From Dehalococcoidia bacterium (GTDB lineage: Bacteria; Chloroflexota; Dehalococcoidia; Lucifugimonadales; Lucifugimonadaceae): DNA of 64,000 nucleotides. The translations under genes were made by a program, and so were the position numbers. Location of the stretch: positions 2,121-66,120 of the forward strand of contig JAYGCG010000094.1 of NCBI GenBank assembly GCA_046583455.1, in the 5' to 3' direction. This document shows positions 1-64,000 of the stretch, one piece after another. How positions within the stretch are numbered: the first letter of the stretch is position 1; every line of letters begins with the position of its first letter. Under the pieces are notes generated by a model, which was not told the origin of the DNA, did not search any database, and was given only the letters and a program-made list of their open reading frames with translations.

Positions 1-1461
1 CTGGTCATGGGCGGCGGCCTTCTGCCAGAGCACGACGCTTTGATCATCGATGAGGCGCATCATCTGGAGTCCGTCGCCACGCATAATTTTGGCTTCCGGG
101 TAGATCAACGGCAGGTTGAGGGCGACCTGTCAGGGTTGTCCGGGGATCGCGGCACGGTCAGCGACGCCATAAGGGCGTTGCGAGCGGCCGGGCAGGCGGA
201 CCCGGCGGCGGAAACGCTGGCCACGGGACTTCTGGAGGCGGTCGGCAGGGCTCGTTCCGCGGCGACCGAGCTGTTCCGGTCCCTGAAAGAGACGATGACC
301 GCGCTCACCCCGGGACGTGGGTTTCAGGGCAACGACATGCGCATCACCGAGGGGACCCGCCAGCAGCCGGCGTGGTCCGATCTTGAAGTCTCCTGGGAGA
401 ACTTTGACCTTGCGACCTCGACCGTGTCGCTCGGGTTGCGCGACATAGGTATCGCAATAGACAGGGCGTCTTCCTCACTTGAATCCCGAAATCTGCAGGC
501 TGTCGGGCTGAACGTGACAGCGGCGCTTGAGTCGATCGAGGAATCTCGGCGGGGTTTGCGGCAGGGGATTCCGGAGCCGGAAGACGGCATGGTCTGCTGG
601 CTGTCAGCACGGCCGCCAAACGGACCGATCGCCGTCAGCGGAGCGCCGCTGGCTGTCGGGCCGGCCCTACGGGATACGTTGTTTGAGCGAGAGCGGTGCG
701 TAATTCTGACGAGTGGAACGCTGGCCGACGAGGGCCGGTTCGACAGGATTCGTGACACCCTTGGGGTAGAGAGCGGCCGAGAGGTTGCACTTGGATCCCC
801 GTTTGATTTCAAAAAAGCGGCGCTTGTGCTGGTGCCGGGCGACATTCCCGAACCCAATCGCCCCGGATTCAACGAAGGGGTCGCTCAGGCGATCAAAGAC
901 GTGGCGATGGTTCTCAGGGAGCGGACGCTCGTGCTGTTCACGTCCAACTCGGCGCTGAACGCCACTAGGAGCGCCATCAAGTCTTCACTTGAAGCAGAGG
1001 GCATCAAACTGGTCGCGCAGGGGATCGACGGTCCGCCGCACCGCGTGATGAGGGCGCTGGACGCAAACAAAGCCACGGTCGCGCTAGGGGCTGCGAGCCT
1101 GTGGGAGGGGGTGGACCTGGAGGAGTCGTCTATCGGTGCTCTTATGATCGCCAGGCTGCCGTTCCCGGTGCCGAGCGACCCGGTGTTCTCGGCACGCTCC
1201 GAGTTATATGACGATGGATTTGGCGATTACGCAGTTCCATCCGCGGTGCTCCGGTTTCGACAGGGGTTCGGGCGGCTGATACGCAGTCGATCTGACCGCG
1301 GTGTGTTCATAGTTCTTGACTCACGCATGGCCACTCGCGGGTATGGTGCCGCATTCCGCGACGCGCTGCCGGGATGCGATATCGAGGTGGTACGTGCGTC
1401 TGAACTGGCTGCGCGTGTCAGCCGCTGGCACGCTGAGGCCCGCGCCGAGTCGCAAGGGTGA
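1..1461 (+). CDS. dinG: DinG/Rad3-family ATP-dependent DNA helicase, C-terminal ~485 aa (5' end outside window)
   Basis: Frame is open from base 1. DEAH box 'LIIDEAHHLE' sits at the start. Helicase C-terminal blocks 'LVLFTSNSALN' and 'GAASLWEGVDL...ARLPFPVPSDPV' are present. Confidence 0.8.
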   Translation: MVMGGGLLPEHDALIIDEAHHLESVATHNFGFRVDQRQVEGDLSGLSGDRGTVSDAIRALRAAGQADPAAETLATGLLEAVGRARSAATELFRSLKETMTALTPGRGFQGNDMRITEGTRQQPAWSDLEVSWENFDLATSTVSLGLRDIGIAIDRASSSLESRNLQAVGLNVTAALESIEESRRGLRQGIPEPEDGMVCWLSARPPNGPIAVSGAPLAVGPALRDTLFERERCVILTSGTLADEGRFDRIRDTLGVESGREVALGSPFDFKKAALVLVPGDIPEPNRPGFNEGVAQAIKDVAMVLRERTLVLFTSNSALNATRSAIKSSLEAEGIKLVAQGIDGPPHRVMRALDANKATVALGAASLWEGVDLEESSIGALMIARLPFPVPSDPVFSARSELYDDGFGDYAVPSAVLRFRQGFGRLIRSRSDRGVFIVLDSRMATRGYGAAFRDALPGCDIEVVRASELAARVSRWHAEARAESQG

Positions 1462-2345
1462 CCACCCAGATTTCGGCCGAAGGGACGTTCTTCCCGGTAA
1501 CTGAATTTGACTTGCCGGGCACGATAGACGGCGGACAGTCATTTCGCTGGTATGCGATCGAAGGCGATGACGGATCGCCTGATTCTGCGGGGTACAGGGG
1601 AGTAGTCGGCCGGTCGGTGCTTGAGGTGATGCCGGCGGGTGGCGGTCTTTCGGTGAAAGTCGTGTCCGGGGAGCCTGCAGACGTGGGCGCCATACACGCC
1701 TATCTGGGACTTGAAGACGATCTGGTCGGACTACGCGCAAAGTACGCCAACGACCAGGGCCTTGGACCGGCGTTGTCGGACTATCTGGGGTTGCGATTGC
1801 TCAGGCAGGATCCGTGGGAGTGTCTTTGCGGATTCATCTGTTCAGCGACGTCCAATATCCCGCGTATTAAGCTGAATATGGGCGCACTTGCATCCAACTT
1901 CGGTGAGCGTATTGGCCCCGCGTCGGCCGATTTCGCTTTTCCGGGACCGGAAGCGGTTGCCGCGGCGGGTGAACAGGCGGCGCGTGATCTCGCATGGGGC
2001 TTCCGGGCGCGCTACCTGGAGGGCGCAGCGATTGCGGTGGCGTCCGGGAAGTTCGTCCTGGAGCGATTGTTGGATATGTCCTATGAGGAGGCCCGTGAGG
2101 CGCTGATGACACTGGACGGCATCGGTCCGAAGATCGCCGACTGCGTGCTAGCGTTTTCCCTTCAGAAGGGCGAGGCGTTCCCGGTCGACCGCTGGGTTCG
2201 CCGTGCTATGGAGGAGTGGTACGGGGCGTCAGAGAAGATGTCCAACGATGCGATTGGTCAGATGGCGCGGGAACGTTTTGGTGAGGATGCCGCTTACGCC
2301 CAGCAGTATCTGTTCCACCGGCAACGACTGGCGGCGCGGGACTAG
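1458..2345 (+). CDS. ogg: 8-oxoguanine DNA glycosylase / DNA lyase, OGG1 type (HhH-GPD)
   Basis: N-terminal 'GQSFRW' OGG motif, HhH 'LDGIGPKIADCVLAFSL' and 'PVDRWVRR'. Start overlaps the stop of the upstream helicase gene by 4 nt. Confidence 0.75.
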   Translation: MTTQISAEGTFFPVTEFDLPGTIDGGQSFRWYAIEGDDGSPDSAGYRGVVGRSVLEVMPAGGGLSVKVVSGEPADVGAIHAYLGLEDDLVGLRAKYANDQGLGPALSDYLGLRLLRQDPWECLCGFICSATSNIPRIKLNMGALASNFGERIGPASADFAFPGPEAVAAAGEQAARDLAWGFRARYLEGAAIAVASGKFVLERLLDMSYEEAREALMTLDGIGPKIADCVLAFSLQKGEAFPVDRWVRRAMEEWYGASEKMSNDAIGQMARERFGEDAAYAQQYLFHRQRLAARD

Positions 2346-2573
2346 GGGCGGGAGTGCCCCGCCGCCCGCATAACAAACTGTCAACCTGAGCCCGAGACGA
2401 AGGATCTCCGGGGTGATCACCACTCCGAGGCCCAATCACCCCGGACAGCTATTTTTCTGATATAAGTAGTTCTTCGAGGGCACCTGTGGCCTCGGTGGGC
2501 AGTTCACTTGAGTGATCCGTGAGGACGTGAGCGTTGTTGTCACAGGCAGACAATCTGATGGACGAAGAGCCGG

Positions 2574-2602
2574 GAGATTCTTCGCCTCCGGCTCAGAATG
2601 AC
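2574..2602 (-). repeat. REP-like palindrome of the GTCAT family (minus-strand reading GTCATTCTGAGCCGGAGGCGAAGAATCTC)
   Basis: Intergenic between convergent ogg and cca. AGATTCT/AGAATCT inverted arms around a 13-nt loop. Same 5'-GTCAT head as the other copies listed below. Confidence 0.6.
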
Positions 2603-2644
2603 ATCACGGGGGTGTAGCGCAAGTGCAGGGCGCGGCCTCATCGC

Positions 2645-3979
2645 CTAACGGCCATTTCCGTTCGACAACATCACCGGTAGCCGACGCCTCACGAGCGTTA
2701 ACTCGTCGTCTCGGGTGCCGACGATCCTGTCCAGCCGCGCCCGGCGGAGCTCATCTAGCAGCCGTCCGATCAGCGGCCCCTGGGGCACGCCTGCTTCAAG
2801 AAGGTCGTCTCCTGAGAGCAGCGGCTCCCGGAAGCGCAGCTCCTCCAGCCATGAGCGGAGCGCCGCACGTTGCCGGGTCGCGGGCGCCAGTTGGAGCTGG
2901 GCTTCAAGCGCCAGTATCGGGAATCCCGAAAGCAGCTCGGCTATCTCACTTGGACGAAGATCGGAGCGTTCAAGTACCGAAGCGATTTCTTGATATGTCG
3001 ATCCGGCGCCCAGCGCCTCTCGCCAATCGGCAGGCGGATCGAGTCTTTTAATGAGCGTGCCGGCCTCGGATTTCGTGAGACGAGCGCCGATCAATGAGAC
3101 GTGAAATAAAGGCTCACGATCTGGCGTGTCTTTTATCGCCTGAAGTGATCGGCTGGAGATCCGGAACGCCGGAGAGATAGAGCCAAGAACACCAAGTTCT
3201 TCAGCCCGGCCAAGGGCCTCAGCCCTCGTGGTTTCTCCCAGGATGAATCGAAAATCAGCCAGCACCCGCGCCGGCGATACGGCGTCAAAATGAGCTCCAT
3301 CTCGTTGTATGTCGTCTACCGTCGTCGGTTGAATCTTGAAACCCAGTCGGGCCTCGTATCGCACGGCCCGGAGTGCACGTGTTGGGTCGTCCGCGAAGCT
3401 GTCGGGATGGAGCGTTTTCACCCGCTTCATCATCAGATCGGACATCCCGCCGTGTGGGTCGATCAACTCACCCCAACTATCGCTCGACAGGTCTATCGCC
3501 ATCGCATTTATGGTGAAATCGCGCCGAGCTAAGTCTTCAGTAATGCCGGACGGCGTCACATCAGGCAGCGCGCCGGGGTGCGCATACGTTTCTACTCTTG
3601 CGGTCGCCACGTCGACGGTGAAAGCGTCGGTTTCGATGTCTGCGGTCCCAAACTCAGAAACCTTCGTGACCTGTCCGCCCAACTCGTTAGAGAGTGCGGT
3701 TGCGTAGCCGGGTCCGTTTCCGACCACAGACAGATCGATATCGACCGAGCTTTCGCCTCGCAGAAGATCTCGCACCATGCCACCGACCAGATACAGTTCA
3801 TGGACTTTTACGGTCTCCCGGGTTGCCACGAGCGCGGCAGAACGCAGTACATCAAGGACCGGTCCAGGCAGTGAGCGTTCCATCAAGTTGGCGACGTTGG
3901 GCATAGTGATCTGGAGGGGCAGGGTGTTGGCGTGGATCTGGACGTTTTCGGGACCGAATCTCAGTCTAGCGGAGGGCAC
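2645..3979 (-). CDS. cca: CCA-adding tRNA nucleotidyltransferase / poly(A) polymerase family protein
   Basis: Head-domain motif 'LYLVGGMVRDLLRG..SVDIDLSV', length 444 aa. Start uncertain; an alternative ATG lies at 3904. Confidence 0.75.
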   Translation of the reverse strand: MPSARLRFGPENVQIHANTLPLQITMPNVANLMERSLPGPVLDVLRSAALVATRETVKVHELYLVGGMVRDLLRGESSVDIDLSVVGNGPGYATALSNELGGQVTKVSEFGTADIETDAFTVDVATARVETYAHPGALPDVTPSGITEDLARRDFTINAMAIDLSSDSWGELIDPHGGMSDLMMKRVKTLHPDSFADDPTRALRAVRYEARLGFKIQPTTVDDIQRDGAHFDAVSPARVLADFRFILGETTRAEALGRAEELGVLGSISPAFRISSRSLQAIKDTPDREPLFHVSLIGARLTKSEAGTLIKRLDPPADWREALGAGSTYQEIASVLERSDLRPSEIAELLSGFPILALEAQLQLAPATRQRAALRSWLEELRFREPLLSGDDLLEAGVPQGPLIGRLLDELRRARLDRIVGTRDDELTLVRRRLPVMLSNGNGR

Positions 3980-4116
3980 CCGAAACGACCCTCGAAAACT
4001 GTCACGGGTAATCGGCTTTTGACCCGGCTTCGTGCGCTAACTAAACTATCGGTGCTTCCGACGATCTGACGGTCGATGTGTAGAGGTCGGACGCATCAAA
4101 CAGCGGAGGAACCGAC

Positions 4117-4761
4117 TTGACGACAAAAAACGTTATTAAGACCGAGATTTTTATCGACTTCACCTGACCGTGGGTCAAGCAGGCGGGCAGTTGGCTCGCT
4201 GACGTGAAGGAAGAACTTGGCGACGAGCTGGAGATAACCTGGCGGAGTTTTGCTCTCGAGCAGGTGAACAGCAAAGAAGGCGATGACTGGAAGGCGTGGG
4301 AGCAGGGCCCGGACTACGAGAGCCGTGGACTGCTCGCACTGTGCGCCGGTGAAGCGTCCAAGAGCCAGGGCAACAAACTGCACAACGTGTTCTTTATGAA
4401 CCTGCTTGAGGCACGTCACGTGGATCGTAAAGACGTCCGTGAGCGAGACGTGATTCTTGAGATCGCCCGAGATAGCGGTCTGGACATGGACAGCTTTGAG
4501 AAAGAACTGGACGACCCCGAGACCCTGAAGAAGGTTGGCGCGGACCACGAACGGGCCGCAGAGCTGGGTATCTTCGGCACGCCTACATTCGTGTTTGAGG
4601 ACGCTCCCCCGACCTTTGTGAAGACCTACACGCCCCCGAAAAATGAGGCCGTTGCGACATTCCGTCACTTCATCGCCCTTTCGCGGGACAGTAAACTTTT
4701 CGGCGAGATCAAGCGCCCGCAGCCGCCGTGGCCGCGGGGCGTTTTCGACGACGACAAGTAG
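4117..4761 (+). CDS. DsbA/FrnE-like thiol-disulfide oxidoreductase, candidate selenoprotein (in-frame TGA 4165-4167 read as Sec)
   Basis: The ORF track starts at GTG 4204, which lacks any redox motif. The same frame upstream reads TTG 4117 (GGAGGA at 4105-4110, 6-nt spacer) 'TTKNVIKTEIFIDFT-TGA-PWVKQAGSWLADVKEELGDELEITWRSFALEQ'. This matches the FrnE N-terminus pattern '..IxxDFxCP[FW]C....L.......V.V.WRSF.L', with TGA at the first Cys. C-terminal 'GIFGTPTFVF' is typical of DsbA-like proteins. Confidence 0.7.
4174..4203 (+). promoter_or_regulatory. SECIS-like hairpin downstream of the in-frame TGA
   Basis: Starts 7 nt after TGA 4165-4167. Left arm GTCA(A)GC(A)GGC pairs with right arm GCT(C)GCTGAC (9 bp including one G-U, plus one bulge and one A.C mismatch). 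The 9-nt apical loop GGGCAGTTG contains GUUG. Folded by eye only. Confidence 0.45.
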
Positions 4762-4770
4762 AGATTCTGC

Positions 4771-5532
4771 GTGCCCGGGCATTTTGCAGATGATGTACGT
4801 CTGGGTGAGCTTGAGGAGCGACTTGGTGTCCGGTTCAAGGACAGGTCGCTTCTCAGGCTCGCGCTCACGCATAGCTCGTACCTGAACGAAAATCCTTCGG
4901 AGTCTCTCGAATCTAACGAGAGGCTTGAGTTTCTGGGTGATGCTATTCTCGGCGCCGGAATCGGGCACCACCTCTTCCATGATGCCCCGGAAGCGGAAGA
5001 AGGCGACCTCACTGCGATTCGCTCGCAGGTCGTCCGAGAACGCGCTCTTGCGCTGGCCGCAGGGCGGATCGGCCTGGGCGGTTACTTAACCCTTGGCCGA
5101 GGTGAAGACGCCAACGGCGGACGTGAAAGACCGTCAATCATGGCGGATGCCCTTGAAGCCGTGATCGGCGCAATCATGGAAGACCAGGGCTACGAAGTGG
5201 CCTCGGAATTTGTCGTCCGTTGCTTGGAGCCGGAACTTACTGCGGCGATGAGCGCAGGATCGCCAAAGGATCCGAAGTCGTTGCTTCAAGAGCGAGTCCA
5301 GGCCAATGGCGCAGCTCCGCCTGCATACCGGGTCCTGCGAGAAGACGAACAGGACGAACGCGGACGGTTCACAGTGCAAGTGTTGATCGCGGGAAACGTG
5401 ATCGCCACCGGAGTCGGGCGCAGGAAGCTGGATGCTGAACGTATGGCGGCGAGTAAGGCACTCGAATCCGAAGAATTCACGATATTCCCGACAGATCACG
5501 GCGTTTCCGGCACCGCTCACGACGATAATTGA
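4771..5532 (+). CDS. rnc: Ribonuclease III
   Basis: RNase III signature 'ERLEFLGDAIL', catalytic 'ADALEAVIGAI', C-terminal dsRBD-like segment. Confidence 0.9.
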   Translation: MPGHFADDVRLGELEERLGVRFKDRSLLRLALTHSSYLNENPSESLESNERLEFLGDAILGAGIGHHLFHDAPEAEEGDLTAIRSQVVRERALALAAGRIGLGGYLTLGRGEDANGGRERPSIMADALEAVIGAIMEDQGYEVASEFVVRCLEPELTAAMSAGSPKDPKSLLQERVQANGAAPPAYRVLREDEQDERGRFTVQVLIAGNVIATGVGRRKLDAERMAASKALESEEFTIFPTDHGVSGTAHDDN

Positions 5533-5660
5533 TATCGAAGTGCCTCGGCCTTTCAGCCACTCATCGATGACAAAGCGCCCAACGGGCGAGGGAGATCGAA
5601 CTGCTTAGACTTTTTCGTCGCAAAGGGAAGACCGAATCAAGCTCCTCAAAGACCGGGGCC

Positions 5661-6548
5661 TTGTGGTCTCGATCCATAGGCGCCCTGTTCCGCCGTACCG
5701 CGCTCGATGATGATTTCTGGGACGATCTTGAAGAGTCCTTGATCGTTGCAGACGTCGGGGCGATTACGACGATGGAACTGCTCGATACCCTTCGCGACCG
5801 CGTTTCCGATGAAGGGTTGAAGGAGCCGTCCGGCGTCAGGGCACTACTCCGGGAAGAGATGACGGCGCGTCTGAGGAAATCCGGTGCCGGGACAGCGTTA
5901 ACTACTGAAGATGTCGATACCGCCGTGCTGATTGTTGGGGTGAACGGCGCAGGCAAGACGACCACTATCGCCAAACTAGCTCATACGGCAAAAGCCTCCG
6001 GACAGGAAGTCATACTTGCCGCTGCGGATACGTTCAGGGCTGGCGCCATAGAGCAACTTCAGATCTGGGGTGAGCGGGTAGGTGTCGATGTGATCGTCCA
6101 CCAGGCCGGGGGCGACCCGGGAGCGGTCGCCTTTGATGCGATGGAGGCGGCCCGGGCGCGGAACGCCAATATGGTGATTATCGATACTGCAGGCCGACTG
6201 CACACGCAGACTAACCTGATGGACGAGTTGAAAAAGATCCGGGGAGTCATCGCCAGACAGGCCGGCGACTTCGACCAGCGAGTGCTGCTGGTGATAGACG
6301 GGACAACCGGACAGAACGGCCTGATGCAGGCGCGATCGTTCACCGAAGCCGTCAAGTGTGACGGGGTGATCCTGACCAAGCTGGACGGAACCGCGCGCGG
6401 TGGAATAGTGCTGGCGATCGCCAGAGAACTGGGCCTCCCGGTGCTGTTTATCGGTACTGGCGAGACGCTGGAAGATCTGGCGGTGTTCGACCCGGACGAA
6501 TTCGTGGACGCTCTTCTCCCTGAGGAGGCCGCGGAAGTCTCAGGTTGA
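5661..6548 (+). CDS. ftsY: Signal recognition particle receptor FtsY
   Basis: SRP GTPase motifs 'GVNGAGKTTTIAKLA', 'DTAGR', 'TKLDGTARGG'. The frame is open back to 5571 ('LFRRKGKTESSSS' looks like an FtsY N-terminus), so the true start may lie upstream of the listed TTG 5661. Confidence 0.85.
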   Translation: MWSRSIGALFRRTALDDDFWDDLEESLIVADVGAITTMELLDTLRDRVSDEGLKEPSGVRALLREEMTARLRKSGAGTALTTEDVDTAVLIVGVNGAGKTTTIAKLAHTAKASGQEVILAAADTFRAGAIEQLQIWGERVGVDVIVHQAGGDPGAVAFDAMEAARARNANMVIIDTAGRLHTQTNLMDELKKIRGVIARQAGDFDQRVLLVIDGTTGQNGLMQARSFTEAVKCDGVILTKLDGTARGGIVLAIARELGLPVLFIGTGETLEDLAVFDPDEFVDALLPEEAAEVSG

Positions 6549-6716
6549 TCTCCTGTTAACTCGTTCCGATGGTACGAATCCCCGGTTCCGCGCCACTTCG
6601 TATTCTGGATCGTCAGAATCAAGCATAGTCGGAGCCATAACCGGCGTCCGGGAACATCCGCGAACCCCTGGGAATTCCAGAGTTACGTGCACCCAGCGTG
6701 AGGCCGCTGAGATTCG

Positions 6717-9211
6717 ATGACTGAAACCCTGCGCTGGCTGGTGACTGTAGAAGTTATCGGCCTCATTACGCTGCCGATCGTATGGCTATCATTGCCATAC
6801 CCTCGCGACCGCGGCGCGGGACTTGCCAAGCCTTTGGGGCTGATCCTGGTGGGCGGGACCGTGTGGCTCGCCAGCGATATGGGCCTGCTTCCAAACTCCG
6901 GCGCGGCGTACTGGCTCGTGACCGCCGTATTTGCAGGGGTTTCAGTGTGGATACTCCGGGGACGCCGGCATCGGTTCGGCCGATTTGTGAGAAAAGAGTG
7001 GCCGGCGTTGCTCGCCGGAGAGCTCCTGTTTCTCCTGTTTTTCGCCGCATGGGCCTTTATCAGGTCTCACCAACCTGACATCTCCGGCACCGAGAAACCG
7101 ATGGAGCTGCTGATGCTCAACGCGGTCACGGTCTCGGGAAGCGCACCTCCCGCAGACCCCTGGCTGGCGGGCGAGCCGGTGGCCTACTACTATTTTGGGT
7201 ACTGGATTCTCGGCGGCATCGGACAGATGGCAGGGGTGGTGACATCGGTCGGATTCAACCTGTCGCTGGCACTGATCGCCGGAATGGCGGCGTCTGCGGC
7301 GTTCTCCGTGGCGTACGGAATGATCCTGCCCGGTCGTATCCGAGATCGAGCCGCGCTCCCGATCGCTGCGTCTGCTGCCGTGCTGTTGCTCGTGGCGTCC
7401 AACTACACGGGTCTCTGGGAGTTCGGGGCCGGAACATCGCTCGGCTCAGAAGGTTTTTACGACTGGCTCGCAATCAAAGACGTGACGATAGAAGGCGTCG
7501 ATGGCGGGGCTACCGCCAACAGTTGGCGACCCGACAACTACTGGTGGTGGTGGCATTCATCGCGGGTCATCAACACGTTCGATATCGTGCCGATCGCGGC
7601 AACAGATTCCGGCCTGGATTTCACCATCCAGGAGTTTCCGTTCTTCAGCCTGCTGCTGGGGGACCTGCATCCGCACCTGATATCGATCCCGTTCCTGCTG
7701 CTCGCTCTTGGCCTCGTGCTGAACCTGTTCTTGACCCCGGGCGCCGGGAGACCGGGCCGGATGATTGGACAGCCGATGCAGTGGTTGTTGCTGTCGATCA
7801 CACTCGGAGCGCTGGGCTTCATCAATGCATGGGACCTGGGCTTCGCGGCCGCGCTCGTGTTCATCGTCGTGGCGGTCAAGATGTACCGGGACGAGTCGAT
7901 GGCCCTTCTGCTAGCCGTGTTCAGGGGTCTGCTGACGACGTTGCTTGTCCTCGGTCTAGGGGTTGCGATATTTGCCGGTTTCTACTTCGGGACGTTCAGC
8001 AGCCAGGTGGACTGGAGCGCTCCGATAGGCGCTGCGAGGTACGCGACGAGGCCGATCCACATGCTCACGGTCTGGGCCATGTTCGTGGTCCTGCTCGCAC
8101 CCCTCTGGTTAACGGTTTCCGTTCGAGTGGTGCGAGCTTATGTTCACCGGGTCAGGTCCGAGCGAGACGACGCTGGGGCTGGCGATCTGGATGGTGGCGC
8201 CTCGTCCGGCGTCACAAATTCAGAACCTGTTGGACGGGCGGACGCAGCCCCGGCGATGGCCGTGTCGCTGGCGCTCGCCGTCCCGTACGTCCTCTGGGCG
8301 ATTGTGCATCTGTCCACGAACGACTCCGCTACGAACTCAGACCTTTCCGGCGCGCCCTGGACGTGCTTCCGCTCGCCGTCCTGTCGGGGCTGTCCATGCT
8401 CGCCTTGCTCTACTACGCCCGCAGATCTGTTTCGGACACGCTGGTGTTTGCTCTGGCGCTGCTCGCGATGGCCCTTTACATGGTTTACGGGGCGGAACTC
8501 CTGTACATCAATGACCTGTTTGCCAACCGCATGAACACGGTTTTTAAGCTGTACTACCAGGTGTGGATAGTAGTGGGAGTGGTCGGAGCATACGGACTTC
8601 ATTTCTGGGTGCGCAGCCATGAGAATTGGAGTGGTATTCGCCGATCTGTAAGTGAAACCGGAGCCGTGATCGCTGCCGTAATGGTGTTAGGGGCGTTGTA
8701 CTATCCGGCAGCTTCTCTGGACACCAGGACAAACGGGTTCTCCGGGGAACGAAGCCTGGACGGGACGGCATTTATAGCAAATTTGTGGGCGACAGAGTCC
8801 TCTGCGATCGAGTGGCTGTCAGAAAACGCACGCAAGGATGCCGTACTGGTAGAGGCGGTTGGAGGCAGTTACACAGATTTTGGGCGTATCTCGTCTTCCA
8901 CTGGGATACCGACGGTGCTGGGATGGACATTCCACGAGGAACAGTGGCGTGGCGGTCGTTCCTCGTTTGACGGACGGCAGGGGGATGTGGAGCGTATTTA
9001 TGCCACTGGTTCTGAGGAAGAAATTGACGAGACGAGGGCAATTCTGAAACGCTACGAGATCGACTACATAGTTGTTGGCCCTCGCGAACGGTCTACGTAC
9101 CCCGATCTTGACCTTGATCGCCTTACGCAGATCGGCGAACGTGTCTATCCGGTCGACGGGATAGATTTTGGGCCGCGTGATTACGTAATAATTGACGTTG
9201 GCGGGAGTTAA
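6717..9211 (+). pseudogene. YYY-domain (DUF2298 / TIGR03662-like) polytopic membrane protein, interrupted by an apparent 1-nt frameshift near 8325-8340
   Basis: 'EPVAYYYFGYWILGG' YYY motif. ORF 6717..8534 looks membrane-like up to '...VPYVLWAIVHLSTND', then degenerates into Cys/Arg-rich junk. ORF 7523..9211 is junk until 'RYELRPFRRALDVLPLAVLSGLSML...', then looks membrane-like, with the C-terminal 'TVLGWTFHEEQWRG' block. The frame changes from 0 to 2 (mod 3), consistent with a 1-nt deletion or a base-calling error. Confidence 0.6.
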
Positions 9212-11459
9212 CGCATTGACCGGAGAAGAGTCGACGACCTCATCTGTGTACGGACGCCCGACGGCATCGATCGCGGGCGTAACCGTTCGCGGCCGATGGG
9301 AAAGCGGTCGCTGGGTCGAGATCGTTCCGACAGGTGATGGTGATTGGCCAGAGACCGGCCCTCTGGATTCAGGACCAGAACTCGAGGAGTCGCCGCCCGT
9401 AAGAGGGGGCGGTTGGCGACGCGACCTGCCGTTCCGATGGGAGTTCGGCGCATATCTTGCGCTGATCCTGGTCGCACTTGCGATGCGGCTGTACGACCTG
9501 GGAGGCCGAGCGGTCCATCATGACGAGAGTCTCCACGGCTACTTCTCGTGGTTGCTTTTCAACGGATCTGGTTACACGCACGATCCGCTTATGCACGGCC
9601 CGTTCCTGTTTCACATCACGGCGGGGTCCTTCTTCCTCTTCGGCGACAACGAGTTCAGCCTCAGGCTTGCTCCGGCGTTATTTGGCGCCGTGCTGACCCT
9701 CACGCCGCTGTTGCTCCGGAAACGTCTTGGCAACGTATCAGCGTTGCTCATCGCGGGGATGCTGGCGTTTTCGCCTTCGCTGCTCTACTTCAGCCGCTTC
9801 GCCCGCAACGACATCTTTGTTGCGGTGTGGACGGTCCTGCTTGTGGCGATGGTTTGGCGCTACATGGACGACCGCAAACACCGATATATTTATTTCACAG
9901 CGGCACTCGTTGCACTGGGTTTCGCCACCAAGGAAACGCAGTTCATAGTTGTGGCAGTGGTCGCGATACCGTCGCTCGTCATGGCACGCTCGGATGTGCT
10001 CGGCTGGATCTGGGGCCGGCGGAAGATATCTGAATGGAACCCGGCCGGCGGGATGCTGGTCGTTATCGTGACCTTGACCCTGCCGATGATCGGTGCAGCG
10101 TCCGGTCTGCTCCAGGGCGCACTTGGCCTCACACTTGCCAACGATGACGTTTCTACGGGACTGCCTCTTGGCGTCGCTGATGGGACAGGCGAGATTGTCG
10201 CCATGGCGATCACGGCATTTCTCATAACTGTCGCCGTCGTGATCGGTGTGATGTGGAATCGACGGGTGTGGCTCATCGGGTTTGCTATAGCGGCGAGCAT
10301 TTTCGTTGTGCTCTACAGTTCGATATTTACGAACTGGGGCGGGCTCGCATCCGGCCTATGGCAGGGCCTCGGTTACTGGGTGGCGCAGCAGGACGTGGCA
10401 CGCGGCGGACAGCCTGACTACTACTACGTGATGCTGACCAGCGTGTACGAATTCCTTCCGGCGACGATAGGCCTGGTAGCGGCCGTTTATTACGCCTTCA
10501 AGGGCGACGTGTTTACCCGATTTCTCGCGTACTGGCCGCTGGCGACGTTCGCCGCTTACTCGGTGGCGGGCGAGAAGATGCCGTGGCTGGAAGCTCAGGT
10601 GGTTCTGCCATTTATATTCCTGGCCGGGAAGGCGCTCGGAGACCTCCTGACCGCCCTTCACTGGAAGCCGTCACTATCGCGCGGCGGATACTACGTCTTC
10701 GCCGGCGTGCCGATCGCTGTGATCGTTTTGTGGAGATTGATCTTCCTGAACGACGGCCAGCCGGGACTTGGCGGTCTTGGAGTGGGTGCCGGCGCTGTGG
10801 TGCTTTTTGGCGTTCTGGCGCTGTTGGTGGTGGGATTGTTCTGGCTTACACGCCGTATCGGCTCACGCCAGGCGTTCGGACTCACCGGCGTGGCTGTTGT
10901 CGGGTTGATGGCGATACTCACCGTGAGGACGGGCTGGGTGGCGACCTACCAGGACCCGGATGTCCCGACCGAGCTTCTTATTTACACCCAGACATCGCCT
11001 GCGCTCGCAGATCTGGCACAGGAAATAGAAGCGGCGGCGAGCCTTACCCGTAAGGGTGAGGGCATGAAGGTCATTATTGACGGCGCCAGCGGCTTTACCT
11101 GGCCCTGGACCTGGTACCTGCGTGACTATACCGATGTCTCTTATACGAACCTGGGATTTGCTCGTCCGGAAGGGCCAAGTGACGCGTATGTGGCGATCGT
11201 TCACACACGTAACGAAAACATCGCAAAACCCGCCACTGGAGAAGGCTTCACTGAGGGGCGTAGATTCCCTCACCGTCAGTGGTTCCCGGAGACGTACAAG
11301 CGGACGACCTGGAGCCAGTTCTTCAATACGCTGGTACGCCCGAATCGGTGGCAAAACGCGTTGAACTTCTTCGTGTACCGAGAGATGTCGCAGCCGATCG
11401 GCTCCGAGGACGCGTTTGTCTACTTCGACGACAGCATCCCGCTTAGAGCGCTGGAATGA
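9192..11459 (+). CDS. Large polytopic membrane protein, ArnT/PMT-like GT-C fold (TIGR03663-like)
   Basis: Many TM helices. The 'VHHDESLHGYFSW' loop after the first TM is, from memory, typical of the TIGR03663 family that accompanies YYY-domain proteins. Start uncertain (TTG 9192/9198/9216 or GTG 9243). Confidence 0.55.
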   Translation: MTLAGVNALTGEESTTSSVYGRPTASIAGVTVRGRWESGRWVEIVPTGDGDWPETGPLDSGPELEESPPVRGGGWRRDLPFRWEFGAYLALILVALAMRLYDLGGRAVHHDESLHGYFSWLLFNGSGYTHDPLMHGPFLFHITAGSFFLFGDNEFSLRLAPALFGAVLTLTPLLLRKRLGNVSALLIAGMLAFSPSLLYFSRFARNDIFVAVWTVLLVAMVWRYMDDRKHRYIYFTAALVALGFATKETQFIVVAVVAIPSLVMARSDVLGWIWGRRKISEWNPAGGMLVVIVTLTLPMIGAASGLLQGALGLTLANDDVSTGLPLGVADGTGEIVAMAITAFLITVAVVIGVMWNRRVWLIGFAIAASIFVVLYSSIFTNWGGLASGLWQGLGYWVAQQDVARGGQPDYYYVMLTSVYEFLPATIGLVAAVYYAFKGDVFTRFLAYWPLATFAAYSVAGEKMPWLEAQVVLPFIFLAGKALGDLLTALHWKPSLSRGGYYVFAGVPIAVIVLWRLIFLNDGQPGLGGLGVGAGAVVLFGVLALLVVGLFWLTRRIGSRQAFGLTGVAVVGLMAILTVRTGWVATYQDPDVPTELLIYTQTSPALADLAQEIEAAASLTRKGEGMKVIIDGASGFTWPWTWYLRDYTDVSYTNLGFARPEGPSDAYVAIVHTRNENIAKPATGEGFTEGRRFPHRQWFPETYKRTTWSQFFNTLVRPNRWQNALNFFVYREMSQPIGSEDAFVYFDDSIPLRALE

Positions 11460-11544
11460 CGATCGGTCCGTACACGGAACAGGCATCAATATGGGATCGG
11501 ACACGCGGCCAGTCGGGCAGCCAATCGGACAGTAGAATAAGTCG

Positions 11545-12648
11545 GTGATCTCCCAGCGAAGTGTGTGGGCCGGGCTCGTAGTTAGCGTAGCCTTCCTCAC
11601 GGTATTTGCGCTCCTGTTTCTTCCGATAGACGACGTGAAAGAAGTCGTGCGTGAGGCCAACTTCTGGTACGTCGCCCCATCGCTCCTCTTCTACCTCGCC
11701 GCCGTCTACTTTCGCAGCCTGCGCTGGCGGTACCTGCTCAAGCCCCTGATCGGGCGCCCCAAACGGGCGTTGTTCCCGGTGGTGGTGGTTGGCTATATGG
11801 CTAACAACATCCTGCCAGTGCGGCTGGGTGAAGTCATCCGGTCGTACTACGTGGGACTGCGAGAAGGGGTCAACCCGGCATCTGCGTTTGGCACGGTCGC
11901 AGTCGAGCGAGTGTTCGACGTGTTCGTGTTGTTCTTCGTCATTGCGGCGGTTTGGGTGTTGCCAGTGGGCGATCTGCTTGGGCGCGTCGCTGACGACCTG
12001 CCCGGCGGTACGCCGGTGTTGTTGGCGCTTTCCGTGCTCCCGTTCATAGGGGTCACTGCGATAATCGTAGTAATCGTCGTACTTGATCCCGCTACGACGG
12101 TCCGGCTGATCGCGCGGATGATGTTTTTCGTGCCAGCCGGGATCAAGGAGAAACTCCTCGGCCTTGCCGGTCGGCTCCTTGAGGGCCTGACCGTCGTGAG
12201 GACGCCGAGGGCTCTGGTCGCTGTGCTCCTTCTGTCTCTTCCGATCTGGGCGGCCGAAGTGTCGATGCTGTACGTGATAGCACTCGGATTCGATATCGAT
12301 TCTGCTTTCGGAGGGCGTGTAGAGATGATCGCTGCGATCAGCCTGTTTATGGCGATCGCCAACCTGGCTCTGGTGGTTCCATCGACGGCCGGTGGCGTGG
12401 GGCCGTTCAACTTTTTTGGCGCAGCAACGCTCGTCGCGCTCGGCATAAACGAGGCGGAGGCGGGCGCGTACGTTTTGACGGCGCACATAGCCTTGTTGCT
12501 GCCGGTCACGTTGTTGGGCCTGGTCGTTCTCCTGCTTGATCACACCTCTCTGAAATCGCTCCTGGGGCGAACCCGGCTGGCACAGCAGGGTAAAGGAGGC
12601 GACGATTTGACCGATAACCCTCCTATTCCAACGAAATCGTCTACATAA
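11545..12648 (+). CDS. Flippase-like / lysylphosphatidylglycerol-synthase-TM (UPF0104) family membrane protein
   Basis: 'YFRSLRWRYLL' and 'GYMANNILPVRLGEVIRSYY' family motifs; 8 or more hydrophobic segments. Confidence 0.7.
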   Translation: MISQRSVWAGLVVSVAFLTVFALLFLPIDDVKEVVREANFWYVAPSLLFYLAAVYFRSLRWRYLLKPLIGRPKRALFPVVVVGYMANNILPVRLGEVIRSYYVGLREGVNPASAFGTVAVERVFDVFVLFFVIAAVWVLPVGDLLGRVADDLPGGTPVLLALSVLPFIGVTAIIVVIVVLDPATTVRLIARMMFFVPAGIKEKLLGLAGRLLEGLTVVRTPRALVAVLLLSLPIWAAEVSMLYVIALGFDIDSAFGGRVEMIAAISLFMAIANLALVVPSTAGGVGPFNFFGAATLVALGINEAEAGAYVLTAHIALLLPVTLLGLVVLLLDHTSLKSLLGRTRLAQQGKGGDDLTDNPPIPTKSST

Positions 12649-12711
12649 AAGGCGCTCCTGCGGAGTCGGTCGTATTCCAGAACACATGTACACAAAAATG
12701 AAAGTAAATAG

Positions 12712-14022
12712 ATGCGAATAGGTGTGATAGGCGCAGGCGCGGCGGGACTTGCGGCGGCATACGATTTCGCCAGAGCGGGCCACGGCGTCACCGTCTACGA
12801 GGCCGCGCCATTCGTTGGCGGACAGGCGTCGACCATCGAGGTCGGAGGCGGGCGGCTGGAACGCGGGTATCACCATCTGTTCACCAACGACAGCGCCATC
12901 CTTGGCCTGATGGATGAACTGGGCATCGGCGAATCGATGCGGTGGATACCCTCCAGTGTTGGCATTTACACAGACCACAAGGTGTATCGCTGGAGCACGC
13001 CGATAGACCTGCTGAGGTTCAGCGCACTGTCCTTTCGTGATCGGATTCGCATGGGGATGGTCGCCAAGAAACTCCAGCGCATGAAAGATTGGCGGGCGCT
13101 GGAAGACACCACGGCCGCTGAATGGATCCGAGAGAACGCCGGGGCGTCGATCTACTCAAAGGTCTGGGAGCCGCTTCTACGTGGCAAGTTCGGTGACCGA
13201 TTCGAAAGCGTCGGCATGCCCTGGTTCTGGAGCAAGATCCAGACCAGGTTCGCATCTCGTGATCGACTAGGCCGGGAGAAGCTCGGGTACCCGGTAAACA
13301 GCTTCGACGAGGTTTTTGAAACCCTTGAGGATCGCATCAAATCCATGGGGGGAAAGGTTCATCTCGAAACCCCAGTAACCCGTGTGCTGGTCGAGGACGG
13401 TACGGCGACGGGATTAAGGGTCAAATACCCGGATGGCGCCGAGACTGAAGAAAGCTTTGACCTTGTCCTGTCCACCGTCCCTTCCTTCGTGTTTCCCGGG
13501 ATGGTGGATCTGCCCGAGACTTATCTGAAGAAGTTGGGCGCGGTTGAGTACATGGGCGCCGTGGTCATGATCCTTGAGATGACGCACCCACTGACGTCCG
13601 TTTACTGGATGAACATCGCCGATCACGAGGTGCCGTTTCTGGGTCTGATCGAGCACACAAACCTGATGCCAAAAGAGTTGTACGGCGGCAGCAACGTCCT
13701 GTACCTGACCAACTACGTCGAGCGCCAGAGTGAGCTCTTCCTGATGTCAGACGAAGAACTGCTTGATGTGTACGCCCCGTGGCTGCCGCGATTTAACAGT
13801 GAGTTTGATCGATCATGGATCACTCGCGTCCACGTGAACCGGGTGAGCGCCGCCCAGCCGGTAATCGGCACGAACTACTCGCAGCACATTCCGGAGCACC
13901 AGACGCCCATTTCAAAGCTGTTCCTGGCGAATACGACGCAGATCTATCCGGAGGACCGAGGTACGAACTACAGCATTCGCATGGGGCGAGAGGTCGCCGC
14001 GACGATGTTGCGGGGTGTCTGA
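12712..14022 (+). CDS. NAD(P)/FAD-dependent oxidoreductase (amine-oxidase / phytoene-desaturase-like fold)
   Basis: N-terminal dinucleotide-binding motif 'RIGVIGAGAAGLAAAYDFARAGHGVTVYEA..FVGGQA'. Confidence 0.7.
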   Translation: MRIGVIGAGAAGLAAAYDFARAGHGVTVYEAAPFVGGQASTIEVGGGRLERGYHHLFTNDSAILGLMDELGIGESMRWIPSSVGIYTDHKVYRWSTPIDLLRFSALSFRDRIRMGMVAKKLQRMKDWRALEDTTAAEWIRENAGASIYSKVWEPLLRGKFGDRFESVGMPWFWSKIQTRFASRDRLGREKLGYPVNSFDEVFETLEDRIKSMGGKVHLETPVTRVLVEDGTATGLRVKYPDGAETEESFDLVLSTVPSFVFPGMVDLPETYLKKLGAVEYMGAVVMILEMTHPLTSVYWMNIADHEVPFLGLIEHTNLMPKELYGGSNVLYLTNYVERQSELFLMSDEELLDVYAPWLPRFNSEFDRSWITRVHVNRVSAAQPVIGTNYSQHIPEHQTPISKLFLANTTQIYPEDRGTNYSIRMGREVAATMLRGV

Positions 14023-14167
14023 AGCGAATCACCCCTCTCGACGGTGTAAAAATAGCCCGTTATGGAAATGACCCTGTGCTAGACTCCGGCGGCTTTTCCG
14101 GGTTTATTTGGGACCATTTGTTGTCCCCTGATTTCAAACAAGAACCAACTCACTGAGAGGACGTTCC

Positions 14168-14956
14168 ATGGGCAAATTGGACGGCAAGGTCGCCCTTATT
14201 ACGGGAGCCGGAACCGGGATTGGGCGTTGTGCTGCGTTGATGTTCGCCGCAGAAGGCGCTGAGCTCGTGATCGCAGGGCGGCGACAGGCGCCGCTGGATG
14301 ATGTGGTCGCAGAGATCACGGCATCCGGCGGGAAGATCACCGCCAAGACGACGGACATGGAAGTCCAGGAAGACATCGAGGCACTTGCGGCATATGCGCT
14401 TGAGAAGCACGGCCGGGTCGACATCCTCGTCAACAACGCCGGGCACAGCTCCAAGGTCCGAAGCGTTCGTTGGATCTCCCGTGAGGAGTTTGACAGCGTA
14501 TACGCCGTGAATGCGGCGGGACCTGCTCAGCTGACCAGGCTGCTCCTCCCGCCCATGCTTGAGTGTGGAGAGGGCACTGTGATCCTCGTGTCGTCGATGG
14601 CTGCGCTTCGAGGTGGACTGCTCGGTGGCGTCGCGTACGGGCCGGCGAAAGCGGCCGCCAAGATGTACATGGACAACCTGCGGACAGAGCTGCGCCAGAG
14701 TGGGATTCGGGCCACCACGATCTACCCGGCCGAAGTGGACACCCCCATATTGAACAACCGCCCGCTCGTGCCGGACGCCGAAGCTCGTTCAACGATGATG
14801 CTTCCGGAAGACATCGCAGAGGGCATCCTGCTTGCCGCGACGCTCCCGGCGCGCACGATGATCGACGACATCACCTTCACGCCAACAATCCAGCGAGACA
14901 CGACCAAAGACATAGCGGTCGCGCGCATGGCCGGCGCACCGGAAGGCGCGGTCTAA
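14168..14956 (+). CDS. Short-chain dehydrogenase/reductase (SDR)
   Basis: 'GKVALITGAGTGIGR' cofactor motif, 'NNAG', 'YGPAKAA' catalytic YxxxK. Confidence 0.85.
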   Translation: MGKLDGKVALITGAGTGIGRCAALMFAAEGAELVIAGRRQAPLDDVVAEITASGGKITAKTTDMEVQEDIEALAAYALEKHGRVDILVNNAGHSSKVRSVRWISREEFDSVYAVNAAGPAQLTRLLLPPMLECGEGTVILVSSMAALRGGLLGGVAYGPAKAAAKMYMDNLRTELRQSGIRATTIYPAEVDTPILNNRPLVPDAEARSTMMLPEDIAEGILLAATLPARTMIDDITFTPTIQRDTTKDIAVARMAGAPEGAV

Positions 14957-14996
14957 ATCGTTCTCGCGGTATCCCCGCTGGAGCGCTTGCCGATAG

Positions 14997-15836
14997 GTGA
15001 ACTTGATGTCTGGAACGGATAAAAACGAACTCCGATCCCGGCTTGAGTTCGCCGTCGGAGCCGCACGGGCGGCGGGCGAACACGCGCATGGATACTTCCA
15101 GTCGACCGATCTCGTGATTGACCGTAAGTCGGACGCGTCTCCCGTGACTCGTGCCGATCGCGAGGCCGAGCAGCTGATGCGGACAAGCCTGGGCGAATCG
15201 TTCCCGGACGACGCGATCCTCGGGGAAGAGTTCGGGGAGCAGTCCGGCAGCACCGGGTATCGGTGGTACCTGGACCCGCTGGACGGCACGAAGTCGTTCA
15301 TCAGGGGTGTTCCCCTATGGGGAACCACGATCGGGCTAGAGCTAGACGGACAACCCGTCGCCGGAGTGGTCGCATTTCCGGGGCTTAATGAGATCGTCTG
15401 GGCGGGTTCCGGCCTCGGCGCATGGTGGGCGAACCGTGTTTCCCCACTTCAGGAGGGCGAAACGCTTCCAGACGAAGTGCGCCCGGCGCGTGTTTCAGAT
15501 GTGTCCAATATCGCTGACGCTTTCATGTCTTCTACCTCCGTTAAAGGCTTCGACAAGGAAGGGACATTCGACGGTTACGACCGGCTACGTAAGGTGGTAT
15601 CCGAAGATCGCGGTTGGGGCGACTGTTACGGCTACCTGCTCGTGGCGACGGGCCGTATCGATATCCACATAGACCCCCAGATGAACATCTGGGACGTTGC
15701 GCCGATGCCGACGATCATCGAAGAGGCTGGCGGCAGGGCCACCGACCGGGATGGCAAGCGAGGCATTGACCTTGAAAACTTTGTCGCCACGAATGGCAAG
15801 CTTCATGACAGGGTGCTGAAGTTGTTGATCGGATGA
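14997..15836 (+). CDS. Inositol monophosphatase family protein (IMPase / HisN-like)
   Basis: 'WYLDPLDGTKSF' and 'WDVAPMPTIIEEAGG' family motifs. ATG 15006 is an alternative start. Confidence 0.8.
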   Translation: MNLMSGTDKNELRSRLEFAVGAARAAGEHAHGYFQSTDLVIDRKSDASPVTRADREAEQLMRTSLGESFPDDAILGEEFGEQSGSTGYRWYLDPLDGTKSFIRGVPLWGTTIGLELDGQPVAGVVAFPGLNEIVWAGSGLGAWWANRVSPLQEGETLPDEVRPARVSDVSNIADAFMSSTSVKGFDKEGTFDGYDRLRKVVSEDRGWGDCYGYLLVATGRIDIHIDPQMNIWDVAPMPTIIEEAGGRATDRDGKRGIDLENFVATNGKLHDRVLKLLIG

Positions 15837-15898
15837 CTAAGGCTGTGACGTACTCCCCGGCCCCACATCCAGTACCCGGGAATACGCGTATCCGCCGA

Positions 15899-15927
15899 TT
15901 GCTGGCTACGAACGGCCCTGCTATATT
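15899..15927 (+). promoter_or_regulatory. Sigma70-like promoter candidate upstream of the nuoE-like gene
   Basis: TTGCTG, a 17-nt spacer, then TATATT, about 48 nt upstream of the TTG start at 15976. Hexamer match only. Confidence 0.3.
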
Positions 15928-15975
15928 TGTGATGTTCGTATCAAAGTCAATTTTTTCCAAATCGAGGAGCCACGC

Positions 15976-16482
15976 TTGAGCGACGGAATAACGTCCGCCA
16001 GCGACGAGTTGCCCTCCAGTGATGAACTGAGAGATCGGTCACGAAAGGCGCTGCAATCCCAGCAGCAGCCCACGGTCACCGTGCTCTCTTCACTGCTCGC
16101 AGTCCAGGATGACCTCCATTACATCCCGGATGAGGCCATAGAAGAGACCGCCACGCACGTGAAATCCACCATCAACGATGTGTGGAGTGTTGCGTCGTTC
16201 TACACGAATTTCAGATTCACGCCGCCGGGAGATCACACGATAGACGTGTGCTGGGGTCCGTCTTGCCACCTGAACGGCGCTCAGGATGTGATAAATAGAG
16301 TTCATTCCGAGCTCGGGGTGACAGAAGAAGGCGAGACGGCCGACGGTAAATTGACACTTCGGTATAGCACTTGCCTCGGAGCCTGCGCTCTTGCGCCGGT
16401 GATAGCGGTGGACCATCACATGAAGGGCCGCATGTCGCCCGATTCGGCGGCGGCGCTCGTTGGCAAGCTGAAGGGCGCTTAG
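15976..16482 (+). CDS. NuoE/FdsG/HoxE-type thioredoxin-like [2Fe-2S] subunit
   Basis: 'CWGPSCHLNG' and 'CLGACALAPV' cluster-binding motifs. Confidence 0.8.
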   Translation: MSDGITSASDELPSSDELRDRSRKALQSQQQPTVTVLSSLLAVQDDLHYIPDEAIEETATHVKSTINDVWSVASFYTNFRFTPPGDHTIDVCWGPSCHLNGAQDVINRVHSELGVTEEGETADGKLTLRYSTCLGACALAPVIAVDHHMKGRMSPDSAAALVGKLKGA

Positions 16483-16543
16483 TGAGAAACTCCTCCCTGA
16501 CCCAAACCCAGACCCAGACGCGGGCAGACCGAAGTAGGGCCGT

Positions 16544-18262
16544 ATGTCTGTAGTTTTCTCTGAACTGCGCCAGAAGGCTGACGCCGAGTGGGTCTCACTG
16601 ACCGCGGGTGACAGGCCGTGGGTCAGGGTCGGCCTGGGCACCTCGGGGGAGGCAGCCGGAGCAGAGGAAGCCTACGACGCATTAACCGAAGCGCTTGGCT
16701 CGGACGCCAACGTGACACTGGTCGGGTCTATGGGGCTCTGCTACGCCGAGCCACTTATCGACGTTCAACTGCCCGGTGGGGCACGTGTCTTCTACGCAAA
16801 CCTCGGCGCAGATGAGGTAGCCGACGTTATTGGCGGCCACATCAAATCCGGCCGGGCCAACGCCGATCGGGCGTTCGCTTGGCATGGCGACGAACGTCCG
16901 GAAGGCCTCGGCGCGGTCACCCGTCTTTCTGAGCTACCTACAGTCCGCGTTCAGACCCGGCTGGCGACGAAACTAGCCGGCGATATTGATCCACGAGACC
17001 TGTCTCAATACATCGCAAACGGCGGATACAGCGCGCTTGAAAAGGCTCTTGAGGATATGGACCCGGCGGGAGTGCTGGACGAGGTCAAAAACTCTGGCCT
17101 GCGGGGCAGGGGAGGGGCCGCATTCCCGACCGGCGTCAAATGGGGATTCCTCGCACCCAATCCGGCGCCCGTGAAGTACATCCTCTGCAACTGTGAAGAG
17201 GGCGACCCCGGAGCATTTAACGACAAGGGCATTCTTGAGAGTTGCCCGCATACCCTGCTTGAGGGGTTGATCCTGGCCGGGTATGCCACCAACTCCTCAA
17301 ACGGCTTCATCTTCATCCGGCAGGGCCACTCTCTTCCGATAGAGAACTCACGGAAGGCCGTGCAGGACGCTTACGCGGCAGGGCTTCTCGGGCAGAACAT
17401 CCTCGGCAGCGATTTCAGCTACGAGGTCGAGATCGCGCTTACGGGTGACTCGTACGTAGCGGGGGAAGAAACTGCGTTGATGGAGGCCATCGAGGGCAAG
17501 CGCTCGATGCCTCGTTACCGGCCGCCGTTCCCCGCCGCCGAGGGGCTATGGGGCAAGCCGAGCAACATCAACAACGTCAAGACGTTGGCCTACGCTCCGA
17601 CGATCATTCAGAACGGCGCCGATGCCTTCAAGAGTATCGGAATCGAATCTACCTCCGGCACTGCGATCCTCTGTATTACCGGAGCGGTGAACAGGCCGGG
17701 GATGTACGAGATTCCAATGGGGTCTCTTACAATTCGTGAGGTCGTCGAGGAGGTGGCGGGCGGCATTAAAGACGGCAAGAAGATGAAGTTGTTCCAGGCT
17801 GGCGGACCCCTGTTCGGGCCGATCGGCGAGGAAGGCTTTGACACTCCAATTGACTTCGATTCGATCAACCAGACCACCGGCAGCCTCGGCTCCGGCGGCA
17901 TCATCATCGGCGACGAAGACGTATGCGCCGTTAACCTGACCCGAAACCTTATGGCGTTCAACCAGTTCGAATCATGCGGCAAGTGCTTCCCATGTCGCCT
18001 CGGCATGACGCACATGGTCGAGACCCTGGAACGAATCTCGCAGAATGTGGGTAGGGAAGACGATCTGGCTCTTATGGAACGGATGGGCGCCAGCATGCGA
18101 ATGGGTTCCCTTTGTGGGCATGGACAGCTTGGCTACAATCCGGTTGCATCCGCACTCAAGTATTTTGAAGCAGATTTCCGGTCCCACATGGACAACAAGA
18201 AATGCCCGACGGGCGCGTGCGGCGACGGACAGATGGTGACCCCGAGCCGGACGAGGCCTTAA
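16544..18262 (+). CDS. NuoF/FdsB-type NAD(H)-binding FMN, 4Fe-4S subunit
   Basis: 'GLRGRGGAAFPTGVKW' and 'CNCEEGDPGAF' NADH/FMN site; 'ESCGKCFPCRLG' 4Fe-4S motif. Confidence 0.85.
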   Translation: MSVVFSELRQKADAEWVSLTAGDRPWVRVGLGTSGEAAGAEEAYDALTEALGSDANVTLVGSMGLCYAEPLIDVQLPGGARVFYANLGADEVADVIGGHIKSGRANADRAFAWHGDERPEGLGAVTRLSELPTVRVQTRLATKLAGDIDPRDLSQYIANGGYSALEKALEDMDPAGVLDEVKNSGLRGRGGAAFPTGVKWGFLAPNPAPVKYILCNCEEGDPGAFNDKGILESCPHTLLEGLILAGYATNSSNGFIFIRQGHSLPIENSRKAVQDAYAAGLLGQNILGSDFSYEVEIALTGDSYVAGEETALMEAIEGKRSMPRYRPPFPAAEGLWGKPSNINNVKTLAYAPTIIQNGADAFKSIGIESTSGTAILCITGAVNRPGMYEIPMGSLTIREVVEEVAGGIKDGKKMKLFQAGGPLFGPIGEEGFDTPIDFDSINQTTGSLGSGGIIIGDEDVCAVNLTRNLMAFNQFESCGKCFPCRLGMTHMVETLERISQNVGREDDLALMERMGASMRMGSLCGHGQLGYNPVASALKYFEADFRSHMDNKKCPTGACGDGQMVTPSRTRP

Positions 18263-18336
18263 ACGAAATAGCCGCCAGTTGAATGGCGGCGAACGAAAGT
18301 TCATTCGAAAAACGAATTCCCAGGAGACTGCGCCGC

Positions 18337-21120
18337 ATGGCGGACGACACGATCAAATTTACGGTAGACGGCCAGGAGATCGAGGCCAAACCTGGCCAGA
18401 CGATCATCCAGGCTGCGCAGGACGCGGATATCTACATCCCGTACCTTTGCTACTTCCCTGGAATGAAGCCGTACGGCGCCTGCCGCATGTGTGTGGTGTC
18501 CACCGAGACCGGTGGCCGCAAGGGCATTCAGGCTTCCTGTACTACTCCTGTCATGGCAGACATGATCGTGGAGACAAACAGCGAGGAGGTTGTGGATCTC
18601 CGGCGTGGAATTACCGATCTGCTCATGTCCGAGCATCCGCACGGCTGCCTGACCTGCCACCGTGCCGAATTGTGCGGCCCCCAGGACATCTGCCAGCGCC
18701 ACGTGGCCGTGACCGACCGCTGTACCATCTGCCCCAAAAACGAGCGATGTGAGCTTAAGGACACCGTCCGCTTCATGAAGCTGGACCTGAACTCTTCGCT
18801 CAATTACCACCGGCGTGACCTTCCGATCCACACCGACGACCCGTTCTACGACCGTGACTACAACCTGTGCATCGTCTGCGTCCGCTGTGTACGTGCATGC
18901 GACGAAGTACGCGGTGACACCGCTCTATCGCTGGTGTCCCGTTCAGGAGTTGCTCTCGTAGGCACGTCCCGCGGCACTTCGCTTCTTGAGTCCGGGTGCG
19001 AGTTCTGCGGTGCCTGTATAGATGCCTGTCCCACCGGCGCGCTGGTAGAGCGCGACTACAAATGGGAGAAAGCGTCCACCAAGGTCAAGACCGTCTGCAC
19101 AAACTGCCCCGTCGGGTGCGAGTTCGTGATGGACATCAATGACATAAACAAGGTCGTCCGCATGACGGGCGACCTGTCGGGCGAGGCCGGCCACGGCCAG
19201 GCTTGCTTCAAGGGCAAGTTCGGGTACGACTACCCGAACCACGTTCGTCGGTTGAAGTACCCGATGGTACGCATCGACGGCGAGCTGAAGCGCACTACCT
19301 GGGAGGTTGCCCTTGAGGCGGCGTCTCAGGGTCTTTCACAGCATCTTCCTGAAGAGCGCGGTGTAATTCTCTCGCCACGTGGCACCAACGAAGATCACTA
19401 CGTTGGCCAGAAGTTTGCACGAACGGTGCTCGGCACAAACAACGTGGATACCGGGCTCAACCGGTCAGCAGAGCTGCTGGCAACACTCGCGGCAGCGCCG
19501 GGCCACGGAACTGCCACGAACCCGATCTGGGGTATCGAGAGTTCGAAGTGTGTCCTGGTCGTCGCCGGCAACCCGACGGAAGAGCAGAACGTGCTCGCCG
19601 TGCCGGTGAAGAAGGCCGTGCGCGCTGGCGCAAGTTTGATCGTTATCGACCCACGTGAGACCGAGCTGACCCGCTACGCAACTAACTGGCTCCGCCCACG
19701 GCCCGGGACCGAAATCACGCTGCTGGGTGGGTTGGCCCGGGTGATCCTGGACGAAGCGCTTGAGGACAAGGATTTTGTCCGGGACCGGCTTGATGGACTG
19801 GACGAGTTCAAAAAGGCGATCTGGTCCTTTGATCTGATGCGAGTTTCCCAGATAACCGGGGTAACCGAAGACGAAATTCGGTCCGCAGCGAGGGCGTACG
19901 GCAACGGAAGTCCGGCTTCGCTCTTGCATGGTACGGATGGGGTCGTCGCCGAGGACCACGCAGACCTTCTGGCCGCAGTAATGAACCTGGCGCTGATGAC
20001 CGGAAACATCGGTCGCGTTGGCGGCGGGGTCTACCCGTTGTACTCAGGAGCCAACACGCAAGGCGGCAATGATGTCGGCGCTGCGCCGGATCTGCTGCCG
20101 GGTTACAGGTCTGTCTCTTCAGACACCGACCGCGACGCGATCTCATCAGCAGCCGGCGGCACGTACCCGCAACGGCCGGGTATATCCGTCCGGGAGATGG
20201 TGGCCGGTAACGGCATCAAAGCGCTGGTTGTACTGGCGGACGGATGGAATCCAGACGTCGCAGGAATGACGACAGACGGCCTGGACAACCCGGGATTCAT
20301 GGTCGTGTCCGATGCGTTTATGTCTGATACGGCCTCCAGAGCGGACGTAGTGCTCCCCGCTGCGACTTACGCCGAGGTGTCCGGGACGATCACGAACCTG
20401 GAGCGGCGTGTCCAGAAGGTCAATCCGGGACTTGAGCTTCGCCACGAAGAGCGTGAGGGCTGGCGGACACTTGCTGCTCTCGCGAACGCCATGGGCGGTT
20501 CCGGCTTCGAATACGAATCTTCTTCGGAAGTATTTGAGGAGATCCGAAAAGTGGTCCCGGATTACGCCGGACTCACTCACTCCCGACTTGAAGGCAGGGG
20601 TATTCAGACGCCGGCACGTGATGAAGCATCACGCGGCACAGAAATCATGTTCAGTTCGGAAGAGCGGCTTTCGGTCGTTCCCATGGCTATCCGTGAACCC
20701 ATTTCCCTGCCGAACGGCGAATATCCGTTCACGCTGGGTCATGGACGCGTATTGCTACGTCCAGAAGAGGATTTGCAGGTCGTTCGGGATGAACGGAGCA
20801 TGAACTACATAGAGCGGGATACATTCATAGAGATCCATCCTGAGGATGCAACAGATCTTGACGTTTCTGAAGGGGATCGAGTCGCCATAAACGCACAACT
20901 GGACGCATCTGCGTCACCGTTGCCTGAGTTCGGTTACGTAAGACTGTCATCGCCACATCGTGGATTTGTTTCCGTGACGACACTGTTCGCGGAAGTCGTC
21001 ACCGGCATCCAGGATTCCGGTGATATTGACATCTCGCCATCGGTCAGAGGCCTTCCATTGCGCCATGTATCGCTGGCGAAAGCGCCGGTACTGCGCGAAG
21101 CTGGTATGGCTGCAGACTGA
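18337..21120 (+). CDS. NuoG / formate dehydrogenase alpha-like molybdopterin-fold subunit; Sec/Cys-His active-site dipeptide not conserved
   Basis: N-terminal 2Fe-2S ferredoxin, 'HPHGCLTCHRAELC', 'CIVCVRCVRAC', 'CEFCGACIDACPTGAL', 'CTNCPVGCEF'. The block 'KFARTVLGTNNVDTGLNRSAELL' aligns with FdhF 'KFARAVIGTNNVDCCARVUHGPS', giving Ser-Ala where U/C-His is expected. Start moved to ATG 18337, which has AGGAG 10 nt upstream. Confidence 0.75.
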   Translation: MADDTIKFTVDGQEIEAKPGQTIIQAAQDADIYIPYLCYFPGMKPYGACRMCVVSTETGGRKGIQASCTTPVMADMIVETNSEEVVDLRRGITDLLMSEHPHGCLTCHRAELCGPQDICQRHVAVTDRCTICPKNERCELKDTVRFMKLDLNSSLNYHRRDLPIHTDDPFYDRDYNLCIVCVRCVRACDEVRGDTALSLVSRSGVALVGTSRGTSLLESGCEFCGACIDACPTGALVERDYKWEKASTKVKTVCTNCPVGCEFVMDINDINKVVRMTGDLSGEAGHGQACFKGKFGYDYPNHVRRLKYPMVRIDGELKRTTWEVALEAASQGLSQHLPEERGVILSPRGTNEDHYVGQKFARTVLGTNNVDTGLNRSAELLATLAAAPGHGTATNPIWGIESSKCVLVVAGNPTEEQNVLAVPVKKAVRAGASLIVIDPRETELTRYATNWLRPRPGTEITLLGGLARVILDEALEDKDFVRDRLDGLDEFKKAIWSFDLMRVSQITGVTEDEIRSAARAYGNGSPASLLHGTDGVVAEDHADLLAAVMNLALMTGNIGRVGGGVYPLYSGANTQGGNDVGAAPDLLPGYRSVSSDTDRDAISSAAGGTYPQRPGISVREMVAGNGIKALVVLADGWNPDVAGMTTDGLDNPGFMVVSDAFMSDTASRADVVLPAATYAEVSGTITNLERRVQKVNPGLELRHEEREGWRTLAALANAMGGSGFEYESSSEVFEEIRKVVPDYAGLTHSRLEGRGIQTPARDEASRGTEIMFSSEERLSVVPMAIREPISLPNGEYPFTLGHGRVLLRPEEDLQVVRDERSMNYIERDTFIEIHPEDATDLDVSEGDRVAINAQLDASASPLPEFGYVRLSSPHRGFVSVTTLFAEVVTGIQDSGDIDISPSVRGLPLRHVSLAKAPVLREAGMAAD

Positions 21121-21254
21121 TCGTCCGTGTTGTCCCGCGAGGGTTCACACGATCGGAGAAAATCAGATCTGCATCTTGAAAACGCTTCCCGAATCTAACT
21201 AGACGGAAAGCACGAAAATGGCCTCGTGCAGATACACGGGACCAACTAGGAGAA

Positions 21255-21584
21255 ATGATGAGCAAGCCCGCCGCTGTCACGGACAGCAGTTTTGATGTTG
21301 AGGTACTCCAGTCCGACCTACCGGTACTGGTAGATTTCTGGGCTGACTGGTGTGGTCCCTGCAAGATGGTGGCCCCGGTTGTAGAAGAGTTGGCGGCCGA
21401 ATATGAGGGAACGGTCAAGTTCGCCAAGGTAGATGTAGACGCGAACCCGGTGACCGCCGGAAAGTACGGCGTCCGCAGCATTCCGACACTTCTGATTTTC
21501 AAGGACGGAAAGCCCGTCGGTCAGGTCGTCGGAGCTGTCCCGAAACAGGTTCTTGAGGCCCGACTCAAAGAGTCGATCGCCTAG
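21255..21584 (+). CDS. trxA: Thioredoxin
   Basis: '[10 protein letters not shown]' active site, 109 aa. Confidence 0.95.
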
Positions 21585-21616
21585 GTACAGTACCGGCCGG
21601 AAAACGGCATGAAATA

Positions 21617-21650
21617 AAGACAGCCGGTGCCTTAATGGCTCGGCTGTCTT
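21617..21650 (+). terminator. Stem-loop after trxA (possible terminator or processing hairpin upstream of tRNA-Sec)
   Basis: Perfect 10-bp arms AAGACAGCCG / CGGCTGTCTT around a 14-nt loop, 32 nt after the trxA stop. No U-tract follows. Confidence 0.4.
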
Positions 21651-21735
21651 CGCGTTCCCGGGCATTTTTGAACGATTGGCCGCGGGCGGTTCGTCGCTGC
21701 CGGTCGGGGCGGCGTAAACTGTCCCGGCCTACCAA

Positions 21736-21833
21736 GGGAGTGTATGGGCTCTGGTGGGCTCCACGGACTTCAAACCCGATGGGGGGCATCCTTCGATGTC
21801 CTCGGGGGGTTCGACTCCCTCACGCTCCCGCCA
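21736..21833 (+). tRNA. selC: tRNA-Sec (anticodon UCA), 98 nt with encoded CCA
   Basis: 8-bp acceptor GGGAGTGT/ACGCTCCC. 6-bp D stem (GGGCTC/GGGCTC with G-U pairs) and 4-nt D loop TGGT. Anticodon loop CTTCAAA. 7-bp extra arm GGGCATC-CTTC-GATGTCC. T arm GGGGG-TTCGACT-CCCTC. Discriminator G, CCA at 21831-21833. Weak point: the anticodon stem is only 3+3 bp, with a bulge and an A.C closing mismatch. Confidence 0.85.
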
Positions 21834-22065
21834 CATAGCTAATTTAAATGTAGCTTGATGCTGCCGAATGAAAGCTCCGGACGGATGATTCCGCCGGGGC
21901 TTTTTCGCACTTATACGGTCTTGCTATAGATGCTGACGGCGTAGACGGCTTCTGCACCCAGTGACATCCAGGGGGCGACGTATGACTCGGTCTTCTGGAC
22001 GTCTGAAACTCATAGCCCGCGCGTCATTCCTACAATCTCGCCCGCGCCCGCCGGAGTATCCCTGG

Positions 22066-22284
22066 CTAAAAAGGGGTGCCGGGTGGCCGCCTGTCCTCGC
22101 CACTGGCAATAATCTCGTCTATATAGACATCACCGTTGCGAATTTTGAGGTTGAATCCACATCCGGGTTTTGAGCAAACCCAGGCTTTGTAATGAACTGA
22201 CGATCCCCGTGCCCCGAAATCTGACAGTGGCAACAGGACACCCTCGTGACACACACGGCAAGTTGGAAACTCCGACCCACCCAC
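22066..22284 (-). CDS. Small zinc-ribbon protein (CxxC...Cx4C), hypothetical
   Basis: 72 aa, 'CRVCHEGVLLPL....VCSKPGCGF' resembles a YgiT/MqsA-type zinc finger. Lies in the AT-richer stretch next to tRNA-Sec. GTG start abuts GAGGGGG. Confidence 0.35.
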   Translation of the reverse strand: MGGSEFPTCRVCHEGVLLPLSDFGARGSSVHYKAWVCSKPGCGFNLKIRNGDVYIDEIIASGEDRRPPGTPF

Positions 22285-22743
22285 CCCCTCGTAGTGATGG
22301 CGCGACTACGGTCCCGGGCCTCCCCCGGGGCACCGCAACGGGCTCTTATGTGTTTGTTCGACTTGAATTCTCTTCAGAAGGTCAACAACTAGAGGCGACC
22401 TCCACCGAGATATCAGAATCCAGAGATGATCTGGATGTCGAACTCAACCTACCATTTCTCACTAGCTGGTTGAAGTGCCATGCAACTTTTTTATGACGCC
22501 CGCTGAGACCAGAGAGCGCGGACAAATAATCGGATCTACTTCCTCCGTCGCTACATGCATTTCTGGATGTGGGTTGGCGTGATGCTGAACCACAGCGGAT
22601 TCGTCTGAAACATATGCAACAACCGGGATCATTCGCCTCATCTGAATTGCAGTGTGAGTTCTTCAGCGATATCCGGGTATAAATGTGATCAACGCGGCAT
22701 CTATTAGCAGAGCGTCACGCGACGGCAACCCTATACTCGGATC

Positions 22744-24054
22744 ATGCGCTCGATTGCTGCCGTAGAGCTTCTTCGCAACCCGATCTTTCGTCGCCTTTGG
22801 TTCGTCACAATGATCGGCGGCCTGAGCGTCGGCGCTACCCTGACAACCCTCGGCTGGGTCGTCGTGGAAGAGTCCGGGTCGCCGTTGCTTGTCTCGTTAG
22901 TGTTGGTGACATTTCTGGCGCCCCAGATGATCGCCGGCCCTGTTGGTGGAGTCCTGGCAGACAGGTACGGTCGCGGGCGCGTCATACGGATAGGGATATC
23001 GGCGCGTCTCGTGCTCGCGATCGCCATGGCCGCATCGCTATTCTGGTTACCACATGAGTTGGCGCCATTATTCGTGATCAACACGGTTCGCGCCGTGACC
23101 TCCGGGGCCACGATTCCGTCCCGCCGGGCGTTCATGGCGGATATCGTGCCGCCGCGCCAGTTGACCACAGCGCTGGCCCTGGACGAGTTTGCGATAACGA
23201 CGACGTTTATGGCCGGGCCAATTGCTACCGGGTTTCTCCTGCTGGTATTGGAACCGAGCGTGATATTTCTCGGGTTGGCAAGCATCTCCGTGGTCGGCGT
23301 TCTCCTCGTGCCGAGCGCCCCGGAGCGACTCCAGTCGAGGGCGATCGGGGCTGACGCAACGCGGCGGCCGTCATTCATCGGTGATCTGCTCGAAGGCTTC
23401 GGCTATATCCGCCGGAGCCGGGTCCTTCTCGGCATAACTGCGATATCGCTCACGGCCGAGCTGCTTGCGTTCAACTACATGACCCTGATTCCGGTGTTCG
23501 CCAAAGAAGTATTCGAGGGCGGTTCCGGGTTACTGGGAATCCTCAACGGGACCATGCCGGTCGGAGAACTTTTCGGCGCGGCGTTCATGGTGGCGTTCGC
23601 CTTGAGGGTTGCAAAACCGGGCCGACTCCTCATGGCCAGCGTCGTCGCCATATTTATGGTCGGTATCCCGCTTGGCGCGTCGACCTGGTTACCTGGGACG
23701 TTAGTACTCCTGGCGGTAATCGGGGGCCTTGGTCAGATGTTCTTCGTAATGACGTCCACGTTGTTACTCAGGGAGACACCGCCACAAGCGAGGGCGAGGG
23801 TGTTGGGGCTGCAGCAGCTGACATGGGGTGCCGGGGCTCTGGGAGGGCTGGTGTCCGGGGCACTGGCTACAGCGTTCAACCCGCACCTCGGGATAATCAT
23901 CCCGTCGGCCATCGGACTGGTGGTCGTGATAGTCATCATCGTCGTATTCCCAGAATTACGTTCAGTCGGCCGGAACATTGCCGAAGATGAGCCGCCTCAA
24001 GAGTCAACGGACGCGACGGTGGCCGGGGCCGGAGTCAACGGGTCCGGTGATTGA
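22744..24054 (+). CDS. MFS transporter
   Basis: 12 or more hydrophobic segments; 'GGVLADRYGRGRVIR' loop 2-3 MFS motif. Confidence 0.8.
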   Translation: MRSIAAVELLRNPIFRRLWFVTMIGGLSVGATLTTLGWVVVEESGSPLLVSLVLVTFLAPQMIAGPVGGVLADRYGRGRVIRIGISARLVLAIAMAASLFWLPHELAPLFVINTVRAVTSGATIPSRRAFMADIVPPRQLTTALALDEFAITTTFMAGPIATGFLLLVLEPSVIFLGLASISVVGVLLVPSAPERLQSRAIGADATRRPSFIGDLLEGFGYIRRSRVLLGITAISLTAELLAFNYMTLIPVFAKEVFEGGSGLLGILNGTMPVGELFGAAFMVAFALRVAKPGRLLMASVVAIFMVGIPLGASTWLPGTLVLLAVIGGLGQMFFVMTSTLLLRETPPQARARVLGLQQLTWGAGALGGLVSGALATAFNPHLGIIIPSAIGLVVVIVIIVVFPELRSVGRNIAEDEPPQESTDATVAGAGVNGSGD

Positions 24055-24061
24055 AATATCA

Positions 24062-24634
24062 TCAGGATTTCCGGTCCTGTTCTAATCCGTAGATACCCGG
24101 TAGTCCCCGGTATCGCTGATCGAGGTCCAGCCCGTAGCCGACCACGAAGTGCCCGGAGAAGGTGAAGCCAACGTAGTCCGCCGTAACTTCCGTTCTGCGA
24201 CGCTCCGGGCGGTCAAGCAGGGTGCAAACGCGCAACGACGACGGACCCTTGCGTCGGAGATGACTGAGCGCCGCGCTTGTGGTCAGACCCGTGTCAACAA
24301 TGTCTTCGACGACTACGACCGGCCTATCCTTGATCGCATCTGCGGGCGGCCCCCATGCGACACGGACATGTCCTGAGCTTTCGGTGCCGGAGTCATAACT
24401 GGATAGCCGCATGAACTCGATCTCGACGGGCAACTTCATCTGTCGTACGAGATCGGCTAGGAAAATGAACGAACCTTTGAGCACACCGATGAGGAGCGGT
24501 GGGTTAGATGCGTAGTCATGATCGATCTCACCGGCGATTGCGACAACGCAATCGGCGATCTGCCCCGGCGTCCAGAGCGGAGTGAGAATCGGATCGCTAG
24601 GGGAGGTTGTCGGTTGCTGATCTGTCTGCTTCAT
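24062..24634 (-). CDS. hpt: Hypoxanthine-guanine phosphoribosyltransferase
   Basis: PRPP-binding 'VVVVEDIVDTGLT'; 'LLIGVLKGSFIFLADL'. Confidence 0.9.
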   Translation of the reverse strand: MKQTDQQPTTSPSDPILTPLWTPGQIADCVVAIAGEIDHDYASNPPLLIGVLKGSFIFLADLVRQMKLPVEIEFMRLSSYDSGTESSGHVRVAWGPPADAIKDRPVVVVEDIVDTGLTTSAALSHLRRKGPSSLRVCTLLDRPERRRTEVTADYVGFTFSGHFVVGYGLDLDQRYRGLPGIYGLEQDRKS

Positions 24635-24821
24635 TAGCCTGATTTCTTATCATTGATTGAGATTGGACTCAGGATATTCGTGGCAGCCATATTAGAGAAC
24701 AGTTTCTCGGGGGACAGCCACGCACTGTGCTGATCCGTCTAACCTGCGGTAACGTTGACGGCAACCCGTATTGAACGCTGGTTGATTCTTTGAATGGCAT
24801 TCCGCTGGCGCCCAACAATCT

Positions 24822-24846
24822 GATCCTGAATCAAGTTCAGGATGAC
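24822..24846 (-). repeat. 25-nt palindromic repeat GATCCTGAATCAAGTTCAGGATGAC (GTCAT family), copy 1
   Basis: Identical 25-mer at 51270-51294. Hairpin ATCCTGAA-TCAAG-TTCAGGAT. Intergenic. Confidence 0.8.
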
Positions 24847-24893
24847 ATTAATCGAGTCCCGAAGATCTTCCCAGAAAATCTTCAAGGAGAACC

Positions 24894-25628
24894 ATGGTCC
24901 AGACGCACGATATCGAACGACCGTCCAAGGCGCTGGTCGAAGGACTATCGAAAATCGGAAGCGCGACCGCGACCGGAGAGTTGAGCCGGCTCGGCGTTAG
25001 TGATCCGCAGATCCTCGGCCCACACCCGTACACCACCGGCAAGTCGATCTGCGGCCCGGCGATCACGTTGCAGTACATGCCCATGCGCGAGGACCTGTAC
25101 CCGCAAGAGGAGTACAAGGACCCGGAAAAGCAGCTTCACCGGCATGCGCTCTATCACACCCAGCCCGGCGATGTGGTGGTCGTGGACGCCCGTGGAGACA
25201 TGTCCAGCGGGGTATTCGGCTCCATGATGCTGACCTACTTCCAGGGACGCGGTGGCGCCGGGATTGTGATCGACGGCGTCATCCGTGACGTGGAAGAAGC
25301 ATCCAAGCTCAACATCGGGATGTGGTTACGTGGTGTTTCCCCGAACCATCACACGCAGACGAACATCATGCCGTTTGCCGTTAACGAACCTATTGCGTGC
25401 GGCGGAACGCTTGTGATGCCGGGCGACATCGTGATCGCAGACGATGACGGCGCGGTAAACGTGCCGATAGCACTGGCCCAGCAGTTGTTGGAGAACGCTT
25501 CGACACACGTCGAATGGGAAGAGTTCACCCGATTACGTTTGCTTGAAGGTGGCGATCTCCGGAAGTATTACCCGCTTCGGGACGATGCGCGGGCCGAGTA
25601 CGAAGAGTGGAAGAAGACCCAAGGCTGA
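24894..25628 (+). CDS. RraA-family protein (4-hydroxy-4-methyl-2-oxoglutarate aldolase / oxaloacetate decarboxylase-like)
   Basis: 'GDVVVVDARGDMSSGVFGSMM......GGAGIVIDGVIRD' RraA-fold motif. Confidence 0.65.
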   Translation: MVQTHDIERPSKALVEGLSKIGSATATGELSRLGVSDPQILGPHPYTTGKSICGPAITLQYMPMREDLYPQEEYKDPEKQLHRHALYHTQPGDVVVVDARGDMSSGVFGSMMLTYFQGRGGAGIVIDGVIRDVEEASKLNIGMWLRGVSPNHHTQTNIMPFAVNEPIACGGTLVMPGDIVIADDDGAVNVPIALAQQLLENASTHVEWEEFTRLRLLEGGDLRKYYPLRDDARAEYEEWKKTQG

Positions 25629-25919
25629 AATAAACGGTTAACTGGCACGCACATTATGTAAACGCTCAGTTATATCCTGGAGTACCGCTTCTGTAACGGT
25701 CCAAAACGGTCACAGATAGCGGTATTTCATGGATGTTTACGCTGTCCCTTCAGTGGTACGCTTAACGTGACGAAATTCGTCGGGCGGCGCTCCACGCACT
25801 GTCGAGCGCCTGACCTGAGCAAGCAACACACGGTCCGGAGCGCGGATTCGACCGCTGGTTCCGGACCTTCTCGCGTTACGGGAATCGCATCCTGGACCGG
25901 GCGCGTTTATAGAGGCAAA

Positions 25920-27761
25920 ATGTCCACGCAGACTCGATCAGATCGTCGTAATATCGCGATCATCGCCCACGTCGACCACGGCAAGACGACGCTCGTCGAC
26001 GCCATGCTTCAGCAATCCGGCGCGTTCACATCACACGAAGAACTCGTGGACCGCGTAATGGACTCCAACGAACTGGAACGTGAAAAAGGCATCACCATCC
26101 TGGCCAAAAATACGGCCGTCTGGTGGGGCGATACGAAGATCAACATCATCGACACGCCCGGCCACGCAGACTTCGGTGGGGAGGTCGAGCGCGGATTGAC
26201 GATGGTGGACGGCGTCCTCCTGCTTGTTGATGCCAGCGAAGGCCCGCTTCCCCAGACCCGTTTCGTCCTCCGGAAGTCGCTCGAAGCGCGGCTCCCGGTA
26301 ATTCTTGTGATCAACAAGATCGACAGGGCGGACGCCCGCATCAAGGAGGTCGTGGATGAGGTTTACGAACTTTTCCTTGACCTTGATGCAGACGACGACC
26401 AGATCGACTTTCCGATCGTCTACACCAACGCCCGAACGGGAACCGCCACGACCGACACCGAGATGCCCGGTGTGAACCTCGACCCGATGTTCGAGACGAT
26501 CATGACCGCCATCCCGGCACCGACGTATAACGACGGCCATCCCCTGCAGGCGCTTGTGACAAACCTTGACGCTTCTCTGTATGTCGGACGGCTGGCTCTC
26601 TGCCGGGTCCGACAGGGCACCATCAAGCGCGGCCAGCAGGTCGCCCACTGCCGGATCGACGGCAGCATTGAGCGCGTCAAAATTACAGAACTTTATGTAA
26701 CAGAAGCGCTTGAACGCGTGGACGCGGAAGAGGCAGGACCGGGCGAGATCATCGCCATCGCCGGATTACCGGACGTGACTATCGGTGAAACACTTGCTGA
26801 TGTTGAAGACCCGCGCCCGCTTCCGGTTATTCGCGTCGACGAGCCAAGTCTGTCTATGACGATCGGCATCAACACCTCTCCGTTTTCTGGCCGAGACGGC
26901 AACAAACTCACGGCACGAATGCTGGAGAATCGACTTAATCAGGAGATTATCGGCAATGTCTCGATCAGGGTGCTGGCCTCCGACCGGCCCGACACGTGGA
27001 TCGTGCAGGGCAGGGGGGAACTCCAGCTAGCGATCCTCATCGAAATGATGCGGCGTGAAGGATTTGAGCTAACCGTCGGAAAGCCCCAAGTCGTGACGAA
27101 GACGATTGACGGCAAGCTGCACGAGCCGATGGAGCGACTGTCCATCGATGTTCCGGATGAGTACATGGGCGCTGTGTCCAAGCTGATGGCAGCCCGCAAG
27201 GCCCGCATGCTTGAGATGGTCAATCACGGCCAGGGGCGGGTGCGGATGGAGTTCGTCGTACCGGCTCGGGGCCTAATCGGGTTCCACAACGAGTTCCTGA
27301 TCGAGACACGCGGCACCGGGATCGCGAACCACGTGTTCGAGGGGTACGAGCCCTGGCACGGTGAGGTTCGCACGCGCCGCACTGGAAGCCTTGTTGCGGA
27401 CCGCACCGGTCAGACCACCGGTTATGCATTGCAGAGCCTGCAGGACCGGGGTCAACTTTTTGTTGCGCCGGGAACGCAGGTTTATGAAGGCATGATCGTC
27501 GGAGAAAACCCGCGGTCGCAAGATATGGATGTAAACCCGACGAAGCCGAAGAAGCAGACCAACATGCGCGCCGCTTCGGCGGATGCCACGGAGCATCTCG
27601 CGATGCACAGGACACTGACTCTGGAAGAGGCGCTCGAGTTCATCATGTCCGACGAGTGCCTTGAAGTGACTCCAAACGCGGTGCGCATCCGCAAGGCGAC
27701 GCTTTCACAGCTTCAGCGCGGGCGTGAGCAGGGCCAGAAGAAGCACGCAAAGACCCGCTAA
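25920..27761 (+). CDS. typA: Translational GTPase TypA/BipA
   Basis: '[17 protein letters not shown]', '[12 protein letters not shown]', 'NKIDR'. The listed ORF (25767) adds an implausible 51-aa Arg/Ser-rich leader, so the start is set at ATG 25920. Confidence 0.92.
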
Positions 27762-27818
27762 GACCGGTTGGGTCCCCGTGTTTGGGGTTGTCCCGGAACT
27801 GAGGCGTTGACGGGGTCG

Positions 27819-27838
27819 GGGCGTATAGCAATACGCCC
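27819..27838. repeat. Palindrome GGGCGTAT-AGCA-ATACGCCC
   Basis: Perfect 8-bp arms, intergenic after typA. This is the 'GRIAIRP'-type sequence often seen as junk ORFs. Confidence 0.6.
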
Positions 27839-27864
27839 GTTGGCTGGCACGGCTTATTGCAAGA

Positions 27865-27889
27865 GTCATTCCCACTCATGTGGGAATCC
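27865..27889 (+). repeat. REP-like palindrome GTCATTCCC-N8-GGGAATCC (GTCAT family)
   Basis: ATTCCC/GGGAAT arms with an 8-nt loop. Inverted partner copy at 27939-27963. Confidence 0.7.
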
Positions 27890-27938
27890 AGGAACACCAT
27901 CCCTCAATACGCGTACGCACTGGTCAGGAACCGTCTCC

Positions 27939-27963
27939 GGATTCCCGTCTGCACGGGAATGAC
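27939..27963 (-). repeat. REP-like palindrome GGATTCCC-N8-GGGAATGAC (GTCAT family, opposite orientation)
   Basis: Same arms as 27865-27889 but a different loop, in inverted orientation 49 nt away. Confidence 0.7.
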
Positions 27964-28161
27964 GGTATTTCTGCCGATGCAGTGTCACGACGAGGTGGCA
28001 TCAAATCTCGGCGACCCCTGCGGGCGATATCGCGTATCCTCGTCGCACAATTGCAACATCTGGCCGATTAGAAGGTTACCGTCCTGGCTAATGATCTGAT
28101 CCTGCCCGGAAAAGAAGCGCTTTCGGCCGTCCGCTACGCTCTGGAATCAGCGCCGCCGCCT

Positions 28162-28608
28162 GTGTCATGGCGCGTGGTCGCTTCCAATCTGGACACAGCA
28201 AATCGCTTTCAGGTTCTGCTGGACGACGACCGAAAGATCCAGGTCATGCCTGACCCGGAGCCTCGCATCTACGTTCCGGGCGGCGACATTTCGCTGATAG
28301 ACCTGCTCTTTTACTACCCGAGACGGCCCATTGGTGGTGCGAGCGCGTTGAACTGGGTGCACCGGTTCGCAGACAGGTTGAACTGGAATCTAGTCACCGG
28401 CGTCGCTCTGGTGGACAACGACACAGACCTCGGCCCTTACGGGTCGATGTGGCTAAAGCACGTGATCGACCTGCGAGGCGGCGTGACACCGAAATACCTG
28501 GCGGGCCAGGTCGATGCCTTCATCGCATCGATGGAACTAGTGCGCCGATTGCACGAGGCCGAACCGGACAGCCCCTTAGCCGATGGGGCGTGGATGGGAC
28601 GTGGATAG
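28162..28608 (+). CDS. Hypothetical protein, 148 aa
   Basis: ORF with genome-typical composition; no motif recognised. Confidence 0.45.
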   Translation: MSWRVVASNLDTANRFQVLLDDDRKIQVMPDPEPRIYVPGGDISLIDLLFYYPRRPIGGASALNWVHRFADRLNWNLVTGVALVDNDTDLGPYGSMWLKHVIDLRGGVTPKYLAGQVDAFIASMELVRRLHEAEPDSPLADGAWMGRG

Positions 28609-28756
28609 GCGGAGGCGTTCGTGTCGTCCGGCTGAAACACCGCGGTTGGCGATAATACTTTCGTTGTCGCGCGACGCGACCCACCTCCAAACTTTCTCTG
28701 AACGATTGGTCTCCCAGTGAGGAGGCTCACATTTGCCCCCCTCCTAATGTAGGAGG

Positions 28757-28779
28757 GGGTTTCGGGGGTGGTTAGTTGG
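28757..28779. terminator. Hairpin between convergent genes (possible bidirectional terminator)
   Basis: CCCCCTCCT-AATGT-AGGAGGGGG, 9-bp arms, followed by TTT on the plus strand. Lies 10 nt beyond the lhgO stop. Confidence 0.5.
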
Positions 28780-28789
28780 GCCAGCGAGC

Positions 28790-30004
28790 CTAGACCAGCG
28801 CGAAGGTCTCTTCCGCCATGTCGGCGACCTTGTTGCCGATCACGAGGGAGGATGTGGCGCCCGGCGACGGTGCGTTAAGCACGTGCACGGCGCCCTCTGT
28901 CTGAGCGATTCGGAAGTCGTCTAGCAGGTTGCCCTGGTTATCGACCGCCTGCGCGCGAACACCTGACCCGCCGGTACCGAGATCTGACTTCTGGATCTCC
29001 GGGATCATCTTCTGGAGGTCTTTCACGAAAACACTCTTCCTGAGCGATCGATTTACCTCGTAAAAACCGGTTTTCCAATCACGGGCCGTCATCCTCCAGA
29101 ATCCGCCGAATGTGAAGGTCTCCCAGCTGTCGCCGATAGAGAAATCACGCTTCCTGTAGCCCTCACGTCGCATCGCCAGGACGGCGTTCGGCCCGGCTTC
29201 CACGTAGCCCTTCATGTTGTGGGTGAAGTGGACGCCCAGAAACGGGAATGCGGGGTCTGGCACCGGGTAGATCAGGTGCTTGACCAGGAACTCCCGTTCC
29301 TTCTTGATGGTGTAGTACTCGCCCCGGAACGGGATGATGTGGAGGCCGGGGTCAACGCCCATCATCCGGGCGACCCTGTCCGAGTGCAGACCGGCGCAGT
29401 TGATGATGTTCTTCGCCCTGAACTCGCCGCTTTCGGTCTCGATGTAGATCAGCCCGTCGTGGCGCTCAAAGCTCTCCACTTTTGAGTTCAGGTGGATCTC
29501 CGCACCGGCGCTCTGGACCTTCTCTGCGTAGACTCGGGACACGTCCTGGTAGTTGACGATGCCGGTCTTGGGAGCGAACAGCGCAGCGACGCCTTTGACG
29601 TGCGGCTCAAGTTCCGCCAGCTCGTCTTGATCGACCAGCCGCAAGCCCTCAACATCGTTCGCCTTGCCGCGCTCTTCGAGGATCTTTAGGCGCTCGACCT
29701 GGACCTCGTTTGAGGCGACGATCACTTTGCCGATCTCGCGGTAGGGAATCTCGTTCTCCTGGCAGAACTTCACCATGGAGGCTCGGCCCTCGACGCAGAA
29801 CTGCGCCTTGAAGGAACCCGGCTTGTAGTAAATGCCGGAGTGGATCACGCCGCTATTGTGGCCGGTCTGCTGCTGGGCGATGTCGTCGCCCTTTTCCAGC
29901 AGTGCGATCTTGAGACCGGGATGGCGTTCCAAAAGGGTGAGTGCGGTGGAGAGACCGATGATGCCGGCGCCGACAACGATGATGTCGTACTGGTTTTCTG
30001 GCAC
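28790..30004 (-). CDS. lhgO: L-2-hydroxyglutarate oxidase/dehydrogenase (FAD)
   Basis: Collinear with E. coli LhgO from memory: 'IVVGAGIIGLSTAL', 'TGHNSGVIHSGIYYKPGSFKAQFC', 'FRGEYY', 'LIYPVPDPAFPFLGVHFT', 'GPNAVLAMRREGYRKRDFS', 'NAPSPGATSSL'. Confidence 0.9.
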   Translation of the reverse strand: MPENQYDIIVVGAGIIGLSTALTLLERHPGLKIALLEKGDDIAQQQTGHNSGVIHSGIYYKPGSFKAQFCVEGRASMVKFCQENEIPYREIGKVIVASNEVQVERLKILEERGKANDVEGLRLVDQDELAELEPHVKGVAALFAPKTGIVNYQDVSRVYAEKVQSAGAEIHLNSKVESFERHDGLIYIETESGEFRAKNIINCAGLHSDRVARMMGVDPGLHIIPFRGEYYTIKKEREFLVKHLIYPVPDPAFPFLGVHFTHNMKGYVEAGPNAVLAMRREGYRKRDFSIGDSWETFTFGGFWRMTARDWKTGFYEVNRSLRKSVFVKDLQKMIPEIQKSDLGTGGSGVRAQAVDNQGNLLDDFRIAQTEGAVHVLNAPSPGATSSLVIGNKVADMAEETFALV

Positions 30005-30112
30005 GCGATATGGGATCCAGGATTCAGGGTTAGCCGTTTTCGGTCAACAGCCCGGGCAGATTATCACGGGAGAAGGAATTCGAGGGTGATCAGAAGGCCT
30101 ACGTTGATCTAT

Positions 30113-30147
30113 GTCATCCCGATACTGCCGGCCCCGGAAGGATGGGA
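30113..30147 (+). repeat. REP-like element GTCATCCC...GGATGGGA (GTCAT family)
   Basis: CATCC/GGATG arms around a 20-nt GC-rich loop; intergenic between lhgO and the MOSC gene. Confidence 0.5.
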
Positions 30148-30190
30148 GACCCGTATCGACACAACGTTTGAGCCAGGACACACCGCTGCC

Positions 30191-30242
30191 GGAGGGACCT
30201 TGAACCTCCCTCACCCCAACCCTCTCCCACCTGGAGAAGGGG
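30191..30242. repeat. Double-hairpin intergenic element (GGAGG..CCTCC, then CCCTCTCC..GGAGAAGGG)
   Basis: Translates as 'HPNPLPPGEGA', the hallmark of a widespread REP-type sequence. Seen once in this window. Confidence 0.45.
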
Positions 30243-30291
30243 CAAGACAGCAGCAGTCCTCGCCGTTGAGAGGACACGCAGCGCACTAGGT

Positions 30292-31128
30292 TCAACCTAT
30301 CGTGACAGGATCACCAATTCGTACCGGTCCACGCATTCCGACCACGGCGTACACGCCCACACAGGGGAGCTGACCCAGATCGCGGACCTGCAGATTGTTG
30401 TGGCGAACGATTGCACGAAGGACATCGGCGTCTTTGGGCAGATCGCCTTGAGCCAGCGTCGTCATCACGCATCGAGGATCGGGCAGCGTCACTCCGAGCC
30501 GCGTCGTCTCTCCAAAGGCAAGGTCATGGCCAACCCAGTCGTTTTCAATGAATCCAAGTCGCTCGGTGTCTACGATGACGTTCATGCGGAACCGTCGTTC
30601 GTCGAATCGGCTCCCGGGCTCCAGTTCATTCAATCGCTTGAGCGTAGACGTAGTGAGCACCGACATGGGATACGCATCGAGAAAGGATCCGACCGGCGGG
30701 GGCGAGCCAGGCCGTTGCGCGACAAGCTTGTCCTGATCGCCTCCGGTGTCGCCGCTCTCTTCATCGGAAATAGCAACGCGTTCAAGCCTGACGTTCTGGT
30801 TGAAGTGTGCTGACAGCACGCGGTCTACCTCACCGGAATCGCTGCGCAATGACGTTCCGTCCGGGAATGTAATCTCAACTTCCGGCATTCCCTCGTCCAG
30901 ACATGGTTCCACGACGAACGCTGCGCTGAACTCGAATAGGTCAGGGAAAAGCCTCACGCTTTTCGCACTAACGACCTTGCCAGTGTCGTTGTCCATTAGC
31001 GCATATGCACGGTCACCCAGGACTCCTTTTTCTGTTACCTCCACCGCCTGGAGTTGTTCTCCCCCCATTGATTTCACGGGGAACCTCCACAGCCCTGAGA
31101 CAGACCCTACGACCTCACTGGTCGGCAT
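30292..31128 (-). CDS. MOSC domain-containing protein (with N-terminal beta-barrel)
   Basis: 'LWRFPVKSMGGE' MOSC_N start, and C-terminal 'PDPRCVMTT...' with the conserved Cys. Confidence 0.75.
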   Translation of the reverse strand: MPTSEVVGSVSGLWRFPVKSMGGEQLQAVEVTEKGVLGDRAYALMDNDTGKVVSAKSVRLFPDLFEFSAAFVVEPCLDEGMPEVEITFPDGTSLRSDSGEVDRVLSAHFNQNVRLERVAISDEESGDTGGDQDKLVAQRPGSPPPVGSFLDAYPMSVLTTSTLKRLNELEPGSRFDERRFRMNVIVDTERLGFIENDWVGHDLAFGETTRLGVTLPDPRCVMTTLAQGDLPKDADVLRAIVRHNNLQVRDLGQLPCVGVYAVVGMRGPVRIGDPVTIG

Positions 31129-31321
31129 ATGTTCTCCGTATTGTTGCTCTGGGTGTTCTTACCGCCTGGAGTAGGAGACTATAGGATCGGCGGCGAGTTG
31201 GGAGTAAGTAGGGCGTAGTCCAGCGCTACGTAGCACCCCGAGAGGAGGGGACGACAGATGATGTATCAGAGGCCCTTCGACACTCCGACGTACTTCCCGC
31301 GCTGCGCCGGTTCTGCTACGT

Positions 31322-32134
31322 TTGGCCTCGATGACAGAGCAACCCGTAAAAACACCCCGACCTGAACGCGTCCAGCTATTTGTGACCTGCCTCGTTGACC
31401 AGTTTCGACCGGAGGTCGGCGAGAGCGTGGTCAATGTCCTTGAACGTCTCGGTATCCAGGTCGATTTCCCGGAGGGCCAGACCTGCTGCGGACAGCCTGC
31501 GTTCAACTCGGGTTTCTGGAATGAAGCAAGCGACGTAGCTCGGCACTTTCTTGACGTATTCGACGCTACCGAAGGCCCAATCGTCGTGCCGTCAGGCTCC
31601 TGCGGTGCGATGGTCAGGAACTTCTACGGCGAGATGTTTGAGGACGACCCGGCGGAGATGGAGCGCGTACGGCGTGTAAGCGAGCGCATCTACGAATTCA
31701 CGGAGTTCCTGGTGGACGTGCTCGGGCAGGACGATCTTGTCACAAATTTAGGCCCGCACCTGGACGAAACCGCCACTTACCACCAGTGTTGCCATCTCGA
31801 ACGAGAACTCGGTGTAGACCATCAGCCACAGCAGTTGCTCAAGCAGATCGAAGGGCTGGAGATGCTTCCGATGAATCGGCCAGAGGTTTGTTGTGGGTTT
31901 GGCGGGACATTCGCCGTGAAGTTTTCCGATGTTTCAACGGCCATGCTCAACGAAAAACTCGACAACGCAGCGGCTACCGGAGCATCGATGATCGTGGCCG
32001 GGGACACCGGCTGCATCATGCATATGGCGGGAGGCCTGAGACGCCGTGGCTCAGATCAGCAGGTCCGCCACATAGCCGAAATCCTGGACGAGGCCACCAG
32101 TTTGGATAAAAACAATACCGGGGCGCAGACCTGA
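31322..32134 (+). CDS. lutA: Lactate utilization protein A (CCG-domain Fe-S oxidoreductase)
   Basis: 'LFVTCLVD', 'GQTCCGQP', 'CCGFGG' CCG motifs. ATG 31331 is an alternative start. Confidence 0.85.
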   Translation: MASMTEQPVKTPRPERVQLFVTCLVDQFRPEVGESVVNVLERLGIQVDFPEGQTCCGQPAFNSGFWNEASDVARHFLDVFDATEGPIVVPSGSCGAMVRNFYGEMFEDDPAEMERVRRVSERIYEFTEFLVDVLGQDDLVTNLGPHLDETATYHQCCHLERELGVDHQPQQLLKQIEGLEMLPMNRPEVCCGFGGTFAVKFSDVSTAMLNEKLDNAAATGASMIVAGDTGCIMHMAGGLRRRGSDQQVRHIAEILDEATSLDKNNTGAQT

Positions 32135-33573
32135 TGCTTCCAACGACCGACCGCTTCAAAAAGGGCGCTAAAGAGACACTCGCCGACCCGGTAATCCAGA
32201 TGTCCATGGAGGCCGTGTACACCGGCTTCCACACCAATCGGCAATCGGCAGCCGCCGCTACGGAAGGATGGGACGAGCAGCGCGACCGGGGCCGGGCGAT
32301 CAAAGAGCACACGATCGCCAACCTCGACTACTACCTGGAGATGTTGACGGACAAAATCGACGAAAATGGCGGAAACGTCTTCTTCGCCAATGACTCGGCG
32401 GAGGCGACCGAGTACATCCTGAACGTGGCGCGCGCCCGAGCCGTGAAGACCGTCATTAAGAGCAAATCCATGGTGTCTGAGGAGATGAGCCTCGCCCATG
32501 AGATGGAGGCGGTCGGTATCGAGGCCGTCGAGACCGACCTCGGCGAGTACATTATTCAGCTCGCCGGCGAAACGCCGTATCACATCATCGCTCCGGCGAT
32601 ACACAAATCCCAGGACCAGGTCGCCGAGATGTTCTCCGAGATGACCGGCACCGACCCCGGGCAGACTCCCGAAGAATTGACGACCACGGCCCGCGGGATG
32701 CTGAGAGAGACGTTCCAGAGAGCCGATATGTCGGTCACCGGCGTCAATTTCGCCGTCGCCGAAAGTGGCAGCATTGTCCTCGTCACAAACGAGGGCAACG
32801 GACGCATGTGTACGTCGATCCCGCGTGTGCACGTCGCCGTGATGGGCATGGAGAAGATCGTTCCGTCAATGCAGGACCTCGGGATGATGCTGCGTATTTT
32901 AATCAGGTCGGCAACGGGCCAGCGAATCAGCAGCTACGTCACGATGATCAACGGCCCGAGACGCGAGGAGGAGGAGGACGGACCGGAAGAGTTCCACCTC
33001 GTGATCGTAGACAACGGCCGAATGCAACTACTGGCTGATCCGAAGCTACGTGAGGCCCTTTACTGCCTCCGTTGTGGCGCATGTTTGAACGCCTGTCCGG
33101 TGTATCGGAAGGTCGGTGGTCACAGTTATGGTTGGGTTTACCCGGGACCGATCGGCGCCGTGGTGTCTCCTGTGATGTCCGGGCTGAAACAAGGCAAGGA
33201 CCTGCCCTTCGCATCTTCCCTGTGTGGTGCGTGTCGGGAGGTGTGCCCGGTAAAGATCGACATCCCGAACATGCTTTTGCACCTTCGCCAGCAGGTCGTG
33301 GAGGGTCCGCCAGAAGATCGCAGCGTTGGCCGGATCGAACGCTTGGGCTGGAAGGCTTGGCGGTTTGGGAATATGAAGTCGAGCAGATTCCGGGCGGGCG
33401 GCAAGCTGGCGAATTTGCTGGGGCGACCATTTGCGCGGAAAGGTATGTTCAGTCGGCTTCCCCCGCCGCTCTCCGGCTGGACCCGCAGCAGGGATTTGCC
33501 GATCACGGCGTCTTCACCATTTAGAGATCGCTTCAAGAAACGTCGGCCCAACAGTTCCGGGGGTGAGGAGTAA
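32134..33573 (+). CDS. lutB: Lactate utilization protein B (4Fe-4S)
   Basis: 'CLRCGACLNACPVY' and 'CGACREVCPVKI' ferredoxin motifs plus a LUD domain. Start overlaps the lutA stop. Confidence 0.85.
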   Translation: MLPTTDRFKKGAKETLADPVIQMSMEAVYTGFHTNRQSAAAATEGWDEQRDRGRAIKEHTIANLDYYLEMLTDKIDENGGNVFFANDSAEATEYILNVARARAVKTVIKSKSMVSEEMSLAHEMEAVGIEAVETDLGEYIIQLAGETPYHIIAPAIHKSQDQVAEMFSEMTGTDPGQTPEELTTTARGMLRETFQRADMSVTGVNFAVAESGSIVLVTNEGNGRMCTSIPRVHVAVMGMEKIVPSMQDLGMMLRILIRSATGQRISSYVTMINGPRREEEEDGPEEFHLVIVDNGRMQLLADPKLREALYCLRCGACLNACPVYRKVGGHSYGWVYPGPIGAVVSPVMSGLKQGKDLPFASSLCGACREVCPVKIDIPNMLLHLRQQVVEGPPEDRSVGRIERLGWKAWRFGNMKSSRFRAGGKLANLLGRPFARKGMFSRLPPPLSGWTRSRDLPITASSPFRDRFKKRRPNSSGGEE

Positions 33574-34307
33574 TGGCCATCACAGGGCGAGACGCATTTC
33601 TTGGCCGTGTTCGCGGCGCGCTGGGGCGATCCCCAGGAGCGCCGGAACTGGACAGCGCCACCCACATCGGCCTATCGGTCGAAGATGTCAGACGCTCGGC
33701 TGACGACGTGCGCCGCGAGATGACGGAGTCAGCGGACGCCTTGCTGGACGCGATTACGGAGTCAGCGGCAACGGCGGGGTGGAAGGTTCGACGTGTCGCA
33801 TCGCCCGAGGACGCGGCGGATGTGGTTGCGCAGATCTGCGCAGAAGCAGGTGCGACGAAAGTGCTTCGATCGGATCAGGATATTTTTGCATCGGTCCCTG
33901 TCGATGCGGCGCTTGAGTCAAAGGGCATCACACCCGGTATTGCGACGGTCGGTGAAGCTGGAGCCGACGTTTCCGTCCTCAAACAGGCGGCGTTTGATTC
34001 CGATGTCGGTATCACAGGCGTGGACTACGCCATCGCCGAGACGGGAACGGTGGTATTGCATCCGCGCAAGGGACTCTCAAGACTGCTGTCACTTGCCCCC
34101 GAGCGGCACATCGCGATCCTTAACCGTGGCGATGTATTGCCGTCGCTGGACGAACTGTTCACTCTGGAGCGTGCCGACTATAACGATGGCGCAATCGAAG
34201 GTTCCATGAACCTGATCTCTGGCCCCAGCCGCACCGGCGACATCGCAGCGACGATTGTTGACGGCATACACGGACCTTTAGAGGTGCACCTGGTGATTGT
34301 GGGGTAA
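33573..34307 (+). CDS. lutC: Lactate utilization protein C (LUD domain)
   Basis: 'GITGVDYAIAETGTVVL' LUD motif. Start overlaps the lutB stop. Confidence 0.8.
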   Translation: MAITGRDAFLGRVRGALGRSPGAPELDSATHIGLSVEDVRRSADDVRREMTESADALLDAITESAATAGWKVRRVASPEDAADVVAQICAEAGATKVLRSDQDIFASVPVDAALESKGITPGIATVGEAGADVSVLKQAAFDSDVGITGVDYAIAETGTVVLHPRKGLSRLLSLAPERHIAILNRGDVLPSLDELFTLERADYNDGAIEGSMNLISGPSRTGDIAATIVDGIHGPLEVHLVIVG

Positions 34308-34902
34308 CACCGTGAAACTGACCGCTCAAGACGCTCTGGTGATCGTCGACGTCCAGAACGATTTCTGCCCGGGTGGCTCGCTCGCTGTGGCCACGGGCGA
34401 CGAAGTGGCACGCACGATGACACGTGCTGCTGCGGCGTTTAGCCAGTTGGGTGCTCGTGTCTACGCCACACAGGACTGGCATCCGGCCGGGCACTCGTCG
34501 TTTAACGAGTCTGGAGGGCCGTGGCCGTCGCACTGTGTCCAGGGCAGTCACGGCGCGGAGCTCCATCCAGAGCTGCGGCTGCCGACCGGTCACGAAATCA
34601 TCAAGAAAGGCAGCGACCCCGCCGTGGACGCCTATTCAGGGTTTCTGGATTCAGACCTTGAAAATCGGCTCAAGGCCGCGGGAGTCACCCGGTTGTTCGT
34701 GGGAGGCCTGGCGACCGACTACTGTGTCCTCAACACCGTGTTAGACGCACGACGCATCGGGTTCGAGACGTACCTGTTGAGCGACGCCATCGGAGCGGTG
34801 GACCTGGAGTCAGGTGACGGTGCGCGGGCCATCGAGCAGATGGTTGAGGCGGGAGGGAAGCCGATCACCTTTGATGATGTGTTACGCGATCACATAATCT
34901 GA
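34297..34902 (+). CDS. pncA: Nicotinamidase / pyrazinamidase (isochorismatase family)
   Basis: 'ALVIVDVQNDFCPGGSLAV', 'DWHP', 'LFVGGLATDYCV'. Alternative GTG start at 34312. Confidence 0.85.
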   Translation: MWGNTVKLTAQDALVIVDVQNDFCPGGSLAVATGDEVARTMTRAAAAFSQLGARVYATQDWHPAGHSSFNESGGPWPSHCVQGSHGAELHPELRLPTGHEIIKKGSDPAVDAYSGFLDSDLENRLKAAGVTRLFVGGLATDYCVLNTVLDARRIGFETYLLSDAIGAVDLESGDGARAIEQMVEAGGKPITFDDVLRDHII

Positions 34903-35376
34903 GGACGTGAACGTCCGCTCCTTACCTGCGTACACGTCCCTCCAGCGTGGTTTCATGTCCTCGGCGAACAGGTACGGCCGCCACCCCAGCTTCAGGTATA
35001 TGGCGATCGCCTCGTATCGGAAATCGTTCGTCTGGAGATAGGGCAGAGAGTATTCGGCGTCTGCGAGCCGGTTGGTTACGACCGCCGACACGATGGTTCC
35101 GAGTTGCTTCCCGGAGTGCGCCGGATCCCCGACCAGCCAGCCAAGTTGCCCGCCCTCGGGATGTCGGTCGTTCTCGATATGTTGGGCCGCACATGTCGCG
35201 ACCAGATGGCCGGAGTTGGTGTGCTCGATAACGAAAAATCCGTCTTCTAGAGCCGTAGCGCGCGTGTGTTCGAGCTTTCCCTCGTCCGCAAATGCCAGGT
35301 GGAACAGCTCGTTATACGCCGCCTCATCTCCGGGACGAAACTGTCGTAACTCGTATCCCGGCGGAACCGCCGGCAC
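34882..35376 (-). CDS. GNAT family N-acetyltransferase
   Basis: 164 aa with a 'GKQLGTIVSAVV' acetyl-CoA loop-like motif. Convergent 21-nt overlap with pncA. Confidence 0.6.
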   Translation of the reverse strand: MPAVPPGYELRQFRPGDEAAYNELFHLAFADEGKLEHTRATALEDGFFVIEHTNSGHLVATCAAQHIENDRHPEGGQLGWLVGDPAHSGKQLGTIVSAVVTNRLADAEYSLPYLQTNDFRYEAIAIYLKLGWRPYLFAEDMKPRWRDVYAGKERTFTSSDYVIA

Positions 35377-35570
35377 TTCGAGCGGCCCGGAACCCGATTC
35401 ACGTCCCGATCAACCCGAGTCGTTCCCCGGAATTGATCGTGAACGAAACGCCCTTCAAGACATCCATTCCGCCCAGGTTGGCGGTGATGTTGTTCAGACT
35501 TGCGACTTGCATCTGGGCACGCAATCGGGATCAAGGATCCCGCTCTGGTTATCTATTTAGTTCGTCCATG

Positions 35571-36716
35571 TCAGGACTTCAGAGATCTGCCGACCTTTAT
35601 CGTGCGCATTATCTCTTCTGTGATTCCAACCAGCAGGTTGGCCGTATCCGCCATCGCATCGTCCAGCGACATCGGGCCGCTGACGAGCGTGAAGGTTGCG
35701 TCGAGTCCCTTGGCGTGCGTCTCGCGGTAACCCTCGCCAAGTCCACCTGCGATAGCGATCACCGGAATGTCACGTTTTTTGGCACGCTCCGCAACACCAA
35801 CTGGTGTCTTGTTGAAGATCGTCGAGTGGTCGATCTGGCCTTCGCCGGTGATGACGAGGTCGGTGCCCTCCAGCTTTGCGTCCAGCCCGACGGCGTCCAG
35901 CACGATATCCACGCCGGCAGCGAGGCGTGCGTTCAGGAACGCCATTAACCCCGCACCCAGTCCACCCGCCGCGCCTGCGCCCGGACGCGTCCGAACGCTC
36001 ACTCCTAGATCGTGCTCCACTACATCGGCGAATCGGGATAGGGCGTCGTCGAGTTGCTTGATGTTTTCCGGCGTCGCTCCCTTCTGGGGGCCGAACACCG
36101 CCGACGCGCCATCGTCGCCGCAGAGCGGATTGTTGACGTCGCATGCCACGGTCACTTCCACGCCCCGCAATCGCTCATCAAAGTTCGACATATCGATGTG
36201 GTCGATACTCGCCAGCGCCGCGCCGCCTCTGCCAAGCTCGTTATTGCTAGCGTCCCTGAGGCTGATCCCGAGCGCCTGTGCCAGCCCTGCACCACCGTCG
36301 TTAGTGGCGCTCCCGCCAATTCCAACGATGAAACGCCGATATCCGGCGTCCAGCGCGGCCGTGAACAACTCGCCCGTGCCGTAGGTGGTCGTATTGAGCG
36401 GATCCAGCTCATCCAGTGAAAGCAACGCAAGCCCGGACGCACCCGCCATCTCGATAACTGCGGTCTCGCCATCGCCCATCGCACCCCATGTGGCCTCGAT
36501 CGGCCGTCCCAGCGGATCGGACACCGTTGCGGTCTCGATGGTTCCGTTGGAGCTATCGACAAGTGCCTGCAGCGTTCCATCGCCGCCGTCGGCCGCTGGC
36601 ACGAGCACCGTCTCGGCCTCAGGCATGACAGCTTTCACGCCTTTCTCGATGGCATGAGCAATCTGGAGGGCGGTGAGCGAGCCTTTGAAACCCTGAGGGG
36701 CGATCACAATTTTCAT
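35571..36716 (-). CDS. Glycerate kinase
   Basis: 'MKIVIAPQGFKGSLTA', 'PAADGGDGT', 'TGEGQID' family motifs. Confidence 0.88.
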   Translation of the reverse strand: MKIVIAPQGFKGSLTALQIAHAIEKGVKAVMPEAETVLVPAADGGDGTLQALVDSSNGTIETATVSDPLGRPIEATWGAMGDGETAVIEMAGASGLALLSLDELDPLNTTTYGTGELFTAALDAGYRRFIVGIGGSATNDGGAGLAQALGISLRDASNNELGRGGAALASIDHIDMSNFDERLRGVEVTVACDVNNPLCGDDGASAVFGPQKGATPENIKQLDDALSRFADVVEHDLGVSVRTRPGAGAAGGLGAGLMAFLNARLAAGVDIVLDAVGLDAKLEGTDLVITGEGQIDHSTIFNKTPVGVAERAKKRDIPVIAIAGGLGEGYRETHAKGLDATFTLVSGPMSLDDAMADTANLLVGITEEIMRTIKVGRSLKS

Positions 36717-36892
36717 GCCAGAAATTATAGGGGTGGACCATCGGCCTGGTTATTTTTTCAGCGAATCGTGTCACGGCCGCTTCGTTCGGCCTTGATCTGG
36801 AACCCCGCAAGGACCGGAGATCACAGCACTTCGCGCGTCTCTTGTACACTTCTGCTTTTCCCGGCTCGTCCAGCCCCCAAACGGAGTAACCG

Positions 36893-38233
36893 TTGGCCAC
36901 TATTCGAAGCGCAACAGACCTCAAAGATGTCGTATCGGCCCATATCTCGTCGCACGGACAGCCGGCTATCGATCTTGCGCTAGCCGTACTGGGACACCCC
37001 GAAACCGGGTACAAGGAGTTCAAGACCGCGGCCGCAACTGCCGCCGCCATCAGATCGCTTGGCCTCGAGGTACGGGAGGACATCGCCATCACCGGGATGA
37101 CGGCGACGTTGCAGGGCGGGTCTCCCGGGCCGAATATCGCCATCCTTGCGGAGCTGGACGCTCTCCCGGTGCCCGGACATCCGAACGCCGATCCTGAAAC
37201 TACGGCAGCACACGCCTGCGCCCACCACTGCCAGCTCGGAAACATGCTGGCAGTGGCGATAGGGCTTCAAGCTCCGGGAGTGCTCGAATCGCTCTCCGGC
37301 AGCGTGACCTTGATGGTCGTTCCCGCCGAAGAGTACGTCGAGATCGAGTGGCGCAACGAACAGCGCATGGCGGGTCGAATTGAATTCCTGGGTGGCAAGC
37401 CCGAGTTCGTTCGGCTCGGCGAACTGGACGACGTCGATATTTGCATGATGACCCACGTCACTACGGAAGACCCGCATGACGGCTTTGGCGTTGGAGGGAC
37501 CAACACCGGATTGCTGGCCAAATTTATCAAATTCGTCGGCGTTAAATCGCACGCGGGCGGTGCGCCGCACCTCGGTATTAACGCTCTGAACGCGGCGCAC
37601 CTGGCGATCGCCGGGATTCATGCGCAGCGAGAGACTTATCGGGACGAGGACACGGTACGTATCCACCCCATCATCACGAGGGGTGGCTCGGTGGTGAACG
37701 CCGTTCCGGACGATGTGCGGATGGAGACATTTGTCAGAGGGTCGAGCATTAACGCAATCAGAAACGCCAATGAGAAAGTGGACCGTGCGCTGCGTGCGGG
37801 TGCTCTTGCAGTTGGAGCGACGGTGGAGATCACTACGCTCCCCGGCTATCTACCGCTTGCACCGGACGAAAACCTGACGGAGCTCCACCGCGCCAATGCC
37901 GAGGTGCTGGTCGGTAGCGAACGCGTCCATGAATTCGGGCGCCGAGGCGGCTCAACGGACATGGGCGACCTGACCCAGTTGATGCCGGGCATACATCCGT
38001 ATGTTGGCGGCGCTGTTGGACGGTCGAACCACGCCGAGGACATGGTCGTTGATGACTATAACCTTGCGGTCCTTGATGCCGGCAAAGCCATGGCTATGAC
38101 GGTGGTCGATCTTCTGTCGAACGGAGCGTCCGAAGGCATGCGGGTGATATCGGAGCACAGGCCGGCGATGACGAAGGACGAGTATTTGATCCTCCAGCGG
38201 GCATTCCTGAGCGAACGGTCGTACACGGAATGA
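36893..38233 (+). CDS. M20-family amidohydrolase (AbgB / aminoacylase-like), paralog 1
   Basis: 'GYKEFKTA', 'ELDALPVPGHP', 'AHACAHH', 'STDMGDL'. Collinear with the next gene. Confidence 0.7.
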   Translation: MATIRSATDLKDVVSAHISSHGQPAIDLALAVLGHPETGYKEFKTAAATAAAIRSLGLEVREDIAITGMTATLQGGSPGPNIAILAELDALPVPGHPNADPETTAAHACAHHCQLGNMLAVAIGLQAPGVLESLSGSVTLMVVPAEEYVEIEWRNEQRMAGRIEFLGGKPEFVRLGELDDVDICMMTHVTTEDPHDGFGVGGTNTGLLAKFIKFVGVKSHAGGAPHLGINALNAAHLAIAGIHAQRETYRDEDTVRIHPIITRGGSVVNAVPDDVRMETFVRGSSINAIRNANEKVDRALRAGALAVGATVEITTLPGYLPLAPDENLTELHRANAEVLVGSERVHEFGRRGGSTDMGDLTQLMPGIHPYVGGAVGRSNHAEDMVVDDYNLAVLDAGKAMAMTVVDLLSNGASEGMRVISEHRPAMTKDEYLILQRAFLSERSYTE

Positions 38234-39585
38234 GCACGGTCAGGGAACTGAACAGGATCGAAGTCAAAGCCGCCGTCCGCCGGGTTATTGAAGGCTCTGC
38301 GGACGAAATCATTCGCCTGGCACGCGATATTTACGAACACCCGGAACCTGGATTTACGGAAGAGCGTACGGCGAAGGTTGTCGCCAAGGCGCTGACGAAG
38401 GCCGGAGTGAAACCTGAGACGGGGATCGCCATCACCGGCATGAAGGGCATCAGAACATTTGACGGCGAAGGCCCGACAGTGGCCGTGATTGGCGAACTTG
38501 ATGCCGTGAAAGCGCCGGGCCATCCTGGAGCGGACACGACCACGGGGGCGGCGCACGCTTGCGGGCACCATTCTCAGATCGGCGCGCTTATTGGCACCGC
38601 CATCGGCCTCGGCGTCCCGGAGGTCGCATCCACGCTAACCGGACGGGCCGCTTTCATGGCGACTCCGGCCGAAGAGTTTATCGATGTAGAGATGCGTTGG
38701 GGCTTGCGGGAGGCTGGCCGTCTCGGGCTGCTGTCCGGCAAGCAAGAGATGATCCGGCTGGGCGCATTTGACGATGTCGATATGGCGATGATGATCCATA
38801 CCAGCTCAAGCAAGGTCCAGCGTCGTTTCATAGTCGGCGGGACCAGCAACGCTCATGTGGTCCACTACGTCAGATTCCTGGGCAAGGCGGCCCATGCCGG
38901 CGGCGCCCCTCACCAGGGCGTGAACGCATTACAGGCGGCGATGCTGGCCCTATCCGCCATTAATACGCAGCGAGAAACCTTCGAGGACGATAACCAGACC
39001 CGAGTGCACGGGATCATCACGCGTGGCGGCGTAGCAACGAACGCCGTTCCAGCCGAGGTCGTATACGAAGGACGCGTGCGGGGCCGGACGATGGCGGCGG
39101 TGGACAAGATCGCCGCCCGTATCGAAGACTGCTACCGCGCCGGCGCACTGGCCATGGGAGCAAGCCTGGAGATCGTGTCGATCCCCGGTTATCTGCCGCT
39201 TGAAAATAACAAGGATCTTGCCAGGGTGTTCACCGAGAACGTGATCACCGAGTTCGGGGAGGACGCCCTCATGACGCAGGCGGACACCGTGAACGCCGGT
39301 GGGTCCACGGACATGGGAGACCTGTCACAGATAATGCCCGCCCTGCACCCGTATGTGGCGGCCGCGGATGGTACCGGGCATGGCATCGACTACATAATCA
39401 CCGACTACCGGCGAGCTGTCGTCGACTCGGCGATTTCGATGGCGCTCACCGTTGTCGACCTGCTGTCAGACAACGCCGCCGAAGCCCGCGGGATTATCGA
39501 TTCACACAAGCCATCATTGACCCGGCCGGAATACGTCCAGAGTCAGGCCGCCAGGCTACGAAAAATCGAATACCGAGGCGAGTGA
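38230..39585 (+). CDS. M20-family amidohydrolase (AbgB / aminoacylase-like), paralog 2
   Basis: 'GFTEERTA', 'ELDAVKAPGHP', 'AHACGHH', 'STDMGDL'. 4-nt overlap with paralog 1. Confidence 0.7.
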   Translation: MSTVRELNRIEVKAAVRRVIEGSADEIIRLARDIYEHPEPGFTEERTAKVVAKALTKAGVKPETGIAITGMKGIRTFDGEGPTVAVIGELDAVKAPGHPGADTTTGAAHACGHHSQIGALIGTAIGLGVPEVASTLTGRAAFMATPAEEFIDVEMRWGLREAGRLGLLSGKQEMIRLGAFDDVDMAMMIHTSSSKVQRRFIVGGTSNAHVVHYVRFLGKAAHAGGAPHQGVNALQAAMLALSAINTQRETFEDDNQTRVHGIITRGGVATNAVPAEVVYEGRVRGRTMAAVDKIAARIEDCYRAGALAMGASLEIVSIPGYLPLENNKDLARVFTENVITEFGEDALMTQADTVNAGGSTDMGDLSQIMPALHPYVAAADGTGHGIDYIITDYRRAVVDSAISMALTVVDLLSDNAAEARGIIDSHKPSLTRPEYVQSQAARLRKIEYRGE

Positions 39586-39657
39586 GTCCCAGCGGGACTC
39601 TAGCTGTCTGCGGGCTGAAACAACCCATGCGGGGATAAATAACCACCCCATCGGGGT

Positions 39658-40272
39658 CTACCAGCGGTCGAAGTGCATGACTTCGTCTACCGGGGCTCGA
39701 CGGGTCGGTCCGTAGCCGTGCCCCTCTTCTGGGAATCCGAACGGCAGAAGGGCGACCGTCTGGACGTTCTCCGGCAAATCGAGAATTTCTCGCACCTCTG
39801 CCTCGAATCTGGTGTGAAACGTCGTCAGGACGCTTGCAAGACCGAGGCCGCGGGCGGCAAGGAGCATGTTCTGCACTGCCGGGAAGACTGAGGCTCCACG
39901 GCCCATCGTCTCCGGAGAGCCATTGTGGCGCACACAGATGATGATCCAGAGTGGCGCTTCCGCTATGTGGCTGGCGAGGTGCTCGGCAGAGCTGTATGAG
40001 CGAGCGCCGAGACGGCCGGGGTCCTTCGACAGGCCATAACTCTCGTCCCATGCACGCTTATAGTAAACGGCGATCTGATCCTTGACGTCCTGGTCCTGGA
40101 TGATGACAAATTCCCAGGGCTGGTTGTTCCCGCCACTGGGCGCTTTTGAGGCCGCCAGGAGGATGCGGTCAAGCATCTCAGACGGGACGGGGTCCGGCTT
40201 GATGTAGCGAAGCGCTCGCTGGGTGTCGATAGCCTCAAACAGACCGATCTCGTTCGGCATTTTGGACTCCAT
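39658..40272 (-). CDS. Nitroreductase family protein
   Basis: 'RALRYIKPDPVP...LLAASKAPSGGNNQPW' nitroreductase N-terminal motif. Confidence 0.8.
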   Translation of the reverse strand: MESKMPNEIGLFEAIDTQRALRYIKPDPVPSEMLDRILLAASKAPSGGNNQPWEFVIIQDQDVKDQIAVYYKRAWDESYGLSKDPGRLGARSYSSAEHLASHIAEAPLWIIICVRHNGSPETMGRGASVFPAVQNMLLAARGLGLASVLTTFHTRFEAEVREILDLPENVQTVALLPFGFPEEGHGYGPTRRAPVDEVMHFDRW

Positions 40273-40342
40273 TAATGCTCAGATTTACCTGGGTCCGGTT
40301 GGGCCACAGGGAATTTTTGATTATGTCGAGACTATAAGCGTT

Positions 40343-40993
40343 CTAGAGGTTGAAATTCCTTGGAGATTCACGTTCGGACTCGGCATCGATGACGTTGATA
40401 ACTTCCCGTACCGCCTCGTCAAGCCGGTCGTCGTGATTGACGATGCTGACGTCGAACCAGTCCGCATCATTCATCTCGTCAATGGCTTTTGAGCGACGTT
40501 CAGTAATCGCTTCAAGGGCGTCAACGCCGCGGTCCTCCAGTCGTGCTTGGAGGCTCTGTAAGTCCGGAGGCATGATGAATATCAAGAGCGCGTCTTTGAC
40601 CAGCTGGCGGATGCGTTCAGCGCCCTGAACATCGACCCGGATCATCACGTGCCTGCCGGCCGCCAGCGCTTCTCTCACCTGCTGCTTAGGCACCCCGTAC
40701 ATGTTGCCGTAGACCTCGGCGTGTTCCAGGAGTTCGTTGGAATCGATCAGCTCCTGGAAGCGCTCGCGATCAACGAAATAGTGATTGACGCCGTCCAACT
40801 CACCGGGGCGCGGCTTGCGGGTAGTCGCGGTAATGACGAAGTGGTACGGATATTTCAGTTCCGCCATCCGTTCCAGGATGGCGTCCTTGCCGACGCCAGA
40901 CGGACCCGACAGGACGACGATCATGGGTCGTCGTGTTCCCTGTATTTTTTCAGGAAAACCTGAAGTGTCTGAAGTTTCAGGGGAATCCGTCAC
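40343..40993 (-). CDS. gmk: Guanylate kinase
   Basis: 'VLSGPSGVGKD' P-loop, 'TTRKPRPGE..G..Y.F'. Confidence 0.9.
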   Translation of the reverse strand: MTDSPETSDTSGFPEKIQGTRRPMIVVLSGPSGVGKDAILERMAELKYPYHFVITATTRKPRPGELDGVNHYFVDRERFQELIDSNELLEHAEVYGNMYGVPKQQVREALAAGRHVMIRVDVQGAERIRQLVKDALLIFIMPPDLQSLQARLEDRGVDALEAITERRSKAIDEMNDADWFDVSIVNHDDRLDEAVREVINVIDAESERESPRNFNL

Positions 40994-42297
40994 GCAACGA
41001 CCCCGGACAGTGTGTCCAGATCGCGCCAGAAAGTCGGGTATGAAATATCGACCGATTCGGATCTTTCGATCCCGATCGTCCCCTCGCTCACGAGTCCGGC
41101 GATAGCGAGCGACATTGCAATACGATGATCGTCAAAACTGTCAGCCACCGCACTCTGGATGCGACCGCCGCCGTGGATCGTAAGACCCTCTTCCGCCTCC
41201 TCGTGCTCCACACCGGCCGACTTGAGCCATGCTACGGTCGCCGATATGCGGTCCGACTCCTTGACCCTCAGCTCCGCTGCGTCGGTGATCCGGGTTGTGC
41301 CCTCTGCCATCGCTGCGGCGACCGCGATAACGGGGATCTCGTCGATCATTAACGGAACGACATCTCCGTCGATATCGACGCCCTTCAACTGCGAAGAGCG
41401 TACTCGGAGATCGGCCACCGGCTCACCTGCGACATCCCGCTGATTAATCAGCTCGATATCTACGCCCATAGCGCGAAGCACTCCAAAGATGCCGGTCCTC
41501 GTCGGGTTGACTCCGACATTGGACAGCGTGATATCGGCGTCAGGGTGGGCGGCTGCGGCGACGATCCAGAAAGCGGCCGACGACACATCTCCGGGCACCT
41601 CAACGTCCGCCGCCGTGAGTTCTGACGCGGATGTGGTGACGCTCAGCCCGTTTACCTCGATGTTTGCGCCCATCCCTTCGAGCATCCTCTCGGTGTGGTC
41701 ACGGGACACGTCCGGCTGCTTGATGACGGTGTTTCCGGTCGCCCTCAAGCCGGCCAGCAGTAGACATGATTTAAGTTGAGCGCTGGCTACCGGCATGTCG
41801 TACTCGATGCCGTGGAGATCCCCGCCATGAAACACGATCGGGGCGAGTTCACCGTCATTACGCGCTGAGATCTCGGCGCCCATGCTTCGCAACGGCTTGA
41901 TGACCCGCCCCATCGGCCTTGACCGTATCGAATCGTCGCCCGTGATGATTGTCATAATGGGGCGTCCGGCAAGCAGGCCCGACATAAGGCGTGTCGTCGT
42001 GCCGCTGTTACCGGCGTCCAGGATTTCATTTGGCTCGATCAGCCCATGCATACCGACGCCGGTGATATGGACCGTATCGCCGCGACCCGCCGCTCCTGGT
42101 GAACGTTCAATTTCGACACCCATCGCGCGAAAAATGCTGATGGTGGACGTGCAGTCAGCGCCACCGGATAAATTGGTGACGGTCGCAGATCCGTTTGCGA
42201 GGGCGTTAAACATCACCGCGCGGTGGGAGATAGATTTATCGCCGGGTATCTCGATAGTGCCGCGAAGGCGTTGTGGCCTGGAAACCTCTCGTGTCAT
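40990..42297 (-). CDS. aroA: 3-phosphoshikimate 1-carboxyvinyltransferase (EPSP synthase)
   Basis: 'PGDKSISHRA', 'LDAGNSGTTTRL', 'RVKESDR', 'DDHRIAMS'. Confidence 0.92.
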   Translation of the reverse strand: MTREVSRPQRLRGTIEIPGDKSISHRAVMFNALANGSATVTNLSGGADCTSTISIFRAMGVEIERSPGAAGRGDTVHITGVGMHGLIEPNEILDAGNSGTTTRLMSGLLAGRPIMTIITGDDSIRSRPMGRVIKPLRSMGAEISARNDGELAPIVFHGGDLHGIEYDMPVASAQLKSCLLLAGLRATGNTVIKQPDVSRDHTERMLEGMGANIEVNGLSVTTSASELTAADVEVPGDVSSAAFWIVAAAAHPDADITLSNVGVNPTRTGIFGVLRAMGVDIELINQRDVAGEPVADLRVRSSQLKGVDIDGDVVPLMIDEIPVIAVAAAMAEGTTRITDAAELRVKESDRISATVAWLKSAGVEHEEAEEGLTIHGGGRIQSAVADSFDDHRIAMSLAIAGLVSEGTIGIERSESVDISYPTFWRDLDTLSGVVA

Positions 42298-42353
42298 GGT
42301 TCCAGATTAACCCTACAGCGCCGATTAATTCAGGCGGCGCAGGGCCAGTTCTG

Positions 42354-43361
42354 TCAGTTCTTGCCGTTGGTTTCGTCTTTTTTGTCGCCCCGTTTGCCGC
42401 GGAGCCGTCCCATTATTCCGCCGCCCAGGAACATCATGCCAAGGGATTCGGTCATTGTCGCTCCATCGTCCCCGGGCATTTCGGTATCGGGGCTGACGCC
42501 AGCTGCCCAACGGAGACGATGCTCGTAGGCCTGCGTTAAAAGAGGCTTCAGGGCTCCGCCGTTCTCTTCATCGCTCACGGAGGCGAGAGCGTTGCGCAGG
42601 CCTTTCAGTTCTTCCAGGTAAATGTCGAGCCAGTGCAGCATCATCTCGGGGTTGGTTTTGCAAATTCCGTGTGTGGTTTCCGGATCCATCCCGGCGAGCC
42701 TTGAGAGATCAGAGAACTCGGCGGATGCAAACTTACTGATCTCTCCCCACGCCGGGCTTTTGGCCGCAGTTAACACCAGGGCGGACGACATCAGCAGGGG
42801 GCCGTTCGAGACCGCCGCGATGTAACTGTCGTGTTCCGAAACGTCCACAAATCTGGGTTTCGCGCCGAGAAGCTCAACAAACTCGACCACCGTTTGTACG
42901 CACTTTTCGGGCGCACGAACGGCCGGCATCAGCGGGTAAGAGGCATCCACAAACATGTCGGGGCGCGCTGCGTCCTGTCCGGCCAGGCCACCACCGGCCA
43001 GCGGGTGGCCGCCGACGAACCCGATGGAATCCGGCATCTTCTCATCTGCCCATTCCATTACGCGTGATTTCGTACTGGCGGTGTCTGTGACGGCGGTGCC
43101 GGGTTTTAGCCAGCCAACCATGTTGTCCATAAGTACCGGGATTTCCATGACCGGGACCGCCAGCACTACCAGGTCCGCATCTCCGACAGCCTTATCCAGA
43201 CGCCACTCGTCGTCGTCGATAGCGCCGATCTTCTTGGCGCGGTTTTGTACGGCGGAATTATGGTCAAACCCGACGACCTTTACGTTTTTGCGGGCGGAAC
43301 GAATGGCCATGCCCATCGAACTGCCGATCAGGCCTAGTCCGATGATGGTTACCTGCGTCAT
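42354..43361 (-). CDS. tyrA: Prephenate dehydrogenase
   Basis: 'VTIIGLGLIGSSMGMAI' Rossmann motif, 'GGHPLAG' catalytic motif. Carries a Lys/Gly-rich C-terminal tail. Confidence 0.85.
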   Translation of the reverse strand: MTQVTIIGLGLIGSSMGMAIRSARKNVKVVGFDHNSAVQNRAKKIGAIDDDEWRLDKAVGDADLVVLAVPVMEIPVLMDNMVGWLKPGTAVTDTASTKSRVMEWADEKMPDSIGFVGGHPLAGGGLAGQDAARPDMFVDASYPLMPAVRAPEKCVQTVVEFVELLGAKPRFVDVSEHDSYIAAVSNGPLLMSSALVLTAAKSPAWGEISKFASAEFSDLSRLAGMDPETTHGICKTNPEMMLHWLDIYLEELKGLRNALASVSDEENGGALKPLLTQAYEHRLRWAAGVSPDTEMPGDDGATMTESLGMMFLGGGIMGRLRGKRGDKKDETNGKN

Positions 43362-43677
43362 GTGAATGTCCTCTGGGCTCTCCGGAAGGCAGCCATGAAA
43401 TCCTCAAGAATCTAGTGGAGGATCAGGCGTGAAGTAGTCCCTATGTCCGGCGAAATGTGTGGCGGATGATCCGGCCGTGGGATTTCGTCCGCAGCGACAG
43501 ATTTATCCGATACCGGGATCTGGGGTCAGAAATAGCTTTGAAATCACACGAAGAATATCACAGCAGGGGCGTATTTCCTGATCCCGGCTGTCCGTGACGG
43601 TGATCTCTGTTTCAGGATACGAAGCCGGACTGAAGTCGGGTTGCCGTCTTGCGAGCTTACAGGCTTGAAAATCTGGA

Positions 43678-44478
43678 TCAGGCTCTCGTCGATCGATCGT
43701 CGTCATCGTCATCGTCATGATCGTGATCGTGTTGATGATCACTCGGAGGGACGCCGGTCTGCGGCATGGTTGCATCGGAATGATCTCCGGTACCGCCACG
43801 AACCTTGCGTGGGGGCAGTCCATCGATGCACTCGCGGTACTTCTTGAGGTCGCCCTTCGAGGTGGAGGTGAGATCGATCAACAGCGCATCGACCGGCAGG
43901 TTTCGTACGATCTCAAGATCCTGTGCAGACGGCGGCTTCTCGACCTTAAGGACGAAGTGGCTTCCGACAAGTCCGACGGTGCTTTCCAACTCGATCAAGC
44001 TCGAAAGCTTGAGCGGCCACAACGCTTGTGGAGGAGTCAGGAATAGGAAATCCACGGGTAGAAACTCAAGCGCCCGCGCTACGCTCTCGGTGAGGGCGGT
44101 GTCTACCTCGTAACCACGCGCCATATCGTCATCGCGCAGGATCGCGGCGGAGTGATCATCGGAGGATGGGACGACGAAGTCACATCCCTTTTTCTTGAGT
44201 CGGTCAAGTCCATCGAAGTCGATGTCGCCGATCGACACGCCCCAGATCTGGCCATTGAGGTCTTTCACGGGGGTCGCGTCGCCCGCCAGCGCGTCTGCCC
44301 CGGTAAGAATGATGGCGTCCACGCCTTCCGCGTCGGCGTACTTGCCGGCGTCTTTGGCCGGCGCTGAACCCAGCAATAGCATCGTCGCGGCCGTCGCGGC
44401 CCGAGGCCGCGTCGCGAACCCTATAGGGACGGACGTGGCGCGACCGAGGGCATCAAATCGGTCGGTCAGTTTAGACAC
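43678..44478 (-). CDS. Hypothetical protein with His/Asp-rich C-terminal tail
   Basis: ORF is open to 44523, but GTG 44478 overlaps the PAC2 stop (GTGTCTAA), suggesting translational coupling. The tail 'DHQHDHDHDDDDDDD' is encoded by a GAT/CAT/GAC triplet run at 43690-43740. Confidence 0.5.
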   Translation of the reverse strand: MSKLTDRFDALGRATSVPIGFATRPRAATAATMLLLGSAPAKDAGKYADAEGVDAIILTGADALAGDATPVKDLNGQIWGVSIGDIDFDGLDRLKKKGCDFVVPSSDDHSAAILRDDDMARGYEVDTALTESVARALEFLPVDFLFLTPPQALWPLKLSSLIELESTVGLVGSHFVLKVEKPPSAQDLEIVRNLPVDALLIDLTSTSKGDLKKYRECIDGLPPRKVRGGTGDHSDATMPQTGVPPSDHQHDHDHDDDDDDDRSTRA

Positions 44479-45478
44479 TCGGCGGGTTCCCTTCGTCCTG
44501 GTTTGGACCTCCGGACTCGGCATCCGGGGTGTCGTCTTCTGAATTATCGTCCCCTGACCCGGCTTCCCGGCGCAAGAACGCTTCCAATTCCGCTATCAAC
44601 GGGGCTGCGTCAGAGCCTTCCGTAATCGTATCGGAAGCGGAGTGTTCTTTGTCCCAGCGTTCTTCGAGTTCGGTTACGTACTTCGTGACCTCGTCTTGAT
44701 CAGATAACGCCTTGGTCAAACGGCGTGTGAAGTCCCCACCGCGGCGCTCCAGCCTTTCGGTATCGATCTCGATAGGGATGATCTCGGTGACCGCTTCTAG
44801 CAGGGCTCTCGTGACGTTTGGGTTCGGCTTGGCCTGCACGTAATGCGGGGAGTGGCCCCAGTAGCTGGCGCACGGGATACCGGCCGCCGTCATACGGTCA
44901 AGGACGATGGACATAATTCCGGTCGGACCCTGATAGCTGGACTGATCGAATTCGAGGTGTTCATATCCGGGGCCAAGGCTCTTCGTCTGCGAAGAACGTG
45001 TGACTTTCACGGGGCGCGTGTGAGGAACGGCATCCAACAGGGCGCCAAGCGTGACGACAAGCTCGACATTGCAGGCCTCTGCGACTTCGTAGATCATGGC
45101 CGAGTATGACCGCCACTTGAAGTGCGGCTCCACCCCGCGGAACAACACGAGATCGGGCCCGTCGCCGTCTGTGTTGCGCCATGCATAGAACTGATTCTCC
45201 GGCCAGGAAAGAATCCGCTCCCCGTTGGCGCCGTTCCTCACCTTCGGTCGTTGTTCGACGAAGTTGTAGAACTCTTCGGGATCGATCGAGGCAAATTTTT
45301 TGGCCGAGATCTGATCGGCCAGAAATCTAATCGCCCGTGTCGCAGCCTCGGACGCGTCAGGCCAACCGGCGAATGCGGTCAACATGATCGTCCGCCGCAG
45401 TTCCGGGCGTTCTGTGAATTCGAGGCTGTCCATATCGGCGCGCCTCACTCCTGGTTTGACACTCGTCCGGTGGGGCAC
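44471..45478 (-). CDS. PAC2 (proteasome assembly chaperone 2-like) family protein
   Basis: 'LTAFAGWPDASEAATRAIRFL' resembles the 'GW.DAG.AA' N-terminal motif of bacterial PAC2 proteins (from memory). Confidence 0.55.
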   Translation of the reverse strand: MPHRTSVKPGVRRADMDSLEFTERPELRRTIMLTAFAGWPDASEAATRAIRFLADQISAKKFASIDPEEFYNFVEQRPKVRNGANGERILSWPENQFYAWRNTDGDGPDLVLFRGVEPHFKWRSYSAMIYEVAEACNVELVVTLGALLDAVPHTRPVKVTRSSQTKSLGPGYEHLEFDQSSYQGPTGIMSIVLDRMTAAGIPCASYWGHSPHYVQAKPNPNVTRALLEAVTEIIPIEIDTERLERRGGDFTRRLTKALSDQDEVTKYVTELEERWDKEHSASDTITEGSDAAPLIAELEAFLRREAGSGDDNSEDDTPDAESGGPNQDEGNPPSV

Positions 45479-45588
45479 CGGGTCGGATTTGACTCAGTCG
45501 TCTAGGAGGCGAGTGTAGCATCGCGTTGGAAGAATTGACGCGGCTGGCGAAGGCAATACTAATTTCCGGCCGATTCAGGCTGTCAGAC

Positions 45589-46431
45589 TCAATACCGGGA
45601 TCTGGCGCTTCGTGTCAGGTACCTGACCAAGCCTGAGTCATATGGCAGGGTATCGGTGTCGTACTCCGGAAAAGTTGGCGGGATCGTGGCTGCAAGGGGC
45701 GTGCCGTAGGCCATTTCGTCCACCATCATGTCGGTCAGCCGTGGGAGAGATGCCACGTCCTCTGCGTTGTAACGGATTAACGTTGTCAGCGCTTCCGGTT
45801 CACCGTCGTTCGCCATCTTCCATAGCCGCACCGCGTCGTAACCGCTCAACCCGGACAGCGCGCTCGGCCGGCCAAGATCCGTCGCCTGCTCGATCTTCTT
45901 GAGTCCGCCCTTGAACCCGAGTCTTCTTAGCGGGTATCGGAGGTCGAGATGTGCAGAATGGGCGAACAGCGAGTCCTGACCATCGATGGCGACCCGCCCG
46001 AACTCTTTATCAAGAAACGGCATGTCGAACGATGCGCCGTTGTAGCTGACGAACAGTGAGTACTTCTCAAGGGCCTCCGGTAGCTCGTCGAGGGTTTCCC
46101 CCCGGACGAACGCCGTAAACCCGGTGTAGTCGATGATGCCGACCATCGTCACATACGAGTTGTCGGGCGACAGTCCGGTCGTCTCTATGTCCAGGAACGC
46201 CGTGGTTTGTTGGAAGTCGGCATATAGCCGCCAGCACTCTCGCGACCCGAGTATGTCCTGAAAGTAACGGGCGTTTCTGGCATCGAGGCGTTGCTCAGCT
46301 TGTTGGAGAACCTCCGAATGTTGCGGTTGGGCCGATGAGAGCTGATCCCAGGTTGTGACGCCTTCGCTCCACAGATCGGACTCCCTTTCGGGTCCGATAC
46401 CGTCAATTAGTTGGAAGGTGCTGCGCAGCAA
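45589..46431 (-). CDS. RNase H-like / YprB-type 3'-5' exonuclease domain protein
   Basis: 'FLDIETTGL' ExoI motif, 'SYNGASFDMPFL' ExoII-like motif. Confidence 0.65.
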   Translation of the reverse strand: MLRSTFQLIDGIGPERESDLWSEGVTTWDQLSSAQPQHSEVLQQAEQRLDARNARYFQDILGSRECWRLYADFQQTTAFLDIETTGLSPDNSYVTMVGIIDYTGFTAFVRGETLDELPEALEKYSLFVSYNGASFDMPFLDKEFGRVAIDGQDSLFAHSAHLDLRYPLRRLGFKGGLKKIEQATDLGRPSALSGLSGYDAVRLWKMANDGEPEALTTLIRYNAEDVASLPRLTDMMVDEMAYGTPLAATIPPTFPEYDTDTLPYDSGLVRYLTRSARSRY

Positions 46432-46574
46432 ACGATTTCACCGGAAGGTGGCGGGGGCAACGGGGGCATTGCCCCGAATATTTACAGATTGTTATGACAA
46501 CTTATCGTTGTTGGCAACATACATCGGTCAAATTGTCACTGAATGTGGAGAAGTAGTCCCACCCGCAGGCGTCC

Positions 46575-47573
46575 CTAGCCCATCGTAGCGAGGACTTCTG
46601 AGGTCACTTCGTATTCGAGAGGCTGTCCGGCCGACCAGCGTTCGAACTCCTCGATTACGCAATCCGCAAGACGCACCACCTCGTCGCCGATCGTCCCGCC
46701 AACATGCGGGCTGATGATCACGTTTGGCAACGTCCACAAAGCGGAGTCTTTCGGCGGCGGTTCGGGAGAAGTAACGTCCAGCAGCGCAGTGAGATCCGGC
46801 CGGTCACTCAAGACCTGAATCAAATCCGGCTCAACGACTTGAGCGCCGCGTCCCGTGTTGATGAAGGTCGCCCCATCTCGCATCGCTCCGAAATGCGCAG
46901 CAGTCAGCACCTGCTGAGTCGATTCCAGGTCAGGGATGTGATTGCTGACAACCAGCGAGCGCTCGAACACCTGGCGCAAAGATACCGATTCAACGTCGAG
47001 CGCTTTCGCCCGTTCAGGAGTCAGAAACGGATCGTAGGCGATCACCTTGACCGAATAGTTGGCGAGGAGCGTCCGCAGGCGGGCGCCGATCTTGCCCAGA
47101 CCGATCAGCCCGACCGTCTCGCCGAATACGCCGGAACGCCGAAACACCTTGGCCTCATGCGTCTTGATCTCGTCATACCGCCGCACCGCCCGGAAGTAGC
47201 CGCGTAATGAGAGCAATATCTGTGACAGGCACATCTCTGACACGGGGATGGCGTTGATCCCCCATGCGCTGACCAGCGTCACGTCTCGTTGGATAAGAGG
47301 CTCGGCAAACGCTTTCACGTTGCCCGCCGCGTAAAACACGGCCTTCAATTTGGGCATCTGCGAAAAATGGCGGTCCGTGAAACGCGGCATTCCCCATGTC
47401 GCGAAGATCACCTCGACCTCTGACAGGGCGGCGACGTGATATTCAAAATTTCCAGCGTTGATCACGTCCGGGTACAGCTCCGTTAGTTCACCAATGCGCT
47501 CCCGTCGGCCCTGGCCGAAAACGTCGCCGTCGTCAGGCGGGTAGTCGTGGAAGATCACGCTCTTCGTGCGCAT
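46575..47573 (-). CDS. D-isomer-specific 2-hydroxyacid dehydrogenase, paralog A
   Basis: 'VGLIGLGKIGARL' NAD motif, 'NTGRG', 'SPHVGG'. Confidence 0.8.
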   Translation of the reverse strand: MRTKSVIFHDYPPDDGDVFGQGRRERIGELTELYPDVINAGNFEYHVAALSEVEVIFATWGMPRFTDRHFSQMPKLKAVFYAAGNVKAFAEPLIQRDVTLVSAWGINAIPVSEMCLSQILLSLRGYFRAVRRYDEIKTHEAKVFRRSGVFGETVGLIGLGKIGARLRTLLANYSVKVIAYDPFLTPERAKALDVESVSLRQVFERSLVVSNHIPDLESTQQVLTAAHFGAMRDGATFINTGRGAQVVEPDLIQVLSDRPDLTALLDVTSPEPPPKDSALWTLPNVIISPHVGGTIGDEVVRLADCVIEEFERWSAGQPLEYEVTSEVLATMG

Positions 47574-47609
47574 GGCAGCATCCCTGTCGCTAAAGAAGAT
47601 CGCCCGAAC

Positions 47610-48122
47610 TTACTCGCCGAACTCTCTGCCCATGAGCAACGCCACCGGCCTTTTCGTCTCTTCGGCCTCGGTGAACGCCATCGAAATGCGCTCCATGTCT
47701 TCGCCCTGTTCCACTAGGTAGTAATGGATGCCGTAAGCGTCAAGGACCGGCTCGATAAATCGAGCGGCGGAGTCTGGCGTAGCGCCGTGTCGTGTCCATC
47801 CACGGTATCCGACCATCAAAACGAGTGGCATGCTGGTGTCGAGAGACATCCCACGTATCGAATCGCCGGATTCAAACACGCCGGTGTTCTGGATCATCAC
47901 CACCGGTTTCTTGCCGCCGACCCACAGCCCGGCCGCGATTGCCATGGTCTCACCCTCACGGCACACCGGAACGAGACTGATCGAGTCATCTTCCGTCAGG
48001 AGGACGTGCATGAAGTTGGTCTCGCTGTCCGGGAGCCAGACGGCATGGGTGATTCCGTGTTCGTGGAGGGCTTCGACGACGGCCGTGGCGCTGATCGTCG
48101 AGGAGTCGTAGGCGTTCGTCAT
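47610..48122 (-). CDS. TPP-enzyme N-terminal (PYR) domain protein, sulfopyruvate/phosphonopyruvate decarboxylase alpha-subunit-like (ComD-like)
   Basis: 'AVVEALHEHGITHAVWLPDSE...REGETMAIAAGLWVGGKKPVVMIQNTG' parallels ComD (from memory). Start set at ATG 48122, because the listed 64-aa N-terminal extension is Arg/Pro-rich junk. No beta (TPP-binding) subunit is adjacent. Confidence 0.65.
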   Translation of the reverse strand: MTNAYDSSTISATAVVEALHEHGITHAVWLPDSETNFMHVLLTEDDSISLVPVCREGETMAIAAGLWVGGKKPVVMIQNTGVFESGDSIRGMSLDTSMPLVLMVGYRGWTRHGATPDSAARFIEPVLDAYGIHYYLVEQGEDMERISMAFTEAEETKRPVALLMGREFGE

Positions 48123-48358
48123 ATGGTCCTTCAGGGTCGCTGCCGATAGGTATGGGGATAATAGGGGAGTGGGCCCGAGGACGCGGATTATAGGGCGCGC
48201 GACGCACCGGGGTCTCGCCCGGGTTCTCGAAGGCGTCAGGCAGATCGATACAGCGCCCCATCTCGGGGCTATAATCCGCCTGCCTTGTACTGTACTGCCG
48301 GTTAACAAAAACACATCCGCAACATCGTTTCACAACTCTTCAAGAGGAGATTCTTTCC

Positions 48359-49357
48359 ATGGCCCTGCCCCTGGTAGCCATAATCGGCCCGAACGATTCG
48401 CGCACCCAGGCCGTTGTGGAGCGATATGAGATGCTCGCCGGCCAGCATGGGGCATCGGTCGAGGTTCGTTGGATCGGCAACTCTTCCGGCGATGCAGAGG
48501 TCCTTGAACAGGCCAAAGACGCCATCGCCGTAATCCCCGCGGGTCCCCGTGCGATCACGACCGAGCTGGCGCTCAAGCTGCCGAATCTGCGGCTCATTCA
48601 GACCACCTCGGCAGGGACCGACTACCTCGACAAGACTGCGCTGGGCGAAAGCGGCGTCCTTGTCGCCAACAACGGTGGCGGCAACTCCGTGGCGGTCGCA
48701 GAGCACGCCGTTGCCCTCATGATCTCCGTCTACCGCAAGATGAATCTTCAGCTCACGAGCACCCGGGCCGGCACGTGGATGGCAGGGGTGACGGGCGAAG
48801 AAGCGGAGTATCACAACCTCGTCGACAAGATGGTCGGCATAGTCGGCCTGGGTCGCATCGGATCCCGGGTCGCACGACGGTTGCGCGGCTGGGAGTGCGA
48901 GATCATCTACTCAGACGTTATTTCTATCCCCGAGGACGTTGAAAAAGAGACCAGGGCGCGTCGGGTTGAGTTGGACGAGCTGTTGAGCACGTCTGACCTG
49001 ATCACCCTCCATGTCCCGCTGGACCGTTCGACTCATCACATGATCAGTACGCGTGAATTTGGGCTGATGAAGTCGACCGCCATCCTGATCAACGCCTGCC
49101 GCGGCCCTGTGGTTGACGAAGCGGCGCTGACAACCGCCATTCAATCCGGACAGATATTCGGTGCCGGGCTGGACGTTCTGGAGCAGGAGCCAACCCCCGC
49201 CGACAACCCCCTGTTAAACATGGACAACGTCGTCGTGACCCCGCACCTGGCCAGCCTCTCGGTAGAGTCAGGGATCAGGTCTACCGACTTTGCGATGGCA
49301 AACGTCTCCCGACTGGCGCGGGGCGAAGAGCTCGAGTCGCTCGTCCACCCGGTCTGA
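48359..49357 (+). CDS. D-isomer-specific 2-hydroxyacid dehydrogenase, paralog B
   Basis: 'VGIVGLGRIGSRVARRL', 'NACRG', 'TPHLAS'. Confidence 0.8.
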   Translation: MALPLVAIIGPNDSRTQAVVERYEMLAGQHGASVEVRWIGNSSGDAEVLEQAKDAIAVIPAGPRAITTELALKLPNLRLIQTTSAGTDYLDKTALGESGVLVANNGGGNSVAVAEHAVALMISVYRKMNLQLTSTRAGTWMAGVTGEEAEYHNLVDKMVGIVGLGRIGSRVARRLRGWECEIIYSDVISIPEDVEKETRARRVELDELLSTSDLITLHVPLDRSTHHMISTREFGLMKSTAILINACRGPVVDEAALTTAIQSGQIFGAGLDVLEQEPTPADNPLLNMDNVVVTPHLASLSVESGIRSTDFAMANVSRLARGEELESLVHPV

Positions 49358-49359
49358 GA

Positions 49360-50052
49360 GTGACCTCTTCCGACACCGGTGATTCAGGGCGGCGTTTGCA
49401 AGCCGCCTGCTTTGACATGGACGGCGTCATTGCTGATTCAGAGCCGATCCACTACGAGGCGGATCGCCGCGCTATGGCTGCGCACGGCGTGGAGTTCACT
49501 TACGAGGACAAGAAAGTGAACTACATCGGCCGGACCGTGAGAGGCACGATGTTCGAGCTTTCTGAAGTCCACGGGATTCCCGATCCGGAGGCCGTGCTGC
49601 AGGAGCGGCAGGATATCTTCAAGGAGTTGATCGCTACGGAGCTTCAACTGCGTGACGGGGTGCGTGAGTTGCTTGTACAGCTTTCTGACCGAGGGCTGCC
49701 ATGCGCTCTGGTGACTTCAGGGGATCGCTGGTACATCGATACCGTTTTCGAGTGCTTTGACCTGACGCAGTTCTTCGCCGGAATGATCACGGTGGATGAC
49801 GTGAGCGGCCACAAGCCGTTGCCTGATCCCTATCTGGCCGGAGCAAAGTTGCTTGGCGTTCCCCCGGAGATGTGTCTCGCCGTGGAAGACTCGACAGCCG
49901 GGGTGGCCTCTGCGAAGGCGGCCGGAATGTACTGCATCGCCGCTCCCAGCGAGATGACTTTCGATGCCGATCTCTCCGCAGCGGACATGCGAGTGGAGTC
50001 TTTCCGGGAACTCGATTCAGCGGCGCTAGACAGGCTTTTTGGAGTGAAATGA
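49360..50052 (+). CDS. HAD-superfamily hydrolase (beta-phosphoglucomutase-like subfamily IA)
   Basis: 'ACFDMDGVIADSE' DxDG motif I, 'VTSG', 'KPLPDPY', 'VEDSTAGVASAKAAG'. Confidence 0.8.
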   Translation: MTSSDTGDSGRRLQAACFDMDGVIADSEPIHYEADRRAMAAHGVEFTYEDKKVNYIGRTVRGTMFELSEVHGIPDPEAVLQERQDIFKELIATELQLRDGVRELLVQLSDRGLPCALVTSGDRWYIDTVFECFDLTQFFAGMITVDDVSGHKPLPDPYLAGAKLLGVPPEMCLAVEDSTAGVASAKAAGMYCIAAPSEMTFDADLSAADMRVESFRELDSAALDRLFGVK

Positions 50053-51182
50053 CCAGTTACGACGTTGCCATCATCGGTCTCGGGGCGATGGGCTCCGCCG
50101 CCGCCTATCACCTGGCGAAACGTGGTGTGAGCGTGATCGGTTTTGATCGTTTCACGCCGCCACACACCATGGGGTCATCTCACGGCGATACGCGCATCAT
50201 CCGGGAGGCGTATCACGAGTCACCTGCCTACGTGCCGATCGTTCAACGCGCATACGAACTCTGGGATGAGCTTGCGGAGGAAGCCGGTGAAACGCTTCTG
50301 CGGCAGACGGGCGGGGTGATGCTTGGCCCGCCGGAAGGTGAGACGGTGTCCGGGGCGATTCTTTCCGCGGAGCTATACGGACTGGTGCATGAAGTGCTGG
50401 ATGCGGACGAAATACGCAAGCGATGGTCGCAGTTCGACCCTCCGGATCACTTTGCCGCCGTTTATGAAGAGCGCTCCGGCGTTTTATTTCCGGAGAAGTG
50501 CATCTCGGCCCATCTTGAGGGCGCTTCGAAGGGCGGCGCCGACTTGCGATACGGGACGCAGGTATCCGACTGGGAGAAAGACGGAGATGGCGTGACCGTG
50601 CATACGAATAGCGGGGATGCCCGCGCCGCGAAGCTGTTGATCACCGCCGGGGCCTGGCTCCCGGGCCTGGTGTCCGAGTTGTCCTTACCTATTGAGGTAG
50701 CGCGACAGGTTTCGTTCTGGTTCGAACCTGCCGCTAATCCCGGCGTTTTCGACGCCGACCGGTGTCCGATTTACATCTGGGAATACGAGCTAGACCGTGC
50801 TTTTTACGGGTTCCCGAACCTCGGCGGTGGCATCAAGATTGCCCATCACCATGAGGGACGAGTTGTAGATCCGGACTCTCTGGACCGGGAAATGGTGACC
50901 GACGAGGACGAGCAGATGCTCAGGTCTCCTCTTTCACGCATGATGCCGGACGCAGTCGGTCGCGTGATCCGGTCAGGGGTGTGCATGTACGCCAACACGC
51001 CCGATCAGCACTACGCGATCGGTTTCCACCCGGAGAATCCGTCGGTCTTGATCGCGAGCCCGTGCTCTGGCCATGGCTTCAAGATGTCGTCCGCACTTGG
51101 AGAGTCGTTCGCAGAACTACTGCTGGACGGTGAGTCACGGTACGATCTGTCGCCGTTCGCACTGGATCGTTTGCTGACGTAG
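50049..51182 (+). CDS. solA: Monomeric sarcosine oxidase / N-methyltryptophan oxidase family flavoprotein
   Basis: 'YDVAIIGLGAMGSAAAYHLAKRG', 'GSSHGDTRIIREAY', 'CMYANTPD' (covalent-FAD Cys position), 'SGHGFK'. Start is ATG 50049, overlapping the HAD stop. The listed start 49872 sits inside the HAD gene. Confidence 0.85.
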   Translation: MTSYDVAIIGLGAMGSAAAYHLAKRGVSVIGFDRFTPPHTMGSSHGDTRIIREAYHESPAYVPIVQRAYELWDELAEEAGETLLRQTGGVMLGPPEGETVSGAILSAELYGLVHEVLDADEIRKRWSQFDPPDHFAAVYEERSGVLFPEKCISAHLEGASKGGADLRYGTQVSDWEKDGDGVTVHTNSGDARAAKLLITAGAWLPGLVSELSLPIEVARQVSFWFEPAANPGVFDADRCPIYIWEYELDRAFYGFPNLGGGIKIAHHHEGRVVDPDSLDREMVTDEDEQMLRSPLSRMMPDAVGRVIRSGVCMYANTPDQHYAIGFHPENPSVLIASPCSGHGFKMSSALGESFAELLLDGESRYDLSPFALDRLLT

Positions 51183-51269
51183 TTGCGTTCGGTGGGCGTG
51201 TCTCGAGAAGTGCCCGTCCGCACGATTGGTGTTGTTGTGGATTGATGACGGGTTGCCACCGTATAAGCC

Positions 51270-51294
51270 GATCCTGAATCAAGTTCAGGATGAC
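51270..51294 (-). repeat. 25-nt palindromic repeat GATCCTGAATCAAGTTCAGGATGAC (GTCAT family), copy 2
   Basis: Identical to 24822-24846. Intergenic. Confidence 0.8.
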
Positions 51295-51320
51295 GTATTT
51301 GGGGTCCCAAACTTTCTTTT

Positions 51321-51345
51321 GTCATCCCGAGCGAAGCCGAGGGAC
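51321..51345 (+). repeat. REP-like element GTCATCCCGAGCGAAGCCGAGGGAC (GTCAT family)
   Basis: TCCC/GGGA arms around a 12-nt loop. Lies 27 nt from the previous repeat, in opposite orientation. Confidence 0.55.
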
Positions 51346-51587
51346 CTTCACAGCGAGATTTGAGACGCGCTGCCGTACCTTCCCCCCAACCACTTTCGGC
51401 CTTGAAATCGGTCCTTGTCGCTGGGTGTTAGCGATTACACGGGCGTGCCGTGTGAGGGTCAGCGTCCGCGATCCACGCAGCCGTCATTGCGGGATAACAC
51501 TACCGAGGGGCGACGGACAACGCAGACGATTTCCTCTCTGGGCGCGGCGAAGCTGTTAAAGACGATGCCCCGGGATCTCGATCTCGG

Positions 51588-52526
51588 ATGTATCAAGACA
51601 CGATTTCCTTCAGTTATGGCGCTTTGCGCGCCAGCCATATACGTGAAGAGGCCAGCTTGACCCAGTTGCAGAACGCCGGAAGTAGCCCAGCCAACGGCTT
51701 GCCATCAGACACGTCTTCCGTCCGCATCATCGATCTGCCCCGTGTAGGCGTAGCCCAGGCAGAGGTGGATACAGTCGCCTCAGATGTCGATGCCCTCACC
51801 ACAAACATTACAAATGTTGTTGTGGCGTCTGACATGACCGTGAAGCGGACCCTACTTGGACTGTTCGCAAAGGGGCACGTTCTCCTTGAGGACCTCCCCG
51901 GGGTCGGGAAAACGCTGATATCGAAGACGATTGCACAGTCCATTAAGTGCGACTTCAAGCGGATCCAGTTCACGCCGGACCTGTTGCCGAGTGACATCAC
52001 TGGCACGTCAGTTTTCGACATGAAGGAAAGCTCGTTCGAGTTCCTGCCCGGACCGATCTTCGCAAACATCGTCCTCGCAGACGAGATCAATCGCACAGGC
52101 CCGAGGACTCAGGCCGCATTGCTTGAGGCGATGGCCGAGTTTCAGGTGACGGTGGAGGGTGAAAGCCGTGCGCTTCCATCTCCCTTCCTTGTGATCGCCA
52201 CCCAGAATATGGCGGAGAGCCACGGCGCTTTCCCGCTGCCCGAATCGCAATTAGACCGATTTCTTATCTCGATGGGCATGGGCATGCCGGGCCCGGAAGC
52301 CGAAGCCGAGATCCTGGCCAGATCTCAGAACGGAATACCTGCGGCAAAGGAAGTCTTGACCGGGGAACGCGTTGTCGAGATGCAGGAGATCGTCAGCGGA
52401 GTGGAAGTCTCCGCACCGGTACGTCAGTACATGGTCAACGTGATCCAGGCGACACGGATCGCAGACGGTGTGCAGTTCGGCGTCAGTCCCCGAGGGGGCG
52501 CGGCGTTGCAGCGAGCTCTCGCGTGA
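51588..52526 (+). CDS. MoxR-family AAA+ ATPase, apparently truncated at the C-terminus
   Basis: 'LLEDLPGVGKT' Walker A, 'IVLADEINRTGPRTQAALLEAM' Walker B. Ends at '..GVSPRGGAALQRALA*', which is where the lid domain normally continues for roughly 55-70 aa. N-terminal start uncertain. Confidence 0.7.
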   Translation: MYQDTISFSYGALRASHIREEASLTQLQNAGSSPANGLPSDTSSVRIIDLPRVGVAQAEVDTVASDVDALTTNITNVVVASDMTVKRTLLGLFAKGHVLLEDLPGVGKTLISKTIAQSIKCDFKRIQFTPDLLPSDITGTSVFDMKESSFEFLPGPIFANIVLADEINRTGPRTQAALLEAMAEFQVTVEGESRALPSPFLVIATQNMAESHGAFPLPESQLDRFLISMGMGMPGPEAEAEILARSQNGIPAAKEVLTGERVVEMQEIVSGVEVSAPVRQYMVNVIQATRIADGVQFGVSPRGGAALQRALA

Positions 52527-52669
52527 ACGAGATCAAACTGGCGTTCAAAAACGTCAAACTGGAAGAGGCGGCGGAAGGGGCCTGATTTCGGTCATATCGT
52601 CCTGACGCGTCCCAATATAAACCCCTACCAGCCCTGATCAGGTCCGAAAGACTCTGACCCCAAAATAAA

Positions 52670-52683
52670 AACCGCACGCGGTT
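52670..52683 (-). terminator. Rho-independent terminator of the paralog C dehydrogenase gene
   Basis: On the minus strand, AACCGCGTGCGGTT (5-bp stem) overlaps the TAA stop and is followed by TTTATTTTGGGG. Confidence 0.5.
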
Positions 52684-53665
52684 AGATGCCGGCGCGGGTC
52701 TTGCCAAGTACTTCCGGGTTGATCACGACATCCGGCATCTCTCCATTCAGTACCCGTACGACCTCGCGGGCCGTTCGTTCCTCAAGCTCTATGGTCGATG
52801 CCTGTGAGAAGAACGCCGTATGCGGTGTAATGATGACGTTTTCGAATGCGTAAAGAGGATGATCGTCCGGCGGGGCTGTCTCCTCCAGCACGTCCAATCC
52901 CGCTCCCCCGATCTCGTCCCTGCCCAACGCCTCCACGAGCGCCGACTCATCAATCAAAGGGCCACGGGCGGCGTTAATTAAGAAGGCGTCATTCTTCATC
53001 AATCGGAACTCGGCGGCGCCCATCATCCCCGTTGTTTCCGGGAGTAGCGGGGCATGGAGCGTTACGAAGTCGGAGGCCTCCAACATCGAATCCATCGAGG
53101 TCATTTGCACGCCTTCTGGAGCGTCTGATTGCCCAATAAATGGATCGTGCGCCAGGACCGTCATGCCGAAGACGCGTGCGCGTTCGGCGACAGCGCGACC
53201 GATCCGGCCCATCCCGGCGATGCCCATCGTCTTATCTCGCAGCCGGTGCATCGTATCTGTAAGTGACACGGACCCCCAGCCGGATGATTTGACCATTGAG
53301 CTGTGCTTGACGATCTTGCGGTTGAACGCAAGTACCATCGCCATCACATGATCGGCCACCTCGTCGATGCAGTAATCGGGGATGTTGGTCACAACGATCC
53401 CAAGCTCAGTGCAGGCGGCGATATCCAGGTTGTCCACCCCGATGCCATAGCGTGACGCCACCTTGCAGTTTGGCGCGTTCTGTAGCACCGATGCCGGAAC
53501 CTGAGCGAAGCAGAACATGATGGCGTCCACATCAGCGGCGAGCCTGGCCAGAGTCTCCACAGACGAGTCAGGCGCCACTATCGGCTCGATGCCCGCGGCC
53601 TTCAGGATCGCCGTCTCGGCGTCTATGTTCGGCCAAGTGTAGTCGGTAATCAGGACTTTGCTCAA
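52682..53665 (-). CDS. D-isomer-specific 2-hydroxyacid dehydrogenase, paralog C
   Basis: 'MGIAGMGRIGRAVAERA', 'NAARG', 'TPHTAF'. Confidence 0.8.
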   Translation of the reverse strand: MSKVLITDYTWPNIDAETAILKAAGIEPIVAPDSSVETLARLAADVDAIMFCFAQVPASVLQNAPNCKVASRYGIGVDNLDIAACTELGIVVTNIPDYCIDEVADHVMAMVLAFNRKIVKHSSMVKSSGWGSVSLTDTMHRLRDKTMGIAGMGRIGRAVAERARVFGMTVLAHDPFIGQSDAPEGVQMTSMDSMLEASDFVTLHAPLLPETTGMMGAAEFRLMKNDAFLINAARGPLIDESALVEALGRDEIGGAGLDVLEETAPPDDHPLYAFENVIITPHTAFFSQASTIELEERTAREVVRVLNGEMPDVVINPEVLGKTRAGI

Positions 53666-53784
53666 GTCACGTTCCTTTTAGAGCTACTGGTCGATAGCGA
53701 TGCCTGCGGCGCTACAGGGTAGCGCGAAAATTATCCCGAGGCTTGTCATACGGTCAGCCATGTTGTGCCGGTGCGGAACGGAGA

Positions 53785-54666
53785 TCAATCAGCGATGCTT
53801 ACCTCGGCCGGAATGATGCCCAGGTTTTCGCAGGTCTGAGCGACTACGGCGGCGCGGTTGAGCGTGTAGAAATGCAGCTCGTCCACGCCTTCCAGCATCA
53901 GCCGATGGGTGAACTCCGTTGCCACACTGACCGCCACGCTCAGACGGGCCTGCGTCCCGTTCCCGGCCCTGCCGAATCGTGAAACAAGCCAGTCCGGCAC
54001 GCTCGCTCCGCAGCGTTTGGCGAACCGGCTCGTGCTCACGATGTCCACGATGGGCATGACGCCCGGGACAATCGGTGCCGTGATACCGGCGGCACGGGCG
54101 CGGTCGATAAAACGAAAGTACATGTCGGGCTCAAAGAAAAATTGCGTAATTGCACGCGTGGCGCCGGCGTCTAACTTCCGCTTCAGATTGTCCAGATCCG
54201 CCTCAGCGCTGACAGCCTCTGGATGAGGCTCGGGGTAGGCGGCAACCGTGATCTCGAAATCGGCCACGCGTTTAAGCCCGGCAATCAGATCGGACGCGTA
54301 GTGATAGCCGTCGGGATGTGGCTCATACCGGTCCGTGCCCGCCGGTGGGTCGCCCCTCAGGGCCACGATGTGCCGAATCCCGGCATCCCAGTAGTCACGC
54401 GCCACCTCGTCAACCTCGTCGCGCGACGCGCCGACGCAGGTCAGATGTGCGGCGGGAGGAATGTCACTCTCCGCCAGCATTCTCCGGACAATTTGATGTG
54501 TACGCTCACGAGTGCTCCCGCCGGCTCCGTAAGTTACCGACGTGAAGCGAGGTCCGTACGGCTCAAGACGCTTAAAAGATCGCCAGAGAGTGCGTGCTGC
54601 GTGGGGCGTGCGTGGGGGAAAGAATTCGAACGACACCAACGGAAGCCTGCGGGTTGTAGAGGTCAA
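53785..54666 (-). CDS. metF: 5,10-methylenetetrahydrofolate reductase
   Basis: 'SFEFFPP', 'TYGAGGSTRERT', 'ALRGDPP', 'TQFFFE' MTHFR motifs. Confidence 0.9.
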   Translation of the reverse strand: MTSTTRRLPLVSFEFFPPRTPHAARTLWRSFKRLEPYGPRFTSVTYGAGGSTRERTHQIVRRMLAESDIPPAAHLTCVGASRDEVDEVARDYWDAGIRHIVALRGDPPAGTDRYEPHPDGYHYASDLIAGLKRVADFEITVAAYPEPHPEAVSAEADLDNLKRKLDAGATRAITQFFFEPDMYFRFIDRARAAGITAPIVPGVMPIVDIVSTSRFAKRCGASVPDWLVSRFGRAGNGTQARLSVAVSVATEFTHRLMLEGVDELHFYTLNRAAVVAQTCENLGIIPAEVSIAD

Positions 54667-55643
54667 CTGGCCGCCTCCACTGAATCGGGCTCCGACCTGG
54701 AATCTGACGTAGCTGATCCCTCGTGTGACGCCAGCCAGACGTTCACCGTCAAAGGATCGCCTTTCAGCGTTCTCGTCAACTCAGATCCCAACCCGGCGAC
54801 CTCGCACCATGCCGAGACCTCTTCGTCAGCAAGACCTAGTCTGTGGTGCGCGTGTTCCTCGATGAGGATGTTTTGCGTGTGAGGGGCGAAGTCGATCACC
54901 ACGAGGCGTCCGCCCGGGCGCAATACTCGGGACGCCTCTGCGATGGCGGAAGCAGGGTCCTCTGCGTAGTGCAACACCAGGTGGAACACGACGGCGTCCT
55001 GGGAGGCGTCGTCAAATGGCAGTTCGTACATGTCACCGTGACGGACCTGGCAATGCTCAAGGCCTGGTTTACCCAGATTCACGCGCGCAACGGCCAACAT
55101 TTCGTGAGACAGATCGATGCCGACACCATTACGGATGTCTGGGGCCATCACCTCAAGGATTCGTCCGGTGCCGGTTCCGATGTCCAAAAGATCTGAGACG
55201 TCACCGCCCCCGAGTAGATCGCGAACACACGCTTCCACTTCCGCCTCCGGGACATACATGGAACGTATCTGGTCCCAGCGAGGAGCGTTCTCACGGAAGT
55301 AGGACGCGGCCGCATCAGCGCGTGCTTCCTTGATCTCTTCCAATCTCTCCTGGTCACGCAGGTAAACAGGATCGTTTTCGGGAATCAGGTCTACGATGGC
55401 CTTACCCAGGAGCGGTCCATTGGGGCCGCTGGAAATCCTGTAAAACGCCCACTGACCCTCTCGGAATCGGCTCAAGAGTCCGGCCTCAACGAGCAACTTC
55501 AAATGACGTGATACACGCGGCTGGCTCTGTCGCAGGATCTGCGTCAGCTCGGTCACCGTGAGCTCGGCATGGGCGCACAGGGTCAACAGGCGGAGCCGTG
55601 TCGGCTCTCCCGCTGCCCTCAGTCCCGCCAGAAGCTGTTCCAT
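54663..55643 (-). CDS. ArsR-family wHTH regulator fused to a class I SAM-methyltransferase-like domain (SahR-like architecture)
   Basis: N-terminal 'EPTRLRLLTLC....LTVTELTQIL.QSQPRVSRHLKLL' ArsR HTH. C-terminal 'VSDLLDIGTGTGRILE' SAM-binding motif I, 'DAVVFHLVLHY', 'LRPGGRLVV'. 4-nt overlap with metF. Confidence 0.8.
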   Translation of the reverse strand: MEQLLAGLRAAGEPTRLRLLTLCAHAELTVTELTQILRQSQPRVSRHLKLLVEAGLLSRFREGQWAFYRISSGPNGPLLGKAIVDLIPENDPVYLRDQERLEEIKEARADAAASYFRENAPRWDQIRSMYVPEAEVEACVRDLLGGGDVSDLLDIGTGTGRILEVMAPDIRNGVGIDLSHEMLAVARVNLGKPGLEHCQVRHGDMYELPFDDASQDAVVFHLVLHYAEDPASAIAEASRVLRPGGRLVVIDFAPHTQNILIEEHAHHRLGLADEEVSAWCEVAGLGSELTRTLKGDPLTVNVWLASHEGSATSDSRSEPDSVEAAS

Positions 55644-55697
55644 GGGTCGTTCACTTATCCCCGGATTGCCGGAATTGGTGACGATTGATCAAGTACG

Positions 55698-55729
55698 TGC
55701 ATATAAACATTTCCTTATATGTTGGTCAA
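55698..55729 (-). promoter_or_regulatory. Promoter/operator P1 (upstream of the ArsR-MTase-metF unit)
   Basis: Minus strand reads TTGACC, 17 nt, TTATAT. The spacer and -10 carry the palindrome TGCATATAAA-CATTTC-CTTATATGTT (7/10 arm match). One of three near-identical sites. Confidence 0.65.
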
Positions 55730-55779
55730 GCTGAATCGAAAACACGTTTGCAACCGGTTCGTCTCGCAGGGAAACGGGA

Positions 55780-57411
55780 TCAGGCTGACGCCAGGTCTTG
55801 CTTCATGGGCTTGAACTGACAGCCCTCCACGAACAGGTCAAAGAAGTCAGGCATTGTCTCAAGCTCAACGTGCTCAATGTCGCGTGTGAGCAGTTCGATT
55901 TCCTTGCGCTTGACCCGGGACGTGAGCATGATTGTCGCGCCTTCCAGCGCGGCGTTCCCGACCTGCGAAACGCGATCCGTCGAGACGTTGGCGATGAAGC
56001 CAATGTCGCGGGCGTTGTCAACGTCGATGTAGTTGGCAAAACCACCGGCGAGGTACATGCGCGTCAATTTCTCCGGTGAAGTCCCGTACTCACGGAGGAC
56101 GATCCACTGACCGCAGTAGTTGGCGGCCTTCGCCTGTGCAAGCGCGCTCATGTCAGCGCGTGAGATCGTGATGCCACGTTCGGGCACAACGTCAAACTCC
56201 GACGCGCCGTCTTTCAGTACGCCGAGTTCGTTCATGGTTTCCGTTCTGACGAGCTCCGCCAGCAGGTCCACCAACCCCGAGCCGCAGATCCCTTCCGGCA
56301 CTGCGTCGCCGATCGTGTCGAACTCCACACCGCCGTTGACGATGCGGACGGACTCGATCGCGCCGTCGTAGCCGGGCATGCCAAATTTGACCTCGGCGCC
56401 CTCGAACGCCGGCCCGGCGGGACAGGACGCGGCAAGCATGCGGTAACGGTTTCCGACGATTACTTCTGTGTTGGTGCCGATGTCGACAAGTGCAACGACG
56501 TCTTCAGATTCATCCATGCCGATGGCGAGTATGTCTGCCGCTATGTCGCCGCCGATGTGGCTTCCGATGAGTGGAGCACCGTAAACGTTGGCGCCCGGGA
56601 ATATGCGCAGGTCCAAGTCGCGTGCCTTCACGTTCAACGCCGTCGTCTCACGCTTGCCCGCCCTGAACTCCTCTTCCACGAGTGACCGGTAAGGTTTCTC
56701 GCCAATCGACTGCACGTCAAGTCCGAAGAACAGCTCCCGCATCGTGGAGTTGCCCACAATGACGGCCTCGTATATGTGAGGGCGACGAATTCTCAGGTGC
56801 CGGACCATGTCCCCGATCTCGAAATTGATCGACGACATGATCACTTGACCAAGCTCACCCTGGTACTCGCCGCTGTCGTACGTGATGCGGCGCATCGTGT
56901 CGCTGCCGCCAAACCTTTGCGGGTTTTCGAACGACCCTGTATGGAGAATCTCGCCCGATTCCACGTCGACAAGATTCAGCACAACGGTCGTGGTGCCGAC
57001 GTCGATCGCCAGACCGTAGATGTGGCCGCGGTATCGGTCGATCACCTCGCCGTCGAACACCACGTCGTCTCCGACGCGTGTGGTCAACGGGTCTAACGTC
57101 ACATTGCGCGACACCGTACGGGTCATGATCCGTGGCTGCCGGCGCAGTACGGCGAACTCGATATCGGCGTCCGGGTCTTTGACCACCGCCTGACAGGCAA
57201 GTCGGTAGTTCTCGTTCAGCAGAAACTGCTCGGACTCGGTCGGATCGTTGAGCGCCTCGGCCCCGCGTTTCACCTCTACGATGCATTCGTGGCACTCGCC
57301 GGTCCGCCCGCACGAGGTAGGCACGCGTACGTTCAGTGCGTCTGCGTAGTCGAAGATGCTCTGATCGGCGACAAGTTCAAGAATCTGGTCGCCGTGATGT
57401 AGGGGAGACAT
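55780..57411 (-). CDS. Corrinoid reductive activator, RACo/RamA-like (N-terminal 2Fe-2S ferredoxin + ASKHA/DUF4445 ATPase)
   Basis: 'CGRTGECHECIV....LACQ' plant-type ferredoxin motif. ASKHA 'GLAIDVGTTTVV' and 'VDIGTNTE' phosphate motifs. 543 aa. Confidence 0.8.
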   Translation of the reverse strand: MSPLHHGDQILELVADQSIFDYADALNVRVPTSCGRTGECHECIVEVKRGAEALNDPTESEQFLLNENYRLACQAVVKDPDADIEFAVLRRQPRIMTRTVSRNVTLDPLTTRVGDDVVFDGEVIDRYRGHIYGLAIDVGTTTVVLNLVDVESGEILHTGSFENPQRFGGSDTMRRITYDSGEYQGELGQVIMSSINFEIGDMVRHLRIRRPHIYEAVIVGNSTMRELFFGLDVQSIGEKPYRSLVEEEFRAGKRETTALNVKARDLDLRIFPGANVYGAPLIGSHIGGDIAADILAIGMDESEDVVALVDIGTNTEVIVGNRYRMLAASCPAGPAFEGAEVKFGMPGYDGAIESVRIVNGGVEFDTIGDAVPEGICGSGLVDLLAELVRTETMNELGVLKDGASEFDVVPERGITISRADMSALAQAKAANYCGQWIVLREYGTSPEKLTRMYLAGGFANYIDVDNARDIGFIANVSTDRVSQVGNAALEGATIMLTSRVKRKEIELLTRDIEHVELETMPDFFDLFVEGCQFKPMKQDLASA

Positions 57412-57501
57412 TGGTTAGTCAGTTTCTCGCTGAGGTGTGTTGAGTAAACCGCTGTGGGCGTTCTTTGAATGCTTGGGATTTCAAGAGCCGGTGGAAGAGG
57501 C

Positions 57502-57768
57502 CTAGGTTTCCCACGCCGACCGGTAATCGATCTCATCACTGCCGGTGCAGATCGCCTTTTCGCCGACGACTTTGAAGAACTGATTTCGGCAAGGGAACTT
57601 CGCCGTGCACCGTGACTTTGCGTCCTTGTACGGGCAACGGGTCTGGCCGGGAGTGGCGGCGGTCTCAGAGATATCGGAGTAGATATCCATGAGCCGTGAC
57701 ATGCTCGTCCGCAATCGATCCGAGTCCACCGATTTCTTCGGAGGGAGATTGTCTTTTGATTCCGCCAT
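57502..57768 (-). CDS. Small Cys-rich protein, 88 aa, hypothetical
   Basis: Sits between the corrinoid protein and activator genes on the same strand. Four Cys in 'CPYKDAKSRCTAKFPCRNQFFKVVGEKAIC'. Confidence 0.45.
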   Translation of the reverse strand: MAESKDNLPPKKSVDSDRLRTSMSRLMDIYSDISETAATPGQTRCPYKDAKSRCTAKFPCRNQFFKVVGEKAICTGSDEIDYRSAWET

Positions 57769-57834
57769 GTTGACCTCCTCCCTGGATCAGGGTTGGCCAA
57801 TGTCTTGCCGTCGATTATCTATGTGGGAGCGCTA

Positions 57835-58581
57835 TTAGGCGCTTGCAGCCCTGACCATAGCGATCAACTCTTTAGCCTTTTCCACACACGTGATGGCGTT
57901 GTCCGCATATCCGTCTGCGCCCATATCGTCCGCAAATTCTTGCGTTACAGGAGCGCCGCCGGTCATGAACTTGTACTCGTCGCGTAGTCCCATGTCTTCA
58001 AATTCGATGATCGTGCGGCCCATGTTCGGCATCGTAGTCGTGAGCAGGGCGGACATCATCACAAGGTCTGCGCCGTTCTCTTCAGCGGCCTCCATGAACT
58101 CGTCTGGCTTCGTGTCTACGCCGAGATCGTGCACAACGAATCCAGCCCCCCGCATCATCATGATGCAGAGGTTCTTGCCGATGTCGTGAAGGTCGCCCTT
58201 TACGGTCCCGAAAACGGCGGTGCCGATCGGCTCCACACCTGACGCCGAAAGGATCGGGTCGATGTGCGCCATTCCGGCCTTCATAGCCCGTGCGGCGATG
58301 AGTACTTCAGGGACGAAGATGATGTTGTCTCGGAACTTGACGCCAACGACGGCCATCCCCGAGATCAGTCCTTCGTCGAGGACATCGTTGGCCTCACGGC
58401 CTTCGCCAAGCGCTCTTTGCGTAAGCTCGTCAACGGCGTGATGATCGCCGGTAATGAGGCTGTACGCCATCTCCTGCATGAGTGCGTCGCCCGCTACGAT
58501 CTGCTCGAGGATCATTTCACGCTCGTCTTCACGCGTGACGTACTCGAACTCTTTAGCGAGGCCTTCATGAACGATTGGCAA
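57835..58581 (-). CDS. Corrinoid (cobalamin-binding) methyl-carrier protein, cap + B12-binding domains
   Basis: 'GDLHDIGKN' DxHxxG motif, 'SALLTTT', 'GGAP'. Confidence 0.88.
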   Translation of the reverse strand: MPIVHEGLAKEFEYVTREDEREMILEQIVAGDALMQEMAYSLITGDHHAVDELTQRALGEGREANDVLDEGLISGMAVVGVKFRDNIIFVPEVLIAARAMKAGMAHIDPILSASGVEPIGTAVFGTVKGDLHDIGKNLCIMMMRGAGFVVHDLGVDTKPDEFMEAAEENGADLVMMSALLTTTMPNMGRTIIEFEDMGLRDEYKFMTGGAPVTQEFADDMGADGYADNAITCVEKAKELIAMVRAASA

Positions 58582-58650
58582 GTTTGAATCTCCGATTGAA
58601 CCAGGTTAGACGCCATGTACGTAATAAGGCGGCTTAGATCAAGCGATATA

Positions 58651-58682
58651 GATACATAAACATATCGTTATATATCTGTCAA
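58651..58682 (-). promoter_or_regulatory. Promoter/operator P2 (upstream of the corrinoid protein unit)
   Basis: Minus strand reads TTGACA, 17 nt, TTATGT. Palindrome GATACATAAA-CATATC-GTTATATATC (8/10 arm match). Confidence 0.65.
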
Positions 58683-58740
58683 TGCAGCGTTACCGCGCAT
58701 TAGACCGGGTACTGGCACCCGGTCTGCCGATAGTTAGGAG

Positions 58741-59775
58741 TTAGAGGCGCTCGGCGCTCCAGTCTTTGACCGCGTCCGGGATGGCCAGAAGGTTCTGGAG
58801 TTTCGTCTGGAGAGGGATGGCGCACTCCGGAGCGATCATCTGCACCCCCGCCTCAAGGCAGGCGTACACCTCTTTACGGACCTCATCAGGTCCGCGTGAG
58901 TAGAGGGTTTCAGGATTGTTGATGTTGCCCACAAGGGCGATCCCGCCATCGACTGCGTCCATCGCCGCCTGCGGGTCGTTTCTGGAGTCGAAGTGGAAGG
59001 CCGCCATGCCTGTTTGTGCGATGTACGGCATGCGGTCCAGCGTCTGGCCGCAGATGTGGAGGATGAGTGGTGCGTTGATTCGCTCCGCCATCTCCGTGTG
59101 GATATCTTGCAAGAAGCGTTTGTAGTACTCGCCGGACACAAGGTCTCCGGTGGCGTGGTCGGGGACGCAGATGGCGTCCGCACCGGCGGCGATCTGGGCA
59201 TCTGCGAACAGGTACGTCGCCACCTTGAGCTTGTCCAGGATTCGCATCGTCATGTCGGGGTCGTCGATGGTCATCAGGAGGAAGGTCTCGACGCCGAACA
59301 CGTGGTAGGCGAGCGTCCACGGTCCCATGGACTTGCCGATGATTGCGACCTCGTCACCGAACTGCTTTTTCAATATCTCGATAGCGCCCGTGATGCTCTT
59401 CATGTCACGGTGCTCAAGGAAGTCGGCCGGGATCTTGACGTCGGCTTCACCCTTCCATATCGGGTTGGCCATTCGGACGGTCGGCCAGTTGTCCTTCTGC
59501 TCCCACTGCATCTCGCAGCCGAGCGCAGAGGACTCCTGGATGATGGTGAAGTAGGGCTGTATGGAGTCGAACCCGAGTTCCGTGTAACCGGTCGCCGCCA
59601 GCTGTGCGTTCAACTCTGGATCCCGGCAGGCGTCCGGAAACGGCGCGTCCACCATATCCATCAGCTCGACCGTTGCGACGTTGGTCGGGTTGGATACAGG
59701 GGTTCGGTCCACCGGCAGACCGGCAAGCGCGTTCATCACGCGTTCCTTGGACGTCATGGTGTCTGCATATGGCAT
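58741..59775 (-). CDS. Uroporphyrinogen-decarboxylase-family methyltransferase (MtaA/CmuA/O-demethylase MT-like)
   Basis: 344 aa, 'TSKERVMNALAGLPVDRTPV' URO-D-like N-terminus, 'ICVPDHATGDLVS', 'LHICG' motif. Confidence 0.7.
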   Translation of the reverse strand: MPYADTMTSKERVMNALAGLPVDRTPVSNPTNVATVELMDMVDAPFPDACRDPELNAQLAATGYTELGFDSIQPYFTIIQESSALGCEMQWEQKDNWPTVRMANPIWKGEADVKIPADFLEHRDMKSITGAIEILKKQFGDEVAIIGKSMGPWTLAYHVFGVETFLLMTIDDPDMTMRILDKLKVATYLFADAQIAAGADAICVPDHATGDLVSGEYYKRFLQDIHTEMAERINAPLILHICGQTLDRMPYIAQTGMAAFHFDSRNDPQAAMDAVDGGIALVGNINNPETLYSRGPDEVRKEVYACLEAGVQMIAPECAIPLQTKLQNLLAIPDAVKDWSAERL

Positions 59776-59812
59776 TGGAGTGGCCTCGATCCCCTAGTTT
59801 AAGTTCCGGGGT

Positions 59813-60475
59813 TTAAGTGCTGGCGAACCCAAGCGTGGATGTCGTCATCTGGCCGCGTAGAGCGTCGGCCTCCATCGCGTCTTCGACGGCGCTGATGTTT
59901 CGGGAGTAGGGCAGTATCAGACGAGCCAGACCGTCGTGGCGCTGGCCGCAACTGAACGTGATGGTCGAGTCGTCCAGCTTGTCCATCTCTCCATAACGCA
60001 CGAACCCGGCGATTATGGCTCGAAGGCGTAGCGCTGGGTTTTTCGCCTCGCCGGTCGTCGAGATACGGTACACGTAGCGGTTACCGTCCTGTTCGCCCGT
60101 CATATCGATCGTCAGATTGCTCTTGGAGTCTTTGATCTGGAGCTTTTCCGGCCGATCGCGTTCTGCCGTGCGTTCGATGGCAGCGGTGGTCAAAAACTTG
60201 AGCGGACGGGTGTGGACGTGTCCGCAAGGGAAGCGCAGCCGATTCCAGGCATCTGCGATCTCCATGCCGCCGAGCTTGACCAGCCGGTCCACGATATCTC
60301 GTATGCGGTCATCCACGCCAGGTCGTCGGCTGAAGGTCCACACGGTGGAAATGCCTTCGCGTTCGTACAGCCCGACGCTGATGTCGTGGAAGTTTGGATC
60401 CATCGGCACCAGCTCCACGCAGTCGCCGTAGCGGGTGACTACTTCGCGTGCGCTGAGTAGTTCTAGCGTTGTCAT
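59813..60475 (-). CDS. Hypothetical protein, 220 aa, internal two-fold repeat with FxCGxxH motifs
   Basis: 'RDIVDRLVKLGGMEIAD...RFPCGHVH' (about residues 59-88) parallels 'RAIIAGFVRYGEMDKLD...TFSCGQRH' (about residues 152-180). Embedded in the methyltransferase operon. Confidence 0.55.
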   Translation of the reverse strand: MTTLELLSAREVVTRYGDCVELVPMDPNFHDISVGLYEREGISTVWTFSRRPGVDDRIRDIVDRLVKLGGMEIADAWNRLRFPCGHVHTRPLKFLTTAAIERTAERDRPEKLQIKDSKSNLTIDMTGEQDGNRYVYRISTTGEAKNPALRLRAIIAGFVRYGEMDKLDDSTITFSCGQRHDGLARLILPYSRNISAVEDAMEADALRGQMTTSTLGFAST

Positions 60476-60510
60476 CTGGAGATGGAACCTCTGATCGTGT
60501 TACCCCGTGT

Positions 60511-61404
60511 TTAGCCTTTAACGGCTTCTACAAGGGATTTTATGTGGTCTGGCCCGGTACCGCAGCACCCGCCAAGTATGTTGATACCAAGTCCATGCAG
60601 CGTCTTGAAGTGTTCAGCCATGAACTCAGGCGTCTCAGGATAAACGATCTCCATATTGATGATCGCAGGAATACCGGCGTTTGAGTGCACAAGCATGAAG
60701 CCGTCATCCACGGCGCGCATGAGCTGTGCGATTTCAATCATTCGCTCGATGCCGTTGCCGCAGTTGGTGCCGACTACGTCTGCCCCTGCCTCTCGCAGCT
60801 TTTTTACGCCGACTTCGGGTGTGATGCCCATCATCGTGAAAAATCCGCGGGGTCCAGGGTCGTACACCATCGTGGACATCACGACGAGGTCTGTGTTGTC
60901 CTTGGCGGCCTTCACGGCCAGGGTGGCTTCTTCGATAGCGGTCATGGTCTCTATGACGACGCCGTCAGCGCCGCCCTCGGCGAGCGCTGTGATCTGCTCT
61001 ACAAAGGCGTCGTACATCTCCGTCTCGGACACCGGCCCAAGCGGCTCAAGGAACTCTCCCGTCGGGCCAACAGAACCAATCACGAAGGCGCCGGGAGGGG
61101 CGACCGAGCGTGCGTGTTCCGCGGCAAGACGGTTGAATTCAGACACCTTGTCTTCATGACCGTACTTTTTGGTCATGAACTTCGTCCCACCGAACGAGTT
61201 GGTAAGGACCATCTCTGAACCGGCGTCGAAGTAACGCTTTGCCATCTCTTTGATGGTGTCCGGGTGACTGACGTTGAACTCTTCAGGGCAACCGCCCGGC
61301 TCCAGTCCATGTTCCTGGAGATACGAGCCTGTGGCGCCGTCAGAGATGATCGTGTCGCCCCGTTCGAGGCGTTCGAGAAGTGTTGGGGCAGATGTTGAAG
61401 TCAT
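60511..61404 (-). CDS. Homocysteine S-methyltransferase domain protein (MetH Hcy-binding module-like)
   Basis: 'ISDGATGSYL', 'TNSFG', 'GTNCGNG', 'GGCCGTGPDHI' (zinc Cys triad). Confidence 0.85.
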   Translation of the reverse strand: MTSTSAPTLLERLERGDTIISDGATGSYLQEHGLEPGGCPEEFNVSHPDTIKEMAKRYFDAGSEMVLTNSFGGTKFMTKKYGHEDKVSEFNRLAAEHARSVAPPGAFVIGSVGPTGEFLEPLGPVSETEMYDAFVEQITALAEGGADGVVIETMTAIEEATLAVKAAKDNTDLVVMSTMVYDPGPRGFFTMMGITPEVGVKKLREAGADVVGTNCGNGIERMIEIAQLMRAVDDGFMLVHSNAGIPAIINMEIVYPETPEFMAEHFKTLHGLGINILGGCCGTGPDHIKSLVEAVKG

Positions 61405-61510
61405 TGGGTTCCAATTTGCCGCTGGCGTCGCCCGAACAATTTCGGGTACATGATCAGCGCGTCTTTAGCTACAAGAAGTTTGGTCGAGTGGGCGCCTGAT
61501 TCAAGAGTGC

Positions 61511-61852
61511 TTAGCTCTTGATCCAGCTATCTATCGCCCCCGGCGATGGGTCTCGTTCGCCGGCGTTCGCAAGGTCCCGAATCCGGGCCACGAAATCGTC
61601 AGGAAAACCGTCGTTGAATCGCTGAGCTATAGCCGCGGCGGCTTCCTTTGGCGGTGCATCCACTTCGCCGTAATCCTTGAGTTCCCATGAGTCCAGGTAG
61701 TCGTCGGTACCGGCGCTGCCGTCAAACATGGCGATCGCGTCGGCGGCTTCCTGAAATCGGGCGTCGAGTGGATGTGAAATAGTTCCCCCCTCGTCGCTTG
61801 CCTGAACCGTGACGGGGATTTCTTTCCAGTACATGAGGCGTACGAGCGCCAA
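61511..61852 (-). CDS. Small acidic protein, 'virulence factor' (PF13769-like) family
   Basis: 'MYWKEIPVTVQA....RFQEAADAIAM..G.AGTDDYLDSWE' resembles the 'YWRDIPAQV...GTDDYL..W' signature recalled for this family. Confidence 0.55.
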   Translation of the reverse strand: MALVRLMYWKEIPVTVQASDEGGTISHPLDARFQEAADAIAMFDGSAGTDDYLDSWELKDYGEVDAPPKEAAAAIAQRFNDGFPDDFVARIRDLANAGERDPSPGAIDSWIKS

Positions 61853-61886
61853 TGGAGTTCCTCCAACCGGGTGAGGGTCTAAATGA

Positions 61887-62927
61887 TTAATCCAGGCGTC
61901 CGTCGCGGAACGCTTTAATGTAGTTCATGCAGTAGTCGTCGTTGCCTTTAAGCATGTCCATCGCGAGCTCTACAGGCTCGGAGTCGAGGTCCAGATCCAG
62001 CACCTTCTGGATAGAGGTCGGGATCGGGTCAATAATCCCGCTGTCCAGCCCGCTCTCGATCGCCAGGTGCAGGAAAACGTCATTGACGAGCCTGCGTTTC
62101 GGCAGCCCGAACGACACGTTACTGACGCCGCCCGTGATGTGGACTTCGGGACCGTACTGCTCCCTGATAGTCGAGACGGCGTCCAGGTAGTCGTTCCCGT
62201 ACTGAGAAGCGACGCCGATCGGAAAGGCGAGGCAATCGATATACACGTCGCCGAGCGGTATGCCGGCATCCTGGATGTGCACCATGAGTTGGTCGATGTT
62301 CTCCACCCGCTCCTCGGCGTTGTCCGGCATTCCGGACTCTCCCGCGGCCGTGACGATCACGCGCCCATTGTTTTCCGTCACAAGTTTGATCGTGTCGAGG
62401 CGTTCCAGCGCGACCGAGTTGATCATCGGCCTGCCGGCAGCGCTGGTGTAGGCAGCCAGACCGGTCTTGATGATCTCCGGGTTTGACGAGTCGATACTTG
62501 ACGGGATGGTGGAAACCGCCTCAACAGTTCTGACCAGCCACTCCATCGACTCGTTCTGGATGTCGATATAGGGGCTGACCTCGTCGACGTTCAGATCCAG
62601 GAACGAGGCACCGGCCTTCGTCTGCCGCCGCACCTCTCGATGGACGTATGCGGTACCGATGGCCTGTTCTTCGGCATCGCCGTTTACGCCCTTCCAGACG
62701 GCGATCATGAAGTGTTTGACCTGGTTCAGTCCGTAGGGCTGCTGCTTTTTGAAATGCTCCGGGATGGAGAGAAACAGGTCCTTCCCGTTTTCGTCCTTGA
62801 ACGGCACGCCCTCGGTCCCGTCATCAAGCTTTCGGATACGTCGTCCGTTGAGCAGGACGATACGCGTCGTGTGAATGTTTTCGCCGATCGTTACAAAGTC
62901 GTCAGCGGATTTCAGATGGCGAGGCAC
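61887..62927 (-). CDS. Pterin-binding methyltransferase (methyl-THF:corrinoid methyltransferase, MetH pterin module / AcsE-like)
   Basis: 'IGENIHTTR', 'FLDLNVDE', 'GGVSNVSFGLPKRRLVNDVFLHLAIESGLDSGIIDP'. GTG start with GGAGAG 5 nt upstream. Confidence 0.85.
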   Translation of the reverse strand: MPRHLKSADDFVTIGENIHTTRIVLLNGRRIRKLDDGTEGVPFKDENGKDLFLSIPEHFKKQQPYGLNQVKHFMIAVWKGVNGDAEEQAIGTAYVHREVRRQTKAGASFLDLNVDEVSPYIDIQNESMEWLVRTVEAVSTIPSSIDSSNPEIIKTGLAAYTSAAGRPMINSVALERLDTIKLVTENNGRVIVTAAGESGMPDNAEERVENIDQLMVHIQDAGIPLGDVYIDCLAFPIGVASQYGNDYLDAVSTIREQYGPEVHITGGVSNVSFGLPKRRLVNDVFLHLAIESGLDSGIIDPIPTSIQKVLDLDLDSEPVELAMDMLKGNDDYCMNYIKAFRDGRLD

Positions 62928-62973
62928 AATAACTCTCCGGGATTGAAACGACCTCTGGAGGCCTTGATGTAAA

Positions 62974-63005
62974 GATATATAAACATTTCTTTATATATCA
63001 GTCAA
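62974..63005 (-). promoter_or_regulatory. Promoter/operator P3 (upstream of the pterin-MT operon; divergent from the 63161 ORF)
   Basis: Minus strand reads TTGACT, 17 nt, TTATAT. Perfect 10-bp inverted repeat GATATATAAA-CATTTC-TTTATATATC at 62974-62999. Confidence 0.7.
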
Positions 63006-63160
63006 TCGGAGTGTCTGACAGGTTTTGTGACGGTGACTGTGCATTTATTACTGCTTGCCGACTATCTCGGTAGCGCCGTCGTACAGGTCGCGCATAGAGG
63101 TACCATGCGCCCCGTCAGAGCACGTTAGCACCGGAGTTGTACATGCCAAAATTCACGCCC

Positions 63161-64000
63161 ATTGACCTCACTTCCTCATACAACCACCGTCGGACTGACG
63201 GATCGCCGTGGGATGAAGGAAGCGCGACCGCGGTTGCCGGATTACCGGGCGGCAACAACACCTTCTGGGGCATTCCATTTTCCGGAAAAGATGCATCGGA
63301 ACCATCGATCATAGTTGCGGGGGCGAGTGGGTCGACCAGCAAGGTGGAGATTCCGATCAACGCACCAGATAACACCGGCATTTCCGGTGCTGGCGCTCAG
63401 TACGTAGTTTTCCAACATGTGTGTGACGCTCGGGCGCTCGACGACGACGGGAACGTGCGGCAACCGTATCCGCTTCAGGCAGGACGCCCGCCTGTTGCGC
63501 TCAATCCCGGCGAACTCCTTGCCGAATACACGCTGGTATACGCAGATGGATCGGAGCACACCGTCCCGGTGCGCCGTCAGTTTGAGATCAACAGCCCGCG
63601 TACACGAGGCCAGAGCACATACGCGGCCAAGGACCATCTTGAGCCGGTAGCGCTGGACTTCCGTGGCCCGTCGCCCAAAAACCTGTGGGGGCGGATGCAA
63701 CTCAACGTCAACGTCGGATCGCTGGACTCCCTGACGAACGGCGAAGGCACATGGCTCTTGTTCGCGCTCCCAAACCCGCACCCGGATCGTCAGATATCGG
63801 GAATACGCGTGACGCCCACGGGCAGGGCATCGATCGGTATCGGGGCGATCACACTTTTCCACGGGAACAACCATCCGCTCCGCCACAGCAAGCTTGAGAG
63901 CGTGGCCGTGGAGCTGCCTGGTGGAGAAGGTTCCGATCCAGCATCGCTGGAGGTCGATATCGACCTCGGGACCGTTGCGCGTTCGTACGCCGTGCCTGCT
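63161..64000 (+). CDS. Hypothetical protein, 3' end outside window (not in the supplied ORF track)
   Basis: The frame is open from 63128 to base 64000 (291 codons, no stop). It reads '..GGNNTFWGIPFSGKDASEPSIIVAG..LAEYTLVYADGSEHTVPVRRQFEINSP..TWLLFALPNPHPDRQISGIRVTPTG..'. Start unclear (TTG 63161, GTG 63344 or GTG 63419). Confidence 0.5.
   Translation, partial: MDLTSSYNHRRTDGSPWDEGSATAVAGLPGGNNTFWGIPFSGKDASEPSIIVAGASGSTSKVEIPINAPDNTGISGAGAQYVVFQHVCDARALDDDGNVRQPYPLQAGRPPVALNPGELLAEYTLVYADGSEHTVPVRRQFEINSPRTRGQSTYAAKDHLEPVALDFRGPSPKNLWGRMQLNVNVGSLDSLTNGEGTWLLFALPNPHPDRQISGIRVTPTGRASIGIGAITLFHGNNHPLRHSKLESVAVELPGGEGSDPASLEVDIDLGTVARSYAVPA

Follow-up and report, generated by a model that had tools for sequence, protein, structure and literature searches.

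A Dehalococcoidia gene for a DsbA-like thioredoxin-fold protein very probably reads a conserved in-frame UGA as selenocysteine

DsbA-like selenoproteins with a UxxC motif have been known from the Sargasso Sea since 2005 (PMC1088965). The 2008 analysis of the GOS selenoproteome listed 'DsbA 3' (pfam01323, UxxV) with 5 selenocysteine (Sec) sequences and 72 Cys homologs (Zhang & Gladyshev, PMC2398784), and a 2026 review lists a 'DsbA-like protein form 2' with domain PF01323 and the motif DxxUP (PMC13188914). The representative given for form 2 in that review bears the odd label 'crotonase'. FrnE proteins are defined by a C-P-[WF]-C active site, often together with a C-terminal CxxxxC, and the DsbA-like protein DR2335 is uncharacterised, with function and expression data absent (PMC8945050). 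Published criteria for a bacterial SECIS element are a loop of 3-9 nt with G in the first two loop positions, a stem of 4-16 bp, a spacing of 16-37 nt and an MFE of -7.5 or lower, and some bacterial elements depart from the consensus model (PMC13188914). As for the lineage studied here, the Sec trait is present in Dehalogenimonas (supplement of PMC5029168), and Dehalococcoidia MAGs, at 46-49 genes, belong to the bacteria richest in selenoproteins (PMC13326102).

We analysed a 64-kb stretch of DNA from a Dehalococcoidia bacterium (hereafter the window), in which one reading frame is interrupted by a single TGA:

4117-4761, + strand: full coding sequence of the predicted DsbA-like selenoprotein (214 aa plus TAG; TTG start; Sec as residue 17)
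4165-4167, + strand: UGA, predicted Sec codon (residue 17, motif T-U-P-W-V)

As read directly from the sequence, and as an earlier note on this DNA had described, a GGAGGA Shine-Dalgarno sequence at 4105-4110 (+) is followed by a 6-nt spacer and TTG 4117-4119, from which the frame stays open to a TAG ending at 4761, with 4165-4167 as the sole in-frame TGA. The mechanical ORF list gives only GTG 4204-4761 (185 aa) for this frame; the joined product reads MTTKNVIKTEIFIDFT-U-PWVKQAGSW.... It is very probable, in our view, that 4117-4761 encodes one 214-aa cytoplasmic DsbA-like thioredoxin-fold protein whose residue 17 is Sec, specified by UGA 4165-4167.

With Cys put in at the TGA, the joined 214-aa product matched the Pfam DSBA domain (PF01323) at 64.4 bits against a cut-off of 25.6 (E = 1.5e-17), residues 10-163 aligning with profile positions 3-175 of 191. 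The TGA lies inside this alignment, implying that the domain requires the segment upstream of it, and tblastn matches in relatives take in residues 1-211 of the window protein. Of 83 Sec loci, 72 have a start codon (ATG in 61, TTG in 9, GTG in 2) at a distance of exactly 16 codons upstream of the TGA. The first start downstream of the TGA falls at scattered codon offsets in the Sec loci (3, 13, 8, 33, 10, 76 and others), and no conserved internal start downstream of the TGA was found among those compared. This scatter explains why gene callers give N-termini of differing lengths and argues against a conserved internal initiation site; a family that genuinely begins at GTG 4204, a finding that the earlier note had named as speaking against its reading, is not what the relatives show.

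Among 5.8 billion proteins searched, 594 relatives were found, and the best 120 of the 594 were inspected. In this set, 112 were calls of 176-195 aa that covered only 82-90% of the query, and 8 were full length. The 112 short calls are cut at the N-terminus, as is the window ORF, and the catalytic residue is missing from them. All 8 full-length homologs read ...F-x-D-Y-T-C-P-W-V-R-Q-A-G..., with Cys at the TGA column, Val where CxxC proteins have their second Cys, and no other conserved Cys; the second-Cys position is Val throughout the family. The proposals that the TGA falls on the catalytic Cys and that Val occupies the second Cys position were therefore both borne out.

In a scan of GTDB species, each represented by one genome, 461 related stretches were found and the best 80 taken. 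With identities of 49-94%, these 80 all came from Dehalococcoidia, SAR202 or Chloroflexota; the tblastn matches extend from residue 1 across the TGA, and the codon at the column was TGA in all 79 informative loci. Three further TGA loci were reached through truncated protein entries, including NCBI records named 'DsbA family protein'. In total, TGA stands at the column in 82/82 related loci, a set retrieved either as Sec-form relatives or by way of truncated calls. Complete Dehalococcoidia genomes with the TGA form include OZ253938.1, CBDEVT010000001.1 and NZ_CP046146.1. Residues -5 to -1 and +1 to +3 around the TGA are invariant and third codon positions vary, indicating that the segment upstream of the TGA is under coding selection. 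Cys-form loci carry TGT or TGC at the same column (n = 30; P0008 and P0009 were left out of the Cys-form DNA comparison). Cys-form and Sec-form orthologs share the gene order cca (opposite strand), dsbA-like, rnc, ftsY, and the syntenic Cys orthologs are single continuous ORFs. Exchange between Sec and Cys classically occurs at the catalytic Cys column, and the homolog alignment that had been suggested as a check gave Cys at this column and orthologs with TGA or with TGT/TGC.

Immediately downstream of the UGA lies a candidate recoding element:

4182-4200, + strand: SECIS-like hairpin with a 7-bp stem (4182-4188/4194-4200) and the apical loop AGUUG (4189-4193)

The longer, imperfect hairpin that had been drawn at 4174-4203 is present in the sequence: below the upper stem and a 5-nt bulge there is a possible 4-bp lower stem (4174-4177/4200-4203, GUCA/UGAC), which would alternatively use U4200. 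The window hairpin folds at -10.6 kcal/mol, the distance from the UGA to its loop is 21 nt, loop positions 2-3 are G-U, and it agrees with all four published SECIS criteria. Folded alone, the window region was not unusual, either against dinucleotide shuffles (4160-4225, z = -0.78) or against synonymous resampling (z = -0.75), so that the significance of the hairpin comes from comparison across relatives and not from the single sequence.

Across the family, almost every Sec form has a 7-bp stem that begins ~15 nt past the UGA and whose loop covers the Trp codon; stem sequences differ among clades and fall into three registers. In the main register (72 distinct sequences), 82.9% of cells were paired, compared to 17-54% when the partners were slid by 1-3 columns. 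Pair 21-33, formed by the third bases of an Ala codon and a Leu codon, both synonymous sites, was C-G in 18 of these sequences, U-A in 17, U-G in 16, G-C in 8, G-U in 5 and unpaired in 8. The energy was -7.5 kcal/mol or lower in 69/72 family hairpins and the spacing was 17-24 nt in all, and a G in the first two loop positions was found in just 20/72, being absent in the other 52 (e.g. AUUUG, CUGGUU). Compared with synonymous-codon resampling, Sec-form stems had a mean z of -1.16, with 94% of sequences below 0, a modest effect because the conserved peptide A-G-x-W-L-A itself encodes much of the stem. In 15 of 18 Sec lineages of GC 0.45-0.52 the stem reached -11 to -14 kcal/mol with z mostly -1.3 to -2.6; the remaining 3 of the 18, low-GC Sec lineages, were weaker (-6.5 to -9.3 kcal/mol). 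The 23 distinct Cys forms averaged -6.1 kcal/mol with z = -0.57, and the difference in z between Sec and Cys forms gave p = 0.013 (Mann-Whitney) for a Cys set that is mostly one low-GC clade and not phylogenetically independent. The amino acids encoded by the 3' arm vary in the Cys forms (L-H-D, L-G-R, L-I-D and others), whereas the Sec forms keep L-[A/S]. The family as a whole thus preserves the hairpin, with synonymous sites covarying, and its Cys forms have a weaker one, in keeping with the bacterial SECIS role that the earlier note had assigned to it. A permissive scan of 4100-4300 gave no match to any Rfam SECIS family and only two chance snoRNA matches. Some clades only also have a small hairpin containing the UGA itself (UGACC-GUG-GGUCA, 4165-4177 in the window).

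The window also contains a gene for the tRNA that Sec insertion would use:

21736-21833, + strand: tRNA-Sec gene, anticodon UCA (found by ARAGORN; Rfam RF01852, 66.5 bits, E = 2.3e-11)

The gathering score of RF01852 is 47. Two methods agree on this gene, which the earlier note had also reported. It is the sole Sec-machinery gene in the 64-kb window: Pfam scans of the 51 window ORFs found no selA, selB or selD there, which is neutral for the Sec reading since the window is 64 kb and not the whole genome. Cys-encoding relatives standing in for a missing Sec system, a pattern that had been named as the mark of a pseudogene, were not what the comparison gave. Separately, a crude scan of the window for other in-frame TGAs returned mostly noise; one candidate at 30046 (-), 'CPGC*' in frame with a DAO gene, was dropped because the upstream frame translates to junk.

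A different account of the TGA would make the locus a pseudogene, a former Cys-containing DsbA-like gene struck by a nonsense mutation or a sequencing error. Gene callers do read a stop here, the ORF list gives just 4204-4761, and the window showed no selA, selB or selD, but the chance of this being correct is close to nil: 82 independent assemblies share the TGA, at protein identities as low as 49%, purifying selection acts on both sides of it, and an invariant F-I-D-[YF]-T together with a fixed start would not be kept upstream of such a stop. It would also be possible to divide the locus into two products, a 16-codon upstream ORF ending at the TGA and a 185-aa DsbA-like protein lacking a redox centre and made from an internal start. 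Public databases carry forms of 180-195 aa (112 of the best 120 matches) and GTG 4204 is present in the sequence, as this would predict. We nevertheless consider two products very improbable, given that the internal start is not conserved and its offset differs among loci, that truncation would take strand 1 and the active-site turn away from the thioredoxin fold, that the syntenic Cys orthologs are one continuous ORF, and that the strong Shine-Dalgarno sequence lies at 4105-4110 and not before 4204.

The absence of the consensus G from most family hairpin loops leaves some slim chance that the UGA is read through as an amino acid other than Sec, by a near-cognate tRNA for Trp, Cys or Arg or through lineage-specific reassignment. 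TGA is, however, the ordinary stop of 26 of the 47 Pfam-supported window genes and the commonest true stop in the window, hence there is no reassignment and recoding at 4165-4167 must be local. Readthrough of this kind is also opposed by the position of the codon at the catalytic Cys column, by the presence of a tRNA-Sec gene, and by a hairpin at the canonical SECIS distance that is kept in Sec forms and weaker in Cys forms. Together, the conservation of the TGA, the selection around it, the position of the starts, the Cys orthologs and the use of TGA as a normal stop exclude a pseudogene, a sequencing error and genome-wide reassignment. The proposal of a genuine Sec codon rather than a nonsense mutation, as advanced in the earlier note, agrees with the TGA in 82/82 related loci and the Cys at its column in orthologs.

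If residue 17 is Sec, decoding would be expected to follow the established bacterial mechanism. At the UGA, the mRNA hairpin at 4182-4200 would recruit SelB-GTP-Sec-tRNASec, with the tRNA transcribed from 21736-21833, and Sec would be inserted in place of termination, while UGA elsewhere in the genome would act as a normal stop.

The AlphaFold2 model of the protein (pLDDT 82.7, pTM 0.79) showed a thioredoxin fold with a helical insertion, in which Sec17 lies between strand 7-13 and helix 20-37. Just 6 residues come ahead of strand 1, which leaves no space for a signal peptide and so predicts a cytoplasmic protein, a prediction made from this spacing. The active centre, T-U-P-W-V, has one nucleophile, and a resolving Cys is absent. 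A second conserved motif is expected to face it:

4579-4584, + strand: codons for Thr155-Pro156 within the invariant G-T-P-T, the expected cis-Pro loop facing Sec

In the model, G-T-P-T comes just ahead of strand 157-160, and its columns are invariant in the homologs; from what is known of thioredoxin folds, it would form the cis-Pro loop opposite Sec. In the family ~45 positions never vary, and many of these hold polar residues (E48, Q49, N51, S52, K59, Q63, Y67, S69, R70, H89, D106, R108, R110, H144, K169 and positions in the KRPQPPWP tail), suggesting a specific substrate and not a general oxidoreductase.

With its single selenol, the protein is probably active as a monoselenol reductase or thiol-transferase. 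The target of the selenolate would be a disulfide, a mixed disulfide or another oxidised or electrophilic substrate, and an external thiol, either a low-molecular-weight thiol or a thioredoxin-type partner, would then resolve the Se-S intermediate. Such chemistry would resemble that of monothiol glutaredoxins, or of the cytosolic DsbA-like reductases DsbM and Rv2466c, which depend on glutathione and mycothiol, respectively. A more ambitious reading makes the protein a near-universal housekeeping selenoenzyme of Dehalococcoidia/SAR202, a clade abundant in the ocean, with a small molecule or a protein as its specific substrate, decoded by a lineage-specific mode of SelB action unlike that of E. 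coli or Moorella. The ~45 invariant, often polar residues and the tight coupling of the gene to rnc point towards the first part, and the lack of the canonical loop G in most members towards the second; as a whole we think this reading rather unlikely, if well short of negligible.

The coupling to rnc is seen in the surroundings of the gene:

4771-5532, + strand: RNase III gene (rnc), 9 nt past the dsbA-like gene
4019-4047, + strand: candidate sigma-70-like promoter (TTGACC and TAAACT, 17 nt apart), between the dsbA-like gene and its divergent neighbour upstream

Relatives keep the order cca (reverse), dsbA-like, rnc, ftsY. No terminator-like site was found on the + strand between the dsbA-like gene and rnc, and given this and the 9-nt gap the two genes are probably co-transcribed. 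Upstream, one promoter-like site was found where 0.3 were expected; its match to the consensus is weak evidence that 4019-4047 may act as a promoter.

About 93% of the database relatives inspected (112 of the best 120) are N-terminally truncated, and NCBI-named entries appear as 'DsbA family protein' of 182-187 aa. No NCBIfam model covers the family, the only weak match being NF041057 (DsbG-like selenolipoprotein) at 31 bits against a cut-off of 190. With a profile built for the family and Sec flagged in it, hundreds of Dehalococcoidia/SAR202 entries would be corrected. The earlier note had called the selenoprotein missed, which is accurate for gene callers and not for the literature, where a pfam01323 UxxV family was already listed in 2008 (PMC2398784). 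A marine Chloroflexi selenoprotein family of this kind was very probably predicted earlier, and the motif match to the 2008 and 2026 entries makes the novelty low. To specialists, this is another case of the well-known exchange of Sec for Cys in a thioredoxin-fold protein and will not surprise; since the kind is already known and the lineage is known as selenoprotein-rich, its interest in that respect is modest. The main value lies in the systematic mis-annotation and in a natural data set for SECIS evolution. Comprising syntenic Sec and Cys forms, three stem registers and non-consensus loops, the family offers a clean natural system in which to study how SECIS elements are constrained within coding sequence. 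One carrier of the TGA form, the SAR202 strain Ca. Lucifugimonas marina JH545, has been cultured, making experiments possible.

Among proteins of known structure, the closest is the single-Cys, DsbA-like DR2335 of Deinococcus radiodurans (PDB 7DK9; C24S mutant, 7DKA). It was both the best sequence-profile match (E = 1.1e-14, query positions 7-200) and the best fold match (TM 0.77-0.78, 23-24% identity). Its C-P-Y-A centre compares with U-P-W-V in the window protein, each having a single nucleophile; both proteins are predicted to be cytoplasmic, and the C-terminal '...RRPxP' tail of DR2335 is similar to that of the window protein. DR2335 differs in having Cys instead of Sec and in coming from a different phylum, and is a distant relative in a separate orthologous group.

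More distant fold neighbours were DsbM, YjbH, kappa-class GST, HCCA isomerase, FrnE and Rv2466c. FrnE (D. radiodurans), Rv2466c (M. tuberculosis), DsbM (P. aeruginosa) and kappa-class GST/HCCA isomerase matched at TM 0.53-0.65 and, like the window protein, combine a thioredoxin domain with a helical insertion; the fold matches for DsbM, FrnE and kappa-class GST are glutathione-complex structures. FrnE, Rv2466c, DsbM and kappa-class GST/HCCA isomerase form a cytosolic group that uses glutathione, mycothiol or another external reductant, and we suggest them as mechanistic analogues. FrnE, Rv2466c and DsbM have CxxC and FrnE has an additional C-terminal CxxxxC, neither of which is found in the window protein, and kappa-class GST and HCCA isomerase use Ser. 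The profile match to FrnE in the PDB was marginal (E = 0.0055), and the Pfam Rv2466c-like family scored 18.7 bits, below its cut-off of 27. The earlier description of the protein as FrnE/DsbA-like therefore stands as far as the DSBA domain is concerned and fails at the level of family. Membership of FrnE was rejected from the U-P-W-V centre, the lack of a second conserved Cys and the C-terminus KRPQPPWP, and membership of the periplasmic DsbA proteins from the lack of a CxxC/CPHC-type dithiol centre and of a signal peptide.

Turning to the described selenoproteins, DsbA-like form 1 (UxxC; COG2761/FrnE-like; PMC1088965) likewise has a DSBA domain; in it, Sec takes the place of the first active-site Cys and a SECIS hairpin directly follows the UGA, as predicted for the window. 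Form 1 keeps the resolving Cys, whereas the window protein has Val in its place (UPWV) and so cannot form an intramolecular Se-S bond. Against the consensus bacterial SECIS (the Zhang & Gladyshev model, given in PMC13188914), the window hairpin fits, whereas the loops of most of its relatives deviate. The window family is very probably the published 'DsbA 3'/'form 2', a match made by motif and domain rather than against GOS reads or MDP6049977.1: the Pfam domain is common to them, and D-F-T-U-P-W-V in the window fits both UxxV and DxxUP. Both share a marine origin and many Cys homologs with the window family; 'DsbA 3' was represented by only 5 Sec sequences in GOS, whereas the window family is seemingly near-universal in Dehalococcoidia/SAR202 genomes.

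The SECIS-like stem downstream of the Sec codon was compared across the family in an alignment of TGA +1 to +48 covering 72 loci, in which it uses three registers that differ by clade. A lineage-specific mode of SelB recognition may be the cause of these features of the stem. A Cys form of the protein is carried by a low-GC (~30% GC) marine lineage represented by marine metagenome contigs (related loci L091-L124), with the motif F-F-D-Y-T-C-P-W-V-R-Q-A-[GN]-[FYH]-W-L-[ILA] and with diverged sequence at the place of the 3' arm of the Sec-form hairpin. It is possible that this lineage reflects a Sec-to-Cys conversion, or the reverse, tied to genome streamlining.

Within the window, the gene for tRNA-Sec follows an operon encoding Nuo-like proteins, and two further gene clusters lie at higher coordinates.

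15976-21833, + strand: operon for NuoE-like, NuoF-like and NuoG/FdhA-like proteins, then tRNA-Sec
31322-34307, + strand: LutABC-type lactate-utilisation operon (CCG domain; LUD + 4Fe-4S; LUD), then an isochorismatase gene
53785-62927, - strand: C1 and corrinoid gene cluster

The tRNA-Sec gene is located ~600 nt downstream of the operon, whose 945-aa molybdopterin subunit was found to contain neither an in-frame TGA nor a [C/U]-H-x-x-[S/T] motif; should this subunit be a formate dehydrogenase, it would not belong to the Sec type. The C1 and corrinoid cluster encodes MTHFR, an ArsR-fused methyltransferase, the corrinoid activase RACo and a B12-binding protein, together with a URO-D/MtaA-like methyltransferase, a homocysteine S-methyltransferase-like protein and a pterin-binding protein, and looks like a pathway for demethylation that feeds methyl groups into folate.

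Two further regions concern gene calls in the window. At 6717-9211 (+), a DUF2298 membrane-protein gene is divided between two overlapping + frames.

6717-8534, + strand: ORF with the DUF2298 5' part, matching profile positions 2-390
7523-9211, + strand: ORF with the DUF2298 3' part, residues 284-349 matching profile positions 421-486
11545-12648, + strand: ORF for an LPG_synthase_TM protein, a clear family match

The division of the DUF2298 profile matches over both frames points to a frameshift near 8230-8370, either genuine or assembly-derived. The longest ORF in window positions 11443-12978 (minus strand, 511 aa) had no family match and is probably spurious, because the + ORF opposite it is clearly LPG_synthase_TM.

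Sec-form genes with both the TGA and the hairpin were also found at three loci (L085, L086 and L090; GCA_017113785.1, GCA_964387235.1 and GCA_017114025.1, respectively) that are the source of the 187- and 182-aa NCBI entries named 'DsbA family protein [Dehalococcoides mccartyi]'. These 182-187-aa annotations are truncated. The Sec trait is listed as absent in cultured D. mccartyi/ethenogenes strains (supplement of PMC5029168), and the D. mccartyi label on the three loci's protein entries is probably wrong.

Follow-up and report, generated by a model that had tools for sequence, protein, structure and literature searches.

Within the window, the whole 64-kb stretch of Dehalococcoidia DNA that we analyzed, ten co-directional genes on the minus strand encode homologues of corrinoid-dependent methyl-transfer proteins, a regulator, and MetF. 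A sequence-only reading had listed these genes with coordinates and domains, and the open reading frame (ORF) list, Pfam, and NCBIfam bore out all of them; HMM assignment matched each of PF00809, PF02574, PF02607/PF02310, PF14574, PF01208, and PF13769. The genes and three operator-like palindromes are as follows, from high to low coordinates.

62977..62996, minus strand: operator-like 20-bp palindrome, copy 1, ATATAAAGAAATGTTTATAT, ~50 nt 5' of the pterin-methyltransferase start codon
61887..62927, minus strand: predicted methyl-THF:corrinoid-protein methyltransferase, an MtgD/MeTr-like pterin-binding TIM barrel (PF00809, E = 1.7e-23; NF005719, 3.4e-60)
61511..61852, minus strand: accessory PF13769 "Virulence_fact" ("virulence factor") family protein, 113 aa (PF13769, E = 2.8e-11)
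60511..61404, minus strand: homocysteine S-methyltransferase (HcyMT) module, MtgE/Bmt-like, zinc-dependent by homology (PF02574, E = 2.3e-59)
59813..60475, minus strand: 220-aa protein, "unk220," always encoded directly upstream of the URO-D gene
58741..59775, minus strand: MtaA-type (URO-D superfamily) zinc corrinoid methyltransferase, by homology (PF01208, E = 8e-69)
58654..58673, minus strand: palindrome copy 2, ATATAACGATATGTTTATGT, 73 nt 5' of the corrinoid-protein gene
57835..58581, minus strand: corrinoid (B12) carrier protein with DxHxxG, MtgC-like (PF02607 and PF02310; top NCBIfam match MtgC)
57502..57768, minus strand: 88-aa Cys4 protein, "cys88," with four Cys and no Pfam or NCBIfam family
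55780..57411, minus strand: RACo/RamA-type ATP-dependent reductive activase, by homology, with 2Fe-2S ferredoxin, middle, and ASKHA parts (PF00111, PF17651, PF14574)
55701..55720, minus strand: palindrome copy 3, ATATAAGGAAATGTTTATAT, 58 nt 5' of the regulator gene
54663..55643, minus strand: SahR-like regulator, an ArsR/SmtB HTH joined to a SAM/SAH-binding class I methyltransferase fold (PF01022, PF08241; NF033788)
53785..54666, minus strand: MetF, NAD(P)H methylenetetrahydrofolate reductase (PF02219, E = 2.5e-93; TIGR00676 score 332.5 against a cutoff of 293.7)

The pterin, homocysteine, and cobalamin modules are individual proteins, as had been claimed, and the Pfam and NCBIfam domain assignments agree. 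The further claim that these modules are MetH-like stands for one of them. The top PDB match of the homocysteine protein is Thermotoga maritima MetH (1Q7M, E = 2e-50), and its GTNCG and GGCCG motifs align with their 1Q7M counterparts, whose cysteines are presumably the zinc cysteines. The corrinoid protein, whose DxHxxG reads GDLHDIG, shares 48% identity with S. meliloti MtgC versus ~32% with MetH, and its top PDB match is Moorella 1Y80 (E = 1e-55, with GDLHDIGKN aligned). The pterin protein lies nearest the AcsE-type MeTr 2YCK and chain 4O0Q, which we take to be methyltransferase II of a Desulfitobacterium O-demethylase; MetH folate modules rank behind. We therefore rejected the view that the modules are pieces of MetH. 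No ORF of 280 aa or more in the window encodes a canonical MetH or MetE, though such a gene may lie elsewhere in the genome.

By sequence comparison, the multi-part methionine synthase MtgC/D/E and its activator RamA have homologues here in the pterin, homocysteine, corrinoid, and RACo proteins. The sequence-only reading had named a roseobacter multi-part MetH with a RamA-like activator as a precedent, which is correct (PMC5764234) and has since been extended (PMC12478193): the equivalent genes are needed for methionine prototrophy in Phaeobacter inhibens (PMC5764234) and Ruegeria pomeroyi (PMC12478193). A homologous Sinorhizobium meliloti locus carries bmt, MtgC, "virulence factor," MTHFR, MtgD, and ASKHA genes, with the "virulence factor" gene adjoining MTHFR and MtgD. 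Identity of the methyl-transfer proteins to the Sinorhizobium set spans 31 to 48% (31% to MtgD, 38% to Bmt [MtgE], and 32% to the ASKHA protein), and the PF13769 protein is 42% identical to its S. meliloti counterpart. Like the MtgBCDE/RamA systems of all three organisms, the cluster encodes separate homocysteine (PF02574), pterin (PF00809), and B12 (PF02607 and PF02310) proteins and a ferredoxin-DUF4445/RACo activase, does without PF02965, and has MTHFR and PF13769 genes nearby. Unlike those systems, it lacks an MttB-family MtgB, whose position in the Sinorhizobium locus corresponds to that of URO-D here, and it lacks DUF1638, which is needed in Phaeobacter. It adds the MtaA-type URO-D protein, the orphan-fold Cys2His2 220-aa protein, and the Cys4 activase module, and gathers all parts into one cluster under predicted SahR control; its hosts are Chloroflexota and further uncultured phyla that are marine or associated with sponges.

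Also confirmed was the claim that a RACo-like activator is present and an AdoMet-dependent reactivation domain missing. Pfam found PF02965 in none of the 10 cluster proteins, and the activase combines Fer2, RACo_middle, and RACo_C_ter domains, with Carboxydothermus RACo as its top PDB match (3ZYY/4C1N, E = 5e-68). The 88-aa protein carries the invariant motif RCPYKD-x4-C-x5-C-x13-C...DYRxAW and is homologous to residues 13 to 79 (locus L090, E = 3e-14) and 7 to 74 (L098, E = 2e-11) of RACo proteins of 650 to 660 aa. Judged by this homology, cys88 is the N-terminal module of the activase, encoded apart in this cluster and joined to RACo elsewhere; its AF2 model is poor (pLDDT 62).

The URO-D protein exceeds the family cutoffs of TIGR01463 (MtaA/CmuA; 250.7 against 235.4) and NF004889 (269 against 244), and its top PDB match is Methanosarcina mazei MtaA (4AY7, E = 2e-51). 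Its H240-x-C242...C318 motif is invariant in 81 homologues and aligns with the HICG and GCG of MtaA. No other protein of the set is as well conserved (65 to 81% identity across phyla); tblastn against plasmids returned weak HemE-like matches only. The adjoining 220-aa protein had no family match in Pfam or NCBIfam even at E = 10, yet searches gave 713 homologues and 245 representative clusters, and every genome that carries the protein is an uncultured metagenome-assembled genome (MAG). The AF2 model (pLDDT 85, pTM 0.80) predicts a tandem-repeat fold for which Foldseek found no match in the PDB or BFVD, and the homologues share an invariant Cys2His2 set, Cys84-x3-His88 and Cys176-x3-His180. 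DUF1638 was considered as an identity for this protein and rejected, the two being unrelated on comparison.

The cluster had been credited with a dedicated regulator, and this proved to be a SahR-type fusion, with an LLDIGTGTG motif in its methyltransferase domain and a 4-nt overlap between its stop codon and the start of metF. Both the domain architecture of SahR and the logic of its regulons, which center on metF, metH, ahcY, and metK, have been published (PMC4239095). The conserved 20-bp palindrome precedes three transcription units, and its three matches in the window compare with 0.00 expected from 100 shuffles. Copy 1 keeps its position in L008 to L018, copy 2 is kept 81 to 93 nt before the B12 gene in L008 to L019, and copy 3 is kept before the regulator gene in L010 to L017; the palindrome was seen only within the close clade L007 to L019. 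Its placement before the pterin, corrinoid, and SahR-like genes links these genes as a group with the methyl cycle.

The gene arrangement is not a matter of chance, because the same cluster was seen on six independent metagenome contigs, the ten-gene order is intact in seven further Dehalococcoidia/Chloroflexota species genomes (L010, L011, and L013 to L017; 74 to 97% protein identity), and the HcyMT/220-aa/URO-D/B12/88-aa/RACo suborder is shared by dozens of species across several phyla. We surveyed 58 species loci with long flanks, plus four divergent lineages sampled from further phyla. The recurring core across this set consists of the 220-aa protein, the MtaA-type URO-D protein, the corrinoid protein, the Cys4 protein, and RACo. 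The 220-aa, URO-D, B12, and RACo proteins co-occur in every lineage examined, and in 53 of the 58 long loci, as in all four divergent lineages, URO-D has RACo and the B12 protein as neighbors. The other methyltransferases vary: HcyMT is present in 47/58 loci and the pterin methyltransferase in 17/58 (HcyMT only in 36, both in 11, pterin only in 6), HcyMT is the sole methyltransferase besides URO-D in L095, and the pterin methyltransferase with MetVF is the sole other set in L027, L090, and L098. The PF13769 gene occurs in 41/58. The recurring core is thus not MetH-like, the homocysteine and pterin methyltransferases are its variable partners, and "split MetH" describes the machine only in part.

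Canonical MetH (E. coli, Thermotoga, human) shares with this system the predicted chemistry from methyl-THF through Co(I) to homocysteine, a close homocysteine module with its aligned cysteine motifs kept, and DxHxxG. It differs in being one polypeptide rather than several and in its AdoMet reactivation domain, for which ATP-dependent reactivation is predicted here, whereas the B12 and pterin modules of the cluster lie nearer free-standing corrinoid-protein systems. The methanogen enzymes MtaA, MtbA, MtsA, and MtpA resemble the URO-D protein in family score, 4AY7 match, and retained H-x-C...C, and each likewise has its own partner corrinoid protein along with an ATP-dependent activase (RamA). 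The URO-D protein nonetheless falls below both the MtaA and the MtbA equivalog cutoffs, and it is partnered by homocysteine and pterin enzymes instead of MtaB, MtmB, or MttB; no obligatory 220-aa partner is known in methanogens. To our knowledge, the bacterial hosts are aerobic, and coenzyme M synthesis is not expected in them. The cmu pathway and the anaerobic O-demethylases likewise combine a donor methyltransferase, a corrinoid protein, a pterin methyltransferase to THF, and a nearby MTHFR, and the O-demethylases share the RACo-type activase and the 4O0Q-like pterin protein. In CmuA the methyltransferase and corrinoid domains are fused; here they are on separate proteins. O-demethylase MT I shows only ~17% identity to MtaA-like proteins, and a homocysteine exit port sets this cluster apart. 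Type 1 mlp clusters, with a proposed methyl-sulfur or methyl-selenium role, also join a bacterial MtaA-like methyltransferase to a corrinoid protein and a RACo-type activase (Kountz and Balskus, PMC10418091). They contain two or three Mlp paralogues, lack both HcyMT and a pterin methyltransferase, and occur only in obligate anaerobes, whereas the clusters described here have one URO-D with its 220-aa partner, homocysteine and/or pterin methyltransferases, and marine and sponge-associated hosts.

We favor, at a probability of roughly 0.6, a corrinoid "hub" methyl-transfer machine of the MtgCDE/RamA type, with methyl-THF, homocysteine, and the URO-D substrate as its ports. We infer its catalytic steps, the regulator ligand, the direction and substrate of URO-D, and the function of the 220-aa protein as follows. 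Methyl-THF made by MetF would give its methyl group, via the pterin-binding protein, to Co(I) of the free-standing B12 protein, and the zinc Hcy-methyltransferase would move it onto homocysteine to form methionine. Cofactor oxidized to Co(II) would be re-reduced at the expense of ATP by the RACo-type activase, its Cys4 module encoded separately as the 88-aa protein, standing in for the AdoMet/flavodoxin domain of MetH. The MtaA-type zinc enzyme, paired with the Cys2His2 220-aa protein, would dock on the same carrier as a third methyltransferase and pass a donor methyl group directly to homocysteine or, where the pterin methyltransferase is present, to THF. A SahR-like repressor that senses S-adenosylhomocysteine would govern three units (pterin to URO-D, B12 to RACo, and sahR-metF) through the one palindromic operator.

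Most likely, the URO-D/220-aa pair forms the donor side of the hub and takes methyl groups from a small methyl compound in the environment, because the HcyMT-only and pterin-only clusters each complete a donor-to-acceptor path only if URO-D supplies the methyl group. The substrate may be a methylated sulfur compound (MMPA, DMS, methanethiol, DMSP) or a methyl halide. In favor of a donor role, URO-D sits where the Sinorhizobium locus has MtgB, and donor-direction action on thioethers is possible for MtaA-family enzymes (MtpA, 10.1101/548461). Thioether methylation of Co(I) is thermodynamically unfavorable, and by our own reasoning the thioether-to-THF transfer that pterin-only clusters would then need is uphill, which favors a higher-energy donor (halide or sulfonium) or the reverse direction. 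The pterin methyltransferase of HcyMT-only clusters may also simply sit elsewhere in the genome, mtgD being encoded apart in roseobacters (PMC12478193), so the donor-side argument is one of parsimony, not proof. Were URO-D to work in reverse, the hub would be fed by methyl-THF as in MetH, and the cluster would be a two-product methylase whose URO-D and 220-aa proteins methylate a second thiol-type nucleophile other than homocysteine, such as sulfide (yielding methanethiol), 3-mercaptopropionate, a low-molecular-weight thiol, or selenide. MtaA and MtbA, the nearest characterized relatives, do move methyl groups from methyl-Co(III) to a zinc-bound thiol, the thermodynamically favorable direction; the pterin-only clusters with MetVF (L027, L090, and L098) would form a complete methyl-THF-to-thiol route, and the methyl-sulfur/methyl-selenide link of bacterial MtaA-like clusters (PMC10418091) fits as well. 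We nevertheless consider this unlikely: 36 of the 58 loci, and L095, have HcyMT and URO-D with no pterin methyltransferase within 10 kb, which would leave two acceptors and no donor, no conserved neighbor gene makes or uses such a thiol product, and SahR-type control is more in keeping with regenerating methionine than with making a second thioether.

The donor-side hub must also be weighed against a mainly catabolic, methylotrophic X-CH3:THF demethylase with an oxidative MetF and HcyMT as a minor side branch, analogous to MtgBCD (glycine betaine), the cmu genes (chloromethane), and the anaerobic O-demethylases. Such systems share the four-component build of MT I, corrinoid protein, MT II, and activase; the pterin protein lies nearest their kind (AcsE-type MeTr and 4O0Q); and the MtgC/MtgD pair of Ruegeria runs as a demethylating system, where a MetF paralogue adjoins mtgD (PMC12478193). 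The window also encodes a formate dehydrogenase-like pair and an N-methyl amino acid oxidase, which would suit such a role. HcyMT, however, far outnumbers the pterin methyltransferase across the loci, the regulator belongs to the SAH-sensing type and shows translational coupling to a MetF of the E. coli type, folD, purU, and transporter genes are not conserved around the cluster, and there is no MttB-family or O-demethylase-type MT I; a catabolic role seems to us quite unlikely. Very improbable is a plain three-part MetH with the URO-D, 220-aa, and 88-aa proteins as unrelated neighbors outside methyl transfer. MtgCDE and RamA alone do suffice for methionine synthesis in roseobacters (PMC5764234, PMC12478193), but the 220-aa, URO-D, B12, and RACo genes stay adjacent across many phyla even without HcyMT or pterin methyltransferase, the supposed bystander URO-D is the best conserved of the set, some lineages have cys88 and RACo in one polypeptide, and all of these genes lie downstream of the shared operator in the window.

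The sequence-only reading had regarded both the extra components and the organization as apparently uncharacterized. The split methionine synthase with a RamA-type activator is not new, genetic work having established it in Phaeobacter (2018) and Ruegeria (2025); the 220-aa, URO-D, and 88-aa proteins set the cluster apart from those systems. What is new is the thrice-repeated palindrome, a core that is not MetH-like, a Cys2His2 220-aa protein without a fold match, and the cys88-RACo fusion.

The sequence-only reading had described ten co-directional minus-strand genes, and all ten lie where it placed them. Pfam and NCBIfam agree with every domain that it named.

Genes of the cluster, with the source of each assignment
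61887-62927, minus strand, pterin-binding methyltransferase (Pfam and NCBIfam)
61511-61852, minus strand, PF13769 protein (Pfam)
60511-61404, minus strand, Hcy S-methyltransferase, HcyMT (Pfam PF02574)
59813-60475, minus strand, 220-aa protein without a family (no match in Pfam or NCBIfam)
58741-59775, minus strand, URO-D/MtaA-family methyltransferase, URO-D (Pfam and NCBIfam)
57835-58581, minus strand, corrinoid (B12) protein with DxHxxG (Pfam and NCBIfam)
57502-57768, minus strand, 88-aa Cys-rich protein, cys88
55780-57411, minus strand, Fer2 plus RACo activase (Pfam PF00111, PF17651, PF14574)
54663-55643, minus strand, ArsR-HTH/SAM-methyltransferase fusion (Pfam and NCBIfam)
53785-54666, minus strand, MetF (Pfam and NCBIfam)

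The source genome is that of a marine, SAR202-like member of the Dehalococcoidia. The same cluster was seen on six independent metagenome contigs, and the full ten-gene order is retained in seven further Dehalococcoidia/Chloroflexota species (loci L010, L011, and L013 to L017). Complete Dehalococcoidia chromosomes with the cluster include OZ251547.1, OY282365.1, and OZ241992.1. The AdoMet reactivation domain, which had been reported missing, is indeed absent (PF02965 in 0 of 10 cluster proteins), and the RACo-like ATP-dependent activator reported in its place is borne out by PF00111, PF17651, and PF14574 and by a match to Carboxydothermus RACo (3ZYY; E = 5e-68). No metH or metE was found among the larger ORFs of the 64-kb window.

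Split methionine synthases that rely on a RamA/RACo activase are an already known kind of enzyme; the member from Chloroflexota is new. The roseobacter precedent for a multi-part MetH with a RamA-like activator is that of Phaeobacter inhibens, in which fitness data indicated a three-part B12-dependent methionine synthase made of PF02574, PF00809, and B12-binding proteins, together with a DUF1638 protein and a ferredoxin/DUF4445 protein that resembles RamA (PMC5764234). That precedent was extended in 2025 in Ruegeria pomeroyi, where the B12 protein received the name MtgC, the bidirectional pterin protein MtgD, and the Hcy protein MtgE. Mutation of mtgC or mtgD in this bacterium causes methionine auxotrophy and also abolishes the demethylation of glycine betaine, a substrate that enters the system via the MttB-family protein MtgB (PMC12478193). 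The multi-part system has been reported from Alpha-, Gamma-, and Deltaproteobacteria (PMC12478193); in the text of that paper we found no mention of Chloroflexi, SAR202, URO-D, MtaA, or PF13769.

The cluster resembles MtgCDE plus RamA in having a stand-alone PF02574 protein with aligned cysteine motifs, a stand-alone PF00809 pterin-binding methyltransferase, a stand-alone protein with an MtgC-type B12 cap and B12-binding domain, and, instead of PF02965, a ferredoxin plus DUF4445/ASKHA activase. The Sinorhizobium meliloti locus comprises, in order, bmt, an MttB-family gene, and genes for a cobalamin-binding protein, DUF1638, a "virulence factor," an MTHFR C-terminal-domain protein, MTHFR, a methyl-THF:cobalamin methyltransferase, and an ASKHA protein. 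Against these proteins, the window's HcyMT is 38% identical to Bmt/MtgE (E = 2e-56), its B12 protein 48% identical to MtgC (E = 1.5e-64), its pterin protein 31% identical to MtgD (E = 1.6e-28), its PF13769 protein 42% identical to the "virulence factor" (E = 1.6e-11), and its RACo 32% identical to the ASKHA protein (E = 3.6e-63); the PF13769 gene in Sinorhizobium likewise accompanies MTHFR and MtgD. The two systems differ, however, on both sides. DUF1638 (PF07796, by Pfam) and the MttB-family MtgB (PF06253) are absent from the cluster, and tblastn of the 64-kb window with either S. meliloti protein gave no match, whereas the S. meliloti locus has no counterpart of the 220-aa protein, URO-D, or the 88-aa protein. 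L087 (CP090106.1, 3.72 Mb, "plasmid pSymB") is a chromosome-sized record, probably mislabelled in PLSDB/GenBank, and holds bmt, MtgB, MtgC, MtgD, DUF1638, and RamA-like genes.

The earlier claim that the modules of MetH are encoded as separate proteins holds only in part. Canonical MetH is a single polypeptide (Hcy, Fol, Cap, Cob, and AdoMet activation), whereas the Hcy, pterin, and cobalamin modules of the window occupy separate ORFs, without PF02965; these modules, however, are not MetH fragments. The full-length MetH model TIGR02082 scores 120 to 156 bits per module against a cutoff of 1011. The B12 protein is ~32% identical to MetH versus 48% to MtgC, and among solved structures a Moorella corrinoid protein matches it best. 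For the pterin protein the nearest matches are AcsE-type MeTr and chain 4O0Q, which we take to be MT II of the Desulfitobacterium O-demethylase. The Hcy protein is the one module whose nearest relative is a MetH, namely that of Thermotoga, and in the alignment with T. maritima MetH (1Q7M) its GTNCG and GGCCG fall on the equivalent motifs, which presumably hold the zinc cysteines.

The conserved core of the cluster is not its MetH-like part. The family of the 220-aa protein counts 713 members in a homologue search, falls into 245 representative clusters in a set of 1.84 billion proteins, and is present in 243 species genomes, and all carriers found are uncultured MAGs. Its best 80 genome loci belong to Dehalococcoidia, Acidobacteriota, SAR324, and Entotheonella/Tectimicrobiota, and MAGs of Alphaproteobacteria/Rhodospirillaceae, Poribacteria, Gemmatimonadota, and Latescibacteria contain a divergent subfamily with an identity of ~30%. 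We scored synteny by tblastn, with a 10-kb distance limit, in 58 species loci with long flanks. HcyMT and URO-D occur without a pterin methyltransferase in 36 of the 58, all three occur together in 11 (the window's clade included), 6 have the pterin methyltransferase and URO-D without HcyMT, and 5 have no URO-D within 10 kb. The Acidobacteriota pterin-only cluster runs on into MetV-like and MTHFR genes. The divergent loci L090 and L098 are arranged as 220-aa/URO-D/B12/RACo/pterin methyltransferase, and the divergent locus L095, which appears gammaproteobacterial from its neighboring genes, as 220-aa/URO-D/B12/small protein/RACo/HcyMT/PF13769. No other component comes close to URO-D in conservation: its median identity across phyla is 76%, and it is still 65 to 69% identical where the 220-aa protein falls to ~30%.

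When the neighboring ORFs of 81 loci were clustered, a 2-hydroxyacid dehydrogenase paralogue was the sole recurring neighbor, and no conserved transporter or C1 genes were found near the cluster. The window itself holds the following genes outside the cluster.

Other genes in the window
16544-18262, plus strand, Nuo51-like FMN/4Fe-4S protein
18283-21120, plus strand, 2Fe-2S plus molybdopterin oxidoreductase, adjoining the preceding gene
46575-47573, D-2-hydroxyacid dehydrogenase paralogue
48359-49357, D-2-hydroxyacid dehydrogenase paralogue
50061-51182, plus strand, N-methyl-L-tryptophan oxidase/monomeric sarcosine oxidase family (NF008425, 460 bits versus a cutoff of 257)
51588-52526, plus strand, MoxR-type AAA ATPase (AAA_3/AAA_5, metagenome annotation)
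52682-53665, D-2-hydroxyacid dehydrogenase paralogue
~63100 to the window's end (4043-6622 of locus L001), plus strand, incomplete in the window, 859-aa protein without a Pfam match

The third dehydrogenase gene comes immediately after metF, and in 28 related loci the cluster is likewise followed by a paralogue; the enzyme might belong to the system, for instance by tying serine or glyoxylate to the C1 supply. The oxidase gene encodes another demethylating enzyme ~2.6 kb from the cluster; the ATPase gene, between it and that dehydrogenase, has no evident link to the cluster. The pair at 16544-21120 looks like an NAD-linked formate dehydrogenase, a possible C1 sink, and the gene of the 859-aa protein is divergently transcribed relative to the cluster and conserved in close relatives. 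In many Dehalococcoidia, several chromosome-level MAGs among them, the operon is split (10700-18800 of locus L025 and equivalent positions in L020 to L081) by DUF433/PIN-like toxin-antitoxin pairs, a DNA methylase, a Uma2 nuclease, and further orphan genes, which sit in the gap that separates URO-D from the 220-aa gene as well as in the one that separates it from the B12 gene. We rejected these inserted genes as clues to the substrate, as they are of toxin-antitoxin or restriction-modification type.

URO-D is, by prediction, an MtaA/MtsA/MtpA-like zinc methyltransferase, because it scores above the cutoff of the MtaA/CmuA family (TIGR01463, 250.7 versus 235.4), matches Methanosarcina mazei MtaA (4AY7; E = 2e-51), and has H240, C242, and C318 invariant in 81 homologues. 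Its HICG and ECA align with HICG and GCG of 4AY7, and we take this H-x-C...C motif to be a predicted zinc site for a thiol-type group. It falls below the cutoffs of the MtaA/MtbA equivalogs (NF040654, 249.9 versus 400; NF041608, 197.6 versus 600). In CmuA a methyltransferase domain is fused to a corrinoid-binding domain, whereas the methyltransferase and corrinoid parts of the window are separate genes. The nearest published bacterial MtaA-like clusters are the "mlp" clusters of anaerobes (PMC10418091), which differ from the window's cluster in both composition and hosts. A tblastn search of the PLSDB plasmids, a set not confirmed to include a cmuA plasmid, gave only weak HemE-like matches for URO-D, and nothing useful emerged from it as a cultured or annotated carrier of URO-D or the 220-aa protein.

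The AlphaFold model of the 220-aa protein is confident (pLDDT 85, pTM 0.80) and consists of two tandem alpha/beta repeats followed by a C-terminal tail that is conserved but disordered; Foldseek found no fold match in the PDB or BFVD (best TM <0.3). The residues invariant in both subfamilies include Cys84-x3-His88 and Cys176-x3-His180, and this presence of one pair in each repeat suggests a Cys2His2 metal site. A hidden DUF1638 was ruled out (no Pfam match at E = 10; hhalign probability 0.2%). Among 1.84 billion representatives we found no informative domain fusion of the family, all members being stand-alone and ~210 to 230 aa long. Nine matches to profile positions 169 to 204, which hold the second Cys-x3-His motif, occur in the protein P0266 (1,326 aa), an unexplained repeat protein. 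The invariant motif of cys88 is C-x8-C-x5-C-x13-C followed by DYRxAW; its predicted structure is poor (pLDDT 62), a confidence too low for a structure search. In L090 and L098 a cys88-like module forms the N terminus of a RACo of 650 to 660 aa (alignment E = 3e-14 and 2e-11), the rest of which is 52 to 53% identical to the window's RACo, and cys88 is thus a domain of the activase that can be detached.

The regulator, an ArsR HTH fused to a SAM/SAH-binding methyltransferase-like domain that contains LLDIGTGTG, has a stop codon that overlaps the metF start. A 20-bp imperfect palindrome, ATATAA(A/G)GAAATGTTTATAT, is common to the regions upstream of the pterin and regulator genes, and the whole window holds exactly three copies, where shuffles predict none.

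Copies of the palindrome
62977-62996, before the pterin gene
58654-58673, before the B12 gene
55701-55720, before the regulator gene

All three recur in related species (L008 to L019) with their distances unchanged, and the palindrome was not found in distant loci. SahR is a SAH-responsive ArsR-family repressor that binds 20-bp palindromes and has a core regulon of metF, metH, ahcY, and metK (PMC4239095). The window's regulator shares the architecture of SahR, and the ~20-bp palindromes likewise lie upstream of its own gene and of SAM-cycle-type genes, although their consensus is ATATAA-N8-TTATAT and not the ATC-N10-GAT quoted for SahR (PMC4239095). We infer three transcription units under one putative SAH-sensing regulator. 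No B12, SAM, or SAH riboswitch was found (Rfam, E up to 0.1, window positions 52000 to 64000), and scans for sigma-70 promoters and terminators did no better than shuffles.

The organization and the extra components had been thought uncharacterized. The split enzyme with a RamA activator is known, but the URO-D/220-aa/Cys4 variant is undescribed in the literature searched, and no prior description of a URO-D/HcyMT cluster in SAR202, SAR324, Entotheonella, or sponges was found there. The undescribed variant is the methionine synthase hub joined to an MtaA-type methyltransferase, an orphan-fold protein with a putative Cys2His2 site, and a detachable Cys4 module under a SahR-like operator, and many phyla of uncultured marine and sponge-associated organisms carry it.

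Of the mechanism that we propose, the MtgCDE-type reactions are the part with support, which comes from homology to systems that have been validated genetically. MetF would supply methyl-THF, the pterin methyltransferase would load the methyl group onto Co(I) of the corrinoid protein, HcyMT would unload it onto homocysteine, and RACo with cys88 would repair Co(II) using ATP. URO-D and the 220-aa protein would constitute a third port on the same carrier. We favor a donor direction for this port, because HcyMT-only and pterin-only clusters would each be complete only if URO-D brings a methyl group in and because URO-D occupies the place of MtgB in the Sinorhizobium locus. By analogy with MtsA and MtpA, the zinc motif points to a thioether-type donor (MMPA, DMS, or methanethiol) or to a methyl halide, an option that rests on analogy with CmuA. 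A bolder reading, with a probability of roughly 30%, is that URO-D and the 220-aa protein are an unrecognized donor-specific methyltransferase that would pass methyl groups from an environmental compound to methionine via the shared B12 protein, without methyl-THF, and that could be a DMS/methylated-thiol enzyme of aerobes or a cmuA-independent methyl-halide methyltransferase. Its uncultured marine and sponge-associated hosts would include SAR202, SAR324, Acidobacteriota, Entotheonella, Poribacteria, Gemmatimonadota, and Rhodospirillaceae. A cobalamin-dependent "DMS methyltransferase" has been postulated for aerobic DMS degraders and was still unidentified as of 2019 (PMC6548844); the module is a candidate for it.

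Energetics complicate a thioether donor. Methyl transfer from a thioether to Co(I) is thermodynamically unfavorable (MtpA study, 10.1101/548461), and by our own reasoning transfer from a thioether to homocysteine would be roughly isoenergetic and feasible, while transfer to THF would be uphill. The pterin-only clusters would thus fit better with a donor of higher energy or with a URO-D that runs in the opposite direction, and we therefore keep as a serious, if unlikely, rival an acceptor-side URO-D that carries methyl groups from methyl-THF to a second thiol or sulfide; the HcyMT-only clusters, complete if URO-D is a donor port, speak for the donor direction. That the cluster is mainly catabolic strikes us as quite improbable; the three predicted units under one SAH-sensing regulator would place the whole of it, URO-D and the 220-aa gene included, in the methyl cycle.

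Methionine synthase is a main reason for the vitamin B12 need of marine microbes, and the multi-part MtgCDE enzyme has only recently been recognized as widespread in the ocean. The window's cluster extends this enzyme type to SAR202-type Chloroflexota. Uncultured marine and sponge-associated bacteria of at least eight phyla have the B12 carrier and the ATP-driven activase coupled to another module, which is highly conserved and consists of a predicted MtaA-type zinc methyltransferase and a protein family for which no homologue of known fold could be detected. Two features, the cys88-RACo fusion and the putative Cys2His2 protein, are concrete handles on Co(II) re-reduction in the host organisms, which we take to be aerobic. 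If methylated sulfur compounds or methyl halides are the source of the methyl groups that this module takes up, it would add a route from the marine sulfur or halogen cycle into methionine and the methyl cycle, would provide a candidate gene for the cobalamin-dependent DMS methyltransferase (PMC6548844), and would alter the conclusions drawn from such genomes about B12 demand and methionine prototrophy.

Follow-up and report, generated by a model that had tools for sequence, protein, structure and literature searches.

Gene Content and Organization of the Locus

The window analysed here is a 64 kb stretch of DNA from an uncultured marine member of the Dehalococcoidia (Chloroflexota), and it carries a minus-strand gene cluster for B12-dependent methionine synthesis that is organized into three units, each preceded by a similar putative promoter-operator site. 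The functions given below are those predicted from homology. The first unit, which follows site 3, begins with a pterin-binding methyltransferase gene (61887..62927; Pfam PF00809) whose product is a putative methyl-THF:corrinoid enzyme akin to the pterin module of MetH and to MtgD, with NCBIfam matches to methyltetrahydrofolate:corrinoid methyltransferase and to metH region 375-626. It is followed by genes for a 113-aa PF13769 ('Virulence_fact') protein (61511..61852), kept in position in relatives L001-L010, and a putative homocysteine S-methyltransferase (60511..61404; Pfam PF02574; NCBIfam BHMT and MetH N-terminal region) that resembles the homocysteine module of MetH and MtgE. The unit continues with an orphan 220-aa protein conserved in the operon (59813..60475) and ends with a putative methylcobalamin:thiol-type methyltransferase of the MtaA/CmuA family and URO-D fold (58741..59775; Pfam PF01208; NCBIfam MtaA/CmuA above cutoff), for which the nearest solved structure is MtaA 4ay7 (E = 1.9e-51). 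The 220-aa protein has no match in Pfam or NCBIfam, and 'hypothetical protein' is the sole name among the 120 listed of its 713 homologues; its AF2 model (pLDDT 81.7) has no fold match in the PDB.

The second unit, after site 2, encodes a predicted corrinoid (B12-binding) protein (57835..58581; Pfam PF02607 and PF02310) comparable to the cobalamin module of MetH and to MtgC, with NCBIfam matches to MtgC-like proteins and metH region 621-847. A conserved 88-aa ORF without a Pfam match (57502..57768) comes next, and its equivalents in L001-L010 and L012 encode proteins of 85-99 aa, but 66 aa in L009. The last gene (55780..57411; Pfam PF00111, PF17651, and PF14574) encodes a putative RACo/RamA-type reductive activase of corrinoid proteins, combining a 2Fe-2S ferredoxin with an ASKHA ATPase.

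The third unit, after site 1, consists of the gene for a SahR-like regulator (54663..55643) and, with a 4-nt overlap, metF, encoding a predicted methylenetetrahydrofolate reductase (53785..54666; Pfam PF02219; NCBIfam TIGR00676 above cutoff). A D-2-hydroxyacid dehydrogenase gene (SerA/PGDH-like; 52682..53665; Pfam PF02826 and PF00389) lies downstream of the regulator in L001-L012 as well as in the window; it has a weak promoter-like match in the 119-nt gap before it and a terminator-like site after it, and may be either the last gene of the regulator unit or a gene with its own promoter. The regulator itself joins an ArsR winged helix-turn-helix (wHTH; residues ~8-72) to a class I SAM-methyltransferase-like domain (~150-260), and its Pfam matches (HTH_5 plus Methyltransf_11/25/31) confirm the SahR architecture that a preliminary description of this DNA had attributed to it.

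The Putative Promoter-Operator Sites

Sites 1, 2, and 3 are 29-mers at 55701-55729, 58654-58682, and 62977-63005, respectively, all reading on the minus strand, and each consists of TTGACn, 3 nt, and a 20-bp near-palindromic box, ATATAAnGAnATGTTTATAT. In site 1, the putative autoregulatory operator of the regulator unit, TTGACC (55729-55724) precedes the box ATATAAGGAAATGTTTATAT (55720-55701; 38.7 bits), which ends 57 nt before the regulator start codon at 55643. Site 2, the candidate operator of the second unit, has TTGACA (58682-58677) and the box ATATAACGATATGTTTATGT (58673-58654; 37.8 bits), 72 nt from the start codon of the corrinoid protein at 58581, and site 3, the candidate operator of the first unit, has TTGACT (63005-63000) and the box ATATAAAGAAATGTTTATAT (62996-62977; 41.0 bits), 49 nt from that of the pterin methyltransferase at 62927. 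The preliminary description was accurate as to the presence and location of these 29-mers, the minus-strand reading TTGAC(C/A/T), 17 nt, TTAT(A/G)T, and the perfect palindrome of site 3, with its 10-nt arms GATATATAAA-CATTTC-TTTATATATC (62974-62999); a position-by-position recount likewise gave 23 of 29 invariant positions, the variable ones being 2, 11, 14, 21, 23, and 24.

The sites stand out sharply within the window. With up to three mismatches allowed, no other position in 64 kb fits a 27-nt degenerate pattern constructed from the three, and 100 dinucleotide-preserving shuffles gave no match to it; with a weight matrix derived from 70 related sites, which scores them at 37.8-41.0 bits, the next best position reaches 9.1 bits. 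As promoters they are less straightforward. The -35 hexamer is near consensus, as had been proposed, but to call these strong sigma-70 promoters is an overstatement, because the -10 hexamer is TTATAT, without an A at position 2, and a sigma-70 consensus scan called none of the three. With a TG at the exact extended -10 position in every site, this non-consensus -10 looks like an extended -10 element, and transcription would start downstream of each site. The earlier suggestion that an operator overlapping a promoter implies repression agrees with the literature, in which SahR is said to regulate SAM-cycle genes negatively (10.1101/803072; PMC8877191), from which the sign of control would carry over to this locus.

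Conservation and Distribution of the Box

Among dehalococcoidial relatives whose regulators are 83% (L007), 77% (L010), 70% (L012), and 69% (L011) identical to the window protein, the box persists at orthologous positions as a conserved island amid diverged intergenic DNA. The site 1 box is kept in L007, L011, and L012, the site 2 box is identical in L007 and L010, and these two also preserve the site 3 block between diverged flanks. The regulon is not uniform among these relatives, since the regulator box is degenerate in L010 and there is no box before the corrinoid gene in L012; in L011 the box is kept but lacks a -35 at the customary distance, and a TATAAT follows it. The divergent ORF that site 3 had been noted to face in the window is not kept as a neighbour in relatives: L007 and L010 carry other, co-directional genes there.

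The box is also found upstream of regulator orthologues (40-63% identity) in Alphaproteobacteria, Gammaproteobacteria, and Nitrospira. Independently found sahR-metF-metH operons, headed by proteins 58-63% identical to the window regulator (60-63% for the three named here), carry it upstream of sahR as ATATAAGGATATGTTTATAT (L013), ATATAAGAATATATTTATAT (L015), and ACATAAAGATATGTTTATAT (L017); a -35-like hexamer lies at the same 3-nt offset in L015 and L017 (4-5 of 6 matches to TTGACA) and is weaker in L013 (TTAATT, 3 of 6). The recognition helix of the window protein, SQPRVSRHLKLL, is the same in the regulators of these operons, and across the window, alphaproteobacterial, and Nitrospira proteins it hardly departs from the form SQPRVSRHLK(L/V)(L/M).

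When 185,579 GTDB species genomes were scanned with TTGAC-N4-ATATAANNANATGTTTAT, the box in G+C-rich genomes lay almost exclusively in front of SahR-like genes or else, among Chloroflexota, in front of the three target genes seen in the window. The 35 chloroflexotal sites, from 13 MAGs, are located before the pterin methyltransferase (10), the corrinoid protein (12), the regulator (9), and another SAM methyltransferase (1), or at contig ends (3), and another 12 sites, from Alphaproteobacteria, Arenicellales, Acidiferrobacteraceae, and Nitrospira, immediately precede ArsR-methyltransferase genes. Box positions 8, 19, and 20, which the search pattern left unconstrained, are 87-99% conserved as G8, A/G19, and T20. 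In a metagenome scan, G+C-rich contigs again showed the same three targets, a homocysteine methyltransferase gene also carried the box, and a further box was found 53 nt upstream of a Rhizobium metK (MetK 99% identical to that of R. leguminosarum/ruizarguesonis). The strict pattern additionally precedes short Treponema ArsR genes, with a shifted symmetry axis (AAACATATAA|TTATATGTTT), and Lactobacillus znuA; these are probably unrelated operators, and because of them the pattern is non-exclusive to SahR in A+T-rich genomes.

Probable Identity of the Sites and Alternative Explanations

We regard it as highly probable that the three sites are promoter-embedded operators of a SahR-type repressor encoded in the cluster. 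The earlier proposal that the SahR-like protein would bind all three is favoured, at the level of sequence comparison, by the association of the box with its orthologues, the conservation of the box, the Rhizobium metK site, and the shared recognition helix. It is improbable that the boxes instead serve another transcription factor encoded elsewhere, for example, a short ArsR/SmtB paralogue, with the adjacent ArsR-methyltransferase having a different role. In Nitrospira and Treponema the search pattern does precede short ArsR genes (98-139 aa) by 8-39 nt, and in Nitrospira it also stands before an ArsP permease gene; similar words can thus serve related wHTH proteins. However, every G+C-rich lineage sampled has the box directly upstream of an ArsR-methyltransferase gene (21 sites from the genome scan plus L013, L015, and L017), the short ArsR recognition helices (SQPLVSRNL, TQPAISQQL) differ from the nearly unvarying one of the ArsR-methyltransferases, and the axis of symmetry is displaced in at least the Treponema sites.

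Slightly less probable still is that the sites are three copies of a good promoter whose palindrome is an A+T-rich by-product, no repressor being involved. TTGACn, the 17-nt spacing, TG, and TTATAT do resemble a complete extended -10 promoter, and G at positions 8 and 13 breaks the palindrome, G13 suiting the extended -10 TG. Against this, the spacer is conserved across phyla, whereas base-for-base spacer conservation is not normal in promoters; the box consensus has complementary bases in 9 of 10 symmetric position pairs; the L011 box has been retained apart from the usual -35; and the box accompanies SahR genes as well as genes published as targets of SahR, Rhizobium metK for one. The least credible reading is that the palindrome is no DNA operator but a hairpin in the 5' leader RNA, serving as an attenuator, as a stability element, or as a riboswitch-like signal. 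Each palindrome can be folded into an A-U-rich hairpin, and for the site 3 leader the folding z-score versus shuffles is -2.4, but the values for sites 1 and 2 are -1.1 and -0.5, Rfam has no RNA family matching in the region, and the arms are conserved in sequence beyond what pairing asks for. Most of the box would, moreover, be untranscribed if the -35/-10 reading holds. The box also keeps a fixed distance from the -35-like hexamer, whereas the gap between it and the start codon ranges from 0 to 113 nt across loci.

Relationship to Known Systems

The SahR regulon of Proteobacteria, of which an account by Novichkov et al. is reportedly also to be found in Environ Microbiol (2014), counts ahcY and metK as its most conserved targets, neither of which is present within the 64 kb window. 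Its core comprises metK, metF, metH, and sahR, and its motif is a 20-bp palindrome (PMC4239095); metK is listed among the targets (PMC4239095 Table S2). Shared with this system are the ArsR wHTH and SAM-methyltransferase-like sensor domain, the 20-bp palindromic operator, probable autoregulation, the sahR-metF gene pair, a predicted action on genes for methionine synthase (split metH2 among them), an operator-promoter overlap that fits the negative control reported for SahR, and the same box before sahR-metF-metH operons and Rhizobium metK. Because the published SahR logos are images, it is through those operons and the metK site, and not a printed consensus, that the box appears to be the published SahR motif. 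The two published descriptions compared here cover only Alpha-, Gamma-, and Deltaproteobacteria, whereas the host here is a marine dehalococcoidian. The methionine synthase targets differ in that the enzyme is fully split into separate proteins, that a RACo/RamA activase goes with them, and that they share transcripts with genes for an MtaA-family methyltransferase and orphan proteins.

SamR of Xanthomonadales is likewise a SahR-like ArsR-methyltransferase with a palindromic operator, and its gene adjoins methionine synthase genes, but it is ~30% identical to SahR and recognizes a longer palindrome of 24 bp built around ATC-N10-GAT (Leyn et al., 2014, PMC4239095), whereas the window protein shares 58-63% identity with SahR-type proteins and its box is a 20-bp ATATAA...TTATAT. 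The split methionine synthase MtgC/MtgD/MtgE with RamA and DUF1638 (Price et al., 2018; Mausz et al., 2025; PMC5764234; PMC12478193) also has separate pterin-, corrinoid-, and homocysteine-binding proteins and a ferredoxin-ASKHA (RamA-like) activase. The window differs in having all parts clustered and provided with SahR boxes, and its cluster has an MtaA/CmuA-family methyltransferase, a PF13769 protein, and the orphan 220-aa protein in place of DUF1638 and the MttB-family MtgB. In the parts of those two articles (PMC5764234, PMC12478193) reached by keyword search, no mention was found of a transcriptional regulator of the split enzyme. MetJ and the SAH/SAM riboswitches similarly allow a SAM-cycle metabolite to feed back on methionine/SAM-cycle genes, but their protein family and signal are unrelated, and no riboswitch was detected in this region with Rfam.

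Proposed Regulatory Mechanism

The box begins 3 nt past the -35 and spans the spacer and -10. In the mechanism that we propose, a dimer of the regulator (54663-55643) would use its winged helix-turn-helix to bind the box and would block RNA polymerase. Accumulating S-adenosylhomocysteine (SAH), the likely effector, would be bound by the methyltransferase-like domain, whereupon the repressor would dissociate from the DNA and the three units would be expressed. The first unit would supply the pterin and homocysteine methyltransferases of a split cobalamin-dependent methionine synthase, together with the MtaA-like methyltransferase and two uncharacterised proteins; the second would supply the corrinoid carrier of that synthase and its ATP-dependent reductive activase; and the third, the regulator itself and MetF, the source of methyl-THF. 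The outcome would be faster homocysteine remethylation and SAH recycling. As the boxes match the SahR system of Proteobacteria, the locus very likely represents a known regulatory circuit in a new phylum, one that in this uncultured marine dehalococcoidian would govern a cluster for B12-dependent methionine synthesis.

Organization of the Cluster and Its Three Predicted Operator Sites

Three 29-mers are present on the minus strand at 55701-55729, 58654-58682, and 62977-63005 (sites 1, 2, and 3), at the positions assigned to them in the preliminary description, and the invariance of 23 of the 29 positions was confirmed, as was the perfect palindrome of site 3 with its 10-nt arms. Read along the coding strand, each site consists of TTGAC(C/A/T) followed after 3 nt by a 20-bp near-palindromic box, which reads ATATAAGGAAATGTTTATAT at site 1, ATATAACGATATGTTTATGT at site 2, and ATATAAAGAAATGTTTATAT at site 3, lying 57 nt from the ATG of the regulator gene, 72 nt from the start codon of the corrinoid protein gene, and 49 nt from that of the pterin methyltransferase gene, respectively. 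In the box consensus, symmetric pairs are complementary at nine of ten positions. Tolerating up to three mismatches, a degenerate 27-mer made from the three sites matches the window at these three places alone, and it had no match in 100 shuffles. On a weight matrix derived from 70 related sites, sites 1-3 score 37.8-41.0 bits and the rest of the 64 kb at most 9.1 bits; box positions 8, 19, and 20, which were free in the search pattern, are nonetheless 87-99% conserved in this matrix. A further candidate from a half-site scan, at 25656-25675 (plus strand; ATGTAAACGCTCAGTTATAT) between an RraA-like gene and typA, has matching outer half-sites, but the conserved GAnATG is missing from its centre (CGCTCA), there is no TTGAC, and it falls below the 8-bit reporting threshold; it was rejected as a probable chance match.

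All genes of the cluster are on the minus strand. The unit downstream of site 3 encodes, in order, a pterin-binding methyl-THF:corrinoid methyltransferase (PF00809), a PF13769 protein, a homocysteine S-methyltransferase (PF02574), an orphan 220-aa protein (59813-60475), and an MtaA/CmuA-family methyltransferase (58741-59775). Site 2 precedes genes for a corrinoid protein (PF02607 and PF02310), a conserved 88-aa ORF (57502-57768), and a 543-aa RACo/RamA-type activase with 2Fe-2S ferredoxin and ASKHA domains (PF00111, PF17651, and PF14574). Downstream of site 1 are the regulator, an ArsR-type helix-turn-helix protein with a SAM-methyltransferase-like domain (54663-55643), metF, in a 4-nt overlap with the regulator gene, and, 119 nt further on, a gene for a SerA-like 2-hydroxyacid dehydrogenase (52682-53665). 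Between and after these units, the terminator scan gave one terminator-like site, located after the last gene.

The pterin, corrinoid, and homocysteine proteins, encoded by three genes, each align to the corresponding region of MetH (TIGR02082), and together with the RamA-like activase they are predicted to constitute a split cobalamin-dependent methionine synthase. The split methionine synthase of Phaeobacter and Ruegeria (PMC5764234; PMC12478193) likewise has separate pterin, corrinoid, and homocysteine proteins and a RamA-like activase, whereas the present cluster is without DUF1638 and MtgB and has the MtaA-like methyltransferase instead. Pfam gave no DUF1638 (PF07796) match among the cluster proteins, and none of any kind at E <= 0.01 for the 220-aa and 88-aa proteins. 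The SAM-cycle targets present in the cluster are sahR, metF, and the split methionine synthase modules; ahcY and metK were not found in the window by motif searches or by tblastn with an E. coli MetK query.

Predicted Promoter Architecture

Each site had been described as a strong sigma-70 promoter, a view that stands only in part: the -35 hexamers match at five or six of six positions, with a spacer of 17 nt, but the -10 (TTATAT, or TTATGT at site 2) is non-consensus, matching at three of six positions with no A at position 2, and a sigma-70 consensus scan called none of the three sites. In all three, a TG formed by T12 and G13 of the box occupies the extended -10 position, and we infer that an extended -10 promoter overlapped by an operator is the best reading of the sites. 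Such a promoter would explain why G13 is conserved despite breaking the palindrome; it gives no explanation for G8, the other asymmetric base of the box. The predicted operator lies over the spacer and -10, and it is from this position that repression, with which the layout is consistent, is argued.

Conservation among Dehalococcoidia

On marine metagenome contigs, the regulator sequence is found unchanged and in the same gene order, and its nearest named relatives are from MAGs labelled Dehalococcoidia or Chloroflexota. In four Dehalococcoidia relatives, the regulator is 83% (L007), 77% (L010), 70% (L012), and 69% (L011) identical. The box is kept at orthologous positions in the relatives, where the surrounding intergenic DNA has diverged; site 2 is identical over approximately 35 nt in three lineages, and the conserved block at site 3 spans approximately 33 nt. 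Departures from this pattern occur in L010 (9871-10000), where the box before the regulator is degenerate with TTGACC retained, and in L012 (2303-2506), where no box precedes the corrinoid gene. L011 retains the box without the usual -35 and with TATAAT downstream, an arrangement from which it can be argued that selection acts on the box itself and not on the promoter alone.

Site 3 had also been proposed to serve a divergent ORF. Its upstream neighbour is a divergent 859-aa ORF in the window, a co-directional MTHFR-DUF5981 gene immediately upstream in L007 (1000-2652), and an AP-endonuclease-family gene in L010; because this gene differs between lineages, site 3 is assigned to the pterin methyltransferase and the divergent role is not upheld.

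The Regulator as a SahR Orthologue

SahR is described as exerting negative control in response to S-adenosylhomocysteine (SAH; PMC8877191; bioRxiv 10.1101/803072), with a core regulon given as sahR, ahcY, metF, metK, metH, and metH2, metK being listed as a target in Rhizobiales, and with a 20-bp palindrome as its motif (Leyn et al., PMC4239095). In the regulator encoded here, Pfam places HTH_5 at residues 14-58 and Methyltransf_11/25/31 at residues 152-263, the NCBIfam model HTH_metalloreg scores over its cutoff, and the translation contains the GxGxG motif as DIGTGTG. The PDB structure search gave no full-length SahR, with the methyltransferase and ArsR domains matching separately. The protein is 60-63% identical, over at least 93% of its length, to those heading sahR-metF-metH operons on long metagenome contigs, 58-61% identical to proteins from MAGs labelled Alphaproteobacteria or Rhodospirillaceae (L025, L036, L045, and L081), and 51% identical to two other MAG proteins (L057 and L062). 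The regulator and the sahR-metF-metH homologues share an identical recognition helix, SQPRVSRHLKLL, which is near-identical in gammaproteobacterial and Nitrospira homologues. Site 1 is a candidate operator for the regulator's own gene, a layout of the autoregulatory kind. Orthology, the recognition helix, and the coupling of box and sahR across phyla support the earlier proposal that the SahR-like protein is the probable binder, and by sequence comparison the regulator is assigned as a SahR orthologue and the box as its predicted operator.

Full-length ArsR-methyltransferase homologues of 60-65% identity also occur in Candidatus Sulfotelmatobacter (Acidobacteriota), Candidatus Cybelea, and Alphaproteobacteria; the family therefore appears to extend far beyond the groups of Proteobacteria where it was described.

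Distribution of the Box in Other Phyla

The proteobacterial SahR box used for comparison was derived here from loci and not from a printed consensus or logo. The same box precedes sahR in each of three metagenome sahR-metF-metH operons, accompanied at the same 3-nt offset by a -35-like hexamer in two (L015 and L017) and by a weak one (TTAATT, three of six) in L013. Genomes were scanned, one per GTDB species, with the strict pattern TTGAC-N4-ATATAANNANATGTTTAT, in which some box positions are free and for which roughly one chance match would be expected if base composition were uniform, and far fewer where the DNA is rich in G+C; 73 stretches were returned. Thirteen Chloroflexota MAGs contributed 35 sites, upstream of genes for the pterin methyltransferase (10), the corrinoid protein (12), the regulator (9), and another SAM methyltransferase (1), with three cut by contig ends; there was no ahcY or metK site in these 13 MAGs by the strict pattern, which weaker sites would escape. 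In other G+C-rich genomes (Alphaproteobacteria, Arenicellales, Acidiferrobacteraceae, and Nitrospira), 12 sites lie directly upstream of ArsR-methyltransferase genes. Among the matches listed from a metagenome scan, G+C-rich contigs show the same targets again, one box is upstream of a homocysteine methyltransferase gene, and another, ATATAAAGATATATTTATGT, is 53 nt upstream of a Rhizobium metK whose product is 99% identical to Rhizobium leguminosarum/ruizarguesonis MetK. The box of the window accordingly matches those of the proteobacterial SahR regulon at Rhizobium metK and at the sahR-metF-metH operons.

The sole extra strict-pattern target in Chloroflexota, in MAG B102T1L10 (L050:5800-5826, minus strand), is 59 nt upstream of a gene for a 369-aa protein with an Rv2258c-like winged helix-turn-helix (HTH_65) and a SAM-methyltransferase domain, possibly an additional regulon member or a second regulator. 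On the Arenicellales chromosome OZ244198.1 (L022:3676-3702, plus strand), a box identical to that of site 3 precedes, by 43 nt, a gene for a SAM-dependent carboxyl methyltransferase (Methyltransf_7), an indication that SAH-producing methyltransferases can belong to SahR regulons.

The strict pattern also occurs in Lactobacillus (L019, L023, L030, and approximately 20 other loci), approximately 200 nt upstream of a ZnuA-type gene (znuA), in Treponema (L072, L079, and L083) and Nitrospira (L060, L086, L091, and L090), where it precedes short ArsR genes by 8-39 nt, in Nitrospira also upstream of an ArsP permease gene, and in Gardnerella. The palindromes in Lactobacillus and Treponema have a different axis (AAACATAT...ATATGTTT), that of Treponema being perfect about a shifted axis between AAACATATAA and TTATATGTTT. 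The sites at short ArsR, ZnuA, and ArsP genes in Lactobacillus, Treponema, and Nitrospira probably serve other regulators whose operators are composed of similar words; the Lactobacillus, Gardnerella, and Treponema matches, from A+T-rich genomes, were treated as unrelated operators and not counted for SahR, and caution is warranted in such genomes, where the strict pattern alone is non-diagnostic.

The -35 match, the 17-nt spacer, and the extended -10 would all be accounted for if the sites were promoters alone, with no operator, yet this would leave unexplained both the base-for-base conservation of the spacer and the arrangement in L011, and it is considered highly improbable. A palindrome at this position might alternatively act as an RNA hairpin, an explanation that is not supported: Rfam at a permissive threshold yields only a meaningless 15.8-bit match, the leader folding statistics are unconvincing, and it is the sequence rather than the pairing that is conserved. 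Nor is a different ArsR paralogue a likely binder of the boxes: similar words do occur at short ArsR genes, but across phyla the box is tightly coupled to the regulator gene. The assignment of the box as a SahR operator is therefore preferred.

Accessory Proteins of the Cluster

The MtaA-like methyltransferase, whose gene is predicted to share a transcript with genes of the split methionine synthase, retains an H-x-C (LHICG) and a later Cys (APECA), the Cys and His residues of which we take to correspond to the zinc site of MtaA. Its nearest solved structure is the methylcobalamin:CoM methyltransferase 4ay7; the host organism is not a methanogen. The 220-aa protein has 713 homologues, and among the matches listed those with a taxon label are from Chloroflexi, Chloroflexota, or Dehalococcoidia MAGs, most are unnamed, and the sole name is "hypothetical protein"; neither Pfam nor NCBIfam gives a match to the 220-aa protein. 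Its AF2 model is confident (pLDDT 81.7), has no fold match in the PDB, and appears to contain a beta-sheet-plus-helix unit that has been duplicated internally. A C-G-x-x-H motif is conserved in each half (C84/H88 and C176/H180) and C19 is invariant, which together suggest a metal site.

Gene calls place a counterpart of the 88-aa ORF (85-99 aa, and 66 aa in L009) in the equivalent position of all related loci, and an overlapping 155-aa ORF at 57333-57800 looks spurious. In every related locus the SerA-like dehydrogenase gene comes after the regulator, and after metF where that gene is present; L011 lacks metF, and there the dehydrogenase gene directly follows the regulator (L011:3106-4101). 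Its conserved position suggests a link, itself conserved, of serine or one-carbon supply to the SahR regulon.

Implications

The sites are real, and sequence evidence indicates that their earlier interpretation is essentially right, with a known SahR circuit that would control a fully split B12-dependent methionine synthase cluster in Chloroflexota, a phylum without a SahR account in the SahR literature cited here. A broader reading, which seems rather unlikely, is that SahR boxes gate more than methionine synthase and that the cluster is a corrinoid methyl-transfer hub of deep-ocean Dehalococcoidia. In such a hub, a thiol methyltransferase of the MtaA/MtsA type and the Cys/His-rich 220-aa orphan would take methyl groups from an environmental compound (e.g., a methyl-thioether), the shared corrinoid protein would hand them to homocysteine or THF, and the cellular SAH level would switch this harvesting on. 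The dual-function MtgBCD of marine Proteobacteria would be a parallel, differing in its substrate module and in the defined regulator of the present cluster.

The accepted SahR mechanism is left unaltered by these findings, which instead widen the reach of the regulator, operator, and promoter layout from Proteobacteria to Chloroflexota and, incidentally, to Nitrospira and uncultured Gammaproteobacteria. This layout is near-identical across four phyla, which raises the further possibility that the whole regulatory cassette has moved horizontally. Recent work describes split cobalamin-dependent methionine synthase as widespread and highly expressed in marine bacteria, and keyword searches of PMC5764234 and PMC12478193 gave no mention of its regulation; the predicted SahR operators provide a first regulatory handle on this enzyme. 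In annotation, the 20-bp box may serve to mark methionine and SAM-cycle genes in uncultured genomes, and in the present cluster it would tie the uncharacterized 220-aa orphan, 88-aa ORF, and PF13769 protein functionally to B12-dependent methyl transfer.
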